Positions 1-64,000 of a stretch of DNA of 64,000 nt are shown piece after piece. The notes beneath the pieces were generated by a model. The model did no database searches. It had not been told where the DNA came from and worked only from the letters and a program-made list of their open reading frames with translations. The translations under genes were made by a program, and so were the position numbers. This stretch comes from an uncultured Chloroflexia bacterium (lineage in GTDB: Bacteria > Chloroflexota > Limnocylindria > Limnocylindrales > CSP1-4): contig CAVTNH010000004.1 of NCBI GenBank assembly GCA_963736025.1, forward strand, positions 25,309-89,308, in the 5' to 3' direction. Numbering within the stretch: the first letter of the stretch is position 1; every line of letters starts with the position of its first letter.

Positions 1-153
1 CTCGACGGGCCGCGACTCCGGCTGTCCGCCTCGGAGCTGCGCACGCGGGCGGCGACCGGCCGATCGCTGCGATATCTCGTGCCGGATGCGGTCGCGGGCT
101 ACATCGGCGACCATGGACTCTATCGAGCCGACAGGAGGGATGATCGATCGTGA
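1..153 (+). CDS. nadD: nicotinate-nucleotide adenylyltransferase, C-terminal end (gene starts upstream of window)
   Basis: Frame 1 reads ...SELRTRAATGRSLRYLVPDAVAGYIGDHGLYRA... to TGA 151-153, the conserved NadD C-terminus (G.S.RYLVP..V..YI....LY). The stop overlaps the rsfS GTG (GTGA). Confidence 0.75.
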   Translation, partial: LDGPRLRLSASELRTRAATGRSLRYLVPDAVAGYIGDHGLYRADRRDDRS

Positions 154-584
154 CCGACCCCGGGATCCAGACCAAGCGCGCGTCCGTGCCGAGTGCCGAT
201 GGCCTGCCGCGTCGCGGCACCAAGGCGCCCAAGGCGGAGCGTCAGCCGCTGGACCTCGCCCGGCGCATCGTCGAACTCGCCGAGGACAAGAAGGCCGCCG
301 AGATCGTGCTGCTCGAGCTGGCGCCGCTGACGACCATCGCCGACTACTTCGTCATCGCCTCGGGCGGGTCGGAGCGGCAGCTCGACGCCATCGCCGACGG
401 CATCATCAGCGCCCTGCGCGACGAGAAGGTGAAGCCGATCGGGCGCGAGGGGACGCCGGCGTCGCACTGGGTCCTCATCGACTTCGGGTCGGTCATCGTC
501 CACATCTTCACGCCGCCCGAGCGCGACTACTACGGCCTGGAGAAGCACTGGGCCGAGGCGAAGACCATCCTGCGGGTGCAGTGA
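150..584 (+). CDS. rsfS: ribosomal silencing factor RsfS (iojap family)
   Basis: Intact 144-aa ORF with IADYFVIASGGSERQLDAIADGI and WVLIDFGSVIVHIFTPPERDYYGLEKHW signatures. Follows nadD. Confidence 0.9.
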   Translation: MTDPGIQTKRASVPSADGLPRRGTKAPKAERQPLDLARRIVELAEDKKAAEIVLLELAPLTTIADYFVIASGGSERQLDAIADGIISALRDEKVKPIGREGTPASHWVLIDFGSVIVHIFTPPERDYYGLEKHWAEAKTILRVQ

Positions 585-674
585 TCCGCGAATAGCGAGG
601 GGGCCATCTGCCTGACGGATCGGGGTACCGTCGGGTCATGCCGACGGGTGCGGGCGGACTCCTAGCATCCGCAC

Positions 675-929
675 ATGTCCTCCCTCCGCGAACGTTGCCC
701 AGCCTGCGCTCGACGGCTCATCACGACCCGGTTCGACACGACCTTTCGGTTGCCCGACCGGAGCGAGCGCCTGTGCTTCGGCATCCCCGGCGGCCTGTGC
801 GAGGACTGCTCGCAGCTCTACATCGATCCCGACCTGATCGAGCTGCTCGATCTCGGCGAGGGCCGCTGCGTCTTCGCCATCGAGAGCGATCTCGTCGTCC
901 AGGAACAGGCCTGGTCCGCCGCCGACTGA
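675..929 (+). CDS. small YgiT-type (MqsA N-terminal-like) zinc-ribbon protein
   Basis: 84-aa ORF. CPAC...(24 aa)...IPGGLCEDCSQLY matches the CPxC...IPG..C..CGE.Y pattern of YgiT-type zinc fingers. No HTH domain or partner toxin is visible. Confidence 0.5.
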   Translation: MSSLRERCPACARRLITTRFDTTFRLPDRSERLCFGIPGGLCEDCSQLYIDPDLIELLDLGEGRCVFAIESDLVVQEQAWSAAD

Positions 930-948
930 TCCCGGCCTGACCTCGGGT

Positions 949-2011
949 CTAGGCCGTGCGCCGCTCGCGGCGCGTCGTGTGGTCCATCACCCAGAGCGTG
1001 AACGCCAGCCGTCGCTGTGCCGCGTCCGCCGACGTCCCGGGCGCCCCCTTGACCAGCGCATCGAGTTCGACGAGCCCGTCGAGCGCGTCGGCGAGCTCCG
1101 CGGTGGTCCAGTCGCGGGCCTGAGCCGCGAGCAGTCTCGGCCCGGTATTCGCTGCCTTGATGCCCATCGCCCGCGCCGCGGTCGCGAGGTTCGCGCCGAC
1201 GGCCAGCCGATCGCCCAGCTCCAGCAGCTCGCGGACCCGCCGGTGGAGGACGACGACGAGGACCGGCTCCGCGGTCGCCGCGAGCAGGCGCTCGAGGAGC
1301 GCCAGGGCCGGGCCGGTCTTGCGCTCGCCGACCGCGTCGACGAACGCCCAGATCGAGCCCGGCATCGCCTCGGGGACGAGGGCCCGGACGTCCTCGATCG
1401 AGATCGGCTCGGTGTCGCGATAGAGCGCGAGCTTGTCGAGCTCCATCGACGCGTTGCGCGTCTGGAACTGGCGCGCGGCGTCGTTCTCCTGGACGAAGCC
1501 GCCGACCCGCTGGGCGATCTCGTTCGCCGCGCCCGGCGCCAGCTTCAGGTTCCGCTCGCGTGCCTCGCGCTCGATCCAGCCGGCAAGCCCGTTGCCCTTG
1601 GGCGACTCGAAGTCCCTGACCGAGCCGCCGGCCTGCCGTGATCGCCTCGGACAGGCGCTTCTGCGACGGCTGCTTCGCGCCCGACTTCGTCGCGTCCAGG
1701 ATGACCAGCGCGTTGCCGGGCGCGAGCAGGCCCACGGCCGCGAGCATCGCGTCGCGGCCGACGTTGGTCGTCATCAGCGCCCCGACGTTGGACACGACCG
1801 CGAGCGTCCCGCCACCGAACATGACCGGCGTCGCGATCCGCTCGTGCAGCACGGCGAGTTGCGCCGCCGCCGCGGCCTTCTCGCCGCGGAGGTCCCACCG
1901 CTCGAGCGGCGTCCCGCCCTCCTTGGCCAGCGCCTTGGCGAATCGGTCGACGGTCCGCCCGAGGCCGAGGTCGTCGTCGCCCCAGACGTAGAGCAGCGGG
2001 GTGGTCGTCAC
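949..2011 (-). CDS. holA: DNA polymerase III delta subunit, frame-disrupted near 1625-1640
   Basis: N-terminus (GTG 2011, MTTTPLLYVWGDDDLGL...SEAITA) lies in the frame of ORF 818..2011. It continues as AGGSVRDFESPKGNGLAGWIEREARERNLKL...MELDKLALYRD... in the frame of ORF 949..1446. One extra base joins the two. Confidence 0.8.
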
Positions 2012-2641
2012 GTGCCGCGGCTCCCCTGGCCGCCTTCAGGGCCGCGGCGGTCCAGCGGAGCTGCCCGACCTCGGACGGCTCGATGCCGGCCGCTCGGCAG
2101 ACATCGGCCTCCAGCCTGTCCGCCCGCCTCCGGACGGCCTTGAGGGCGTCGTCCTCCCAGCCGGCATCCTGGCCGTCGGCGATCGAGACGCGCGGGTAGC
2201 GCTGGCGCCACGACTCGAACCGGGCGTCCATCGACTCCAGGCGCTGGGCCGCGCGCTTGTCGGCGTAGGCCACGATGCGTTCCTCGCGGCTCGCGAAGGA
2301 CGACCAGCGCTTGTACTCCTCGCCGTCGAGCAGGCGCGTCACCGGGTGGGCCGCCACCGCGCGGGCGAGCTCAGGGTGGCCCTGTCGCGTCAGCCAGTCG
2401 GCCGAGCCGTCGCCATGGGGGAGGGCGCGGGCGCGATCGCCCGGCGGCACGATCTTGTCGATGTCGTGGAGCAGTCCCGCGGCCTCGACGACGTGCCGAT
2501 CGACCGCGGTCCCCCGGCCTCGATCCTGGCCGCGAGGAAGGCCGCGATCTCGGCGACCGCGCGCGCGTGCCGCACGAACCAGTCCGGGGGATCCAGGGAG
2601 AGCAGGAGGGAGGCGGCGTCCACGCGCCCCGGGATCGTCAT
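2008..2641 (-). CDS. HD-domain phosphohydrolase (YqeK-like), frame-disrupted near 2510 and 2030
   Basis: MTIPGRVDAASLLLSLDPPDWFVRHARAVAEIAAFL... continues in another frame as ...VVEAAGLLHDIDKIV...AYADKRAAQRL. The ATG overlaps the comEC stop (ATGA). A TGA at 2008-2010 overlaps the holA GTG only after frame repair. Confidence 0.6.
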
Positions 2642-5186
2642 CGGGAGGATGGTAGCCCACGCTGGCCGTCTGGCCCGGCCGGACGGCGACCGGAGCGATC
2701 GGCTTCGGCGGCCTCGGATCGGGGACGAGGCCCGCAGCGGGGATCCCGCACAGGAACGCGAAGGCTCGTCGATCCACGGCCGGCCGCCCGAGCTCGCCGG
2801 GACCGCCCGGCCGCCCTCGGCGCGGACCGTCAGCTCGGGCGACCCGAACGTCACGGCCACGCTCCCGTCGCGATCCGTCCGGAAGACGCGGGCGCCCGCC
2901 GCGGACAGTCGCTCCAGGGTGGCGCGCGCCGGATGGCCGTACGGGTTGCCGGTCCCCGCCGATGCGATCGCGATGCGCGGCCGGACCGCGTCGACGAACG
3001 CCTGCGTCGTCGCCGTCCGGCTGCCGTGGTGGGCGACCTTGAGCAGGTCGAGCCGGGGCAGGCGCTCGGCGAGCAGTGACGGGTCGATCGCCTCCTCGAC
3101 ATCGCCCGCCAGCAGGAACCGGTAGTCGCCGACGGCACCGAGCAGGACGACCGACACGTTGTTGATGCCGGTCCCGCCGTCCGGCGGCGCGAGCGGGACC
3201 CGGCCGCGGACCGGCCACAGGACGCGGAGGTCGATGTCGTCGACCGCGAGCCGGTCGCCCGCGGCAAGACCCAGGCGCATCGGCGATCCCGCCGACGCCA
3301 GTCGCGCGAGCCACGCCGCGTAGCCGGGCCCGGGTCCGCGCATGCCGGGCTCGAAGACCCGCCGGACCTGGTACCGATCCAGCAGCCGGGCGAGACCGGC
3401 CACGTGGTCCTCGTGCGGGTGGGTGAGGATCACCGCGTCGATCCGCCGATCCCACGGCGGGATCCGCTGGTCGAGCACGACGAGCAGGCGGCCAGGGTCT
3501 GGCCCGCCATCGATGAGGAGGCGCCCGCCGCGCGAGCCCTCGACGAGGATCGCGTCGCCCTGTCCGACATCGAGCACGCTCACCCGCGCGACGCCGCTCG
3601 GCCGGCTGACGAGGACGGCACCCGTCACCACCACGGTGATCACGAGGGTCATGGCCGCGAGCCTCGGCAGGCGGGAGGGTCGGGCGGAGGGACGCTTGGT
3701 CCGTGGCACCTGATCGGGGATCGGCGGTTCCACGGCGACGGCCGGCCGTGCATGGCGCCCTCGCCACCGGACGTGGACGACGGCGATGAGCGCGAGCGTC
3801 GCCACCGCTGTGACGGCGGCGATCGGCCCCGGCAGGGTGACGCTCGCGAACGGCAGCGACGCCATCGCGTCGACGATCGCGACCATGATCCGCAGCGAGA
3901 CCCAGCCGGGTGCCGCGAGGACGCTCCCGACCAGCGGCGGCGCACCGGCGAGGACCAGGAAGCCGCCGAGCATCGCGACGAGCCCGGCCGCCATCGCCGG
4001 AGCGACGAGCGGCACGACCGCGAGGTTGACGACCGGCGACAGGATCGCGAGCCGGCCGAAGGAGGCCAGCACGATCGGCAGGGTCGCCGCCTGCGCGGCC
4101 AGCGACACGCCGAGGCTCTCCGCGAGCCAGCCAGGCACATGGCCTCGACCCACGCGATCGATCCAGCCGGTCAACGGCGTGGCCCATGCGATCAGGCCGG
4201 CCGTCGCCAACGCGGACAGCTGGAAGCCCGCGTCGCGGATGAGCCCCGGATCGGCGACGAGCAGGATCACCGCTGCCCAGGCCAGCGCGGCGGCCGCGCG
4301 CCCGGCTCGCCCGGACTCTCGTGCCAGCAGCACGACCCCGGCCATCGCTCCCGCGCGCACGACCGATGCCGACGCGCCCGCGAACGCGACGTAGGCGACG
4401 ATCGCGACCATCGTCAGGATCGATCGACGGCGTCGGCGCATCCGGCCGGCCATCGCGGCGACCGCCGCGGCGACGATCGCGATGTTCCAGCCGGAGATCG
4501 CCACGACGTGACTGACGCCGGCCGTCGTGAACGCGGCGGCGAGATCGCGGTCCACGCGGTCGCGGAGTCCGACGAGGATGCCGGCGGCCAGCCCGGCTTC
4601 GGGTTCGGGCAGGACGGCCGCCAGCGCGGAGGCTGCGGCCTGCCGAGCGGCCTCGATCGCGTGCGACGCGTCGGCCGGTGGGCGCTCCACGCTCATCGAG
4701 CGTGCGGTGAGCGTGCCGATCGCCCCGATCCGTTCGAGGTAGTCGCCGTAGGGCGAGTCGGGTCGCGGCCGGATGGCCCCCTCGATCGTCAGGCGGTCGC
4801 CCGGGATCACCTCCGGATACGCGGGCAGGGTCGCGGCGACGCGGAACGGGCGTCTCTACGCCGTCACGTGATCGCAGGGTGGCGGTCTGCTGACCGGCTC
4901 GCGCCGCGCCGACCGCCTCCACCTCGAACGTCCACGGTCCCTTGCCGTCCGGCACGTCGCCTGGCGGCGCCGCGGGCGGCCCGACGGCGAGACGCACCAG
5001 CAGCAGCGCGGACCCGACGATGACCACGACGCCGGATCGAGTCGAGATGCGCGATGACCACCACCACGCCACGAGGAGCCCGGCACCGGCGAGCGCCAGA
5101 CCGGCGACGCCCATCGACCAGCCGATGACCGGGATCGCCCAGGCGGCGGCGATCGCCCCGACCGCCAGCCAGCCGCTGCGAGGCAC
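2638..5186 (-). CDS. comEC: DNA internalisation competence protein ComEC/Rec2 (competence plus metallo-beta-lactamase domains), frame-disrupted near 4840 and 2800
   Basis: Membrane N-terminus starts at GTG 5186. The core is in ORF 2390..4810 (GVSHVVAISGWNIAIV; VLDVGQGDAILV; ILTHPHEDHVAGL; KVAHHGS). The natural stop is only seen after a shift into the third frame. Confidence 0.85.
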
Positions 5187-5187
5187 G

Positions 5188-5991
5188 TCAGCGAACCGTC
5201 ACCAGCGGCTTGAGCTGCTCGAACGTCTTCTCGCCGACGAGCTTGCGGGTGCGCAGGTCGTCGATGGTCGCGAACGGCGCCTCCTCGCGGGCCGAGATGA
5301 TCTTTGCGGCCGTGACCGGCCCGATCCCCGGCAGAGCGTCGAGCTCCGAGCTGGTGGCCCGGTTCAGGTCGACGAGGCCGCCGCCGCTCGCCGGTCCGGG
5401 CTCGCCGTCGCTCGCGGCGGGGACGTCAGGCTCGGTGTCGTCCCGGGACGGGACGCGGACCTGGTCGCCATCGGAAAGCACCGCCGCCTGGTTCAGGACC
5501 TTGGCGGCACGCTCGGTGTCGACGCGCGGGCTGTACCCGCCGGCGGCATCGACGAGGTCGCCGACGCGCGAACCTGGCGGCAGTTCGTAGACGCCCGGAT
5601 GCGTGATGGCTCCGACGATCTCGACGACGACGCGTGTGGACGCGCCTGGTCCCGCCGGATCTCCCGTCGCACTCGGGCTGCCGCCCGGATCGTTCGACGC
5701 GCCGTCGAGCGGGGCGCCGCCGGCGACCGAGACGGCACCCGCCGCACCCGATCCGAACGCGAGGACGAATGCCGCGATCGCGACGAGCGCCGCGGCCACC
5801 GAGCGCGACAACCGCTCCGCGCGCGACGCGGGATGGCGGCCCTTCGTTCGTCGGCTCGCCGGGCGGCGGGACGGCGGTCGAGGTCGCCTCGATCGTCCGC
5901 CACGGCATCGGGTTCTGGTCCACGCGTGACCTTCCCCGGCGGGATGTATTCGGCGGGTGGACGTCGGCAGACGAACGCGACGTCTCGCCAC
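5188..5991 (-). CDS. comEA: competence protein ComEA (SLBB plus helix-hairpin-helix DNA binding); start uncertain
   Basis: C-terminal [40 protein letters not shown] (HhH) and [26 protein letters not shown] (SLBB). The stop lies 1 nt from the comEC start. Confidence 0.8.
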
Positions 5992-6065
5992 TTCGGGGGC
6001 ACTACCGACGCGGCGAGACGTCTACTCGGACGGTAGCGACGACCGCTTAGCTGCGGCTTATCTCA

Positions 6066-6086
6066 CGGGACGCTCGGGAGGTGCCT
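6066..6086. promoter_or_regulatory. AT-rich perfect palindrome ATATATCGA-cca-TCGATATAT, candidate PadR operator
   Basis: 9-bp inverted repeat with a 3-bp spacer, about 125 nt upstream of the padR-like start, in an otherwise very GC-rich sequence. Confidence 0.45.
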
Positions 6087-6210
6087 GACGCATGATCGTT
6101 AGGGCCCGTGCGGAGCCGCGTCCGTCGGTCCTTGGATGTACGCTTACCGGACCCATCGGGCGCGTATATATCGACCATCGATATATCGCCTGTCGTAAGA
6201 CTGGAGACCG

Positions 6211-6535
6211 GATGGAACCGAAGCTCCCCGAGTTCGGACGGTTCGCCGAACCGTCGTTGCTCATCCTGGTCAGCCTGAGCGACGGCCCGAAGCACGGCTA
6301 CGCGATCATGCAGGACGTCGAGCGCAGCACCGGTCGGCCGATGGGCGCCGGCACCCTCTATGCCGCGCTCGCGCGCCTCGAGGAACGCGGCCTTGTCGAA
6401 GCCCTGACCCCGGTCGATCGCCGGCGACCGTATCGCCTCACCGCGGTCGGAGCGTCGATGCTCGCGGAGCAGCTGCAGGGCCTGTCCGCCTTCGCGCAGC
6501 AAGGTCTCCGCCAGCTCGGCGACACTTCGTCATGA
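6211..6535 (+). CDS. PadR family transcriptional regulator
   Basis: LLILVSLSDGPKHGYAIMQDVERSTGRPMGAGTLYAALARLEERGLV is the PadR winged-helix signature. The stop overlaps the next ATG (ATGA). Confidence 0.85.
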
Positions 6536-7288
6536 GGTCGTTTGCTGATCCGCTGCTATCCCGCCCGCTGGCGGGCCCGGTACGGCGACGAGTTCGAAGT
6601 CGATCCTCGAGGAACGACCGCTTGGACCGTTCGACGTCGCTGACATCCTGTTGGGCGCCCTCGACGCCCATCTCCGCCGCGCCGGACAAGGCGCCACGAA
6701 CCACACGGGAAGGGATCTTGCCATGTCGCTCCGCATCGGCGGTATCGCCGCGATCGTCGGCGTTTCGCTCTTGACCGTCGGCCTCTTCGTGACCTCCGGC
6801 CTCGTCGTGACGGTCGACGTCGCCCGTCCCGTCGCTCCTGGTGATCGATCGGGACCGTGTCGCTGCTCGTCGCGATCGCCGGGCTCAGCGCGTTCCAGGC
6901 CCGCGTTCATCCCGTCCTGACCTGGGTCGCCTTCGCGATCCCGACGATCGCGACCCTCGTGTGCATCGTGGGGATCGTCGGGATGTACGTCGTGGAATCC
7001 ACGACGCCCAGCCTCTGGAGCAGCACGTGGGCCCCGTTGATCAACATCGGGGGCTTCTTGGGGTTCATCGGCTTCGGCTTGTTCGGGATCGCAACGTACT
7101 GGACAGGTGCGTTCTCGCGAGGGGCGGCGTTGTTGCTCAGCCTCGGCTCATTCCTGACGCCGATCGCGATCTTCAAGGACCCGTGGCTTGCCGTCGCGTG
7201 CGTCGCTTGCTTTCTTGTCGGCTGGCTCGTCCTCGGGTTCCAGGCGATCCGACTCGACCGACGTGCGCCGGATCCTCGGCCAGCCTGA
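6532..7288 (+). CDS. PadR-associated integral membrane protein, at least 3 frame disruptions (near 6540, 6595, 6850)
   Basis: After repair it reads MRS-LLIRCYPARWRARYGDEFEV-ILEERPLGPFDVADILLGALDAHLRR..., followed by 5-6 hydrophobic helices (ORFs 6651..6920 and 6857..7288). Confidence 0.6.
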
Positions 7289-7318
7289 CCGGGATCCGGT
7301 GGGTGCTGGACGCCGACC

Positions 7319-7456
7319 GTGAAGGCCATCGTCCTGCTCCTGCTCGCGGCCCTCACGTTTGCTTGCACCCGGCCGGCTTCCGACGACTCGCTTGTGCCGG
7401 CCGAGGTGGCGCCGGGCGCGGCGCCCCCACCCACGGCCATAGAGCCCGGCTACTAG
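7319..7456 (+). CDS. 45-aa putative mini-lipoprotein ending ...EPGY
   Basis: GTG start. VKAIVLLLLAALTFAC signal/lipobox-like N-terminus, Pro/Ala-rich tail, high GC3. Paralogue-like to ORF 39530..39670. Confidence 0.4.
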   Translation: MKAIVLLLLAALTFACTRPASDDSLVPAEVAPGAAPPPTAIEPGY

Positions 7457-7474
7457 CCCGAGGTTGGCCGGTCG

Positions 7475-7792
7475 CTACCCCTTGAGCGCGCCGCTCAGCC
7501 CGTCGCCGCGCAGGAACAGCCGCTGGAACAGCAGGAACAGCGCGATCGGGATGATGCTCGAGATCGTCAGCGCCGCGATGAACAAGCCGAGGTCCGTCGT
7601 CGGCTGAAGGGTCGGGAGGCGGACCGAGAGAGGCTGGATGTCCGGGTCGCGCAGCACGAGCAGCGGCCAGAGGTATTCCTTCCAGGTCACGATCACCGCG
7701 AACACCGACACGACCCCCACGATCGGGCGCGACATCGGCAGCACGATCGACCAGAAGAGCCGGAACGGGCCGGCGGCGCCGATATCGCGCGA
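7475..7792 (-). pseudogene. 3' remnant (last ~105 aa) of a carbohydrate ABC transporter permease (MalG/BPD_transp_1 type)
   Basis: SRDIGAAGPFRLFWSIVLPMSRP...WKEYLWPLLVL...LFLLFQRLFLRGDGLSGALKG matches only the C-terminal third of such permeases. The upstream part of ORF 7475..8122 is antisense to the next gene and unrelated. Confidence 0.7.
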
Positions 7793-7844
7793 CGGGGCCG
7801 AGACAGGGTGGCGATACTTTGCGGGCAGGGAGGTCAAGCCTTCG

Positions 7845-8880
7845 ATGACCAGACATGCTGCGCGAACCCTCGTCGCCGTCCCGCTGGTCGCGGCGCTGAG
7901 CGTCGGGATGTGGGGCTGCTCTTCGGGCACGCCGTCCGGGCAGCCGAGCGTCGCGAGCGGATCGCCGTCGCCTTCCGGCTCCGCGATCGAGTCGGAGTCG
8001 CCCTCGTCAGCTCCGCCGTCCGGAGGAGCGGTCTCCGTGTCGTTCGTGACGCCGATCCCCGAGGCCACGTGGGGCGCCACGTTCGTCGTCAAGGCCGAGG
8101 CGACCGACGGCAGTGACATCACCTACAGCGCCGAGGGCAGCTGCAGCATCGACGCGACCACGGGCAAGGCCAAGGCGGACGCGCTCGGTTCGTGCACGAT
8201 CATCGCCGACGCGCCGGAGACCGATCCGCTGGCGACCGCGTCGCAGGTCTTCGACGTCAGCCAAGGCCCATCCGGTCATCAAGTTCAGCGACGCCTCGAC
8301 GAGGTTCGCCAGGCCGTTCAAGTACCCGCTGAAGGTGACCTCGATCCCGAAGATCCCGCTCGACATCGTCGTCGATCACGGCGCGGCCGGCGGCAACAAC
8401 GACGAGTTCTGCAAGGTCGATGCCAGCGGCGCGCTGGTCTTCGACCCAGTGCCGACCGCCACGAACTTCCCCCAGATCCCGGCAACGTGTGTCGTCAAGG
8501 TCTCGGGCACCGCAACGGAGAACTACGACGCGCCGAAGTCCGTCTCGCGCAAGATCAAGATCGGTCTCGCCGCCTTCGACGTGAACGCCCAGGAGCTCAT
8601 CAACGTCGACCTCTCGAGCGACGGCGACGTCGTGGACTTCAAGGTCCGCGAGAACTCCGGCGACGCGTTCGGGATCTTCGTCTCGAGCGAGGACTTCGAG
8701 TGCGAGGCGCTCCCGACCACGCCGGACCCGGGCCCGGCCGGCACGAAGCTCTACATGGGCCACGTCAAGTTGCAGGCCACCGGCGTCCCGTACGATTGCC
8801 GCATGACCGCGCAGGCGGCGCCGCCGGACTACCAGGGCGGCAAGTTCAAGGACGACTTCGTCATCCACGTCGTGCCCTGA
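7845..8880 (+). CDS. putative secreted protein or lipoprotein, frame-disrupted near 8265
   Basis: MTRHAARTLVAVPLVAALSVGMWGCSSG signal with a Cys, Ser/Pro linker, then beta-rich domains continuing in ORF 8113..8880. Ends 18 nt before the TIR gene. Confidence 0.55.
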
Positions 8881-8898
8881 CCGGGACATGCCGGCCAG

Positions 8899-11800
8899 AT
8901 GAGTTCGGTCTTCCTGAGCTACTCGTCGAAGGACGTCAAGCTCGCGACCCGCATCCAGGAGCTGCTCGAGGAACGCGGATACGACGTCTTCCGTGACAAG
9001 GACCGCGACGAGGGGATCCCGGCCGGCACCAAGTGGGCGGAGGAGCTGTTCCTCAACCTGGAGCGTTTCCGGATCGTCGTCTTCCTCGCGACGCCGGCGT
9101 CGCTCGAATCGCGCTGGTGCCACACGGAGCTGGCGGTCGCGATGGCCCGACGCAAGCACGTCGTCCAGATCAGCACGCGGAAGGAGCCCGTCCATCCCGT
9201 TCTGGCGGCGACCCAGTCGATCGGTCCGATCCGCGACGTCGAGGAACTCGTCGACAAGCTCGTGGCGGACCTGGGACGGGTCGGGCTCGGGCCGCGCGAC
9301 AGCGCGAGCTGGGACCCGAACGTCTCCCCGTACCCAGGCCTGGAGCGACTGACCGAGAAGTACGCGGCCGTCCTGTTCGGGCGCGACGACGACATCGAGC
9401 TGGTCATCGACCGCCTCGAGCGACCGAAGCCCGCACCGGTCCTGGTCGTCGGCCCCTCGGGGAGCGGCAAGTCGTCGCTGATCCGGGCCGGCGTCGTGCC
9501 GGAGCTCAAGCGGCGGCCGCGGAACACGGTCCTGCCGGTCGTCGATCCCGGCGACGATGCCCTGCGGTCCGTCGCCCTTGAGCTCGAGCGAGCCGATCCC
9601 AAGAGCAACGCCGAAGACCTGATCAAGGACCCGGCGGCGTTCGCGCTCGCGATCGAACGCCTGGCGGCGACCACCGACGACGGCCGGGTCGTCCTCGTCA
9701 TCGACCAGGCCGAGGACCTCGTCCTGCCCGCGAACCGGGCTCGGGCAGTCGAGCTCGTCAAGCGGCTCGAGGCGATCGACCGCGACCGGCTGGCGGTCAT
9801 CGTCGTCCTGCGCAGCGCGTCGCTCGACCCGTGGATGCTCGATGCGGAGATCGGGGCGCTGACACCGGGCGATCCGGTGCAGATCCGCCCGCTCGACCGG
9901 GCCGCACTGCGCGAGGTGATCCTGGGACCGGCCCAGCTCGCCGGGATCCGCATCGAACCGGACACGCTCGTCGAGCAGATCCTCGACGACACCGTCCAGG
10001 GCGAGGCCCTGCCGCTCCTCGCGGCACTGCTCCAGGAGCTGACCAAGAACCACTCCCGGACGAATCCGGCGGTCATCACGCCGACCGAGTACGCGGCCGT
10101 CGGGCCGGTGAGCCGCGTCATCGAGCGCCGGGCGCAGGCCGCGGTGGACGACGTCAAGGCCAAGGTCGGACGCTTCGAGGCGGACGTCGTGGATTCGTAC
10201 CTCCGGCTCGTGGCCATCGACGAATCGCGGCAGCCAGTCCGGACCCAACTCGTCGCGGACGGGCTGCCCGCCGACGTCGCGGCGATCTTCGGGATCCTCG
10301 AGGACTACCGGCTCGTGACGCGCGATCGCCGGGCGATCCCGGTACCGGCGGACGCGCCGGCGGCACGCCGGCACTGGTCAGCCTCCCGCGGCGCAGGAGA
10401 TCCTGATGGCGGTCCACGAGGCGGTCTTCCGGGCCTGGACGGCGCTCAAGGCGGCCATCGACGCCCGGCTCGATGCCCTTCGGATCCGGACCTGGCTGCG
10501 TCACGACGCGGAGGAGTGGGCCGGCTCGAAACGAGGGCAGGTGTCGCTGACGGGAGGACGGCTGGATCTGGCCCTGGAGTGGTCGCGCGACAACGCCGAC
10601 GAGGTGACGCCGGAGATCAGGGCCTACATCGACCAAGCGAAGAGTCAACGACGGCGCGGCAGGATCGCGAGGCTCGCTGTGGCCGGCCTGGCAGTCGTGG
10701 TCCTGGCGGTCGGATTCGTGGCGTTCCAGGCGGTCCAGGCACGCAACGATGCCGAGGCCTCGCGTCTCGCCGCGGACGCGCGGGCCAACTTCGGGACGCG
10801 GCTCGATCTCGGGCTCCTGCTGGCGCTCGAGGCCCGTGCCAAGAGTGCCGACCCGCGGTTCCAGGCGATGCCCCTCGTCGGCCTGTCGCAGGGTCCGGGT
10901 CCGCGCCACTTCGGGGGTCCGCAGGGAGGACACCCCGACTCGGCGGCGCTCAGCGCGGACGGGTCGCGAGCCGTCGTCTCCTTCTCGAACGTGGTCCAGC
11001 TCTGGGACGTGGGGGCCAACAGACGGTTGGCCTCGATCCTGGGCCCTCCCAACGTCGCGGGTATCTCTCGTGACGGGTCCACGGTCGCGATCGCCTATCA
11101 GATCGAGAACCAGCCCTACCAGATCAACATCGGTTCGTGGCCGGAGGAGGCCCCACGCCTGTCGTGCCTCGTGCCCGGTGACATCCAGACGATCGCTGTC
11201 TCTCCGGCGAACGACTTCGTCGTCGCGGTGGTTGACACGCCCGAGCGCCGCGTGGTGCAGGTCGTCTCGACGTCGGACTGCCGCGGACCGTCGCTCGATC
11301 GACTGGAGGACGTGGTCGGGGACATCGACATCGCCGATGGGCGCATCGCCATCGGCACGGAGCGCGGCGCCGCCATCTGGGATCCAGTGAGCGACACGCT
11401 CGACACGTGGTCCACCGACGACACGAGCACGGTGCGGGCGATCGCGTTCGGCGACGGCGACCGTCTTGGTGCGACGTCCGATTCCGGCGACCTCTTCGTC
11501 TGGGATGCGTCGGTGCCGGGTTCGCCTCCGCGCCAGTTCCCGGTCTTTGCCAGTGACGTCGATGGCGGCAAGCTCCGCTTCTCCACCGACCTGAACGCCT
11601 GGATCGTGGGGTCCATGTATGGGGACCTTCGCGTCGTCGGGTTCGACGACAAGTTCACGGTCGGTGCGTCGGCCACCTCCCTGCCGGAGGACAACCCGTT
11701 CGACGACAGTGCACACGGACGCCCACGCCCTGGACATCGCCGCCACACCGACTGGCGCCGTCACCGTCGATGAGAGCGGCCGCATCGTCACGTGGGACCT

Positions 11801-12782
11801 CGTCGGGACGCCGCCACTCGGTGGCCGTGTGTTCGCCGACGCGAGGATCGATCGGCTTCGTGTCCTCCCGTCCGGGCCCCTCATCGCCGGAGGGCCTGAG
11901 GGCGTGTGGCAGCTCGACGGGGTGACCGGTGCGGTCCTCGGCCACCGCGCGACCGATGCCGGTGACGGCGATCGCCCCGGGCGCCAACGGTTGGGCCATC
12001 GGCCTCTCGACGGGCGAGGTCCTGCGCACGGCGGGCCCCGTCGACGGCCTCGCGACGGTCGGCCACGGTGGCGGGTCCGGTCGCGGCGATCGCCATGCTC
12101 GACTCGGGCGGCCTCGCGATCGCCGACCACGCCGGTGCGGTCACCGTCGTCGAACCGTCAGGGGCCTCGACGGCCGTGCCGCTCGCCAGCCCGATCCTGT
12201 CGCTGGCCAGCCGCGGGAACTGGCTCTTCGCGGGTGCGCAACGACGGGACGATCCACGTCGTCGATACGAACGGGCCGGCGCGAGAGGTGGCGCAGTCGG
12301 AGAAGCACGGCATCGAGGTCAACACCCTCGAGGTGAGCCCTGACGGCAAGACCCTCGTCAGCGGCGGCGACGATCGGCAGGTCATCACGTGGACCATCGG
12401 CTCCGATGGCAGCCTGACCCCCCATTGGTTCCTCAGCGGCCACACGGATCGGGTCAACACGCTGTCCATCAGCCCGGACGGCCACTGGCTCGCATCGTCC
12501 GGCGAGGACGAGCACGTCATCCTCTGGAACCTGGACACCGGCGATCGTGTCGGCGACCCGATCCCGGTCGGCCGGGAGCCGGTGCTCGCCTTCGGGACCG
12601 GGGACCGGCAGCTCTTCATCTCCGACGATCTCGAGGGCGTGCGACGCTGGGACATGCGACCCGAGGCGTGGGTCAAGGCCGCCTGCGACATCCTCGGTGG
12701 CCGCACCCTCGGTCCCCTCGAGCAGCTTGAGTTCTTCGGTAGTCTGGGGCTGAAATCACCTGACCGCTGCGGTGCACCATGA
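8899..12782 (+). CDS. TIR domain - STAND P-loop NTPase - TM helix - WD40 repeat protein (~1290 aa), 5 frame disruptions (near 10350, 11705, 11950, 12065, 12240)
   Basis: TIR: FLSYSSKD...SRWCHTELAV (Glu codon 9127-9129). NTPase: PYPGLERL...FGRDDDI...VVGPSGSGKSSLIRAG (9451-9477) and VLVIDQAED. AVHEAVFRAW...LRHDAEEW helical region. Hydrophobic helix at about 10673-10723. WD40 units, for example GHTDRVNTLSISPDGHWLASSGEDEHVILWNL. Assembled from ORFs 8899.., 10406.., 11619.., 11929.. and 12068... Confidence 0.8.
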
Positions 12783-12788
12783 GCGGGC

Positions 12789-14576
12789 ATGACCGACGAT
12801 CCCCGCGACGATCAGGCGACCCAGATCAACCTCGAGGGCGGCAACCGGGCGCTGATGGTCCAGGCGCGCGCCCGGACGCCGGTCGCCTCGATGACCGCGG
12901 CGCTCGGGATCGCCGGCCCACGCCCGGTCCTGCTGGTGATCGGCGGCGCCGACGGGCTGTCGAAGGCCGCGGAGCCGAGCATTCGGACGCTGGTCGACGC
13001 CGGCGTCGTCCCCGCGGTGGAGACCGTGGGACCGGTGGTCGTCGACGGCGGCACGGACGCGGGCATCATGGCGATCGTGGGCGGAGCCATCGCCGCCGCG
13101 CACGTCCAGGTGACCGTGCTCGGCGTGGCGCCCGCCGGGCGCGTGACCTGGAAGGACGACACCCGGTCCGGCATGTCCGGGGCCACCGCTCTAGAGCCGC
13201 ACCACACCCATTTCGTCCTCGCGGACAGCGATGCGTGGGGCGGCGAGACGCCGCTCCTGTTCGAGGTGGTCGAGGCGATCGCGGACCCCTCCCGGACGGT
13301 CGCGATCGTCGCGGGCGGCGGTCCAGGGACGCTACGCGAGGTCGCGACGGCCGTCCGCCGTGGCATCCCTGTCATCGCTCTTTCCGGCAGCGGCGGGGTC
13401 GCCGATGACCTGGCGGCCGCCGCGGCGGCGCGCGACTCGAAGAGCCCGTCGAACAAGGCCGATCCCGAGCTGACCACGATCCTGGGAGATATCGAACTCA
13501 CCGTCGTCGCAGCCGAAGCGGAGCCCGCCCTGCTCGAACGCATACTCGTCCGACGACTCGAGCCGGACGAGACGCTCCGGACGGCCACGCGCCAATACCG
13601 GATCCTGTCGCGCACCGCGCGAGAGCAGCAGCGCGCGTTCGCGTGGTACCAGCGGGCGATCCTCGCGCTGGGACTTCTCGCGACGATCCTCATCGTCCTC
13701 CAGGCCCAGCTCCGGAACGGAGAGGCGTCGTTCAAGGGCTCGCCCGCCGACCAGGTCCTCCAGTTCGGCATCGTGCTGATCCCGATCGCGGTCGGCGTGC
13801 TCGTCGCGGGCGCCGCCCGCCTGCGACCCGGCGGCCGCTGGGTCCTGTTGCGCGGGGCGGCGGAGGCCATCAAGCATGAGACCTATCGATACCGCGCCCG
13901 CACGGGGCTGTACGCGCCCGACGAGACCCGCCGGACGTCGCGCGAGGTGAAGCTGGCCGCGGCCGTCGGGTCGACGATGAACGCCCTGATGCTCACAGAC
14001 GTCAACCTCTCGGCGATCGACACCGGCCGTCCGGAAGACGATCCCGTGGCCACGATGGACCGCGACAGGGATGACTGGACGCGCCCGCTCGGAGCGGCCG
14101 AGTACATCCGCTTCCGGATCGACGACCAGGTCAAGTACTACCGGAAGACCGTGCGTGAACGTGAGCGCCTGGTGCTGGGCCTGCGTTGGGTGATGCTCGG
14201 GTTCGGCGGCCTGGGGACGGTCCTCGCGGCCGCCGGGTTCCAGCTGTGGGTCGCGGTGACCGTGGCCGTCGTCGGGGCCCTGACCACCTACCTCGAGGCG
14301 ATGCAGCTGGAAGCCTCGATCATGCTCTACAACCAGGCGGCGACGACCCTCGAGGGCATCCGGGCCTGGTGGACGGCCCTTCCGCCCGATCAGCAGGTGC
14401 TCCGGCGGAACTTCGACCGGCTCGTGGAGCGCTCGGAGCGGGTGATGCAGGCCGAACACGGCGGCTGGGTCCAGCAGATGCAGGACGCGATGACGAAGCT
14501 GCACCTCGAGGAGATCGACGAGGCCGCCGCGGACGCCGACGACGGCGAAGGCGCGACCGAGAAGACGCCCGCCTAG
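12789..14576 (+). CDS. SLOG (TRPM/LSDAT-like) nucleotide-sensor domain fused to two SLATT/DUF4231-like 2-TM modules (intact, 595 aa)
   Basis: Gly-rich Rossmann-like motifs [26 protein letters not shown] and [33 protein letters not shown] pairs at aa 287-343 and 463-505, each followed by motifs of the type [14 protein letters not shown] / YYRK...LYNQAA. Starts 6 nt after the TIR gene stop. Confidence 0.7.
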
Positions 14577-15618
14577 GTCTCGCGGGGATCGGTCGCGCCG
14601 TCCGCGGTCTGGTGTGCTGCCCGGTAGTGCGCCGCCAGACGGTCCTCGCCCCAGTCGTTCGTCAGGTCGCGCCAGACCGAGTGGATGTGGTTCCCGCCGT
14701 TCTGCGTGTTGTCGTACTCGATGAGGAAGGCCGGCCCGTGGATCGCGTAGTAGTGGCCGCGGCCCGGCATGTCCGGACCCGGCCCACGCGAACGTGACGG
14801 GCGGCAGACCGGCGCGACGAATGCGCGCCCATTCGGCCTTCGGCGATGTCGGGTCGCGCCCGCTCGAGGTAGTGGCGGATGAGCCGCTCGAGGCCCTCGC
14901 GTTGAGCGGTTTCGAGCCGTTCGTACGGGATGCCGTCCGGCACACCCCGCAGCTCCGCCCGACGGCCGTTCCCGCTTCGGATGTCGGGCGGCGCGACGGG
15001 ATCGACCACGGCGATCGCCCGCTGCTCGGCTGACAGGCTCGCGAGCAGCGCCCGGGCCAGCGTCTCCTCGCCGTCGATGGTCCGCTCGCCGGCCCGCGGT
15101 CCCCCAGGGATCGTGGCCGGGTTCGCGCCGAGGAACGAGGGAGCGGCCGAGATGACCTCGCCGCCCGCCATCGTCAGCACGATCGCGACGTGGTGTCCGT
15201 TGATGCGCAGGGCCCAGGGCTCGGGGCCGCCGGGGTCGCCGAAGACCGAGAACCAGTACAGCTCCGGATCCCGCCGCGGCGCATCGAGCCAGCCGGCATC
15301 GCGTTCGACCTGGCCGAGGACCTCCTCGAGGGCCATGATCGCCCGGACCTCTCGGGCTCCTCGGATGCTGAGCGCGGCATCGAGAGTGGCGGTCGCGGCC
15401 TCGCGTTGGCCAACGGACATCGCGGCGATCGGCAGGCCGTTCCGGTCGCCCGGCGTGTAGGCCCACGCGAATCGCTCGTCGGTCTCGAACGGGAAGGTCG
15501 CCCGGGCGCGCTGCGCCGGCTCCAGCGCGTCGAGCCAGGCGCTCACGGCGTCGGCGATCTCGGTCGCGGAAGCGCGCTCAAGCGGGTCGGCGGTGCTTGG
15601 CTCCGGGCGGGTGGCCAT
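14573..15618 (-). CDS. DUF3500 family protein, 2 frame disruptions (near 14830-14900)
   Basis: [21 protein letters not shown]...[28 protein letters not shown]... and C-terminal [31 protein letters not shown], spread over three frames. Confidence 0.7.
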
Positions 15619-15722
15619 CGTCGGACAGGATACGGGCCGCGCGGCCGTCGCCTGCAACGCAGCAGTCACGGCACCGGAGTAGGGTGACGGCGATCATCAC
15701 CGACCTCCCCAGAGGTGCTCCG

Positions 15723-16391
15723 ATGTCGCGTCTCCGACTGTCTGCCGTCGTCTCGTCTGCGCTGTTGCTGCTCGCATCTGCCGGGAGCGCCCTGGCCGCA
15801 TCGCCGGCCGCCGTGTGGCACATGGACGAGACATCAGGCTCGACGATGACCGACAGCTCGGGCCATGGGTTCAACGGCCGGCACGAGCACATCCAGAAGG
15901 GCGTCGCCGGGATCGGCGGGACCAAGGGCTACGGGTTCAACGGCACCTCGTCGCGCGTCATCGTGCCGGATGCCAGCGGGCTCGACCCGGGCTCAAGCGA
16001 CCTGGTGATCTCGGTGCACGTGGCCTTCACGAGCGCCCCGGCCGACGACTACGACCTGATCCGAAAGGGTCGCCAATCGACGCCAGGCGGCGACTGGAAG
16101 GTCGAGATCGTGAAGAAGGACGGCGCCAGTGTCGCTCGTTGCTACCTGCGCGGCTCGTCACGCGACTGGCAGAAGACGACCGGGCCGAACCTGGCCGACG
16201 GCGCCTGGCACACGATCACGTGCGAGAAGCACGCGACGACGGTGCGGCTGACCGTCGATGGCCGGGTCTGGCAGACGACCCGGACCATCGGCACGATCTC
16301 GAACGACCAGCCCGTCAGCGTCGGCGCGCAGGCCGAGGGCGGCGACTGGTTCAAGGGTTCGATGGACGAGGTCAGTCTCACGATCGGTTGA
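15723..16391 (+). CDS. secreted LamG-like (concanavalin A-like lectin/glucanase) domain protein
   Basis: Signal peptide MSRLRLSAVVSSALLLLASAGSALA. W.MDE..G....DSSG.G.NG...G...DLVISVHV...WHTITC.....VRLTVDG...GSMDEVSL is the LamG jelly-roll pattern. Intact. Confidence 0.7.
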   Translation: MSRLRLSAVVSSALLLLASAGSALAASPAAVWHMDETSGSTMTDSSGHGFNGRHEHIQKGVAGIGGTKGYGFNGTSSRVIVPDASGLDPGSSDLVISVHVAFTSAPADDYDLIRKGRQSTPGGDWKVEIVKKDGASVARCYLRGSSRDWQKTTGPNLADGAWHTITCEKHATTVRLTVDGRVWQTTRTIGTISNDQPVSVGAQAEGGDWFKGSMDEVSLTIG

Positions 16392-16433
16392 GCCGTCGCC
16401 CGTGCCCTGACGCCGTTCGCCCGAGTTCCGGGC

Positions 16434-16474
16434 AAAGAAAAACGGTGGACGAGACTGTGAGTCTCATCCACCGT
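16434..16474 (-). terminator. rho-independent terminator for the minus-strand small-ORF pair
   Basis: On the minus strand: ACGGTGGATGAGAC-tcaca-GTCTCGTCCACCGT followed by TTTTTCTTT. Confidence 0.65.
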
Positions 16475-16509
16475 CGGTTGGTGGGCGTTTGTCCCGCATC
16501 GAGCGCGGG

Positions 16510-16743
16510 TTACTTGGTCGAGGCGAGCGTCCGGCCGAGGTCGTCGCCGACGTACGAGTCGAGGCGACGAGCTGCTGCGGCGGACCCGCGGCTCACGATC
16601 GCGAAGGCGCTCGCGAGGCCTCGGCGCGGCCACGACGGCCGGACCGGACGGTCGCTCTGGGCGAGCATGACCCGCCGGTGGAACTCGACCTCACGGGCCC
16701 GTTCCGCCGCGAGATCGAGGGCGAGAAACGTGATGGGATGCAT
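16510..16743 (-). CDS. 77-aa hypothetical small protein
   Basis: ATG 16743 preceded by AGGAG. MHPITFLALDLAAERAREVEFHRRVML.... Followed by the terminator at 16434-16474. Confidence 0.5.
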   Translation of the reverse strand: MHPITFLALDLAAERAREVEFHRRVMLAQSDRPVRPSWPRRGLASAFAIVSRGSAAAARRLDSYVGDDLGRTLASTK

Positions 16744-16792
16744 GAGGTTTGGACTCCTGGTGCGTGGAACGGTTGCGGCGCGACGAGTCGCC

Positions 16793-16909
16793 TTAGCGGC
16801 GGTGGTCGTCCGGGATGCTGTCGCGGGAATCGACGCCCCGGCCGATGGCCGCGAGATCGAACATCGCAAACGCTGCGATGAGGCCGACGATGATGACGAT
16901 GGGCTCCAT
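16793..16909 (-). CDS. 38-aa hydrophobic-N/charged-C micropeptide MEPIVIIVGLIAAFAMFDLAAIGRGVDSRDSIPDDHRR
   Basis: ATG 16909 preceded by GGAGG at correct spacing, TAA stop, single TM-like helix, high GC3. First gene of the small-ORF pair. Confidence 0.5.
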   Translation of the reverse strand: MEPIVIIVGLIAAFAMFDLAAIGRGVDSRDSIPDDHRR

Positions 16910-16933
16910 TTCGGGCCTCCTTCTTGCTACGCC

Positions 16934-17015
16934 GATAACCGTTTAAGAGTTCTTTATCGGTTACTCGTAATGTAGACCCTTGCGCGTAACCTGTCAAGTG
17001 GTCTAAAGTGGTTAC
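16934..17015. promoter_or_regulatory. low-GC divergent promoter region with four GGTTAC/GTAACC half-sites
   Basis: gATAACCG (16934-41), CGGTTAC (16958-64), GTAACC (16986-91) and GGTTAC (17010-15), between the micropeptide operon and the CGNR gene. Confidence 0.4.
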
Positions 17016-17018
17016 ACG

Positions 17019-17651
17019 ATGCCAACCAAGACCGCCCTGCACCCCACTGAAACGGGCCACGCCCACGACGTCAGCGTGGAGACCACCTTCGACTTCCTGA
17101 ACACCCTCGACCACGACGATGGTTTCCCCAGGGAGAAGCTCCCCGACATCGATGGCGTCCTCTCCTGGTTCGCCGAACGCGGCCTCATCCATCACGAAGG
17201 CGCCGACAAGGCACGCCGCGAGGCTGCGTCCCACCCGCGCGTCTCGGCGCGCGATCTCGAGCGGGTCAGGACCGTCCGGGCGGCGCTCCGCGAGGTCGCC
17301 GACTCGGTCGTCGAGCACCGTGCGGCGCGCAAGGACGCGCTCGCGACCGTCAATCAGGCGCTGCACGCCCGCCAGGTCATCGAGCTCGCCCCGTCGCCCG
17401 ACGGCGTCAGCGTCGACCATCGCCATGTCGGCGACCCGATCGACGACGCACTCGCGCGACTGTCAGAGGCGATGGTCACCGAGCTGACCAGCGGCCATCC
17501 GGACCGGTTCCGCGTCTGCGACAACGACACGTGCCAGTGGATCTTCTACGACACCTCGCGCACGGCCCGACGCCGCTGGTGCGACATGGCGACCTGTGGC
17601 AACCGGGCCAAGGCGGCGCGCCACCGCGCCAAGATGTCGCTCAGGATCTGA
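17019..17651 (+). CDS. CGNR zinc-finger (ABATE) domain protein
   Basis: C-terminal FRVCDNDTCQWIFYDTSRTARRRWCDMATCGNRAKAARHR is the CGNR zinc-finger signature. Intact 210 aa. Confidence 0.85.
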   Translation: MPTKTALHPTETGHAHDVSVETTFDFLNTLDHDDGFPREKLPDIDGVLSWFAERGLIHHEGADKARREAASHPRVSARDLERVRTVRAALREVADSVVEHRAARKDALATVNQALHARQVIELAPSPDGVSVDHRHVGDPIDDALARLSEAMVTELTSGHPDRFRVCDNDTCQWIFYDTSRTARRRWCDMATCGNRAKAARHRAKMSLRI

Positions 17652-17657
17652 GGCCGG

Positions 17658-18601
17658 CTACCCGGCGCGTTCCAGGACCGGCCGGACCTCGGTCGCGAAG
17701 CGGGTCATCGACTCCTCGTCGTGCGGCGACGGGAAGCCCGCGATGAGGTGGCGGTAGCCGATGTCGAGGTAGGGGAGCAGTCGCTCCGCGACGTCCTCCG
17801 GCGTGCCGACCGGCTGGTCCGTCCACAGGTCGGCGTGGCCGTTGCGCTCGAAGATCGCCTTCTGGACGCGGACGGCCTCCTCGCGCGAGTCGCGGATGAT
17901 CACGGCGCCGATCCCGCTCGTCCGCTCGATCTCGGCCGGGTCGCGCCCGACGGTCTCGCAGTGCTCGAGCAGGAGCGCTTCCTTGCGCTTCACGGTCGCG
18001 AGCCCGCCGCCGACGTTGTTCGCGTCGCGCGTACTTCGCGACCAGCTTGAGCGTGACCCGCTCGCCGCCACCGCCGACGAGCAGCGGCAGCCGCTCCTGG
18101 ATCGGCGGCGGGTCGTTGCGGACGGCCTTCGCCGAGTAGCGCGGCCCGGCCGCGGTCGGGCGCTCGCCGTGGAGCATGCCGCGCATGATCGGGAGGGCCT
18201 CGCCGAGCCAGCGCAGCCGCTCCGGGAACCCGCTCCCGAACTCGAGGCCGTAGGCGATGTGCTCGGTCTCGAACCAGGCGCCGCCGATGCCGAGGATGGC
18301 CCGGCCGTTCGAGATGTGGTCGAGGGTCGTCGCCATCTTCGCGGTGAGCGACGGCTCGCGGAACGTGTTCGCCCCGACCATCAGGCCGATCCGGACCTGC
18401 TCGGTGGCCTGCGCCCAGGCGGCCAGCGTCAGCCAGCCCTCGAAGATCGGCCCCTCGTGGCTGCCGACGATCGGATAGAGGTGGTCCCAGGTCCAAAGCG
18501 GTCGAGTAGCCGAGCCGGTCGGCGCGGATGCCGGCCTCGAGAAGGCTCGGCCAGTCCGTGTACTGGTTCCAGCAAAGGGCTCCGATCCTGACTTCGGGCA
18601 C
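17658..18601 (-). CDS. LLM-class (F420-dependent-like) luciferase-family oxidoreductase, 2 frame disruptions (near 18035 and 18500)
   Basis: GTG 18601 after GGAGGAG. VPEVRIGALCWNQYTDW...WTWDHLYPIVG...RIGLMVGANTFREP...GRAILGIGGAWFETEH...LLVGGGGERVTLKLVAKYA...AERLLPYLDIGYRHLI, spread across three frames. Confidence 0.75.
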
Positions 18602-18627
18602 GTCTCCTCCAATGGATCCGAACGGCG

Positions 18628-18810
18628 CTAGCCGACGCGCCGATCTCGCCGCAGGATATCGAGGTAGACACCAACACCGACGACAGCGGCGATCACCCAG
18701 ACGAGGAAGTTGGCGGAGCCGAAGAGCCATTCGGCCAGCCAGGTGACCGCGAACCACGCGATCACGAACGAGCCGAAGGCTATCCCGACTCGGCGAGCGA
18801 TCTTGTACAT
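18628..18810 (-). CDS. 60-aa two-helix membrane protein
   Basis: MYKIARRVGIAFGSFVIAWFAVTWLAEWLFGSANFLVWVIAAVVGVGVYLDILRRDRRVG. It forms the tail of the spurious ORF 18628..21318. Confidence 0.5.
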   Translation of the reverse strand: MYKIARRVGIAFGSFVIAWFAVTWLAEWLFGSANFLVWVIAAVVGVGVYLDILRRDRRVG

Positions 18811-18839
18811 GGACCGACTCCAAGGCGTCTGGGCGCGAT

Positions 18840-19184
18840 TCACTCTTGCCTGACGATATCGACCGAGATCTCCACCGCCGGGGTCGTTCCCCTGTTCTCG
18901 AGCCAGTGGGTCGTGTTCCGATCCTCGGGCCAGCCCAGTCCCGGCCCGTACTCCGTGGTGACGCCGTCTCGATGGTCGGTGATCGTTCCCTGCAGGATGT
19001 ACACGGTGCCCGGTCTGCCGATGTGGTCGTGGATCGGGCCGAAGACGCCTCCGGGCTCGATGGTCACCATCCGCATGCGAAGCTGGCGCCCTTCCATGCC
19101 CTCGATCTCCGGCCCAAGGTCGACGGTGGCAAGCAACTGCACCGTCACACCCTTCGTCGCAGGTGCCACCTGCTCGTCGCCCAT
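18840..19184 (-). CDS. cupin domain protein
   Basis: 114 aa. VTIEPGGVFGPIHDHIGRPGTVYILQGT...HWLENRG is a cupin motif 1/2 pattern. Confidence 0.7.
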   Translation of the reverse strand: MGDEQVAPATKGVTVQLLATVDLGPEIEGMEGRQLRMRMVTIEPGGVFGPIHDHIGRPGTVYILQGTITDHRDGVTTEYGPGLGWPEDRNTTHWLENRGTTPAVEISVDIVRQE

Positions 19185-19199
19185 CGCGCTCGACCGCGA

Positions 19200-21743
19200 T
19201 CAGTCGCGGACGACGATGTTGATGAGCTTGCCGCCGGCGTGGATGACCCGCTCGGGGGTCCGGCCGGCCAGGGCGGCGACGATCTTCGGGCGCGCCAGGA
19301 CGAGCGCCTCGAGGTCCTCCTTGGCCGTGTCGATCGGCACGGTCACGAGGTCGCGCAGCTTGCCGTTGACCTGGACCGGCACCTCGCGGGTCGCCTCCGC
19401 GGTCGCGGACACGTCGACCTCGGGCCAGGCCTGCGCGTGGATCGATGACCAGGGCTCGCCCGCGGCCGTCAGCCGACGGCTCCACAGCTCCTCGGTGATG
19501 TGCGGCGCCGCCGGCGCCAGCATCAGCAGCAGCAGCCGGATCGCCTCGTCCCACTCCGCGGAGCCGGCGATCGGCGTGCCGCGATAGCGGAACAGGGTGT
19601 TCGAGAGCTCCATCAGCTTCGCGAGCATCGTGTTGAAGTGGAACGACTCGTAGTCCGCGGAGACGTCGCGCAGCGTCTTGTGGACGGCGCTGCGGAGCGT
19701 GGCCTTGGCCGTCGCCTCGGTCTCGCCGGCGGCCAGGACGCCTGAGTCCGGATTGCCGGCCTCGCGACCCTTCGCATCCAGCACGAGCGTCCAGACGCGG
19801 TTCAGGAACCGATGGACGCCGCCGATCCCGCTCGGGCTCCACGGCCCACCCTGGTCCCACGGGCCCATGAACATCAGGAACAGGCGGACGGTGTCGGCGC
19901 CGTACCGCCGGACGAGGTCGTCCGGGTCCTGGACGTTGCCGCGCGACTTCGACATCCGCTCGCCGTCGGCGCCCAGGATCTGGCCCTGGTTGAACAGCTT
20001 GAGGAACGGCTCCCGCTCGGTGATCAGGCCGAGGTCGGCCATCGCCTTCGTGAAGAAGCGGCTGTACAGCAGGTGCATGACCGCGTGCTCGGCGCCACCG
20101 GTGTACTCGTTGACCGGGGTCCAGCGCTTCACCATCTCCGCGTCCACCGGCCCGTCGCTCTTGTGGGGCGAGAGGTAGCGGAACCAGTACCACGACGAGT
20201 CGACGAACGTGTCCATCGTGTCGGTCTCGCGGCGCGCCGGCCGGCCGCACACGGGGCACGTGACGTTGACGAACGCGGCGTCGTGGTTGAGCGGGTTGTC
20301 GCCGCTGCCGTGGTAGTCGACGGTCTCCGGCAGCAGGACCGGCAGCTGGTCGTCGGGCACCGGGACGATGCCGTCGACCTCGCAGTAGATGACAGGGATC
20401 GGCGTGCCCCAGTAGCGCTGGCGGCTGACGAGCCAGTCGCGCAATCGATACGTGACCTTCGGCTCCGCGCGGCCGGTCTCGGCCAGCCAGGCGACGATGG
20501 CCGCCCCGCCCTCGTCGGCCGACTGGCCGTCGAAGCGGCCGCTGTTGACGAGCACCTCGCCCTCGGTGTGCGCGACGAAGGCCGCCTCGACCGGCGCCGT
20601 GGCGTCCACGCCCGGCGCGGCGACGACGCGCCGGATCGGCAGCCCGAACTTCTGCGCGAACAGGAAGTCGCGCTCGTCGTGGGCGGGCACGGCCATGATC
20701 GCGCCCGTGCCGTAGCCGGACAGCACGTAGTCCGCGATGAAGATCGGGATCCGCTCGCCGTTGACCGGGTTGACCGCATCGGCGCCCAGGGCGACGCCGG
20801 TCTTCTCGCGGTCGGTCGACAGGCGCTCGATCTCGGTCCGCCGGCGGGCCTGCGTGACGTACGCCTCGACCTCGGCCTGCCTGTCCGGGTGGGTCAACCG
20901 CTCGACGAGCGGGTGCTCCGGGGCCAGGACCATGAACGTGGCGCCGAACAGCGTGTCCGGCCGGGTCGTGAAGACACGGATGACGTCGCCGCCAGGCTGG
21001 TGGTCGTCCGCCGCCGTCGCGAAGTCGATCTCGGCGCCCTCGGAGCGGCCGATCCAGTTCGTCTGCTGGATCCGGATCGGTGCCGGCCAGTCGATGCCGT
21101 CGAACTTGAGCAGCTCGTCCGCGTAGGCGGTCGTCCGCAGGAACCACTGCTCGAGGTCGCGCTTCTCGACGAGCGCGCCGCAGCGCCAGCAGCGGCGGTC
21201 GGGTCCCTCGACCTGCTCGCGCGCGAGCGTGCCGTCGTTGGGGCACCAGTCGACCGGCGACATCGCCCGATACGCCATGCCGGCCTCGAGGAGTCGCAGG
21301 AACAGCCACTGGTTCCACTTGTAGTAGGCGGGGTCGGCGGTGACGACCTGGGTCTCCCAGGCGAACATCGCGCCCATCGTCTGGAACTGGCGACGCATCG
21401 TCTCGATGTTCTGCATCGTCCAGGTGAACGGGTGTCCGCCGCTCTTGATGGCCGCGTTCTCGGCCGGCAGCCCGAACGCGTCGAACCCGATCGGGAAGAA
21501 CACGTTGTAGCCGTGCATCCGACGGAATCGCGCGAGCGCGTCGGTCGGCGTCACGATGTACCAGTGGCCGATGTGCAGGTCACCCGACGGGTACGGGTAC
21601 ATCGTCAGCTGGTACCACTTGGGCCGCGAGTCGTCGCGCAGGTCCGTCTCGTCCATCCCGAGCTCGGCCCAGCGCGCCTGCCAGCGCGGCTCGATCGAGG
21701 TCGGGTCGTAGCGTTCGATCCGGGTTCGGGCGTCGGTGGTCAC
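19200..21743 (-). CDS. leuS: leucine--tRNA ligase (intact, 847 aa from GTG 21743)
   Basis: YPSGDLHIGHWY (HIGH), ERMSKSRGN (KMSKS), a CP1 editing domain, and full-length similarity to the LeuS pattern. The upstream 142 codons of ORF 19200..22169 are Arg/Gly-rich read-through. Confidence 0.95.
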   Translation of the reverse strand: MTTDARTRIERYDPTSIEPRWQARWAELGMDETDLRDDSRPKWYQLTMYPYPSGDLHIGHWYIVTPTDALARFRRMHGYNVFFPIGFDAFGLPAENAAIKSGGHPFTWTMQNIETMRRQFQTMGAMFAWETQVVTADPAYYKWNQWLFLRLLEAGMAYRAMSPVDWCPNDGTLAREQVEGPDRRCWRCGALVEKRDLEQWFLRTTAYADELLKFDGIDWPAPIRIQQTNWIGRSEGAEIDFATAADDHQPGGDVIRVFTTRPDTLFGATFMVLAPEHPLVERLTHPDRQAEVEAYVTQARRRTEIERLSTDREKTGVALGADAVNPVNGERIPIFIADYVLSGYGTGAIMAVPAHDERDFLFAQKFGLPIRRVVAAPGVDATAPVEAAFVAHTEGEVLVNSGRFDGQSADEGGAAIVAWLAETGRAEPKVTYRLRDWLVSRQRYWGTPIPVIYCEVDGIVPVPDDQLPVLLPETVDYHGSGDNPLNHDAAFVNVTCPVCGRPARRETDTMDTFVDSSWYWFRYLSPHKSDGPVDAEMVKRWTPVNEYTGGAEHAVMHLLYSRFFTKAMADLGLITEREPFLKLFNQGQILGADGERMSKSRGNVQDPDDLVRRYGADTVRLFLMFMGPWDQGGPWSPSGIGGVHRFLNRVWTLVLDAKGREAGNPDSGVLAAGETEATAKATLRSAVHKTLRDVSADYESFHFNTMLAKLMELSNTLFRYRGTPIAGSAEWDEAIRLLLLMLAPAAPHITEELWSRRLTAAGEPWSSIHAQAWPEVDVSATAEATREVPVQVNGKLRDLVTVPIDTAKEDLEALVLARPKIVAALAGRTPERVIHAGGKLINIVVRD

Positions 21744-21799
21744 GGGCCAATCGTGCCAGATAACGGGGGAGCCGTTGGCGGGTCGGGTGGCGCCGGTCT

Positions 21800-22258
21800 C
21801 TAGCGGGGGAGGACCTCGGTCGCCTGGATGATCGGGCCGATCTGGCAGATCGACGCCATGTCCGTCGCCTCGCTGCCCTTGACCGACACGGTGTCGCCGG
21901 CCCGGCTGTGGACCGAGCCGTCGGGTGCGAGGAGCTCGAGCGGCGACTTCTGGAGGGTCCAGCCCTCGGGATAGAGGACCTCGAGCTTGCGGCCGTCGGC
22001 CGCCTGGAGGAACGCGCAGCCGCCCTCGATCGCATCCGAGGAGAGGACACCGGTGTACGTGTCCGCGGCGTCCGGCGCCAACGGCTTGCTGGGACCGGGC
22101 GTGATCAGCGAGATGCTCGGCGACGCCGACGGGGTGGCAGCCGACGGGCTGGAGCCGGCCGCTGAACACGCTGCGACCAGCAGCGTGCCGGCAAGGAGCA
22201 GTCCCGCCGTGGCGCGCCGGCGGGTCTGGCCGCGGCTGATTCGACGCTCAGTTGCCAT
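21800..22258 (-). CDS. lipoprotein
   Basis: 152 aa. Signal with lipobox LLVAAC and a Ser/Pro linker. Intact. Confidence 0.6.
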   Translation of the reverse strand: MATERRISRGQTRRRATAGLLLAGTLLVAACSAAGSSPSAATPSASPSISLITPGPSKPLAPDAADTYTGVLSSDAIEGGCAFLQAADGRKLEVLYPEGWTLQKSPLELLAPDGSVHSRAGDTVSVKGSEATDMASICQIGPIIQATEVLPR

Positions 22259-22529
22259 GGTCCCCTCGCGGAAATGCGTTGCCAGTCGTCACCACGCCAC
22301 ATGGGTCGCGGCTCATCCGGATTGCGGCGGTGATACGGACCGGCCATGATGCGCACACGAGGATACGCCCACATCCGCCCCTATGCCCCAGCTCTGGGCG
22401 ATCCTGCTCCTGGCGCGCGCCACAGGCGGTGCGGCCGCGCTCCACCGCATCGATCTCGGAGGTGTCGAGTACGTCCAGCGGTCCATCTGCCATCGAACGG
22501 ACTCAACGATTCGTCTGGGAGGAGAACGA

Positions 22530-25517
22530 ATGCAGAGGAAGACGTTCATTCGGGGCCTGTTCCTCGCCCTACTGACCCTGTCGCTGGCGGCCACGGCCGC
22601 CGCCCCGGTCCTGGCGAAGGACGGAAGGAAGTCGTACATCGTGGTCCTCGCGGGGGCCCCGATCGCGACGTATGAAGGCGGACTCACCGGGTACGCGCGA
22701 ACCAAGGCCCCCGAGGGCAAGAGAGTCGCCGTCAACACCGCCCCGGCCAGGAAGTACGAGAAGTTCCTGACAGCCGAACACAACAAGTCGCTCAAGACGG
22801 CCGGCGTGGGGACGGCGGCCAAGCTGCACGACTACACGGTCTCGCTCAACGGCTACTCCGCCGTTCTGACGCCGAAGCAGGTCGACGCGATCAGGACGCA
22901 AAAGGGCGTCCTGCACGTCTTCGAAGACCAGATGCGGCAGCCAGCGACCGACAGCAGCGGCAAGTTCCTGGGGCTCACCGCACGGGGCGGCGCCTACGCC
23001 AGTGGCTTCACCGGCGAGAACGTCGTGGTCGGCGTCATCGACACCGGCATCTGGCCGGAGCACCCCTCGTTCGCCGACAACGGCTCCTACGGGCCGTCCC
23101 CGATCCCCGCGGTGCCGTGCGAGTTCGGCAACACCGCGCACAACGCGAACGACGTGCCCTTCACCTGCAACAACAAGCTGCTGGGCGCTCGGCAGATGCT
23201 CGAGACGTACCGGTTCTTCATCGGGGCCGACCCCGATGAGTTCGACTCGGCACGTGACGACAACGGCCACGGGACGCATACCGCCTCGACGGCCGCCGGC
23301 AACAAGAACGTTCAGGCCAGTCATCCACGGCGACCCCATCGCCAAGATCACCGGCATCGCCCCGCGCGCCCGGATCGTGGCCTACAAGGGTCTCGGCAAC
23401 CTCGGTGGGTTCACCTCCGACCTCGCCGCCGCGATCGACCAGGCCGTCGCCGACGGCGTCGACGTCATCAACTATTCCATCGGGAGCGGCCCGGGCCTGC
23501 CCGGCGCCGACGACCTCTCGTTCCTCTTCGCCGCCGACGCGGGCGTCTTCGTGGCCACCTCGGCCGGCAACGACGGCCCGGGCCCGGAGACGGTCGGCAA
23601 CCCGGCGACGATGCCGTGGGTGACGACCGTCGGGGCGAACACCCAGAGCCGGTTCTTCGAGGGCTTCATCACCCTCGGCAACGGCCGGCGGTACGAGGGT
23701 GCCTCCCTGACGCCAGGACCTCGGCTGGACCCCATTGGCCGACGCGGCCGCGGCCGGTGACGAGCTGTGCACACCGGGCGCTCTCGATGCGACGGTCGTG
23801 ACCGGCAAGATCGTGCTGTGCAAGCGCGGCGTCGTCGGGCGCGTGGAGAAGTCCCTCGCCGTGTTCGAGGCCGGCGGCGTCGGCATGATCCTGTACAACG
23901 CCGACAACGTCGACAACCTGTTCACCGACAACCATTGGGTCCCGTCGGTCCACGTCGACAACAAGCCGGGCCTGAAGATCAAGTCGTACATCGCCAAGGC
24001 CGCACACCCGCGCGCCAAGCTCGACTCGAAGACCAACAGCAACAAGCCCAGGGTCACGAAATGGCGCCCGGCCCCGAGCATGACGATCTTCTCGTCGCGG
24101 GGCCCGAACGCCGTGGCGCCTGACATCCTCAAGCCCGACGTGACCGCGCCGGGTCTGCAGATCCTCGCCGGAGCGTCCCCGTTCACCGACGAGGGCGAGG
24201 TGGCCGGTGAGCTGTTCCAGGCCATCGCCGGGACGTCGATGTCGAGCCCGCACGTGGCCGGCATCTACGCCCTGATCAAGCAGGCGCATCCCGAGTGGTC
24301 CGCGGCCGAGGCCAAGTCGGCCCTCATGACCACGGCCAACACGAACGTCAAGGACAACGACCGCGTCCACCGCGCGGGTCCGTTCGCCATGGGCGCCGGC
24401 CAGGTCGATCCGGGCGGCCGGTGGAGCCTCAAGGGCTCCCTCAACAAGCCCGGTCTCGTCTATGACGCCGGCCTCTTCGACTACGTCGGCTTCCTGTGCG
24501 GGATGGAGTGGGGCCTTGTCAGCTCCGACGACTGCGACTTCCTCGCGAGCGTCGGCGTTCCGACCAGGCCCGTCGATCTCAACCTGCCCTCGATCGGCAT
24601 CTCGTCGGTCGTCGGCAACGAGACCATCACCCGAACGGTGACGGCTGTGACCAGCGGGCACCCACAAGGTGACCTACAGGGCCCATGTCGACGCACCTCC
24701 CGGATACAAGGTCAAGGTCACGCCCTCGAAGCTCAGGCTCCGGGGCGGCGAAACCGCCACGTTCACCGTGACGGTGACGAACAAGAACGGCCCGGTCGAC
24801 GAGTGGCGCACCGGCTCCCTGACCTGGAAGGGCGAGGGCTATTCGGTCCGCAGCCCGATCGCGGTCAAGGCGGCGCTGTTCCACGCCCCCGCGGCCGTCT
24901 CCGGGACCGGCGCCTCCGGCACCGCGAGCTTCCCCGTGAAGTTCGGGTACACCGGCTCGTACACGGCTGGGGCCCACGGCCTCATCAAGTCGACCGTGAC
25001 CCAGGCCAACGTCAAGCAGGATCCCAATCAGGACTTCGACCCGACTGACGTCGTCGCAGGCGGCGCCAACGTCCACACGTTCACCCTCACCGATGCAGCT
25101 CACTTCCGGGTGGCTATGCCGCCGGAAGCGACCGAGCCCAACGCGGACCTTGACGTCTACGTCTACGGTCCCGATGGCGCGCTCGCCGCGACCAGCACCG
25201 CTGGCGGCACCGACGAGCACATCGACATCGACGACCCAGCCGACGGCGCGTGGAAGGTCTTCGTCCACGGCTGGCAGACCATCGGAACGGACTCGGACTA
25301 CTCCATGTGGTCCTGGATCGTGCCGAACGCGACCGGCGGCAGCCTGACGATCAACTCGGCCCCGGCTTCGGCCGTGACCGGTGCGTCCGGCACTGTCGTC
25401 GTCGGCTGGACCGGCCTGGAGACGGGCCTGACCGCCGACTGGTATCTCGGAGCGGTGTCGCACACCGGACCTACCGGGTTGATGGGTCGCACGTTCGTCA
25501 ACGTCGACAACCGCTGA
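22530..25517 (+). CDS. secreted S8 subtilisin-family serine protease (I9 propeptide, PA insert, Fn3-like and C-terminal pre-peptidase-like domains), 3 frame disruptions (near 23315, 23715, 24665)
   Basis: Signal MQRKTFIRGLFLALLTLSLAA. Catalytic motifs VGVIDTGIWPEHPSF (Asp), DDNGHGTHTASTAAG (His) and AGTSMSSPHVAG (Ser). Fragments are ORFs 22383.., 23002.., 23735.. and 24669..; each shift is +1. Confidence 0.85.
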
Positions 25518-25539
25518 CCCAGCGTCCGTAGCGAAACGA

Positions 25540-25575
25540 GAGGGCGGGCTCCCATCGGGGGCCCGCCCTCTTCTC
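25540..25575. terminator. GC-rich hairpin GAGGGCGGGC-(11 nt)-GCCCGCCCTC followed by TTCTCT, between convergent genes
   Basis: Perfect 10-bp stem 22 nt after the protease stop. Confidence 0.55.
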
Positions 25576-25614
25576 TGTGTCCCGGCGCGTCGGCCGTCAG
25601 TGGCGCGTCGGCCG

Positions 25615-25908
25615 TCAGCGGCGTTTCGCCGCCTCGCACAGGAAGAGGCCGCGCCGGCCGCCGTAGTGGTAGTCGTACCGCCGGCCGTCGGCCTCGAGGA
25701 CGATCTTCGCCCCGTCCGATGGCACCTGCAGGTAGGCCATGCCCGGTTGCGGGCAGCCCATCGCGGAGTTCGGCCAGACGACGCCGGCGGCCTCGACGAC
25801 CTCGATGGTCTCGGGCGGGACGGACGACCGGCGGGCCAGGTCGGCGCGGGCCTCGTCGATGAGGCGCTCCAGCCCGGAGGCGGGCGGTGACGGCCGATCG
25901 GGTGTCAT
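25615..25908 (-). CDS. 97-aa hypothetical protein
   Basis: MTPDRPSPPASGLERLIDEARADL...GCPQPGMAYLQVPSDGAKIVLEADGRRYDYHYGG.... Coding-like GC3. Sits immediately downstream of the tRNA-Ala on the same strand. Confidence 0.45.
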   Translation of the reverse strand: MTPDRPSPPASGLERLIDEARADLARRSSVPPETIEVVEAAGVVWPNSAMGCPQPGMAYLQVPSDGAKIVLEADGRRYDYHYGGRRGLFLCEAAKRR

Positions 25909-25931
25909 GCGCGGTGTGGACCCTGGTGGCT

Positions 25932-26007
25932 TGGTGGAGCCACGGGGACTCGAACCCCGGACCTTCTGCATGCCATGCAGACGCTCTTCCAGCTGAGCTA
26001 TGGCCCC
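25932..26007 (-). tRNA. tRNA-Ala (anticodon GGC), CCA encoded
   Basis: Minus strand GGGGCCA-TA-GCTCAGCTGGAAGAGC-G-TCTGC-ATGGCAT-GCAGA-AGGTC-CGGGG-TTCGAGT-CCCCG-TGGCTCC-A-CCA. Cloverleaf with the G3:U70 Ala identity pair. Confidence 0.9.
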
Positions 26008-26068
26008 ACGGAACGCGGAGTGTATCAGTGTCGCGTCGCCCCCGGCCGCGGCGGCCAGACGTGGCACC

Positions 26069-27698
26069 ATGGCCTTCGTGACAGGATTCGACCTGCTCCT
26101 GCGCGGCGGGAGCGTCATCGATGGGACCGGCGCCCCGGGGGTGCGTGCCGACGTCGGCGTCCGCGGCGATCGGGTCGTCGCCGTCGGCGACCTGGGCGTG
26201 GTGGCGGACGGTGAGGTCGGCCTCGAGCTGGACGTCACCGGCAAGGTGGTCGCGCCCGGCTTCATCGACCCGCACGGCCACTCCGACGGCTCGCTCTTCG
26301 TCGACGGGGCGCTGATCAGCCACGTGCGCCAGGGTTTCACGACCCAGCTTTCGGGGAACTGCGGCGACACGCTCGCGCCGATCACCGCGATCGGCCGGGA
26401 ACTGGTCGCGCTCTCGCTCCGACCGAACGGCCTGACCGCGCGGTGGCAGTCGTTCGCCGAGTACCTCGACGAGGTCGAGCGCGAGCCGCTCGGTCCGAAC
26501 GTCGCGTTTCTCGTCGGCCACGGGACGGTCCGCGGGATCGGTCATCGGGGCCGAGGCTCGCGCCCCGACGCCCGACGAACTGCGGGTGATGGTCGGGGAG
26601 GTCGAGGCGGCGATCGAGGCCGGCGCCATCGGCCTGTCGTCGGGGCTCATCTACGCGCCGGGCGTCCACGCCGGGCCGCACGAGATGGCCGCCCTGGTGA
26701 GCGCCGCGACACGGGCCGACGCCCTCTACGCGACCCACATCCGCAACGAGGCTGCCGGTCTGTTCGAGGCGCTCGACGAGGCGCTGACGGCCGTGCGCGC
26801 CTCGGGCGAGGGCGGCCGCCTCCAGGTCTCGCACCTCAAGTGCGGGTCGCGCTCGGTCTCGGGCCGCGCCGACGAGGCGGTCGGCGTCCTCGAGGCGGCC
26901 CGCGAGGACGGCGTGGACGTCGCCGCCGACCAGTACCCGTACACGGCCGCCGCGACGACCCTGGCCATCGTGCTGCCGCCCGCGCTGCTGGGCCTCGGGG
27001 TCGAGGAATGCGTGGCGGCGCTGGGCGACCAGGAGGTCCGCTTCCGGGTGCGCGACGAGATCGCCCGGGGGAGTTCCGGCTGGGAGAACGTGGCGTCCGA
27101 CCCGGGCTGGTCCGGGATCCGGATCTCGCACGCGGCGAGCCATCCGGACTGGGCGGGCCGCTCGCTCGCGGAGCTCGGCGAGGCCCTGGGCGCCGAACCG
27201 GCCAATCTCGCGTTCGACGCCCTGATGGACGACCGGCTCGACGTGTCGGTGGTCATCGACTGCATGTCCGAGGCCGACGTCGAGACGATCATGGCCGTGC
27301 CCTGGATCGCGGTCTGCACCGACGCCGAGGGCCGCCGGCCCGGTCATCCGATCCTCGACGCGGGACGGCCGCATCCGCGCACCTACGGCTCGACCGCCCG
27401 GGTCCTCGGCACGTACGTGCGCGAGCGGGGCACGCTGACACTCGAGACGGCGGTCGCGAAGCTCACGTCCGTGCCGGCCGCACGCCTCCGGTTGCGCGAC
27501 CGCGGGACCGTCCGGGAGGGCGCGTTCGCGGACCTGGTCGTGTTCGATCCGGCCACGGTCGCCGACGAGGCCACCTACCTCGAGCCTGCCCGCCACCCGA
27601 TCGGCATCGAGCACGTGATCGTCAACGGCCAGCCGGCGGTCCTCGCGGGTCAGGAGACCGGGCAACGGCCCGGGCGTCTCCTGCGTCGGGGCGCGTGA
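26069..27698 (+). CDS. N-acyl-D-amino-acid deacylase (D-aminoacylase, amidohydrolase superfamily), 1 frame disruption near 26545
   Basis: GGSVIDGTGAP...VVAPGFIDPHGHSD..., then ORF 26586..27698 with GLSSGLIYAPG...YATHIRNE...QVSHLK...ADQYPYTA...VCTDA...HPRTYGS. Confidence 0.8.
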
Positions 27699-28516
27699 CC
27701 CGCTCGACACCCGGGGCCACCGAGGAGCCCGCGATCGCGCGCCTGCCGGGAGGGCCCGTCCCGTACACGCTCCGTCGGTCGCCGCGGGCGCGCACGCTGC
27801 GCGTGGTCATCCATCCGGAGCGGGGTGTCGTCGTGACGGTCCCGTCCGCCGGCCGGCGGGGATGGACCGACCCGGAACGCCACGTCACCGCGTTCCTCGC
27901 AGAGCGCGAGCCATGGCTCCGCCGCCACCTCGCTCGCCAGTCCGACGCGCGCGAGCAGCTCGCGGCGCGGGGCGGCCTGGAGGACGGCGCCCTGATCCGC
28001 TATCGCGGCGACCTCCATCGACTGCGTTTCGAGGCGGCCCGGCCGCGCATCCGGCGATCGAGCGTGGAGCGTGTCGGTGGCGACGGCGAGGACCTGATCG
28101 TCGTTCGTCGGGCCGCCGCGGATCGTCGATCCACGGCCGTCGTCCTCGAGGCGTGGTTCCGTACCCGGGCCAGGACCGAGATCGAGCGGGTCATCGCGCG
28201 GTACGCCGAGGGCTTCGACGTCGGCCCGACGGTCGTCACGATCCGCGACCCACGCTCGCGCTGGGGGAGCGCGTCGCGCGGCGGCCGCCTGTCGTTCTCG
28301 TGGCGACTCATCCTCGCCCCGCCCGAGGCCCTCGAGACCGTCGTCATCCACGAGCTGGCCCACCTGCGGATCTTCGGTCACGGCCCCGGCTTCTGGGCGC
28401 TGGTGGCCGAACGGCGTCCCGACCACGTGCAATGGCGCCACTGGCTGCGCGACCACGCGCTGGAGCTGCACGGCGCCATCGATCAGTCGAGCAGCGAGGA
28501 CGGCTCCTCGTCGTAG
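27695..28516 (+). CDS. YgjP-like (DUF45/M48-type) metal-dependent hydrolase
   Basis: GTG overlaps the previous stop (GTGA). RSRWGSAS..GRLSFSWRLILAPPEALETVVIHELAHL is the DUF45 HExxH signature. Confidence 0.75.
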   Translation: MTRSTPGATEEPAIARLPGGPVPYTLRRSPRARTLRVVIHPERGVVVTVPSAGRRGWTDPERHVTAFLAEREPWLRRHLARQSDAREQLAARGGLEDGALIRYRGDLHRLRFEAARPRIRRSSVERVGGDGEDLIVVRRAAADRRSTAVVLEAWFRTRARTEIERVIARYAEGFDVGPTVVTIRDPRSRWGSASRGGRLSFSWRLILAPPEALETVVIHELAHLRIFGHGPGFWALVAERRPDHVQWRHWLRDHALELHGAIDQSSSEDGSSS

Positions 28517-29227
28517 GCGATGACCGTCGAGCCGGTCCAGCGCAACGGCTCGATGTCGAGCTCGTCGGCCGAGCCGTCCGCGAAGACCTCCCACATCGCG
28601 ACCGCGAGGTCCAGGTCCACCGTCCTCGGGCAGGCTGACGAGCGCATTCCGGACCGGTGTCAGCAGCGTGCGTGGCTCGTCGCCGAGGATGGGTCCGAGC
28701 CGGTCCGGCGCGAGGATCAGCGCCGATCCCCAGCCCTGCGCCTGGACGACGGTCGTCGGCATGCCGCGCCACGTCGTCGACTCGACGATCGGCGGCTCAT
28801 CGACCACGCGCCGGCGAAGGTTCTCGAGCGCGGTGCCCAGGAGCGTGGCGTCGTCGACGCCCCAGCGCGTGAGGAGGTCGCGCGAGACGTGCGCCCACAT
28901 CGGCCCGACGTCGATCCCGAAGCCCGTCCAGACGCCGGGCGGCACGCGCAGGTGGATCGGCGCGGCCTGGGCCGGGAACGGGTGCCGCACGCGCTTGAGC
29001 AGCGGCATGATCGACGACGCGACGTCCGGCCACGGGCCGCTCGGATCGAAGGCGACGAACGCCTCGAGCGCCCGCCGCGCGATGACCGGGTCGACCGGTC
29101 CGCCGAGCGGCACGATCTCCCACTCCCCACGACCGCGACGGGCCGCGTCCCTGGCCGCGCGTCTCGCCCGCCGCTCCGCCTTGCCCGTGGTCGACTGCTG
29201 GGCCTTGGTCGTCTTCATGCCCGGCAT
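28483..29227 (-). CDS. hypothetical protein, 1 frame disruption near 28620; 3' end overlaps the convergent DUF45 gene by 34 nt
   Basis: N-terminal 200 aa from ORF 27650..29227. Continues as ...LPEDVDLDLAVAMWEVFADGSADELDIEPLRWTGSTVIAYDEEPSSLLD to TGA 28483-28485. Confidence 0.45.
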
Positions 29228-29263
29228 CGTGACCGGGGCCCTTAGCTGCGGCGTATCCCCGCT

Positions 29264-29830
29264 TCACCCGCGCTGCACGTCAGGTCGGGCGTCCGCGTGG
29301 GTCGGGCTCGACGGCAGGCCAAGGCGATCGACGATGTCGCCGACGACCTCGCGTGGACGGCGCAGGTCGACATCGATGACGAGGTCTGCGACCGACGCGA
29401 ACCAGGGGGATCGCTCGGCCGCGACGCTCTCGATCCACTCGGGTGAGAGGGCGTCGGCGCGGCGGCCCTGGCCGGTCCCGGCACGGGCGAGGAGCGTCTC
29501 GGGCTCCGCGCGCAGCCAGACCACCCGGCCGGCGTCGTGCATCTGCGATCGCAGGTCCGGCCGGGTCACGACCCAGGCGGCGACACCGACGATGACCGGC
29601 GGGTCGAGGGTCAGCGAGCGCTCGAACGCGACCGTCTCGGCGGCGTGGAGGGCGTCGACACCGCCGTGCGGCTTCGAGGTCCGGGGCGGCCTGCCCGGTC
29701 ACGATCGCGGATGAGCTGGTCGTTGTCGAGGTAGGGCCAGCCGGTCTCGCGGGACAGGCGACGGCCGATCGTGGACTTGCCACTGCCCATCAGCCCGATG
29801 AGGAAGATCCGTCCGTCGCGATCCGTCTGG
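29264..29830 (-). CDS. shikimate/gluconate-kinase-like P-loop kinase, frame-disrupted; start unresolved
   Basis: RIFLIGLMGSGKSTIGRRLSRETGWPYLDNDQLI (Walker A), then a shift, then ORF 29264..29569 (...VVWLRAEPETLLAR...). Confidence 0.5.
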
Positions 29831-29860
29831 CTGAATGATGCAGATCGACGGGGCGTCGGG

Positions 29861-29936
29861 TGGTGGAGATGAGGGGACTCGAACCCCTGACCCCCGCGAT
29901 GCGAACGCGGTGCTCTTCCAGCTGAGCTACATCCCC
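29861..29936 (-). tRNA. tRNA-Ala (anticodon CGC), CCA encoded
   Basis: Minus strand GGGGATG-TA-GCTCAGCTGGAAGAGC-A-CCGCG-TTCGCAT-CGCGG-GGGTC-AGGGG-TTCGAGT-CCCCT-CATCTCC-A-CCA. G3:U70 present. Confidence 0.9.
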
Positions 29937-30084
29937 ACGGGGCGTCGGTCGCACGAGGGCGCCGAACCGGTGGCAGAGTCTAGCACGCGACCCCCGGCCG
30001 GCCGGCCGGGCGCGGCGACGCCCGCGCGGGCGCGGCGTGCGCAACCGCGTCCGGCCGATGAGACGCGGCCCGTAGGCTGCGCCG

Positions 30085-30977
30085 ATGCCCTTCGGACTCC
30101 TGACCGGTCTCGGTGCCGCCTTGTCCTGGGGCACGCTCGACGTCATCACCGCGCTCGCGAGCCGGGTCATCGGCAGCCTGCGGGTCACGGCCGGCATGCA
30201 GTTCGTGAGCGCCGTCATCTTCGTCGCCCTGCGCTCGTCACCGGCACCGCATCTGCCGACCGAACCGGGCGTCGTTCGCGATCGCCGCGCTGCTCGGGTT
30301 CATCGGTGCGGGCGCGTACCTCTCCTACTTCACCGGGCTGCAGCACGGTCCGATCTCGGTGGTCAGCGGGGTCGTCGCGGCCTTCGGCGGCCTCACGGTC
30401 GTGCTGTCGGTCGTCTTCCGCGGCGAGAGCCTCACGACGCTCCAGGCCGCCGGCGCGACGATCGCGACCGTCGGCGTCGTCCTGACCGGCATCGCCTTCG
30501 ATGGCGGCTGGCGTGCGACCCGGTTCGCCGGCCCGGGCGTGATCTTCGCGATCGTCGCGCTCGTCCTCTTCGCGCTGATGACGATGGTCACCGACATCGC
30601 GCTCGAGACGATGGAGTGGCTCCAGGTGTACTCACTCGCGCGCGGCGTCAACGCGGCGATCTCGATCGTCGTTCTCGTCGTGCTCGCGCGCACGGAGCCA
30701 GCGGTCGAGCCGGCGCCCGGTCGGTGGGCCCGCCTGGTCGGAGCGCCGGATCGTCGGCGCGATCGTCCTGGCCGCCGTGCTCGACGTCCTCGGGCTCATC
30801 GCGTTCGCGATCGGCCTCGAATCCGCCCCGACATGGATGGTCGGCCTGGCCGCGTCGTTCGGGCCGGCGGTGACGATCGTGGTCGCCGTCGCGTTCCTCG
30901 GCGAGCGCCTCAAGCCGATCCAGTGGTTCGGGCTGGCCGGCGTGGCGGTCGGGATGATCGCGATCGGGCTGCCGTAG
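30085..30977 (+). CDS. EamA/DMT-family transporter, at least 3 frame disruptions
   Basis: Hydrophobic fragments in ORFs 30085.., 30359.. and 30777.. (GLGAALSWGTLDVI...; ...AFLGERLKPIQWFGLAGVAVGMIAIGLP). Confidence 0.6.
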
Positions 30978-31009
30978 CGGCCGCGGGCCGCCGCGCCTCG
31001 CGTGCCTGC

Positions 31010-32249
31010 TCAGTCGGGCTCGAGCGGGTCGCACGGCTCGGGCCGGCGGTCGGCTCGAGCATCACGCGCAGCCTCGCAGATCCTGGAGAGGCTCAAGACC
31101 CGCCGGGCGCCTGCGCCGGTCGACGCCAGACTGTGGCCGGTCGGGGCGGGGAGCCGTCGGCTCGGCTGAGGCGGACCGACGGTCCAGCCCGGGAGGCTGA
31201 ACCAGACGCGCGTCAGGCCGTCGCCCGACTCCGCGCCGACGCGGCCGCCCGCCGCTTCGACGAGCTGCTTGACGATCGGCGAGCCCGATGCCGGCGCCGC
31301 CGCGCGCGCGGTCGCGCGACTTCTCGACGCGGTAGAAGCGCTCGAAGACGCGCTCGAGGTCGTCGGGCGGGATCCCGTCGCCGGTGTTGATGACCGAGAC
31401 GAGCAGGTCCGCCGGGCCGTCGCTCCGCACGGACCGTGACCGTGCCGCCGGCCGGCGTGTAGCGGGCCGCGTTCGAGAGCAGGTTGGCGAGCACCTGGGC
31501 GAGCTGGTCCGGGTTGGCCCGCGCCGGCAGCCGGTCCGGGCAGCTCGATCACGACCGTGAGCCCGGCGCGCTCGAGGGCGGGCTGGGCCAGGTCGACCGC
31601 CGATCCGCACGGCCGCCGACAGGTCGAGCTCGACGACCTCGGGCGCGCCGACCGCCGCGTCGCCTTCGGCGAGCGCGTCGAGCGAGCGCGACAGCCGGAC
31701 GAGCCGGTCGGCCTCCTCGCAGAGCGACTCGTAGGTCGCCCGGTCGGCGGTGATGACGCCGTCGCGCAGGGCCTCGAGGTAGCCCTGCAGGTTCGTCAGC
31801 GGCGTCCGCAGCTCGTGCGCCGCGTTGGCGATGAAGTCGCGGCGCATCGCCTCCTGGCGCTCGAGGCTGGCGGCCATCTGGTTGAACGAATCGGCGAGCG
31901 ACGCCAGCTCCTCCGGGCCCTCGCGCGGGACGCGCGCGGCGTAGTCGCCTTCGGCGACGCGCCGGGCAGCGGCGCCGACCTCGGCCAGCGGCCGGGCCAG
32001 CATCCGGGCCAGGACGACGGCGAGCACGATGCTCGCGAGGGCGGCCAGGACGAACGCCGCGACGACGACGACCGTGACCGACTGGTCGTACATCGCTCGC
32101 GCGTGCTCGGCCGAGTCGCCGGCTTCGACCATCAGCGCGGTGAAGACGTCGGCGCCGACGACGGCCACGCCGACGGCGAGGATGACGAGCCCGACGGCGG
32201 CCGAGGCGAGGGCGGCCAGCGCGATCCGGACCGCGATGCCGCGACCCAT
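31010..32249 (-). CDS. sensor histidine kinase (2 TM, HAMP, HisKA, HATPase_c), at least 5 frame disruptions in the ATPase half
   Basis: MGRGIAVRIALAAL...ARPLAEVGAAARRVAEGDY (HAMP), FIANAAHELRTPLT (H-box), LANLLSNAARYTP (N-box), DTGDGIPPDDLERVFERFYR and GGAGIGLAIVKQLVEAAGG, spread over three frames. Confidence 0.8.
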
Positions 32250-33026
32250 CAGGCGCGCCGGATCGACGCGCGCGGCCCGGTAGCCGACGCCACGGACCGT
32301 GGCGACGTAGCGCGGCTGCTCGGCGTCGTCGCCGAGCTTGTCGCGCAGCCGGCCGACGTGGACGTCGATCGTCCGGTCGAGGATCTCGGCGCCGTCGTCG
32401 CCGTAGACCGCGTCGAGGAGCTGGTCGCGCGAGAGGACGCGGCCGTCGGCGGCGAGGATCGTCTCGAGGAGGCGGAACTCGACGCGCGTCAGGTCGATCG
32501 GGCGGCCGCCGGCGGACCTCGTGGCGGTCGGGGTCGAGGACGCAGGTCGCCGTGCCGGATGATCGACTTCGGGCGGGCCGGTCTGGCGTCTGCCGCGGTC
32601 GGCGCGGTGCGACGTCGGCGTCGCCCGCCGCAGGATCGACTTCACGCGCAGGACGAGCTCGGCCGGCGAGAACGGCTTGGGCAGGTAGTCGTCGGCGCCG
32701 TCCTCGAGGCCGGCGATGCGGTCGATGGTCGTGCCGCGCGCGGACAGGATGATGATCGGCGTCGCGGCCGCCTCGTCGTCGCGGCGGACGGCCCGGATGA
32801 CGGCCCGCCCGTCCAGCTCGGGGAGCATCAGGTCGAGGACGACGAGCGCCGGCCGGTGGGTCTCGATGGCGTCGAGCGCGGCCGGCCCGTCGGCCGCGGT
32901 GACGACCGCGTACCCCTCGCGTTCGAGGTAGGTCCGCACCAGGCGGACGATCTTCGCGTCGTCGTCGACGACGAGGATCGGGCGCTCGGGTCGTGGCTCG
33001 GTCGGGGCGGCGGGCATCGGCAGCAT
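32249..33026 (-). CDS. OmpR-family response regulator, compensating frame disruptions in the linker and near the stop
   Basis: ILVVDDDAKIVRLV...VVLDLMLPELDG...DDYLPKPFSPAELV (receiver) and IDLTRVEFRLLETIL...VHVGRLRDKL...TVRGVGYR (winged helix). A TGATG junction with the kinase start is visible at 32247-32251 in the +1 frame. Confidence 0.8.
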
Positions 33027-33041
33027 GGTAGGGGAGCGAGG

Positions 33042-33883
33042 CTAGCCTCGGTCGTGTCGGTGAGCGTGACGGTCGGTGAGGGTGACGGCCAGATCCACGG
33101 CCGGGCGGTATCGGTCGTCGAGTTCGTCATCAGTGGCCTCGAAGCCGCCTTCGACGGCCGCCACGATCCGATAGATCAGGGCTCGTGCGAGGAACTGCTC
33201 GAAACGGTCGAGGTGGGCGACGGCCGCGAGCAGGGTCTCGTCCGCGCCCTCCCAGACGAGCGCATCGGCGACGACGATCGCGCTGGCGAATGCGGGCGGG
33301 CGCCAGCACAGCGAGACATCGATGACCGCGGGCGCGAGCGCGTCGTCGAACAGGATGTTGCCGGTCAGGTCGCCGTGGATGAGCTGGTTCGCGCGGTCAG
33401 CGGCTCCAGGACGTCTGCGAGTCGGGCGACCTGATCGATGTGCCGGTAGGGCTCGAGCGGCGCCTCGCCCCACGCGACGCGATCGCCGATCGCCCACGGG
33501 TCGGTCCGCGCGGCGATGAACGCCGGTCGAGGGAGCCCGGCGATCGCGCGGTGGAAACGCTCGCCGACGGCGATGACCTCGGCCCATCGACCGGGTCGGT
33601 GCTCGCCGGCGAGGTACGACCAGGCCGCCCAGCCGTCCACCACGAGCGCACCGTTGGCGGCGCGTTGCGGCAGGGCGAGGCGGAACCCGTCGGCGCGGAC
33701 CGTTGGCAGGACGTCGGCCTGCCACTCGAGCTCCGCCCGAGGTCGGCTGGCTTCAGGACGAGATCGTCGACACGCCAGGCCAGGCCCCGACCGCCCGGCA
33801 ACGCCACCGGTGCCGCGGCACGTCCGAAGGCGCGGCGCACGTGCTCGGGCTGGAGGCTGCCCGACCGAGTTCGAACGGGTCAT
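33042..33883 (-). CDS. phosphotransferase-fold protein (actinobacterial TIGR02569-like), at least 3 frame disruptions
   Basis: ...LPGGRGLAWRVDDLVLKP...ELEWQADVL...VVDGWAAWSYLAGEH...NQLIHGDLTGNILFDD...VIDVSLCWRPPAFA..., assembled from ORFs 33365.., 33397.. and 33042... Confidence 0.55.
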
Positions 33884-33931
33884 CGACCCATGGTAGGGCG
33901 GTGAATCGGCCAGATTCGGGGCTTGTCTGAC

Positions 33932-33947
33932 TAGAACAGATGTTCTA
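33932..33947. promoter_or_regulatory. LexA-type SOS box TAGAACAGATGTTCTA
   Basis: Perfect GAAC-N4-GTTC palindrome 14 nt upstream of the imuA' ATG. Near-identical copy at 43772-43787. Confidence 0.75.
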
Positions 33948-33960
33948 ATCTAGCGGTCCG

Positions 33961-35088
33961 ATGTCGACCGCCAATGGAGATGTGGACGCCGCTGTCGCGG
34001 GCCTCCGGGCTCGATGGGGTGCCGCAGCTCCGCGGGTGATGGGGGCCCTGGCCCTGGCGTCCGCGCCGGCGGTCGCATCGGACCAGGACGATGAGCCCCA
34101 GTACGAGCCCGAGCCCCACGTCGCCGACGACGACCGGGTCATCCACACCGGGTTCGCCGCGCTCGATGCGATCCTCGGGCCGGGCGGCCTCCCGAAGTCG
34201 GCCAGCGTCGCGATCCGCGGCGACGGCTCCAGCGGCCGGACGACGCTCTCGCTGCGCGTCGTCGCCGAGGCCCAGGCGCAGGGCTCGGTGGTGGCCTGGC
34301 TGGACCTCTCGCGCAGCTTCGACCCGGTCGAGGCGGTCGCCCGCGGCGTCCGGCTGGAGTGGCTCGTCGTCATCACGCCGGCCAGCCTGGACGAGGGCCT
34401 CTCGATCGCGGGCTCGCTCCTGGCCGGCCGCTCGGTCGACCTGCTCGTCCTCGACCTGCCCGGCGGTCGACTGGCGAAGACCGACAAGCCGGCCAAGGTC
34501 GCCGACCGCCTGCATCGACTCGCCGCGCTCGCCCGTCGGGCGGAGACCCTGCTCCTGATCCTCGATGCGCCCGGGCTCTCCGGCGGCCTCGCGACCGCGG
34601 TCGCAGAGTCGAGCGGCCTGCGCCTCGAGCTCGCGCGACGGTCGTGGATCCGGCTCGGGCGCGACATCGTCGGCCAGCGGACGGAGGCGCTGGTCGCACG
34701 CAATCGATACGGCCCGCCGGGGCGGCGGGCGACGCTCCGGATCCTCTACGCGGACGGCGGCGAACGCGACGCCTGCCTCCGCCGGGACGACCTCCTCATC
34801 GAGGCGATCCCCACCGTCGACCAGGCCCCCGCCACCGACATCGAACGGACCCACCGCGATGCGACTGCTCCACCTCTACCGCCCGCACCTCCCGCTCGAT
34901 CTGGCGACGGCCCGCGCCTCCGAGCCCTTCCCGCCGGGCCCGCTCGTGCTGGGCGGCCGGCCGTGGGATCCGGGGACCGTCATCGACGCGAACCGCGACG
35001 CCCGGGCGCTCGGCGTCCGGCGGGGGATCCCGCTGGCGAACGCCCATCGACTCGCACCGGAGGCGGTCTTCGTCGATCCGGATCCTGA
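33961..35088 (+). CDS. imuA: ImuA'-like RecA-fold SOS mutasome protein; the last ~230 nt overlap imuB, so the true stop may be masked by an indel
   Basis: HTGFAALDAILGPGGLPKSASVAIRGDGSSGRTTLSLRVVAEAQ...LLVLDLP (degenerate RecA/KaiC-like P-loop). SOS box upstream, imuB downstream. Confidence 0.65.
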   Translation: MSTANGDVDAAVAGLRARWGAAAPRVMGALALASAPAVASDQDDEPQYEPEPHVADDDRVIHTGFAALDAILGPGGLPKSASVAIRGDGSSGRTTLSLRVVAEAQAQGSVVAWLDLSRSFDPVEAVARGVRLEWLVVITPASLDEGLSIAGSLLAGRSVDLLVLDLPGGRLAKTDKPAKVADRLHRLAALARRAETLLLILDAPGLSGGLATAVAESSGLRLELARRSWIRLGRDIVGQRTEALVARNRYGPPGRRATLRILYADGGERDACLRRDDLLIEAIPTVDQAPATDIERTHRDATAPPLPPAPPARSGDGPRLRALPAGPARAGRPAVGSGDRHRREPRRPGARRPAGDPAGERPSTRTGGGLRRSGS

Positions 35089-36387
35089 GGCGGACCGGGC
35101 CGCGGCCGAGGCCGCCTTCGAGGCGCTCGCCGCGTTCAGCCCGGGTCTCGCCGGGACGACCGATCCGGCCGACGCGGCCTTCGGGCTGTTCGAGGTCCAG
35201 GTCGATGGCCTCGAGCCGTTGTGGGGCCCCGAGCCGGTCCTCGTCGAGCGGCTGACCGCGGCGCTTGCCGCGACCCTGCCGGGGAGTGCCGGGACCACGT
35301 TCCGTGCCGGGATCGCCGGCACGCGCTTCGCCGCGACCATCGCCGCGGTCCATGCCCGCGACGGCCGGCCGGTCATCGTGCCGCCCGGTGACGAGGCGGC
35401 GTTCCTCGCCCCGTATCGGTCGGGCCTGCTCAGCCAGGACCCCGACGTCCGGGCCCGGCTCACCCGCTTCGGGCTGCGCCGGATCGGCGCGGTGGCGGAG
35501 CTCGCCCGGTCCGCGCTCGTCGCCCGGTTCGGGGAGGAGGGCGCGCGGCTCCACGCCCGGGCGCGCGGCGAGGAGACCGATCCGTTCCGCCCGCGCCGGA
35601 CCCCGGAGCGGCTGGCCCTGCACCTCCCGATCGAGCCGCCGTCGGAGGAGCTCGAGTCGCTCCGCTTCGTCCTCCACCGGCTGGCCGGCGCGCTCACCGA
35701 TCAGCTGCTGGCGCGCGGCCTGGCCGCGACCCGGGCGCACCTGCGACTGGAGCTGGACCTCGCGTTCGCCCGGGCCGGGACGCGCGCCCGAGGTGGCCGT
35801 CGAGCAGCGCTTCCCCGAGCCGACCGCCGACGCCGAGGCGATCGAGCGCCTCCTGTTCGCCCGGCTGGAACGGACCCGCCGCTGGCCGCGGTGGCGCGCC
35901 TGGACCTGGAGCTCGCCGGCGCGGAGCCGGCCGTCGGTCAGCAGCTCCCGTTGTTCGTGCCGCAGGCCGCCCGCGACGCGCGGCTCGGCTGGCAGTCTGG
36001 CGCGTCTCGCGCTGACGTTCGGGGAGGATCGGGTCCGGCGGGTCGCGCTGCTCGACCCCGAGGCGCCGCTCCCCGAGGCGCGCTGGACGTGGCGGGGTCG
36101 GTCGGAGCTGGGTCGGCCGGGGGATCGGGGAGCGGCGATGACCCGCCTGCTGCGCGAGCACCCGGCGCATCGAGGTCGAGACCGACGCGACCGGCCAGCC
36201 CGTCGCGATCGTCTGGAACGGCCGACGCGAGCCGGTCGAGGTCTGCAATCGCTGGCGGGTGGAGGAGGCCTGGTGGCGCGAGCCGATCGCCCGCGACTAC
36301 GTCAAGGTCGTCGGTCCGCGCTGGCTCGCGCTCGTCTACCTCGACCGGGTCGACGGCACGTGGCACCTCGAACGCCTCTACGACTGA
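34859..36387 (+). CDS. imuB: ImuB, Y-family-polymerase-like mutasome subunit, at least 4 frame disruptions in the C-terminal half
   Basis: MRLLHLYRPHLPLDLA...GRPWDPGTVIDANRDARALGVRRGIPLANA...FGLRRIGAVAELARSALVARFG.... Ends ...WNGRREPVEVCNRWRVEEAWWREPIARDYVKVV...HLERLYD at 36387. Confidence 0.75.
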
Positions 36388-36437
36388 CACGACAAAGAGG
36401 CCGGACGCTCGTGGCGCTCGGCCCTGCCGCGCGTCGG

Positions 36438-36875
36438 TCAGCGTCGCGGCCGATCCGACCCAGGTGCGTGTCCTGGAACGAGGTCGGCAGCTTCAGGCCG
36501 TACCCGGCCAGCCGGTCCATGCCGCTGTGGGCGACGAGGATCGCGCCGACCGCGACGACCGGCACGGATCCGAGCGCCAGGCCGAGGCCCGCGACGACGA
36601 CACCCGTCGAACAGGTCGTGGACGACGTTGTAGACGATGGCCCCGACCCGCGGGCCGCGCAGGTAGCCGATCGCCGACACGTCCGGCACGAGCAGCAGCA
36701 GCGCGAAGGCGTACCACGGCACGCCCAGCCAGAGGAAGCCGGCGAGGCCGGCCGCGAAGGCCGCCGCCCCTCGAGGCGAAGCCACGGCCGGATCCAGCGC
36801 GTCGCGTCGACCGGCTCCGTCGCGGCGGTCGGGCGTTCGGTCATCGTCGTCGACAGTACGGTCATCTCGGTCTTC
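36438..36875 (-). CDS. DUF4260-like membrane protein, frame-disrupted
   Basis: ...GFLWLGVPWYAFALLLLVPDVSAIGYLRGPRVGAIVYNVVHD... and ...ILVAHSGMDRLAGYGLKLPTSFQDTHLGRIGR in two frames. Confidence 0.5.
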   Translation of the reverse strand, partial: EDRDDRTVDDDDRTPDRRDGAGRRDALDPAVASPRGAAAFAAGLAGFLWLGVPWYAFALLLLVPDVSAIGYLRGPRVGAIVYNVVHDLFDGCRRRGPRPGARIRAGRRGRRDPRRPQRHGPAGRVRPEAADLVPGHAPGSDRPRR

Positions 36876-36911
36876 TCGATCCGGCTTCCGGGGATCGTCC
36901 GTCGTCCCGCG

Positions 36912-36960
36912 TCATGGCTACACTCTATAGCCTTCATGGCTAATGTCAATAGGCTATGAT
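36912..36960. promoter_or_regulatory. low-GC divergent promoter region with repeated GGCTA/TAGCC inverted repeats (candidate TetR operator)
   Basis: catGGCTAcactctaTAGCCttcatGGCTAatgtcaatAGGCTAtg, directly upstream of the TetR gene and the divergent DUF4260 gene. Confidence 0.45.
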
Positions 36961-36968
36961 CGACCGAC

Positions 36969-37564
36969 ATGAGCCCAGCCCCAGCCCGAACCTCACGCGA
37001 CGCCATCGTCTCGGCCGCCCGCGCGATCCTCGAGGAGGACGGCCTCGACGCCGTCACCATGGCCGCCGTCGGCGACCGCGTCGGGGTCCGCGGCCCGTCG
37101 CTGTACAAGCACGTCCCGAACCGCGCGGCGCTGATCCGGGCGGTCGCCGAGGCGGTGACCGCGGACCTCGCCCGGGCGCTGCGACGGCCGTCGCGACCGG
37201 CGACCCGCAGGCGGACCTGCGCGCGGCGGCCCTCGCCTATCGCGCCTTCGTCCACGCGAACCCGAACGGCTACGGGCTGCTGTTCGCGCACGTCGCGCCC
37301 GAGCAGCAGCCCGATCCGGAGGCCGTCGCCGAGACCGGCCGTCCACTCGTCGAGGCGATGGCACTGCTCGTCGGGCCCGACGCGTCGCTCCCGGCGGCGC
37401 GCACGGTCGCGGCCTGGGCGCATGGCTTCGTCAGCATGGAGCTCGCCGGGGCGTTCCGGCTGGGCGGGGACCTCGACGACGCCTACGAGGCCGGGATCGA
37501 GACGATCCTCGCCGGGGTCAGCGCAGGGGCGACCCCAGCGTCAGGGTCACGACGAAGAGGATGA
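36969..37564 (+). CDS. TetR/AcrR family transcriptional regulator, 1 frame disruption near 37185
   Basis: [48 protein letters not shown] (HTH), then the ligand-domain helices in ORF 36956..37564. Confidence 0.8.
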
Positions 37565-37622
37565 GGAACAGGCCCACGACGAGGATGAGGGCCCCGATAT
37601 CTCGCGGTCGAGCTGTCTGCAT
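37518..37622 (-). CDS. 34-aa single-helix membrane micropeptide
   Basis: ATG 37622 preceded by [42 protein letters not shown]. Its 3' end overlaps the convergent TetR 3' end. Confidence 0.35.
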
Positions 37623-37730
37623 GTCGCCTCCCCCAGGCACCCGGACCGAACCCCGCGACGGTCCACCGCCAGCATACGACGCATCCGCGGTCGTTGTCGG
37701 CGCGCACCAGACCTATCGCCTATGGCGGCG

Positions 37731-38280
37731 TTACGGATGCGGGCAGCCGGCTCCGTAGAGGAGAGTCAGCCGACGCGTCCCGCCGAGCGGCGCGATCGTC
37801 ATCGAGACCCGGCAGGCCGGATCGTCGCCTGACGCCTCGAGGATGTAGCCGCCGTCCTCGAACGGCCCCGACAGCGAATCGGTGAAGAAGGCCGCCGTCG
37901 AGAAGGCATCCTGGTACCACGTCGCGAGCGCGGCCGGCTTGGCGCCTTCGACGACGTACACCGCGCGTCGCCGGACCGGTCGCGGCCTCCTCGGACAGGG
38001 TCGCCTCCGGGAAGACCGGGAACCCGCCCGGCGGCGTGTCCCAGATCCGGCCCCACTCCGTCTCGGTCTGGCCCTCCGCGGCCCCGGCACTCGCGGCCGG
38101 CGTCGCCTCGGCGCTTGGCGTCCGTGCCGGCTCGCTCGCCTCGGTGGACGACGATGGCGCAGGACTGATCGATGCGCCGCCCGATGCCGCGGGCGAGACC
38201 GACGGAACGGACGAGCCGCACGCGACGACGGCCAGTGCGATGGCGAGGGAGCCGGCGAGGCGAAACGCGAGTCGGGTCAT
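37731..38280 (-). CDS. lipoprotein, 1 frame disruption near 37975
   Basis: [24 protein letters not shown] lipobox, Ser/Pro/Ala linker. C-terminal domain in ORF 37731..38090 (...[43 protein letters not shown]...). Confidence 0.6.
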
Positions 38281-38334
38281 CGCCGAATCCTACCGGCGGG
38301 CGAGTCGAAGCAGGGAGTTCACGCTCGGGCGGAC

Positions 38335-38568
38335 CTAGTCGTCCTTGATCGTGCGGACGGATCCAGCGTGCCCGGGCAGCCCGGGTGTGATGTCCGCGAC
38401 CCATACCTCGCCAGCCGGCCCGAGGTGCTGGTCTTCGGGAGTCCACGGCGGCTCGCCCGTCTCGTGATGGCGACGACGTGCCGCCTCGCGTCTGGCGCGC
38501 CGGGAGGCCAGCGGCGTGAAGGTCGACCCGCCGGACAGGAATGCACGCAGCCGCGACCACAACGTCAT
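38335..38568 (-). CDS. 77-aa hypothetical protein
   Basis: ORF with coding-like GC3. No recognisable family. Confidence 0.3.
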   Translation of the reverse strand: MTLWSRLRAFLSGGSTFTPLASRRARREAARRRHHETGEPPWTPEDQHLGPAGEVWVADITPGLPGHAGSVRTIKDD

Positions 38569-38714
38569 CGCGCCAGTCTAGGGCCGGCGTGGCAGGGCCC
38601 CGCGTCACGGGATCGACCACGGCAATCGTGGGCTCGGGCGGAGGAGGTCGACTAGATCCCGGGTGCTCGTCCGATACCTGAGCGTTAATCGTGCGTTGAC
38701 CGAGTCACTTCAAG

Positions 38715-39035
38715 GTGTCGGTCATGAGCATGGCCATCAGTCCCAAGCGAGCCACCCTTCTCCTCAAGGAACTTCGCGATGAAGCCGCCTACGCGGTCTA
38801 CGCGGACGGCACGCGTCTGCGACTGGGCCGAGCTCGGATCGTCGCCCACAAGCGTGGGCATGACACGTGGGTCGAGTGGGGCGGCGTCAAGGTCAAGGCG
38901 ACCGGAAGGATCCAGGCGATCGACGTCTGCCAGACCACCGTCGACGTGGTCCCGCAAGCGGTGTTCGAGGGGATGACGTTCTCTGCGAGCGTCCTGTTGG
39001 CGGAGGTCCTGGAGGCGCGCGCTTCGACGCGATAG
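38715..39035 (+). CDS. 106-aa hypothetical protein
   Basis: Non-Arg-rich composition (MSVMSMAISPKRATLLLKELRDEAAYAVYADG...). No recognisable family. Confidence 0.4.
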   Translation: MSVMSMAISPKRATLLLKELRDEAAYAVYADGTRLRLGRARIVAHKRGHDTWVEWGGVKVKATGRIQAIDVCQTTVDVVPQAVFEGMTFSASVLLAEVLEARASTR

Positions 39036-39311
39036 GGCGTTCGCCCCATAGCCACCGGTTCGTTCCGGCGACGACACTGCGGCGGGCACTCACCGGCGAG
39101 CGTCCCCGGCAACACGTCGACGCGCCGTTTGACCCCTTAGGCGGCTCGTCGCGCGGTCGCGCCGGGGGCGTCGCTGGGCCCACCGGCCGTCGGCGGAGAG
39201 TACTGCGTCGATCGGCGTCGCTCGTACCATGGAATCGAGGCACGGCTGCCGTCAGAGTGGCGCCATCGCCGTCGTTCCCCGCCGGCGAACTCCCGACAGC
39301 AGGGGCTCTGC

Positions 39312-39521
39312 ATGCCGTACCAACGCCTCGCCGTCGCCGTCCTGGCCGACTGGTGCGAGGTCCAACGCACCCTGATGACCGTGCGGCCGCGCTCGCGAGA
39401 GGCGTCCCTGCTCCGGAACGAATTGCGCCACCTGCGGGACGAGTACCAGCGGTTGCGCGACGCCGCGGTCCTGTTCCATCTGCCTGTGCCGGCCGCGTTC
39501 CCGTCGCCGCGGCTCGACTGA
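39312..39521 (+). CDS. 69-aa helical hypothetical protein
   Basis: ATG ORF with balanced composition (..LRNELRHLRDEYQRLRDAAV..). Confidence 0.3.
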   Translation: MPYQRLAVAVLADWCEVQRTLMTVRPRSREASLLRNELRHLRDEYQRLRDAAVLFHLPVPAAFPSPRLD

Positions 39522-39529
39522 CCGATCGG

Positions 39530-39670
39530 CTAGTAGCCCGGCGCCAGCGAGGGCGGCGCCGCCGAAGCCGGCGCCGCCGCGCCGGTCGGCACCGGCGTCG
39601 CGCCCGTTGACGGTGAGGTGCACGCCGCCAGCACCAGGGCGATCGCGATCCCCGCGATGAGTCGTTTCAT
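39530..39670 (-). CDS. 46-aa mini-lipoprotein ending ...APGY
   Basis: MKRLIAGIAIALVLAAC (canonical lipobox L-A-A-C), then a Pro/Ala-rich tail ...AAPPSLAPGY. Resembles ORF 7319..7456. Confidence 0.5.
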   Translation of the reverse strand: MKRLIAGIAIALVLAACTSPSTGATPVPTGAAAPASAAPPSLAPGY

Positions 39671-39833
39671 GTCTGGATTTACGCCCGACTCGGCTGAGAA
39701 CCCGCGCGACGTCAGGGTCGTGATCGGGCAGACGCCCGCTGGCTATCATCCGCTTCGTAGCGATCCCCATCACCGCGGCACTTTGGGCGTCGCGGGTGCT
39801 CCTCGCAGCCAGTTGGTAACCAGAGGAGGAGAG

Positions 39834-40143
39834 GTGACCGAGTCGCTTGAAACGCCGCTGAGCCGATGGCGCTACGGCATGCATCCGCACGCGACGGAGA
39901 TGCGGATCCGTCTCCCTTGGGCGCGTCTACCTCCAGCTCGGCGAAGCGCTGCGCCTGGAGATGTCGCCCGTCAGCCCAGACGGAGATGACGACGTTCACC
40001 TCCAGTACTACGTCGCCACGGAGCTGGGCCCGTGGGCGATCTGGATCTCGTGCCCACGAGAGGATGTCGAGGCATGCGAGGCGTCTCTTCGGGACGTCAC
40101 CCCACCCTTCGAGCCGGAGCAACAGAACCAGCCCCAGAAATGA
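39834..40143 (+). CDS. ~100-aa hypothetical protein, 1 frame disruption near 39910-39925
   Basis: GTG after GAGGAGGAGAG. VTESLETPLSRWRYGMHPHATEMRIR... joins ...VYLQLGEALRLEMSPVSPDGDDDVHLQYYVATELGPWAIWISCPREDVEACEASL.... Confidence 0.4.
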
Positions 40144-40173
40144 CGTGACAACCAGACGTCGCTCGGCCTGGAC

Positions 40174-40549
40174 CTAGGCCATCACGATCAACAGGATCGC
40201 GATCGCTGTTGCGGCGATGCCACCGAGTTGAAACGGCAGGCCCATCGAGATCTGTCGGGCCGTGAGTACCTTCGCCGTCGTGTCGTCCACTCCCTTCATC
40301 GCACGCAGCGTCCGGGAGCCCGTGAGCCCGATCCCGAGTGCTGACGCCCCGAGGACGAGACCGAGAACCACGAATGGCCACCATCGGCCGGGTCCCTCTC
40401 GGCCGGGAGAAGATGGCCAGTGCGGCAACGATCCGGGGACCGAGGGTTGCCTGTCCGATGAGGAATGGCAGTGAACCGGCGGCAGCTACCGGATCGACGT
40501 GCACAGTCCTGCCACGGACGATCAGCACGACGCCGACGATGAAGCCCAT
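40174..40549 (-). CDS. small integral membrane protein, frame-disrupted
   Basis: MGFIVGVVLIVRG...LPFLIGQATLGPRIVAALAIF... joins ...WWPFVVLGLVLGASALGIGLTG...GLPFQLGGIAATAIAILLIVMA. Confidence 0.4.
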
Positions 40550-40922
40550 GGCTCGGCAGTCGCTGCAGCGATGACGCTGCGGCCGAGCGAAGTCGCCGGC
40601 GCGCGCTGATCGCCTCGGCGACCACGTCGCCCGTCGCGTATCGATCGAGATCGCCGATCAGGACGCCTGCGAGCGACTGCGGTGCGACGCAGGACCGCGA
40701 TCGACCGGCGTACCGTCACGACCGGCGCGCCACGACCGCCGGTGCCGCCGCGAACGACGCGCTGGCCGGGTCGCCACGGCTCGCGTCTGGATCGCCACGA
40801 GCCCGACACGACTCCCAGGACGCCGGAGCCGAACGCGACGCGATCGAGATACCGCGAGACTGCGGGTCCGCGGCCTGAGGGTCGACGAGGCGATCGTTCT
40901 TCACGTCTCGAACAGGCTCGCG

Positions 40923-41672
40923 TTGCGCCTGCTGCCATCCGACGTTCTTGCGCGTGTGGCTCTCGCAACGCACGAGGCCGCAGAGCTCGAAGTCGAAGTC
41001 GCAACACGGCTGGCTGCAACGGACAGTCCCGTGGCGCTTCTCGATCCTCGAATGGCGCCGCGCGTCTACGCGCGCGACGGCTTCGCGATCACGCTCTGGA
41101 CCTACTACGAGCCCCAACCGGCTCGCGAGCTCTCACCAGCCGATTACGCTGACGCGCTCTCGCGGCTTCACGTCGGTATGCAGCACGTGGATGTCACCAC
41201 GCCGCATTTCACGGATCGCGTCAAGGAAGCTCAGCGACTCGTTGGAAACCGCGACCGGACTCCGGAGCTCGGCCAGGCGGACCGTGACCTTCTCGTGAGC
41301 ACGTTCAGTCGCGTGATGCGCGCGATCGCCGGGCGGGGCGCCGCGGAGCAGCTGCTGCACGGCGAGCCACACCCAGGGAACGTCCTCAACACCAAATACG
41401 GCCCGCTGTTCATTGACCTCGAGACTTCGTGTCGCGGTCCGGTCGAATTCGACCTCGCCCATGTCCCGAAGGAGGTCAGCGAGTGCTACGCCGGCATCGA
41501 TCAGGCACTGCTCGACGATTGCCGCGTCCTCGTCCTTGCGATGGTCGCAGCCTGGCGGCTGGATCCTGAAGACCAGTTCCCGAGCGGAAGGCAGGCAGCC
41601 GTGGAGCTCCTCGCCGCTTTGCGGGCCGGTCCACCGTACCCGGCGCTCGGCGCCATCTCCGGCCTCAACTGA
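40923..41672 (+). CDS. aminoglycoside/choline-kinase-type phosphotransferase (APH family); the true start probably lies upstream (~40860)
   Basis: LLHGEPHPGNVL...PLFIDLETSCRGPVEFDLA is the APH catalytic/activation motif. The same frame upstream reads VDEAIVLHVSNRLALRLLPSDVLARVA. Confidence 0.7.
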   Translation: MRLLPSDVLARVALATHEAAELEVEVATRLAATDSPVALLDPRMAPRVYARDGFAITLWTYYEPQPARELSPADYADALSRLHVGMQHVDVTTPHFTDRVKEAQRLVGNRDRTPELGQADRDLLVSTFSRVMRAIAGRGAAEQLLHGEPHPGNVLNTKYGPLFIDLETSCRGPVEFDLAHVPKEVSECYAGIDQALLDDCRVLVLAMVAAWRLDPEDQFPSGRQAAVELLAALRAGPPYPALGAISGLN

Positions 41673-41770
41673 GGCCGAGTCGAGCAGGGTCCGCACGCCA
41701 ACCCGACATGTGACGTCCGGTACCGTCCGAGTAGGCCGCGTTCGGGGTGACACTGCCGCACTTGACGTGG

Positions 41771-41850
41771 CAGGACCCCGACGCTTGGGAGGTCTGGTCA
41801 CTGCCCCCAAGCGTGACAGGACCCCGTCGCCCCCAAGCGACGGGGTCCTG
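41771..41850. repeat. nested inverted repeats built from a ~14-19 nt unit (CAGGACCCCG[A/T]CGC...)
   Basis: Perfect 14-bp hairpin CAGGACCCCGTCGC-ccccaa-GCGACGGGGTCCTG (41817-41850). A 9-bp hairpin ACGCTTGGG...CCCAAGCGT (41781-41814). A third copy, CAGGACCCCGACGC at 41771, can also pair with 41837-41850. Confidence 0.7.
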
Positions 41851-42166
41851 TAGGTCGGGCGAGTCGCTCACCGGCTCCCCGACAGGTCGGCTCTCGACCA
41901 TCGCGGTCGATCGCCGCCGGATCGTCCCGAGGCCCCCAGGCACCGAGACGTTCTGTGGTGATCTAGGTGCTGGACGCCTGCACGGAAAGGACCGCCGGCA
42001 GCAGGACCAGGATCAGCGCCATCGCCAAGGCGACCAGCAACGCGCTCCGGAGAGCGTCATTCGCGATCGGTCGGATGGGCGTGTGCATGGCCGTGAGACG
42101 CCGGAGGCCCGCAAGATGTTGCGAGGTTTCGCGGAATGATCCTGAGCGATTTCGTCCGGGGTGCGC

Positions 42167-43694
42167 TCAGTACCGCTGACGGAACTCGATCACGGGCGAA
42201 CGCCAGGTCTTCTTCGACTGGATGAACCGCACGCGGAGCGTGTACATGCCCGCCGGCAAGGCGCTCGCGAGACCGAGCCGGAGACGGACGGTGTGCTTCA
42301 CGAGCCGACCCGGATAGAGCGTCTGCTTCTTGTACGCCCCCGAGCGGACGAGCTTGCCGGTCGTGTCGCGGATGGTCCATTTCCACGAGCCGCGCTCCGG
42401 CACGGTCCCGGTCACCCGGGCCTAGACGCGCACGTTGGCGGACACCACGCCATTCGAGCGCGTGATCGTCCCGACCTTGCCACTCACCTTCACCGCGTGG
42501 ATCGGCGCGTAGAACTTGTCGCGCAGGACGTTCGAGAGCGCGGCGTAGCCCGCGATCGTTGTCGAGCGTCCAGATGCCGATCCCGCCGAGGCCGCTGGTC
42601 AGGACGTAGTCGTACTTGGCCGCGAGGCTGTGCTCGTCCTCGAAGTAGACCTGGCGGTACGTCTTGTACGTCTTCGACCAGTAGGTGTAGTAGGCGCTGC
42701 CCTCGAGCGCGTCGTAGTGCCGTTTCACCTTCGGGTGGGCTGCCAGGAAGTCGCGCGCGCTCGTGTACGTGACGCTCTTGACCGCGCCGTACTTCTTCTT
42801 GTTCGACTGGACGGTCGCATGGGGGACCTTGCTCGTGACCGGCCAGTTGTAGCCGTAGTACGGCACGCCCAGGAGCACGTGATCGGCCGGGGCCCACTGC
42901 AGGATCCGGGCCATGTGGATCTTCACGTTGCGCGTGGCGTTGTCGAGCGGCGCGATCGCGCCGGTGACGCTCGAGCCCGAGGAGCGGTAGTTGTAGGTCA
43001 TCACCATCTGGTAGTCGACCAGCGGCACGAGCCCCTTGATGATCCGCTCGCTCGCCCCGGCCGAGGTCGCGTTGACCAGGGTCGAGTCCGGGAACCGGGC
43101 CTTCATCGCGTCGCGGAACTTGGCGACGAACGGCACGTAGTACTTGCCCAGCGGGTTCAGCGCGGGAACCCCTTCGAAGTCGAGGCCGGCGCCGTCGGCC
43201 TTGCGTTCGGCCATCAGGTCGAGCGCCTCGGCGATGAACCGGTCCTGGGCCGCTGGGTTCGTCAGGAACTTGGTCATCTTCGGGTAGCCGGCCTTCGAGT
43301 CGAACAGCTGGAAGGTGGGCACGACCCGGACGCCCTTGTCATGAGCGGCGTTGGTGACGGCCGCGGCCGCGTCGCCGACGTATTCCTTGTAGCCGACCCA
43401 GTCGCGATCGATGGCCCCGCTCGACTTGATGCCGAGACCGAAGAACGCGATGGTCGAGACGAGGTTGTAGTTGATCCGATCGACCGTGCCGGCGTCGAGA
43501 CGCCAGTACGGCAGGTAGCCGTAGACCTCGTGGCTCAGCGGCTGGATGCCGGTGATGCGGGGTCGGATCTCGGTGGCGGCACGGGCCGGGGGGACGCCGC
43601 CGAGCAGCGTGGCCGAGGGGAGCAGGCCGACCGCGAGCACGGCCCCGAGCCAGATCGGGACGAGCCGACGGACGGGCGGTCGGGCAGGTCGCAT
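42167..43694 (-). pseudogene. secreted GH18 (chitinase-like) glycoside hydrolase with C-terminal beta-sandwich domain; 1 frameshift (~42545) and 1 in-frame TAG (42422-42424)
   Basis: Signal MRPARPPVRRLVPIWLGAVLAVGLL. GYLPYW...STIAFFGL...ADGAGLDFEG...MTYNY...YYGYNW...GGIGIWTLDNDRG. The tail reads ...SANVRV*ARVTGTVPERGSWKW... into ORF 42167..42415. Confidence 0.7.
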
Positions 43695-43771
43695 GCGCCA
43701 AGGAAACGCCCTGCGGCCTCGAATGTCCACCCGACCTTCGTCCCTGTCGTCGCCGGGACGTCGCTCCAGAC

Positions 43772-43787
43772 TAGAACACATGTTCTA
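43772..43787. promoter_or_regulatory. LexA-type SOS box TAGAACACATGTTCTA
   Basis: Perfect GAAC-N4-GTTC palindrome 28 nt upstream of the dnaE2 ATG. Shares the flank GACTAGAACA.ATGTTCTA with the 33932 box. Confidence 0.75.
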
Positions 43788-43814
43788 TACTGACCAGCCC
43801 CCAAGCAGCCGGCC

Positions 43815-46800
43815 ATGCGACCGGAGCGACTCGTGGCACCCACTCCCTACGCCGAACTCCACAGCCACACCAACTTCTCGTTCCTCGATGGGGCCTCGCC
43901 CGCGGACGACCTGGTCGAGCGGGCCGTCGAGCTGGGGCTGACCGGGCTGGCCGTCACCGACCATGCCGGGTTGTACGGGGCGGTCCGCTTCGTCGGGGCG
44001 GCCGAGGCCGTCGGCCTGCATCCGGTCATCGGGCTGGAGATCGAGCTGCTGGACCCGGCCGTGGCGGATCCGGGCGCCATCGTGGTGGCGCCGCGCCGGG
44101 CCCGGCGACGGACCCGCCGGCCGGAGGATGCCGCATCGCTCCTCGCCGATCCCGTCGTCGAGGGCGTCCCCACGCGGCCGCGGCCCGAGCGTCAGCGGTT
44201 GCCCGGTCATCGCGAGCCGGTCAAGGAGGATCTGCGAGGCATCGGCGAGCGCGGCCGCGGCCCGCATCTCGTGCTGCTCGCCCGGTCCGCGGTCGGGTGG
44301 CGGAGCCTGTGCCGGCTCATCTCTCGAGCGAACATGGCCGGCACGAAGGCGGTGCCGCGGTTCAGCCAGGCGCTGCTGGCCGAGCACACCGAGGGCCTCG
44401 TCGCGCTCTCCGGCTGCCGCGACGGGGAGCTCGCGCGCCGCCTGCGGGTGGGCGACCGGTCGGGCGCGCGCGCCGTCGCGGAGCGGTACGCGGCGCTCTT
44501 CGGGCGCGGGGAGGCGGCCTCGACCAGCGGCTTCTTCATCGAGCTCTCGCACCACCTGCTCGCCGACGACGACTGGCTCGTGGCCGAGTCGGTGGCGCTC
44601 GCGGACGACCTCGGCCTGCCGGTCGTCGTGACCAACGACGTCCACTACGCCCGGCCCGAGGATCGCGAGCTGGCCGATGTCCTGACCGCGATCCGGCACG
44701 GCCGGACGCTCGAGACGCTGGGCGACCTGCGCCGCCCCGATGGCGAGTCGTTCCTGAAGCCCGGCGCGGAGATGGCGGCCATGCCGCCGGGCGTCGGGGA
44801 GGGCGCGGACGGCGCACGCCTGGGCGGAGGGGATCGCGACCTCGGTCGAGCTCGCGGCGTCGTGCTCGGTCGATCTCGGCTTCGAGCAGTACCGCTTCCC
44901 GGGCTTCCCGGTGCCGGACGGGGAGACACCGTTCTCGTACCTCGTCGGGCTGTGCCACGCCGGCGCCCGGAAGCGCTATCACCCGCTCACCTCGGCCGTC
45001 GTCAAGCGGCTCGCCCACGAGCTCGATGTGATCGAGCGGGCCGGGCTCGCCGAGTTCTTCCTGATCTGCTGGGACCTCATGCGGTTCGCCCGCGAGCAGA
45101 AGATCCCGGCCCAGGGTCGCGGCAGCGCGGTGAGCTCGATCGTCGCCTACACCCTCGGGATCAGCCGGGTCGAGCCGATCAGCCACAACCTGCTGTTCGA
45201 GCGGTTCATCAACGAGGGCCGGACGACCTATCCCGACGTCGACATCGACTTCAGCTCGGCGCGGCGGGAGGAGGTCATCCAGTACGTCTACGACCGCTAC
45301 GGGCCGGACCACACGGGCATGGTCTGCAACCTCGTCACGTACCGGGCGCGATCGGCGGTCCGGGAGGTGGGCTATGCGCTGGGGTTCCCGCGGCCGCTCG
45401 TCGATCGCGTGGCGAAGGCGCTCGAGACGTACGACAGCGTGATGGTCCGCCGCGACCTCGAGGCCGACGGCGGGTTCGCCGAGTTCTTCCGACGGACGGG
45501 CGAGGGACTCCCCGCCGAGGCACGCGCGGCCGAGGCCGCCGAGGCGCTCGGCCTGGTCGACGGGATGGGCCAGCTGAACACGCGGATACCGCTCGTCGGG
45601 AAGGTGCCGCCCTGGCGCCAGCCACCGAAGCCGGAGGACCCGAACGCTCCGCGACCCTTCGCCTGGCTCCGGGAGGGCGACACCAGACCGCCGAGCAGGG
45701 CGGTGCCGGCCAGGCGCCGCCGAGCATGTGAGCAGCGCGCTCCGACGCGCGTGAGCGAGCAGGCGGAGGCGGCAACGCCGGCCCGCGCCGTCCGCGCGGC
45801 GGACCGACCGATGACGAAGGCGGCCCCGGGGACACGCCGGCGAGCGTGGCCTGGCTGCGGGCGGGGAAGGGGACCGGCTACAAGGCGGATGCGGACCGGC
45901 TCGTCGCGCCCCCGCTCATCGATGGTCGCCGGGTCGATCCCGAGAGTGGCCAGCTCGAGCCGCCGCCACGGGCCGCGGATCGCCTGGGGCGACCCAGCCG
46001 CTGGGACCCACCCGCGTCGCGATCGTCGGTCGCCCGGATCGAGCCGGAGCCGCCGCCCCAGGCCCGCGGCGGCTCGACGGTCGACATGAGCGACTGGGAG
46101 CGCTGGCTGGAGTTCTGTGCCCGGATCGACGGCTTCCCCCGCCACCTCAGCATCCATTCGGGCGGCATGCTCGTGACGGCCGCGCCGCTCATCGACATCG
46201 CCCCGATCGAGCGCGCCACGATGAAGGATCGCGTCGTCGTCCAGTTCGACAAGCGCGACGTCGAGACGCTCAAGCTCATCAAGCTGGACCTGCTGGGTCT
46301 CGGGATGCTGGCCGCGATGGACGAGACGCTCCAGCTCATCGAGCACGACTGCGCGGTCTGCCTCGACATGGACCGCCTCCCCGAGAACGTCCCGGAGGTG
46401 TTCGAGATGCTCCAGGCGGCGGACACCGTCGGGGTCTTCCAGGTCGAGAGCCGGGCCCAGATGCAGACGCTCCCGAAGTCCCGGCCGCAGGACCTCGACG
46501 ACCTGGTCGTGGAGGTGGCGATCATCCGGCCGGGCCCCATCCAGGGCAATGCCGTCCACCCGTTCCTGCGCCGGAAGCAGGGTCTGGAGCCGGTGACCTA
46601 CCTCCATCCAGCGCTCGAACCGATCCTGAAGGATTCGATGGGGGTGATCCTGTACCAGGAGCAGGTCATGCGCGTCGCCATCGATGTCGCGGGCTTCAGC
46701 CCGGCCGGCTCGGACGGCTTCCGGCGGGCGATGGGCACGTGGCGCTCGAGCAGCGAGATGGAGAAGCTCCATCGCCAGTTCGTCGATGGCGCGATGCAGC

Positions 46801-48029
46801 AGCCCGGGATGGAGGAGGCGACCGCCGAGGAGCTGTTCCGCCAGGTCGCCGCGTTCGCGAGCTTCGGGTTCGCCAAGTCGCATGCGGCGGCGTTCGCCCG
46901 GACGGCCTACGAATCGGCCTTCCTGAAGCTCTTCTATCCCGCCCAGTTCCTGGTCGGGCTCATCAACGCCCAGCCGATGGGGTTCTACCCGGTCGAGGTC
47001 CTCGTCAACGACGCGAAGCGCCACGGCGTGTCGGTGCTGCCGGTGGACGTCAACGCCTCCTCGTACAAGACCACGACCGAGTGGGTGGGGCGACCCGGCG
47101 AGCCGCTCCCGGACGGCGCGGGGATCGATGCTCGCCCGGAGCCGGTCCTGTCGCCGGCCTGCGTCATCCCGACCGACGCCGTGCGCGACCGCTGGACGCC
47201 CGAGCTCACGGCCGGCTGGGGCGTCCGCCTGGGCCTGCACCTGGTCAAGGGGATCGGCGAGCAGCACGAGGCGCTCCTGGACGCGGAGCTCGCGCGCGGG
47301 CCGTATCGGTCGCTGGCCGATGTCGTGGAGCGGACCGGCCTGCCCGAGGAGACCATCGAGCGGCTCATCCGGACCGGGGGGCTGGACTCGCTGGGGCGGC
47401 CGCGGCGGGAACTGCTGTGGCAGCTCCGCGAGGTGGCCGGCGCGTCTCGCGGCCGCGTCGACGGCCAGACGCTGCGCGGGCTGGGCCGGGCAGCCGGCAA
47501 GCGCGGGGCCGCGGCAGGGCGCCCACTGGACCTGCGATTGCCCGCGACCGAAGCGCCCGTGCTCCCGCCGCTGACCGAGTCGGAACGGATCGGCGACGCC
47601 TACGCGGTGATCGGGATGGACGCCAGGCGACAGGTCACCGGGCTGTTCCGGGGAGCCCTCGACCGGCTGGGCGCCGTCACCAACGCCGCGCTCTCGGAAC
47701 GCCGGCCGGGGCCGGTCCGCGTGGGCGGGCTGGTCGTCACGCGCCAGCACCCGATGACCGCGAAGGGCACGGTCTTCCTCGCGGTGGAGGACGAGACCGG
47801 CATGGTCAACGTCACGCTCTGGCCGGACACGTGGGCACGGCTGCGGTCCGTGGTGCGGCGGCACGCGCTGCTGCTCATCGACGGGGACCTGCAACGGGAG
47901 GGATCAGTGGTGAACGTCATCGCCCACGACGTCCAGCCGCTCCCCGAGGTGGCCGCCGCGGCCGGGGGACCGGAACGGCCCGACGGCGTCCGCCAGACCG
48001 GCTATGCCGGGATGCGTCGGCTCGGCTGA
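43815..48029 (+). CDS. dnaE2: error-prone DNA polymerase DnaE2 (ImuC), ~1400 aa, frame disruptions near 44818 and between 45650 and 45850
   Basis: PHP domain YAELHSHTNFSFLDGAS...VTDHAGLYG, ...VVTNDVHYA..., FPVPDGETPFSYL...GRGSAVSSIVAYTLGIS...PDVDIDF (palm), GFPRHLSIHSGGMLV, VFQVESRAQMQ, IIRPGPIQG, YQEQVM, and an OB fold near the C-terminus. Fragments are ORFs 43815.., 44911.. and 45846... Confidence 0.9.
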
Positions 48030-48063
48030 CCGGGTGGTGGCGCGGCCCCCGGAGCGCCCGTCG

Positions 48064-48756
48064 CTACCGGGTCTTGGTGGCACCGGTGCGGGACCGGCCC
48101 TTGGCGTTGTTGGCGCCGCGCTTCGCTGCCGCCTGGCGGCCGCGGTTCGGGTTCGACAGCTGGAGGAAGCGGCGGTACCAGGCCGCCCCTGCGGCGAACA
48201 GGCCGCCCAGGACCGGGGACAGGACGAACGCGGCGATGACCACGTCGCGCACGGCCGCGTCACTCGGGGCGCCGAGGACGCCGCTGGCGATGACCACCGT
48301 GTAGCACAGGGCCGAGAGGAGCCCGATGATCACGCCGAGCAGCCAGCTCGCGCGAGGGGCCAGGAAGCCCGCCAGGAAGACCCCGCCGATCGCGGGGGAC
48401 TGGATGAAGTAGGTGTACAGCAGCGCCGATGCGAAGTTCGATGCGCCGGTGGCGAGGACCAGCACCGTCGAGCCCACCGTGATGGCGACCGGGATGTACA
48501 GCGCCTTGTCGGTCGCGAGCTTCGGCAGCGCCTTGAGGTCCGAGCGGACGTCGATCGGGTGGATCGACTGGCGGAAGGCCGCCCCGATCCCGAGTCGTCC
48601 GGGCGGGCTGGACATCTGCTTGCCCGCGGGTCGTGCCGGCGCGGCGCCCGACGGGGCTTCGCCGTCGATGCCTTCCGCGGTGCCGTCGGCGTCCGCCATC
48701 TCGGCTCGATAGCGACGTCGCGCCTCGGCGCGGTCGGTCCTCTTGGCGCGAGCCAC
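48064..48756 (-). CDS. integral membrane protein with basic N- and C-termini
   Basis: GTG 48756 after AGGAGA. VARAKRTDRAEARRRYRAEMADADG..., then 4 hydrophobic helices. The upstream part of ORF 48064..49197 is antisense to the LTD gene. Confidence 0.5.
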   Translation of the reverse strand: MARAKRTDRAEARRRYRAEMADADGTAEGIDGEAPSGAAPARPAGKQMSSPPGRLGIGAAFRQSIHPIDVRSDLKALPKLATDKALYIPVAITVGSTVLVLATGASNFASALLYTYFIQSPAIGGVFLAGFLAPRASWLLGVIIGLLSALCYTVVIASGVLGAPSDAAVRDVVIAAFVLSPVLGGLFAAGAAWYRRFLQLSNPNRGRQAAAKRGANNAKGRSRTGATKTR

Positions 48757-48928
48757 GGTCTCTCCTGTGATCTGACGGTCGGACGGGTGTTGCGCATCGT
48801 AGTCGATACGTGACCGGTGAGCGGCTGGTGAGTCCCGGATAAGCGCGTGGTGAGTCCGGGTGAACCGTCGCTTGGTACAACGGTCGCCCCGCCATGCATG
48901 CCGCCCGAGTCCCGCCGGGAGGTTCGTC

Positions 48929-51900
48929 ATGGATCGCGCCCGGTCGGGACGCCTCGGGTTCATCGTCGCCATCGTCATCGCGCTTGCCTGCTGGCCTGGT
49001 TCGGCCGCGGTCGGTCCGGTGTCGGCCGCCGCCGTCGCATGGCCGCCGTCCACGCTCGTGGTGAGCGAGGCCCAGACCGGCGGCGCCTCGGCGTCCGACG
49101 AGTTCGTCGAGATCGCGAACCAGGGCGCCGGCGCCGTCGACCTCGCCGGCCTCGAGGTCGTGTACGCGACCTCGTCCGGCTCGACCGTGACGCGCAAGGC
49201 GACCTGGGCGGCATCGACGATGCTCGAGCCGGGCCGTCGCGTCCTGATCGCGAATGCCGCGGGCTCCTATGCGTCGATCGCGGACCTGACCTACACGGGC
49301 GGGTTCGCGGCGACCGGCGGGGCGCTGGCATTGCGGGTCGTGGGCGGGACCGCGATCGACGCCCTGGGGTGGGGCGACGCGACGAACGCGTTCGTCGAGG
49401 GGACGGCGGCCGTGGCCCCGCCCGCCGGCTCGAGCCTCGAGCGGGCTCCCGGCGGTGCCGCCGGGAATGGCTGGGACACGAACGACAACGCGACGGACTT
49501 GTTCGTGCAGGGCACGCCGTCGCCGCAGGGACTGGCTTCGGCTCCCGTCCCGGGCCCGGGTTCCACGCCGGGTCCGACGGCCGTGCCGACGGTGTCACCG
49601 ACACCGCTCCCGACGGTCGCGCCGACGCCGACGGCCAGCCTCCCGCCGAGCCCGGTCCCGTCGGCGACGGCGACGCCGACGGCGGCGACCCGACCACGAC
49701 TCCGGCGCCGACCCCGACGCCGCCGACGCCGACGCTTGCCCCGACGCCGACACCGACTCCTGCCGCGATCTCGATCGCGGCCGCCCGGGCTCTGCCCGAC
49801 GACGTCGACGTGACGATCGAGGGCACCCTGACGACGGCCCTGGGTGCGCTCGAGAGCGGGCGCAGCGCGTTCGTCCAGGACGAGACGGGCGGCATCGGCC
49901 TGTATCTCGACGCGACCGTCGTGTCGCCGCTGCCCGCCGGCACGATCGTTCGGCTGGCCGGGACGCTCGACTCGCGGTTCGCCCAGCGGGTGATCCGCGT
50001 CGACGAGGCGGCCATCGAGACGGCTGGCGTCACGGCGCTGCCGGCGGCCCTCGAGATCGCGACGGGCGCGGCCGGCGAGCCGATCGAAGGGTCGCTCGTC
50101 ACCATCGACGGGATCGTCGACGGCGCTCCCGGCGAACTGAGCGACGGCCTTGGCCTGACGGTCGACGACGGCACCGGGCCGGTCAAGGGCGTCATCGGGC
50201 CCGATGCGCTCGGTGGCCTCGCGCCGCACTCCGGCGACCACGTGATCGTCCGCGGGCCGCTCGGCCAGCGGGACAGCTCCGGCACGGGCGTCGAGGGCTA
50301 CCGCGTGTACGCGACGGCCGCGGGCGACTTCACGATCGTGGCGCCGCCCCCGACCCCGTCACCGACGCCCACGCCATCCCCGTCGGCCACGGCGACCCCG
50401 AGCGCGAGCCCGTCTGCGTCGCCCTCGCCGAGCACGAGCGCCTCGCCGACCCCCGCTGCGACACCGGCTCCGGTGTCCGTGGCCGCGATCCGGGCGCTGC
50501 CGGTCGGGACCGTCGTGTCGGCACGGGGCGTGGTGACCGCCGAGGTCGGCCGAACCGGAACGCCCCAGCTGCTCACGATCGGCGATACGACCGCCGGGAT
50601 CGCCGTCCGACTCCCGGCCGGCACGGTCGCGCCATCGAGAGGAACGGTCATCGTGGTCACCGGCCCCTTGGCCGCCCCGTACGGCCAACTCGAGATCCGG
50701 CCGGCGGCCGGCGGTCTCACGACGGACGGTCGTCGGGGCCCTGCCCGATCCCGTCGCGGTCGGCGCCGCCGGTCTCGGTGAGGAAACCGACGGACGCCTC
50801 CTGGTCGTCACCGGCCGACTGGCCACCCGACCGACGAAGGCGTCGAGCGGCGACCTCAGTCTCGTTCTCGAACGAGCCGGCGAGGCACCGGTCAAGGTGA
50901 TGTCGGACGCCACCAGTGGCATCACCACGGCTGCGTTCCAGGTCGGGGCGACGTACCGGATCGTCGGCATCGGCGGCCAGCGAGCGACGCATGCGGGCGC
51001 CCTCGATGGCTACCGCCTCTGGGCCCGCGACGTCGCCGATGTCGTCAAGATCGCCGATCCGGATCCGCGTTCGAGTGCGACACCTGGATCGAGCGCCAGC
51101 CCGAAGCCGTCGGCCTCCCATTCGCCGAGCCCGAAGCCGAGCGCGACGATCCCGACCGTGTCGATCGCCAAGGCGCGCGGCCAGATGGACAAGAAGGTGG
51201 CGATCGTCGGGATCGTGACCGCACCCGCGACGCTGCTCAATTCCTCCCGCCGGCTCATCGTCGTCCAGGATGCGAGCGGGGCGATCGAGGTCCGCCTGCC
51301 CGATACGACCGCGCAACCCGTCGGGACGCGCCTTCGGGTCGAGGGCAAGGTCGGCCGGTCGTACGGGGCGCCCCGGATCGCCGCGGATGCGGTCAAGCGG
51401 CTCGGTTCGGCCGCCGTTCCGGCGCCGGTGCTGCTGTACGGGACACCCAGGGAGGCGCACGAATGGCGTCTGGTGACCGTGCGCGGCCGGATCGACGCCG
51501 TGCGGAAGCTCGGCGACCGCTGGCGCGCGGAGCTCGTCGTCGGTCGTGATCGCGTCGTCCTGGTCGGCCAGTCCGGTGCCGGCATCCCGGTCGCCTCGGT
51601 CCTCACCGGCCATCTCGCGACCGTGACCGGCATCGTCCGACGGCCGTACCCGTCGGCGACGGATCGCCGGTTCGGGATCCTGCCGCGGAGCAAGGCGGAC
51701 CTGCGGGTCGATCCGGGCAGCTCCCCGGGGAGTGGCACGAAATCCGCGGCCGGCGCCGGTGGCACGGGCCGAAACTCGGGTCCGGGCAGTTCACCGGTCG
51801 GGGCCGGGCCGGCGGCGGGCGTCATCGCCGCGGCTCCCGATGCGAATCTCGCAGACCTCGCCTCACTTGCCGGTCGAACGGTCCGCGTCGGCGGGCTCGT

Positions 51901-52462
51901 CGGCGATCTGCTGCCCGGCGGCTTCACGCTCGACGACGGCACCGCGATCGGCCCGGTCGTGCTCGAAGGCGCGGCGGCGGACCTGTTGCCGCTCATCGAG
52001 CCCGGTGACGCGATCAACGTCGTCGGCCGCATCGAGTCGACGGACCGCGGCTGGACCGTCGTCGTCGCGGATCCTGCGGGAATCGTGCTCGCGGGCGACC
52101 CGGTCGCCCCTGGATCGAGCCCCGACACGGCCGCGAACGGCTCCGCCGCGCCCACCGACGCTGCAGCCGCGCACGGCGACACACGCTCGGCGGGCTTGAC
52201 CTCGATCCCGGGTCTTGACGCGGGCATCGCGGGCCTCGGGACGCTGGCCGCCCTGACGGCCGCTTCGGTGGCGGTGACCCTCCTCCGACGACGCCATCTG
52301 CGGCGTCTCCTGACCGCCCGGATGGCCGTCCGACTGGCCGCCTTCGCCGGCGGCACGGCGTCCCGCGACGGCCCCGATCGGCACGCTGCGCCGGCCCGTC
52401 CGGCCGACCCGGTCGGGCCACGCACGGCCACGCACGATCCACGCACGACGGACGCTGCTTGA
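48929..52462 (+). CDS. ~1180-aa secreted, C-terminally anchored protein: lamin-tail domain (LTD) plus four OB-fold-like modules separated by Pro/Thr/Ser linkers; frame disruptions near 49690 and 50725
   Basis: Signal MDRARSGRLGFIVAIVIALA. LTD pattern LVVSEAQTGGASASDEFVEIANQGAGAVDLAGLEVVYATSSG...GGALALR...DALGWG. Repeated I..A(R/K)AL....V.(I/V).G.(L/V)T...G......(F/I)VQD..G.I.(L/V).L modules. TM helix LGTLAALTAASVAVTLL near the end. Confidence 0.6.
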
Positions 52463-52539
52463 CGCTCGTGAGAGCGCGGGACTATCCTCGGCCGAGTTTC
52501 GCGCCTGCGGAACAGCAAACCTGAGCGAGAGGATAGGTC

Positions 52540-53406
52540 TTGCCGAACGCGGATACCCGCGTCGAAAGCTCCCCGGATCGCCGGATCGCGATCCCCGACG
52601 GTGAACGGCAATACCACATCGGACTCGGCCCTGGCGACTTGGCCGAGTACATCCTCCTCCCCGGTGACCCCGACCGAACCGCCCGCATCGCGACGCGATT
52701 CGAATCCATCGAACTGGAGCACCGACATCGAGAGTTCGCCACGGTCACCGGCCGATATCGCGGTCAGCGCGTCTCGGTCGTGGCCACTGGCATCGGTACT
52801 GACAACGTCGAGATCGTGGTGGCGGAGATCCTGGCCATCACGACCCGTCCGACCTTCGTACGGGTCGGCTCCTGCGGGGCACTCCAGCCGGAGATGCAGC
52901 TCGGCGATCTCGCCATCACGACCGGAGCCGTCCGCCTCGAGGCGACCACGAGCTTCTTCGTCCACGATGGCTACCCCGCGGTCGCCGATTACGAGGCGGT
53001 CGCGGCCTTGATCGAGGCGGCAGCCCGGCTGGGCCACCGCTACCACGTCGGGGTGACGGCCACGGCTCCGGGCTTCTTCGGTGCGCAAGGGCGCCCGATC
53101 CCGCAGCTGCCCATCCGCTACCCTGACCTCGCGGAGGAGATGGCGCGCCAGCGCGTCATGAACTTCGAGATGGAGGCGTCGGCACTCCTCGTGCTGGCAA
53201 CCCTCGCACGCTGCCGAGCCGGCGTCGTCTGTGCGGTCTATGCCAACCGGACGACAGGCGAGTTCGTCAGCGGTGATGCGAAGGATGCAGCCGAGGCGGC
53301 CTGTGTCGAGACGGGGCTCGAAAGCCTTCTCGTCCTGGCCGAGATGGATCGCCAGAAGCACGACGCTGGGACGGACCGCTGGCGGCCGTCACTCTGGCAG
53401 GACTGA
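52540..53406 (+). CDS. udp: uridine/nucleoside phosphorylase (PNP_UDP_1 family)
   Basis: Intact 288 aa (TTG start). QYHIGL..GDLAEYILLPGDPDR...REF...VSVVATGIGTDNVEI...VRVGSCGAL...GAVRLE...VMNFEMEAS. Confidence 0.75.
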   Translation: MPNADTRVESSPDRRIAIPDGERQYHIGLGPGDLAEYILLPGDPDRTARIATRFESIELEHRHREFATVTGRYRGQRVSVVATGIGTDNVEIVVAEILAITTRPTFVRVGSCGALQPEMQLGDLAITTGAVRLEATTSFFVHDGYPAVADYEAVAALIEAAARLGHRYHVGVTATAPGFFGAQGRPIPQLPIRYPDLAEEMARQRVMNFEMEASALLVLATLARCRAGVVCAVYANRTTGEFVSGDAKDAAEAACVETGLESLLVLAEMDRQKHDAGTDRWRPSLWQD

Positions 53407-53505
53407 TCGAGGGGATACCCAAGCGAAACAGCGAACACCGTGAGCCCAGGGCGGATGCGAGACGAAGGTTCTCGTGACGCTCCGACATCTCCGAGGAGGA
53501 GCCCG

Positions 53506-53646
53506 ATGGCTGAGGCCTATTGCGTCAAGGACAAGAAGAAGGTCGAAGTCGTGAACCCGCAGCGAATCACGATGAAGAACGGCAAGGCCGCGCTCCAGGG
53601 CACGTGCCCGGTGTGCGGCGGCAAGGTCTTCAAGATCGGCGGCTGA
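53506..53646 (+). CDS. 46-aa DUF5679-like zinc-ribbon protein
   Basis: ATG after GAGGAGGAG. MAEAYCVKDKKKVEVVNPQRITMKNGKAALQGTCPVCGGKVFKIGG. Confidence 0.65.
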   Translation: MAEAYCVKDKKKVEVVNPQRITMKNGKAALQGTCPVCGGKVFKIGG

Positions 53647-54945
<1,299 letters not shown>

Positions 54946-54954
54946 TCGGGACAG

Positions 54955-58411
<3,457 letters not shown>

Positions 58412-58480
58412 CGCCCGGAACGTGCCCGGAATCGAAACGCCCCGGTCGGTGACCGGGGCGTCGTCGTTGTGAGGGCCGCG

Positions 58481-59176
58481 CTACTTCTTGTCGGCAGCCG
58501 GCTTCTTGGCCTTCGGGGCGGCCTTCGCGGTCGCCTTGGGCGCGGCCTTGGCTGTGGTCGCGGCGGCCTTCTTCGGGGCCGCCTTCGTCGCCGTCGCCTT
58601 GGCGGCGCTCGCCTTGGTCTTGCTGGGCTTCGCGGCCGCCTTCGTGGCCGGGGCCTTCGTCGGCGCGGCCACGATCGCGGCGTTCGCCTCGGCTGCCTTC
58701 GCGGCAGCGGCCTCGGCGCGGGCCGTCTTGCTCAGAGCGGCACGAGCCTTGCCCGCGGCCGTCTGGGCGCCCTTGGCCTTGCCGGCCTTGCCGGCCGCGA
58801 TGCGAGCCTTGGCAGCCTTCTGGGCGGCGAGCTTGCCGGTCGACTTGGTGACGTGTCCGCCAGCCTGGACCGTGGTCCCGCTGAGGGCCGCGTTGACCTT
58901 GCGGGTCAGGCGCGACTTGCGACGCGCGGCGGCGTTCGGATGGATGGCGCCGGCCTTGGCCGCGCGGTCGAGGGCGCTCAGCGCGTCGAGCAGCGCGGCG
59001 TTCGCGTCGACCGACGAATCGCCGGGAGCCGCGGCGACGGCCAGGGCCTTCGCGACGTATGTCTTCGCGGCGCTGCGGCGCGGCTGGAGGACCTCGTGGC
59101 GGCTCTGGGCCTGACGGACGCGCTTGAGTCCTGACGGCGTGCGAGCGCCCGTCCAGGTGCGGGGCGTCTTGGCCAA
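58481..59176 (-). CDS. rpsT: 30S ribosomal protein S20 with a ~130-aa Ala/Lys-rich C-terminal extension
   Basis: LKRVRQAQSRHEV...RRSAAKTYVAKA...LDRAAKAGAIHPNAAARRKSRLTRKVNA is the S20 core. Followed by ...AAKAAKARIAAGKAGKAKGA...KAAPKKAAATTAKAAPKATAKAAPKAKKPAADKK. Divergent from lepA, as is usual. Confidence 0.8.
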   Translation of the reverse strand: MAKTPRTWTGARTPSGLKRVRQAQSRHEVLQPRRSAAKTYVAKALAVAAAPGDSSVDANAALLDALSALDRAAKAGAIHPNAAARRKSRLTRKVNAALSGTTVQAGGHVTKSTGKLAAQKAAKARIAAGKAGKAKGAQTAAGKARAALSKTARAEAAAAKAAEANAAIVAAPTKAPATKAAAKPSKTKASAAKATATKAAPKKAAATTAKAAPKATAKAAPKAKKPAADKK

Positions 59177-59230
59177 GGTGGGCTGACCTCACTGGTTGTT
59201 GGATGGTCGACGGCACGCGGCACGGGGTGA

Positions 59231-60259
59231 GTGCCGGGCGCGAAGGCGGATGGTAGCACAGGTCGGTCGGGCCACCCGGCGGTGCTGGCCGCGCCGCAGA
59301 CCCGCCACGCAGCCCTCACACTTGTGCGCGTGACCGCGATCCTCGGCGGGCTCATCGCCGCCGCGCTGTGGGCCGCTGCCACCCTCGCTTCCTCCCGCTC
59401 GAGCCGGATGCTCGGCTCCCGTGTCGTGCTCGGCTGGGTGATGCTCATCGGCGTCATCGTCGGCGTCCCGCTGGCGTTCATCGACGCCCCGGTCGAGCGC
59501 CTGGAGCCCGGCACGCTCGCCCTGCTGCTGCTCGCCGGGTTCTGTTACGTCGGCGGCCTCGGGCTGACGTACGCGGCGCTCCAGATCGGCAAGGTGTCGA
59601 TCGTGGCCCCGATCGTGGCCACCGAGGGTGCCGTCGCGGCGGTCATCGCGATCTGGCTCGGCGATCCCGTCACCCTCGCCGCCGGCGTCATCCTGGCCGT
59701 CATCGCCGTCGGGGTCGTCCTGTCCTCACTCGAGCGGTCCGGCACCGACGTCCCCGCCGGCGACATCGACCTTGTGGCAGATGCTCTCGACGGACCGCCG
59801 ACGACCTCCGCGCTCTCGCCCACCCCACCGATCGCGCCCGGTGACACGCGCAAGAGCGCCCTGCTCGCGATCGGCGCGGCCCTGATCTTCGGGGTCGGCC
59901 TGGTGTCGATGGGGACCGCGGCGTCGCTCGTCCCGATCGCGTGGGTCGCGCTCACGGCGCGTCTCGTCGGGGTCGTCGCGATCACCCTGCCGCTGCTGGT
60001 GCGCGGCCGGCTGCGCCTGACCCGTGCCGCGCTGCCGTTGCTCGTCATCGCTGGCGTGGGCGAGATCCTCGGCTCGATGGCGTCGGCCTGGGGCGCCCGC
60101 GAGAGCATCGCGATCGTCGCCGTCCTGGGCTCGCAGTTCGCGGCGTTCAGCGCCGTCGCCGCGTTCCTGCTCTTCGGGGAGCGGCTCAGCCGCGTCCAGG
60201 TGATCGGGGTCGTTCTCGTGGTCGCCGGGGTCACCGCATTGGCGGTCGTCCAGGCCTGA
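59231..60259 (+). CDS. EamA/DMT-family transporter (start may be the internal GTG near 59329)
   Basis: Ten hydrophobic segments in two EamA-like halves (..AALWAAATLAS..; ..LGSQFAAFSAVAAFLLFGERLSRVQVIGVVLVVAGV). Intact. Confidence 0.65.
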   Translation: MPGAKADGSTGRSGHPAVLAAPQTRHAALTLVRVTAILGGLIAAALWAAATLASSRSSRMLGSRVVLGWVMLIGVIVGVPLAFIDAPVERLEPGTLALLLLAGFCYVGGLGLTYAALQIGKVSIVAPIVATEGAVAAVIAIWLGDPVTLAAGVILAVIAVGVVLSSLERSGTDVPAGDIDLVADALDGPPTTSALSPTPPIAPGDTRKSALLAIGAALIFGVGLVSMGTAASLVPIAWVALTARLVGVVAITLPLLVRGRLRLTRAALPLLVIAGVGEILGSMASAWGARESIAIVAVLGSQFAAFSAVAAFLLFGERLSRVQVIGVVLVVAGVTALAVVQA

Positions 60260-60265
60260 AGGTCG

Positions 60266-60847
60266 TTACAGGGAGAACCCCGGCGGCGTCGCGAGGTCCG
60301 GATGCTCGGCCTCGAACGTGCGCGCCGCGTCGAGCGTCCGCACCCAGTCGTAGTAGACGCCCTTCGCGTGGCGAACCTCGATCCCCTCGTCGCGCATCTG
60401 GCGCAGGCCGTGCTCGTGCATCGCTCCGGGCGAGAAGGTCGCGTCGGCGACGACGACGACCCGGAAGTCGCGGTCGTGCAGTCCGATGGCCGACTGGGCG
60501 ACGCAGACGTCGGTCTCGGCGCCGACGATGACCGCCGTTCGGCGACCCGTGGCGACGACGGCTGCCAGGATCTCGGGCACATCCGCGAGCCCGAACACGG
60601 CCTTGGGCAGGATCGACGCGCCGGCGGGCAGCCGATCCAGGATCAGCGAGTCGGTCGGGCCGTTGCGGTCGGCGTCCTCCTCGGTCACGACGACCGGCAC
60701 GTCCAGAGCCGCGGCGACCCCGGTCAGCCAGCCGGCGACCTCGCGCGACAGCGCCGCGGCCGCGGCCTCGTCGCCGGACGCACCGGAGAATCCGGGCTGG
60801 GCGTCGATGACGATCAGCACCGAGTCGGCGCGCTCGATCAGGGACAT
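60266..60847 (-). CDS. isochorismatase-family cysteine hydrolase
   Basis: LIVIDAQPGF...VVVTEE...KAVFG...TAVIVGAETDVCVAQSA (catalytic D-K-C pattern). Intact 193 aa. Confidence 0.75.
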   Translation of the reverse strand: MSLIERADSVLIVIDAQPGFSGASGDEAAAAALSREVAGWLTGVAAALDVPVVVTEEDADRNGPTDSLILDRLPAGASILPKAVFGLADVPEILAAVVATGRRTAVIVGAETDVCVAQSAIGLHDRDFRVVVVADATFSPGAMHEHGLRQMRDEGIEVRHAKGVYYDWVRTLDAARTFEAEHPDLATPPGFSL

Positions 60848-60880
60848 GGGCGCGAGTGTGCCACCGCTACAGTGACCGCG

Positions 60881-61432
60881 ATGCCTTCGCCGATCCTTCG
60901 CCGACGCGTTCGCCCATCACGTCTGGGCCACGATCCGGTTGCTGGATACGTGCGCCGATCTCGATGACGCGCAACTGGCGACAACCGTGCCCGGCACCTA
61001 CGGCTCGATCCTGGACACGCTCCGCCACCTCGTGGACGGCGACGTCTTCTATCTCAACGTCCTGCGCGGCGGCGAGCCTGAGTCCTTCGATCCGGATGCG
61101 AGCGACATCCCGACGCTGCGCGCCGTGATGGAGACGCCACGATCCCATCTGGCAGGCCCTGGTCGCGCGCGACCTCGATGCCGCGACCGACGTCGTCGAG
61201 TACGAGGACAGCGGCTACGAGACGCACGCGCCGCTCGGGATCCGGCTCGCCCAGGCGCTCTACCACGGGACCGATCACCGCAGCCAGGTCTGCACCGCGC
61301 TGACGGCCCTCGGCATCGAGCCGCCGCGCGATCGAGGCCTGGGACATCGCCCGCGCGGACGGCCGGATGTTCACGACCGAATCGCCCGACGCGGCCGAAG
61401 CCGAAATCGCCCGCCTTGGCCACGGAGCCTGA
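60881..61432 (+). CDS. DinB-family (DinB_2-like) protein, about 3 frame disruptions (near 60897, 61140, 61330)
   Basis: FADAFAHHVWATIRLLDTCADLDDAQL...PGTYGSILDTLRHLVDGD.FYL... and ...LAQALYHGTDHRSQVCTALTALGIEPP, spread across frames. Confidence 0.6.
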
Positions 61433-61438
61433 TCGACG

Positions 61439-62122
61439 TTGACCGACCTGTGGACGACCCTCGTCCCGCTTGCGATCGCCACCGCCGTGCTGCCCATCCA
61501 GGTCGCGATCACCATCCTCATGCTCCGATCGGCCGGTGGACGCGCCAAGGCCGGTGCCTGGATCACGGGCATGACGCTCGTGCGGCTGGCTCAGTACGCG
61601 GTCTTTGGGCTGATCCTCGAGCGGGGCATGGACGATGCCGCCACCGGCACCAGTCCCGTCGAGGGCGCCCTCCTCCTGGTCGTGGCCGTGCTGCTCCTCG
61701 TCTCGGCGGCGCGCAAGGTCGCGAACCAGCCCGATGAGGACGCCCCACCGCCCCGCTGGATGACGGTGGTCGAGGGGGTCAGCACGGGTCGCGCGTTCAT
61801 GATGGGCACGGGCCTTGTCGCGCTCAGCCCGAAACTCTGGGCGTTCACGCTCGGAGCGATCGGCGCGGTCCAGGACGCCGAGCTGGACCCGGCCGCGGGA
61901 TGGGTCGTGTTCATCGTCTGGGTCGTCGCGGCCGAGGCGCTCCACTTGGCCGCCTTCCTCGCAGCGGTCCTGGCGCCCGCGCGGGCGGACGTGCTGCTCG
62001 CCCGAGCGGGTGACACCCTCATGCGCTTCAGCCGCCAGGTGATGATCGTCGTCAGCCTCGTGTTCGGTATCTGGTTCCTGCTGAAAGCCCTCTCGTCGTT
62101 CGGGTTCAGCTTGGGCACCTGA
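61439..62122 (+). CDS. GAP/Sap-like (LysE-superfamily-like) membrane protein
   Basis: Intact 227 aa with six helices. N-terminal [22 protein letters not shown] pattern. Confidence 0.45.
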
Positions 62123-62181
62123 ACCCGCTGGCGCCCGCGCCGTCCCGGTCGCCCGCCGCCGACCGGCTACACTCCGGCACC

Positions 62182-63993
<1,812 letters not shown>

Positions 63994-64000
63994 CAGCCGG

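Follow-up and report, generated by a model that had tools for sequence, protein, structure and literature searches.

A predicted three-gene, membrane-embedded TIR signaling cassette in a soil Chloroflexia bacterium

The locus raises the question of what a TIR-STAND-WD40 protein encoded next to a SLOG-SLATT membrane protein might sense, and to what it might signal. The initial annotation described a two-gene operon with a cytosolic Avs/NLR-like sensor signaling in a Thoeris-like manner to a SLOG-gated pore. Analysis of the window (the whole stretch of DNA under study, 64,000 nucleotides) revealed that this operon was incomplete, a conserved upstream lipoprotein gene having been missed. The cassette, which originates from a soil Chloroflexia bacterium, thus consists of three genes predicted to encode a lipoprotein, a TIR-STAND-WD40 receptor and a SLOG-gated pore protein; the intergenic gap is 18 nt between the lipoprotein gene and gene 1 and 6 nt between gene 1 and gene 2, and the gene 3' of gene 2 is convergent. 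We hypothesize, with the balance of evidence standing at about even, that these genes form a membrane-embedded TIR signaling cassette which would convert an outside cue, through an NAD-derived messenger, into a suicide pore. The features of the locus are as follows.

7845..8880, + strand: predicted lipoprotein gene, orthologous to intact 343-345-aa genes
8899..12782, + strand: gene 1, TIR-nSTAND1-TM-WD40 receptor, 1292 aa once five +1 insertions are removed
8908..9222, + strand: TIR domain of gene 1 (Pfam TIR_2, aa 4-108, E 2.1e-18)
9328..10504, + strand: nSTAND1 NTPase module of gene 1 (Pfam nSTAND1, aa 144-478, E 2.5e-56)
10664..10726, + strand: single predicted transmembrane helix IARLAVAGLAVVVLAVGFVAF of gene 1 (Kyte-Doolittle 19-residue mean 2.5)
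10817..12779, + strand: WD40 beta-propeller region of gene 1 (Pfam WD40 and beta-propeller families match the last fragment, E 4.8e-16)
12789..14576, + strand: gene 2, SLOG-SLATT membrane protein, intact, 595 aa
12921..13445, + strand: LSDAT_prok SLOG domain of gene 2 (Pfam, aa 45-219, E 4.3e-46)
13593..13931, + strand: first 2-TM module of gene 2, DUF4231/SLATT_3-like (Pfam DUF4231, aa 269-381, E 3.7e-11; SLATT_3, E 8e-5)
14103..14468, + strand: second 2-TM module of gene 2, SLATT_1 (Pfam, aa 439-560, E 2.1e-24; NCBIfam, E 1.3e-26)

Gene 1 extends from the ATG at 8899 to the TGA at 12780-12782, and removal of five bases yields an open reading frame without internal stops, in line with the roughly 1290 aa proposed earlier. 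Intact orthologs are found at L002:4050-7928, at L003:4115-7993 and in L004. The proposed four-part composition (TIR, STAND, hydrophobic helix, WD40) was recovered by the Pfam matches and the segment IARLAVAGLAVVVLAVGFVAF, and the previously noted motifs and Glu codon all lie where they had been placed: SRWCHTE at 9109-9129 with the catalytic Glu77 (GAG, 9127-9129), Walker A GPSGSGKSS at 9451-9477 with the K191 codon at 9469-9471, and Walker B VLVIDQAED at 9691-9717. In alignments, Glu77 takes the position of the catalytic Glu in SARM1/TIR-1 and RUN1; among 41 homologs compared, E77 and W73 of the TIR domain, G185, K191, D269, E272 and R305 of nSTAND1, and both Walker motifs are invariant. The TIR domain shows no nonsynonymous changes relative to L004 (dN/dS 0). 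The first frameshift (~10367) falls inside the nSTAND1 module, whose tail is matched in the next reading frame (E 3.3e-4). The AF2 model of this module has a pLDDT of 86.8. By fold, the TIR-STAND part comes closest to the plant TIR-NLR RPP1 resistosome, with Cdc6/Orc1 ranking next. The ThsB models of PADLOC match the TIR domain (best 1.2e-11); PADLOC has none for gene 2.

Gene 2 starts with the ATG at 12789 and ends with the TAG at 14574-14576, being intact and placed relative to gene 1 exactly as annotated initially. A 100%-identical protein is present in public data, together with more than 150 homologs of the same architecture. The matches to LSDAT_prok, DUF4231 and SLATT_1 confirm the suggested fusion of a SLOG/LSDAT domain to two 2-TM SLATT/DUF4231-like modules, with predicted TM helices at 13656-13712 and 13755-13811 in the first module (hydropathy and AF2 helices) and at 14169-14231 and 14241-14303 in the second (hydropathy). 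AF2 modeling of the product gave a pLDDT of 83.6 and a pTM of 0.77. The SLOG domain, a predicted cytoplasmic ligand sensor, carries the motifs GGA, DGGT, HxHF, WG and GGxGTxxE (aa 177-184). A PDB profile search with this domain identified TRPM2 MHR1/2 (E 1e-22), and every top Foldseek match of its model was a TRPM channel; by profile and predicted fold, the domain is a homolog of the ADP-ribose-binding MHR1/2 of TRPM2, its nearest solved relatives. Human Y295, R302 and R358 are ADPR-contact residues of TRPM2; of these three, Y295 alone is conserved in the SLOG domain, where it aligns with the invariant W150, and R302 and R358 are not, so the ligand may differ. Since the LOG-like GGxGTxxE motif is retained, the domain may also have an enzymatic role.

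The genomic context of the LSDAT SLOG genes was assessed in 53 loci with full flanks. A TIR gene was located less than 5 kb away in 28 of them (within 1 kb in 23), in Chloroflexota, Cyanobacteriota, Actinomycetota and other phyla. The neighbors of SLOG-SLATT genes also include STAND-less TIR-TM-WD40 and TIR-only partners, and L014 encodes a single SLOG-DUF4231-SLATT_1-TIR fusion protein. The recurrence of this neighborhood across phyla and the fusion support a functional connection of TIR with SLOG-SLATT. About half of the SLOG loci lack a TIR gene inside 5 kb, which counts against the cassette model; no alternative recurrent partner family was found in those loci. For the sensors, SLOG-SLATT is an optional partner: neither SLOG nor SLATT is present within 8 kb of the TIR-nSTAND1 homologs L112, L113 and L114, and SLOG-SLATT is absent from 22 metagenome loci, mostly short. 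The Thoeris-like TIR-to-SLOG signaling proposed initially therefore stands in part, being favored by the recurrent neighborhoods, the fusion, the invariant Glu77 and the TRPM2 homology, although the pairing is not obligatory.

The same observations bear on another reading, in which the TIR domain works directly as the effector by depleting NAD+, like its counterparts in TIR-Avs, TIR-pAgo and CBASS-TIR, and SLOG-SLATT is an accessory amplifier sensing the by-product ADPR or an independent neighbor. The N-terminal effector slot of nSTAND1 proteins is swappable and can also be occupied by trypsin, caspase or kinase domains (PMC8195603), and the Thoeris survey purposely left out STAND-TIRs as probable NAD-depleting effectors. 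Given this swappable slot and the three homologs without SLOG-SLATT, a direct NAD-depleting role retains some standing, yet we consider it unlikely. TIR is the sole recurrent neighbor of LSDAT SLOG/SLATT genes across phyla, STAND-less partners included, and is fused to them in L014; genes 1 and 2 are only 6 nt apart and are both under purifying selection, with dN/dS about 0.2 (0.20-0.27 for gene 2). Moreover, L112 shares a sample with L002, and its sensor could feed the single SLOG-SLATT gene in trans.

An anti-phage role of the cassette is assumed, and the same machine might instead serve programmed cell death or the monitoring of kin and neighbors in filamentous, multicellular bacteria, or respond to envelope stress, a general idea put forward by Kaur et al. 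2020 (PMC7159879). The family is concentrated in lineages with a filamentous or multicellular habit (Chloroflexia, heterocystous and filamentous cyanobacteria, actinomycetes, Thioploca, Thiotrichaceae), and the cassette keeps its position between comEC/comEA and leuS in related genomes (71-87% protein identity). Neither a defense island nor nearby defense genes were found at the locus, no relatives were found in IMG/VR, and the sensor is predicted to face outward. However, TIR, SLOG and SLATT are established or predicted anti-phage modules, and one relative adjoins a prophage. The WD40 region also evolves faster than the TIR and STAND parts (dN/dS ~0.3 versus 0-0.13), which would fit an arms race. 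A non-phage role appears distinctly unlikely.

The helix IARLAVAGLAVVVLAVGFVAF is flanked by six K/R residues on its N-terminal side and two on its C-terminal side, a positive-inside pattern that predicts an N-in/C-out orientation. Each of the 11 TIR...WD40 partner proteins examined had an equivalent, positive-inside segment; equivalents were also detected in 8 of 8 metagenome nSTAND1-WD40 proteins and in 36 of the 44 nSTAND1 homologs with sufficient C-terminal sequence, suggesting that a single TM between STAND and sensor domain is a typical hallmark of the nSTAND1 clade. Because this conserved helix sits between STAND and propeller, the propeller is probably extracytoplasmic, judging from hydropathy and charge bias. 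The upstream gene encodes a lipobox-containing signal peptide, a linker rich in Ser/Ala/Pro and a Cys-rich domain of roughly 270 aa, with no family match in Pfam or NCBIfam. It contains one +1 insertion (~8260), and tblastn with the intact L003 and L002 orthologs splits over two frames. A homolog lies immediately 5' of the TIR-STAND-WD40 gene in L001-L004, and likewise in the paralogous cassette L112 (E 7e-48) and the Actinomycetota loci L051 and L059 (E about 1e-17). With lipoprotein and sensor genes co-conserved across four lineages, the lipoprotein is a probable extracytoplasmic third component of the module.

These data weigh on the initially proposed sensor, cytosolic or merely membrane-tethered, whose propeller would bind a cytoplasmic invader protein and whose TIR domain would signal to SLOG-SLATT. 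Its TIR-STAND-repeat layout does resemble Avs, bNACHT and plant TNLs, RPP1 is the top fold match, and Apaf-1-like bacterial STANDs have WD40 sensors (PMC13581612). Nevertheless, all relatives examined carry the positive-inside segment, one membrane pass cannot keep both halves cytoplasmic, and the co-conserved lipoprotein is extracytoplasmic by definition. Avs binds a cytoplasmic phage protein, whereas the cassette propeller is probably extracytoplasmic and so would not bind in the Avs manner; the cytosolic proposal is accordingly quite improbable.

The five +1 insertions in gene 1 (~10367, 11712/3, 11957/8, 12061 and 12239-42) were mapped against intact 1292-aa orthologs of 92-94% nucleotide identity; four of them lie in the WD40 region, which is alignable end to end with intact orthologs. 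The repaired gene shows a dN/dS of 0.21-0.22 relative to its closest orthologs, the same as between intact orthologs. Other frameshifted genes in the window are comEC, comEA, a DUF3500 gene, a luciferase-like gene and the lipoprotein gene, while leuS is intact here and broken in the sister assemblies L001 and L002. Without exception, the six indels examined are +1 insertions, a uniformity suggestive of a systematic artifact, and none is in a homopolymer. As neighboring genes are also frameshifted, orthologs are intact and the repaired dN/dS is about 0.2, the gene 1 frameshifts are most probably consensus errors of long-read metagenome assembly rather than the genuine shattering that had been considered. 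That gene 1 and the lipoprotein gene are true pseudogenes, with gene 2 alone functional, is very improbable: five frameshifts in 3.9 kb, outside homopolymers, do contrast with the intact 1.8-kb gene 2 and 2.5-kb leuS, but same-project sister assemblies break other genes, including the essential leuS, and the repaired frame has no stops.

For the membrane-embedded three-gene cassette, we infer the following topology, trigger, ligand and direction of signaling through to pore formation. The lipoprotein and the C-terminal propeller of gene 1 would constitute a sensing module outside the membrane, joined by one TM helix to the cytoplasmic nSTAND1 NTPase and N-terminal TIR domain. An extracytoplasmic or envelope cue (candidates being phages attacking the envelope, damage to it or a neighbor-cell signal) would cause the STAND module to oligomerize, in a nucleotide-dependent manner, on the cytoplasmic side of the membrane. 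The TIR domains brought together in this way would gain NADase activity, as they do in plant TIR-NLR resistosomes. Cleavage of NAD+ would yield ADP-ribose or a cyclic or modified ADPR, to be bound by the cytoplasmic SLOG domain of gene 2, whereupon the two SLATT 2-TM modules may open or oligomerize into a membrane-breaching pore, causing depolarization and cell death or dormancy. As stated initially, no experimental test of the TIR-STAND-WD40 plus SLOG-SLATT wiring was found in the searchable literature. Thoeris type VII combines TIR and SLATT with cADPR as the messenger, and the type I sensor is a SLOG domain (bioRxiv 10.64898/2025.12.03.692087). The wiring would represent a previously predicted kind of TIR signaling, with Thoeris types I, III and VII as its tested relatives.

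Three-frame translation of positions 8899-12800 gives one continuous protein whose reading frame switches five times, and removal of five single-base insertions yields a 1292-aa open reading frame. Pfam profile searches divide this gene (gene 1) and its intact downstream neighbour (gene 2) as follows, with the gene ahead of them listed first:

7845-8880, forward strand: predicted lipoprotein gene, ending 18 nt ahead of gene 1
8899-12782, forward strand: gene 1, with its TGA stop at 12780-12782
Gene 1, aa 4-108, forward strand: TIR_2 (Pfam, E 2.1e-18)
Gene 1, aa 144-478, forward strand: nSTAND1 (Pfam, E 2.5e-56), the final 40 positions in the next frame
Gene 1, C-terminal pieces, forward strand: WD40 and beta-propeller families (Pfam)
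12789-14576, forward strand: gene 2 (595 aa), with its ATG at 12789, 6 nt past the gene 1 stop
Gene 2, forward strand: LSDAT_prok (Pfam, E 4.3e-46)
Gene 2, forward strand: DUF4231, SLATT_3-like too (Pfam, E 3.7e-11)
Gene 2, forward strand: SLATT_1 (Pfam, E 2.1e-24)

The domain reading that the initial annotation had offered for both genes proved correct in these searches, and all of its motifs were located at the coordinates it quoted. The LSDAT_prok, DUF4231/SLATT_3 and SLATT_1 matches each lie above the Pfam gathering score. A 98-nt 'tRNA-Gln' called by ARAGORN at 12100-12197 on the reverse strand, opposite the WD40 coding strand, is a probable false positive, with no Rfam tRNA there.

The TIR of gene 1 matches the PADLOC ThsB models (E 1.2e-11), and phmmer pairs its Glu77 with the catalytic glutamates of C. 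elegans TIR-1/SARM1 (WVHKEL) and RUN1 (SRWCLDEL). Across 41 TIR-nSTAND1 homologues, Glu77, W73, Walker A Lys191 and Walker B Asp269 and Glu272 are invariant, as are the GxxGxGKS and DQxE motifs of the STAND module. As in Thoeris, gene 1 encodes a TIR protein with an intact catalytic glutamate that is predicted to process NAD+; its P-loop NTPase with Walker A and B motifs, set between an effector domain on the N-terminal side and a repeat sensor on the C-terminal side, places it in the nSTAND1 clade. The AF2 model of aa 1-489 (pLDDT 86.8) finds its best match in the RPP1 TIR-NLR resistosome (NB-ARC), followed by Cdc6/Orc1-type AAA+ proteins. In RPP1 the TIR NADase is assembled through NB-ARC oligomerisation, and by analogy oligomerisation of the STAND module may assemble the TIR NADase of gene 1.

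The hydrophobic segment of gene 1 spans aa 589-609, with a Kyte-Doolittle 19-residue mean of 2.5, and keeps its position in the orthologues and in 11/11 TIR...WD40 partners of cyanobacteria, actinobacteria and Chloroflexota. All 11 carry 4-6 Lys/Arg on the N-terminal flank versus 1-3 on the C-terminal one, a positive-inside signature that indicates an N-in/C-out single-pass protein. A single segment likewise separates nSTAND1 from WD40 in 8/8 metagenome nSTAND1-WD40 proteins and in a paralogue (L112), and a TM segment is present in 36 of the 44 nSTAND1 homologues, counting only those with at least 150 residues past the NTPase; some of these 36 are annotated with FGE-sulfatase or TPR families. 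Since the TIR and STAND domains need cytoplasmic NAD+ and ATP, the propeller would lie outside the cytoplasmic membrane, and gene 1 is probably a transmembrane receptor with an extracytoplasmic propeller. The initial annotation had noted one hydrophobic helix and modelled gene 1 as an NLR-like sensor; the conserved positive-inside TM helix and the upstream lipoprotein point to a membrane receptor instead of a cytosolic one. We found no discussion of the gene 1 topology in the searchable STAND and TIR literature. Certain other STAND proteins have sensor domains with a predicted periplasmic location (PMC10907252).

The predicted lipoprotein comprises a signal peptide, a lipobox Cys, a Ser/Ala/Pro-rich linker and a Cys-rich domain that matched no known family. 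A homologue stands directly 5' of the sensor gene in the four closest loci (L001-L004) and in the paralogous cassette L112 (E 7e-48), as well as in two Actinomycetota loci, L051 and L059 (E ~1e-17). This retention across all of these loci makes the lipoprotein-sensor pair the tightest module of the cassette, and the lipoprotein gene probably constitutes independent support for an extracytoplasmic propeller.

With an N-terminal LSDAT_prok domain fused to 2-TM SLATT modules, gene 2 is a SLOG-SLATT conflict-system effector. An identical (100 %) protein is deposited in ENA/NCBI on a 95.8-kb contig, together with more than 150 homologues of matching architecture. In the AF2 model (pLDDT 83.6, pTM 0.77) a Rossmann-like domain is followed by long helical hairpins, hydropathy and the model agree on four predicted TM helices, and an Arg-rich stretch ahead of the first helix suggests that the SLOG domain is cytoplasmic. 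A SLOG profile built from 56 homologues reaches E 1e-22 against TRPM2 MHR1/2 and 1e-11 to 1e-20 against all other TRPMs, and the top Foldseek matches of the domain are exclusively TRPM channels. The GGA, DGGT, HxHF, GGPGT and GxGxxAD motifs are common to the gene 2 SLOG domain and TRPM2 MHR1/2, and W150, an invariant residue, pairs with Y295 of human TRPM2. Two ADPR contacts of human TRPM2, R302 and R358, fall at positions that are not conserved in the gene 2 SLOG family, so that another ADPR derivative may serve as ligand. As in Thoeris, gene 2 would supply an adjacent effector with a domain predicted to bind an ADPR-derived signal. The family also retains a LOG-like GGxGTxxE motif, with E184 conserved in at least 90 % of members, which leaves room for a domain that processes its ligand instead of purely sensing it. 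Among PADLOC (2023) models, no family matches gene 2 at E <= 0.1 and the WD40 part has no meaningful defence-system model; in NCBIfam 20.0, matches were limited to generic SLATT domain models and to type III ThcB4, which the TIR hits below threshold (46.5 bits, cutoff 220).

The pairing of TIR and SLOG-SLATT was surveyed in 80 loci with gene 2 relatives (one genome per species) and in the loci of four more distant homologues, by comparing six-frame ORFs with iterated HMMs built on the window and its orthologues. Among loci with at least 5 kb on each side, a TIR ORF lies within 5 kb of the SLOG gene in 28 of 53 and within 1 kb in 23 of 53; the SLOG domain is either SLATT-fused, as in gene 2, or beside a separate SLATT gene. 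The TIR partners have the following architectures:

Chloroflexia orthologues, Mycobacterium sp. E787 (L074) and a Chthoniobacterales MAG: TIR-nSTAND1-TM-WD40
Actinomycetota MAGs L051 and L059: TIR-nSTAND1-TM-WD40, the STAND assigned by a custom HMM
L072 and L078: TIR-TM-WD40 without STAND
Filamentous cyanobacteria L017 (Moorena), L023 and L052: two or three tandem TIRs, then TM and WD40
L086 and L088: shorter TIR proteins

In L017, L023, L052 and L060, the partners have 2-3 tandem TIR_2 domains followed by a single TM helix and 7-14 WD40 repeats, and a STAND module is not recognisable in them; this architecture would correspond to an outside propeller, a TM helix and an inside TIR array. In a Solirubrobacteraceae MAG the effector and a TIR domain are joined in a single 787-aa protein (L014:7959-10319), ordered LSDAT_prok-DUF4231-SLATT_1-TIR_2 with the TIR at the C-terminus. 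A Pfam census of 103 immediate neighbours in 26 TIR-less SLOG loci found no other recurrent candidate for a signal generator. The sole recurrence in those loci is a pair of genes for a TPS-domain exoprotein and a ShlB/POTRA transporter, which adjoins the SLOG and SLATT genes of cyanobacterial L025, L026, L028, L033 and L039 and may reflect lineage-specific synteny. As the TIR recurs and no alternative generator was found, it is the one consistent partner of the SLOG-SLATT family in the loci surveyed.

In the opposite direction, a metagenome scan with the TIR-nSTAND1 profile gave 22 loci, mostly short and hence weakly informative, none with SLOG or SLATT, and neither domain occurs within 8 kb of three more distant TIR-nSTAND1 homologues on long contigs (3/3: L112, L113, L114). 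The L112 homologue (51 % identity) belongs to a paralogous lipoprotein and TIR-nSTAND1-TM-WD40 cassette (L112:6809-11862) from the same sample assembly as orthologue L002, without SLOG or SLATT, an arrangement in which more than one sensor may signal in trans to a single effector. In Rhodococcus sp. MTM3W5.2 (CP019572.1, L113:8001-17745), the TIR-nSTAND1 gene, with fragmented WD40 ORFs after it, adjoins prophage genes for capsid, portal and terminase. The N-terminal slot of nSTAND1 homologues also holds trypsin, caspase, kinase or BTAD domains, and these swapped domains are consistent with its description as an effector slot (PMC8195603). The sensor family is independent of SLOG-SLATT, and the effector family recurrently recruits TIR proteins. 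The former observation sits with the main rival explanation, that the TIR is itself a direct, NAD-depleting effector; the latter sits with messenger signalling to SLOG-SLATT, and we consider direct NAD depletion unlikely. Messenger signalling from the TIR to SLOG-SLATT, begun by a membrane receptor whose propeller is external and whose partner is a lipoprotein, is the most likely mechanism.

The closest public relatives of the window, which is ~70 % G+C, are long-read soil MAGs named 'uncultured Chloroflexia bacterium' (MFD10043.bin.2.10, MFD04944.bin.1.217). Gene order is conserved as comEC, comEA, lipoprotein, sensor, SLOG-SLATT, a convergent DUF3500 gene and, further on, leuS, with gene 2 proteins 71-87 % identical. 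About 1.9 kb between comEA and the lipoprotein gene is missing from L002 and L003; by eye, it holds two putative genes, one for a PadR-like regulator (6092-6535) and one for a small protein with multiple TM segments (6857-7288). A scan of 7200-15000 returned neither sigma-70 promoters nor intrinsic terminators (0 each), and is uninformative for this organism. No defence genes were seen near the cassette in the window or the syntenic genomes, and scanning IMG/VR found no SLOG-SLATT relatives. The gene 2 family is concentrated in filamentous or multicellular lineages, a distribution that fits the proposed enrichment of such conflict systems in multicellular prokaryotes (PMC7159879), and a role in cell death or neighbour surveillance may be an alternative to classical anti-phage defence.

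The related contigs L002, L003 and L004 each carry an intact 1292-aa orthologue of gene 1 directly 5' of the SLOG-SLATT gene. DNA alignment with these orthologues (92-94 % nucleotide identity) places the five insertions at ~10367, 11712, 11957, 12061 and 12242, none in a homopolymer; those at 10367 and 11957 sit directly 5' of a CCGG motif. A GC3 frame plot by itself does not separate frameshifts from gene boundaries, and tblastn with orthologous proteins was used instead. It revealed further frame breaks in comEC, comEA, the lipoprotein gene, the DUF3500 gene (two) and the luciferase-like gene; the split genes apart from the lipoprotein gene occupy these positions:

3149-5923, 14603-15618 and 17549-18601: comEC, comEA, the DUF3500 gene and the luciferase-like oxidoreductase gene, each frame-split

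The leuS gene of the window (19203-21737) is unbroken, and leuS is broken in the sister assemblies L001 and L002. Across this region the indel error rate of the assembly seems to be ~0.7 per kb. All six indels examined, one in the lipoprotein gene (~8260) and the five in gene 1, are +1 insertions outside homopolymers; their uniform direction suggests a systematic artefact; methylation-related basecalling or polishing errors might be the source. By the Nei-Gojobori method, repaired gene 1 shows a dN/dS of 0.21-0.22 against its closest orthologues (0 for the TIR part against L004), compared with 0.19-0.29 among the intact gene 1 orthologues and 0.20-0.27 for gene 2. The broken neighbouring genes, the uniform +1 insertions and a dN/dS like that of intact orthologues indicate that the gene 1 frameshifts are most probably assembly errors, and that the five frame breaks make gene 1 a real pseudogene in this organism is very improbable.

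The cassette is real, conserved and under selection. In the proposed mechanism, the external beta-propeller and the dedicated lipoprotein would perceive an extracytoplasmic cue, and the single TM helix would join the propeller to the internal STAND-TIR module. This module would turn the cue into a NAD-derived second messenger, which in turn would gate the TRPM2-like SLOG-SLATT pore. For the full model of the cassette we see the chances as evenly balanced.

Type I Thoeris consists of the ThsB TIR and the SIR2-SLOG protein ThsA, with 3'cADPR as the signal. The type I sensor is thus a SLOG domain, and type III combines several TIRs with a SLOG effector (bioRxiv 10.64898/2025.12.03.692087). As in types I and III, an ADPR derivative made by the TIR would be read here by a SLOG-superfamily domain of the effector, and multiple TIR genes surround the SLOG gene in L048, L051, L059 and L088, as in type III. 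Unlike in types I and III, the SLOG domain of gene 2 is a member of the LSDAT/TRPM branch, and it is matched by none of the PADLOC ThsA models. The predicted output is a SLATT pore, whereas type I uses a SIR2 NADase; Pfam detects no SIR2 domain in gene 2, which sets it apart from ThsA.

Type VII pairs a short TIR, ThsB, with the SLATT effector ThsH and uses canonical cADPR (bioRxiv 10.64898/2025.12.03.692087). The likeness lies in a TIR gene that adjoins a SLATT membrane effector, and in the proposed path from TIR product through SLATT oligomerisation to membrane breach. In contrast to the short, stand-alone ThsB, however, the window TIR forms the N-terminus of a 1292-aa STAND-TM-WD40 receptor, and unlike the type VII effector, gene 2 combines an LSDAT SLOG sensor at its N-terminus with two 2-TM modules in tandem. 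Hosts also differ: the window-type cassette occurs in Chloroflexota, cyanobacteria and actinomycetes, type VII in Proteobacteria or Bacillota. Despite its SLATT domains, the cassette is therefore not the pair of stand-alone short TIR and SLATT effector that defines type VII. In the tables of the Thoeris survey, 'SLATT' is the sole label of the SLATT effector and neither LSDAT nor PF18171 is listed, and TIRs in Avs-type proteins were explicitly removed from that survey (bioRxiv 10.64898/2025.12.03.692087). The earlier description of the locus as Thoeris-like holds for the logic of a TIR messenger and a sensor-effector, but the cassette is a member of no typed Thoeris class; by analogy, it would combine Thoeris-like logic with an nSTAND1 receptor.

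The N-terminal SLOG domain of gene 2 is homologous to MHR1/2 of TRPM2, an ADP-ribose-gated cation channel, and a TRPM2-like logic is predicted in which the cytoplasmic SLOG domain gates a membrane permeation module upon binding a NAD-derived ligand. Unlike TRPM2, gene 2 has a 2x2-TM SLATT membrane part instead of a 6-TM TRP channel and no NUDT9-H domain; the SLOG domain is all that it has in common with TRPM channels. Burroughs et al. 2015 (NAR) reportedly described LSDAT_prok with SLATT as a conflict-system effector class, proposed the evolutionary link between LSDAT_prok and TRPM and connected SLOG-SLATT to TIR and to TRPM origin, and SLOG-SLATT-TIR links were reportedly first predicted there and in Burroughs & Aravind 2020 (J Bacteriol). 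That the SLOG-SLATT fusion was catalogued computationally is evident from the name SLATT ('SMODS and SLOG-associating 2TM effector') and from the existence of LSDAT_prok as a Pfam family.

Gene 1 shares with Avs, bNACHT and plant TIR-NLRs an N-terminal effector or signalling domain, a STAND NTPase and a C-terminal repeat sensor. Unlike in these proteins, the NTPase is of the nSTAND1 clade and a TM helix parts it from the sensor, so that sensing is probably extracytoplasmic; the cassette further differs in its separate downstream effector gene and upstream lipoprotein gene. The predicted position of the sensor past the TM helix argues against the cytosolic location typical of Avs. The predicted layout, with a repeat sensor outside, one TM helix and the TIR inside, also recalls Toll-like receptors, most clearly in the TIR-TM-WD40 proteins of L072 and L078. 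The likeness is one of analogy only and does not imply common descent of the whole architecture: the order is reversed, with the TIR N-terminal, WD40 replaces LRR, and the TIR is predicted to be enzymatic instead of a scaffold.

To our knowledge, TIR proteins are small and cytosolic in those bacterial TIR systems that have been characterised (Thoeris types I-XI), and the bacterial STAND sensors characterised to date (Avs, bNACHT) recognise phage proteins in the cytoplasm and bring about killing directly. The cassette would unite the two, with a STAND-controlled TIR as messenger generator for a separate effector. It would also add an outward-facing sensor across the membrane with a dedicated lipoprotein, and an effector that senses its ligand through the closest prokaryotic relative of the human TRPM2 ADP-ribose site; neither feature is discussed in the searchable literature. 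We tentatively suggest, at somewhat less than even confidence, that nSTAND1-type proteins are bacterial transmembrane immune or cell-death receptors, concentrated in multicellular lineages and conducting outside-in TIR signalling in which a NAD-derived messenger gates a TRPM2-like SLOG-SLATT pore. If true, such signalling would parallel in prokaryotes the topology of Toll-like receptors on the one hand and ADPR-gated TRPM2 channels on the other; the cassette, if confirmed, would offer an experimentally tractable, ancestor-like model for SLOG-gated permeation. Confirmation would also mean that bacteria can initiate TIR signalling upon an extracytoplasmic cue, and that messenger-based immunity or cell death reaches Chloroflexota, cyanobacteria and actinomycetes, where screens based on E. 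coli and Bacillus have missed it.
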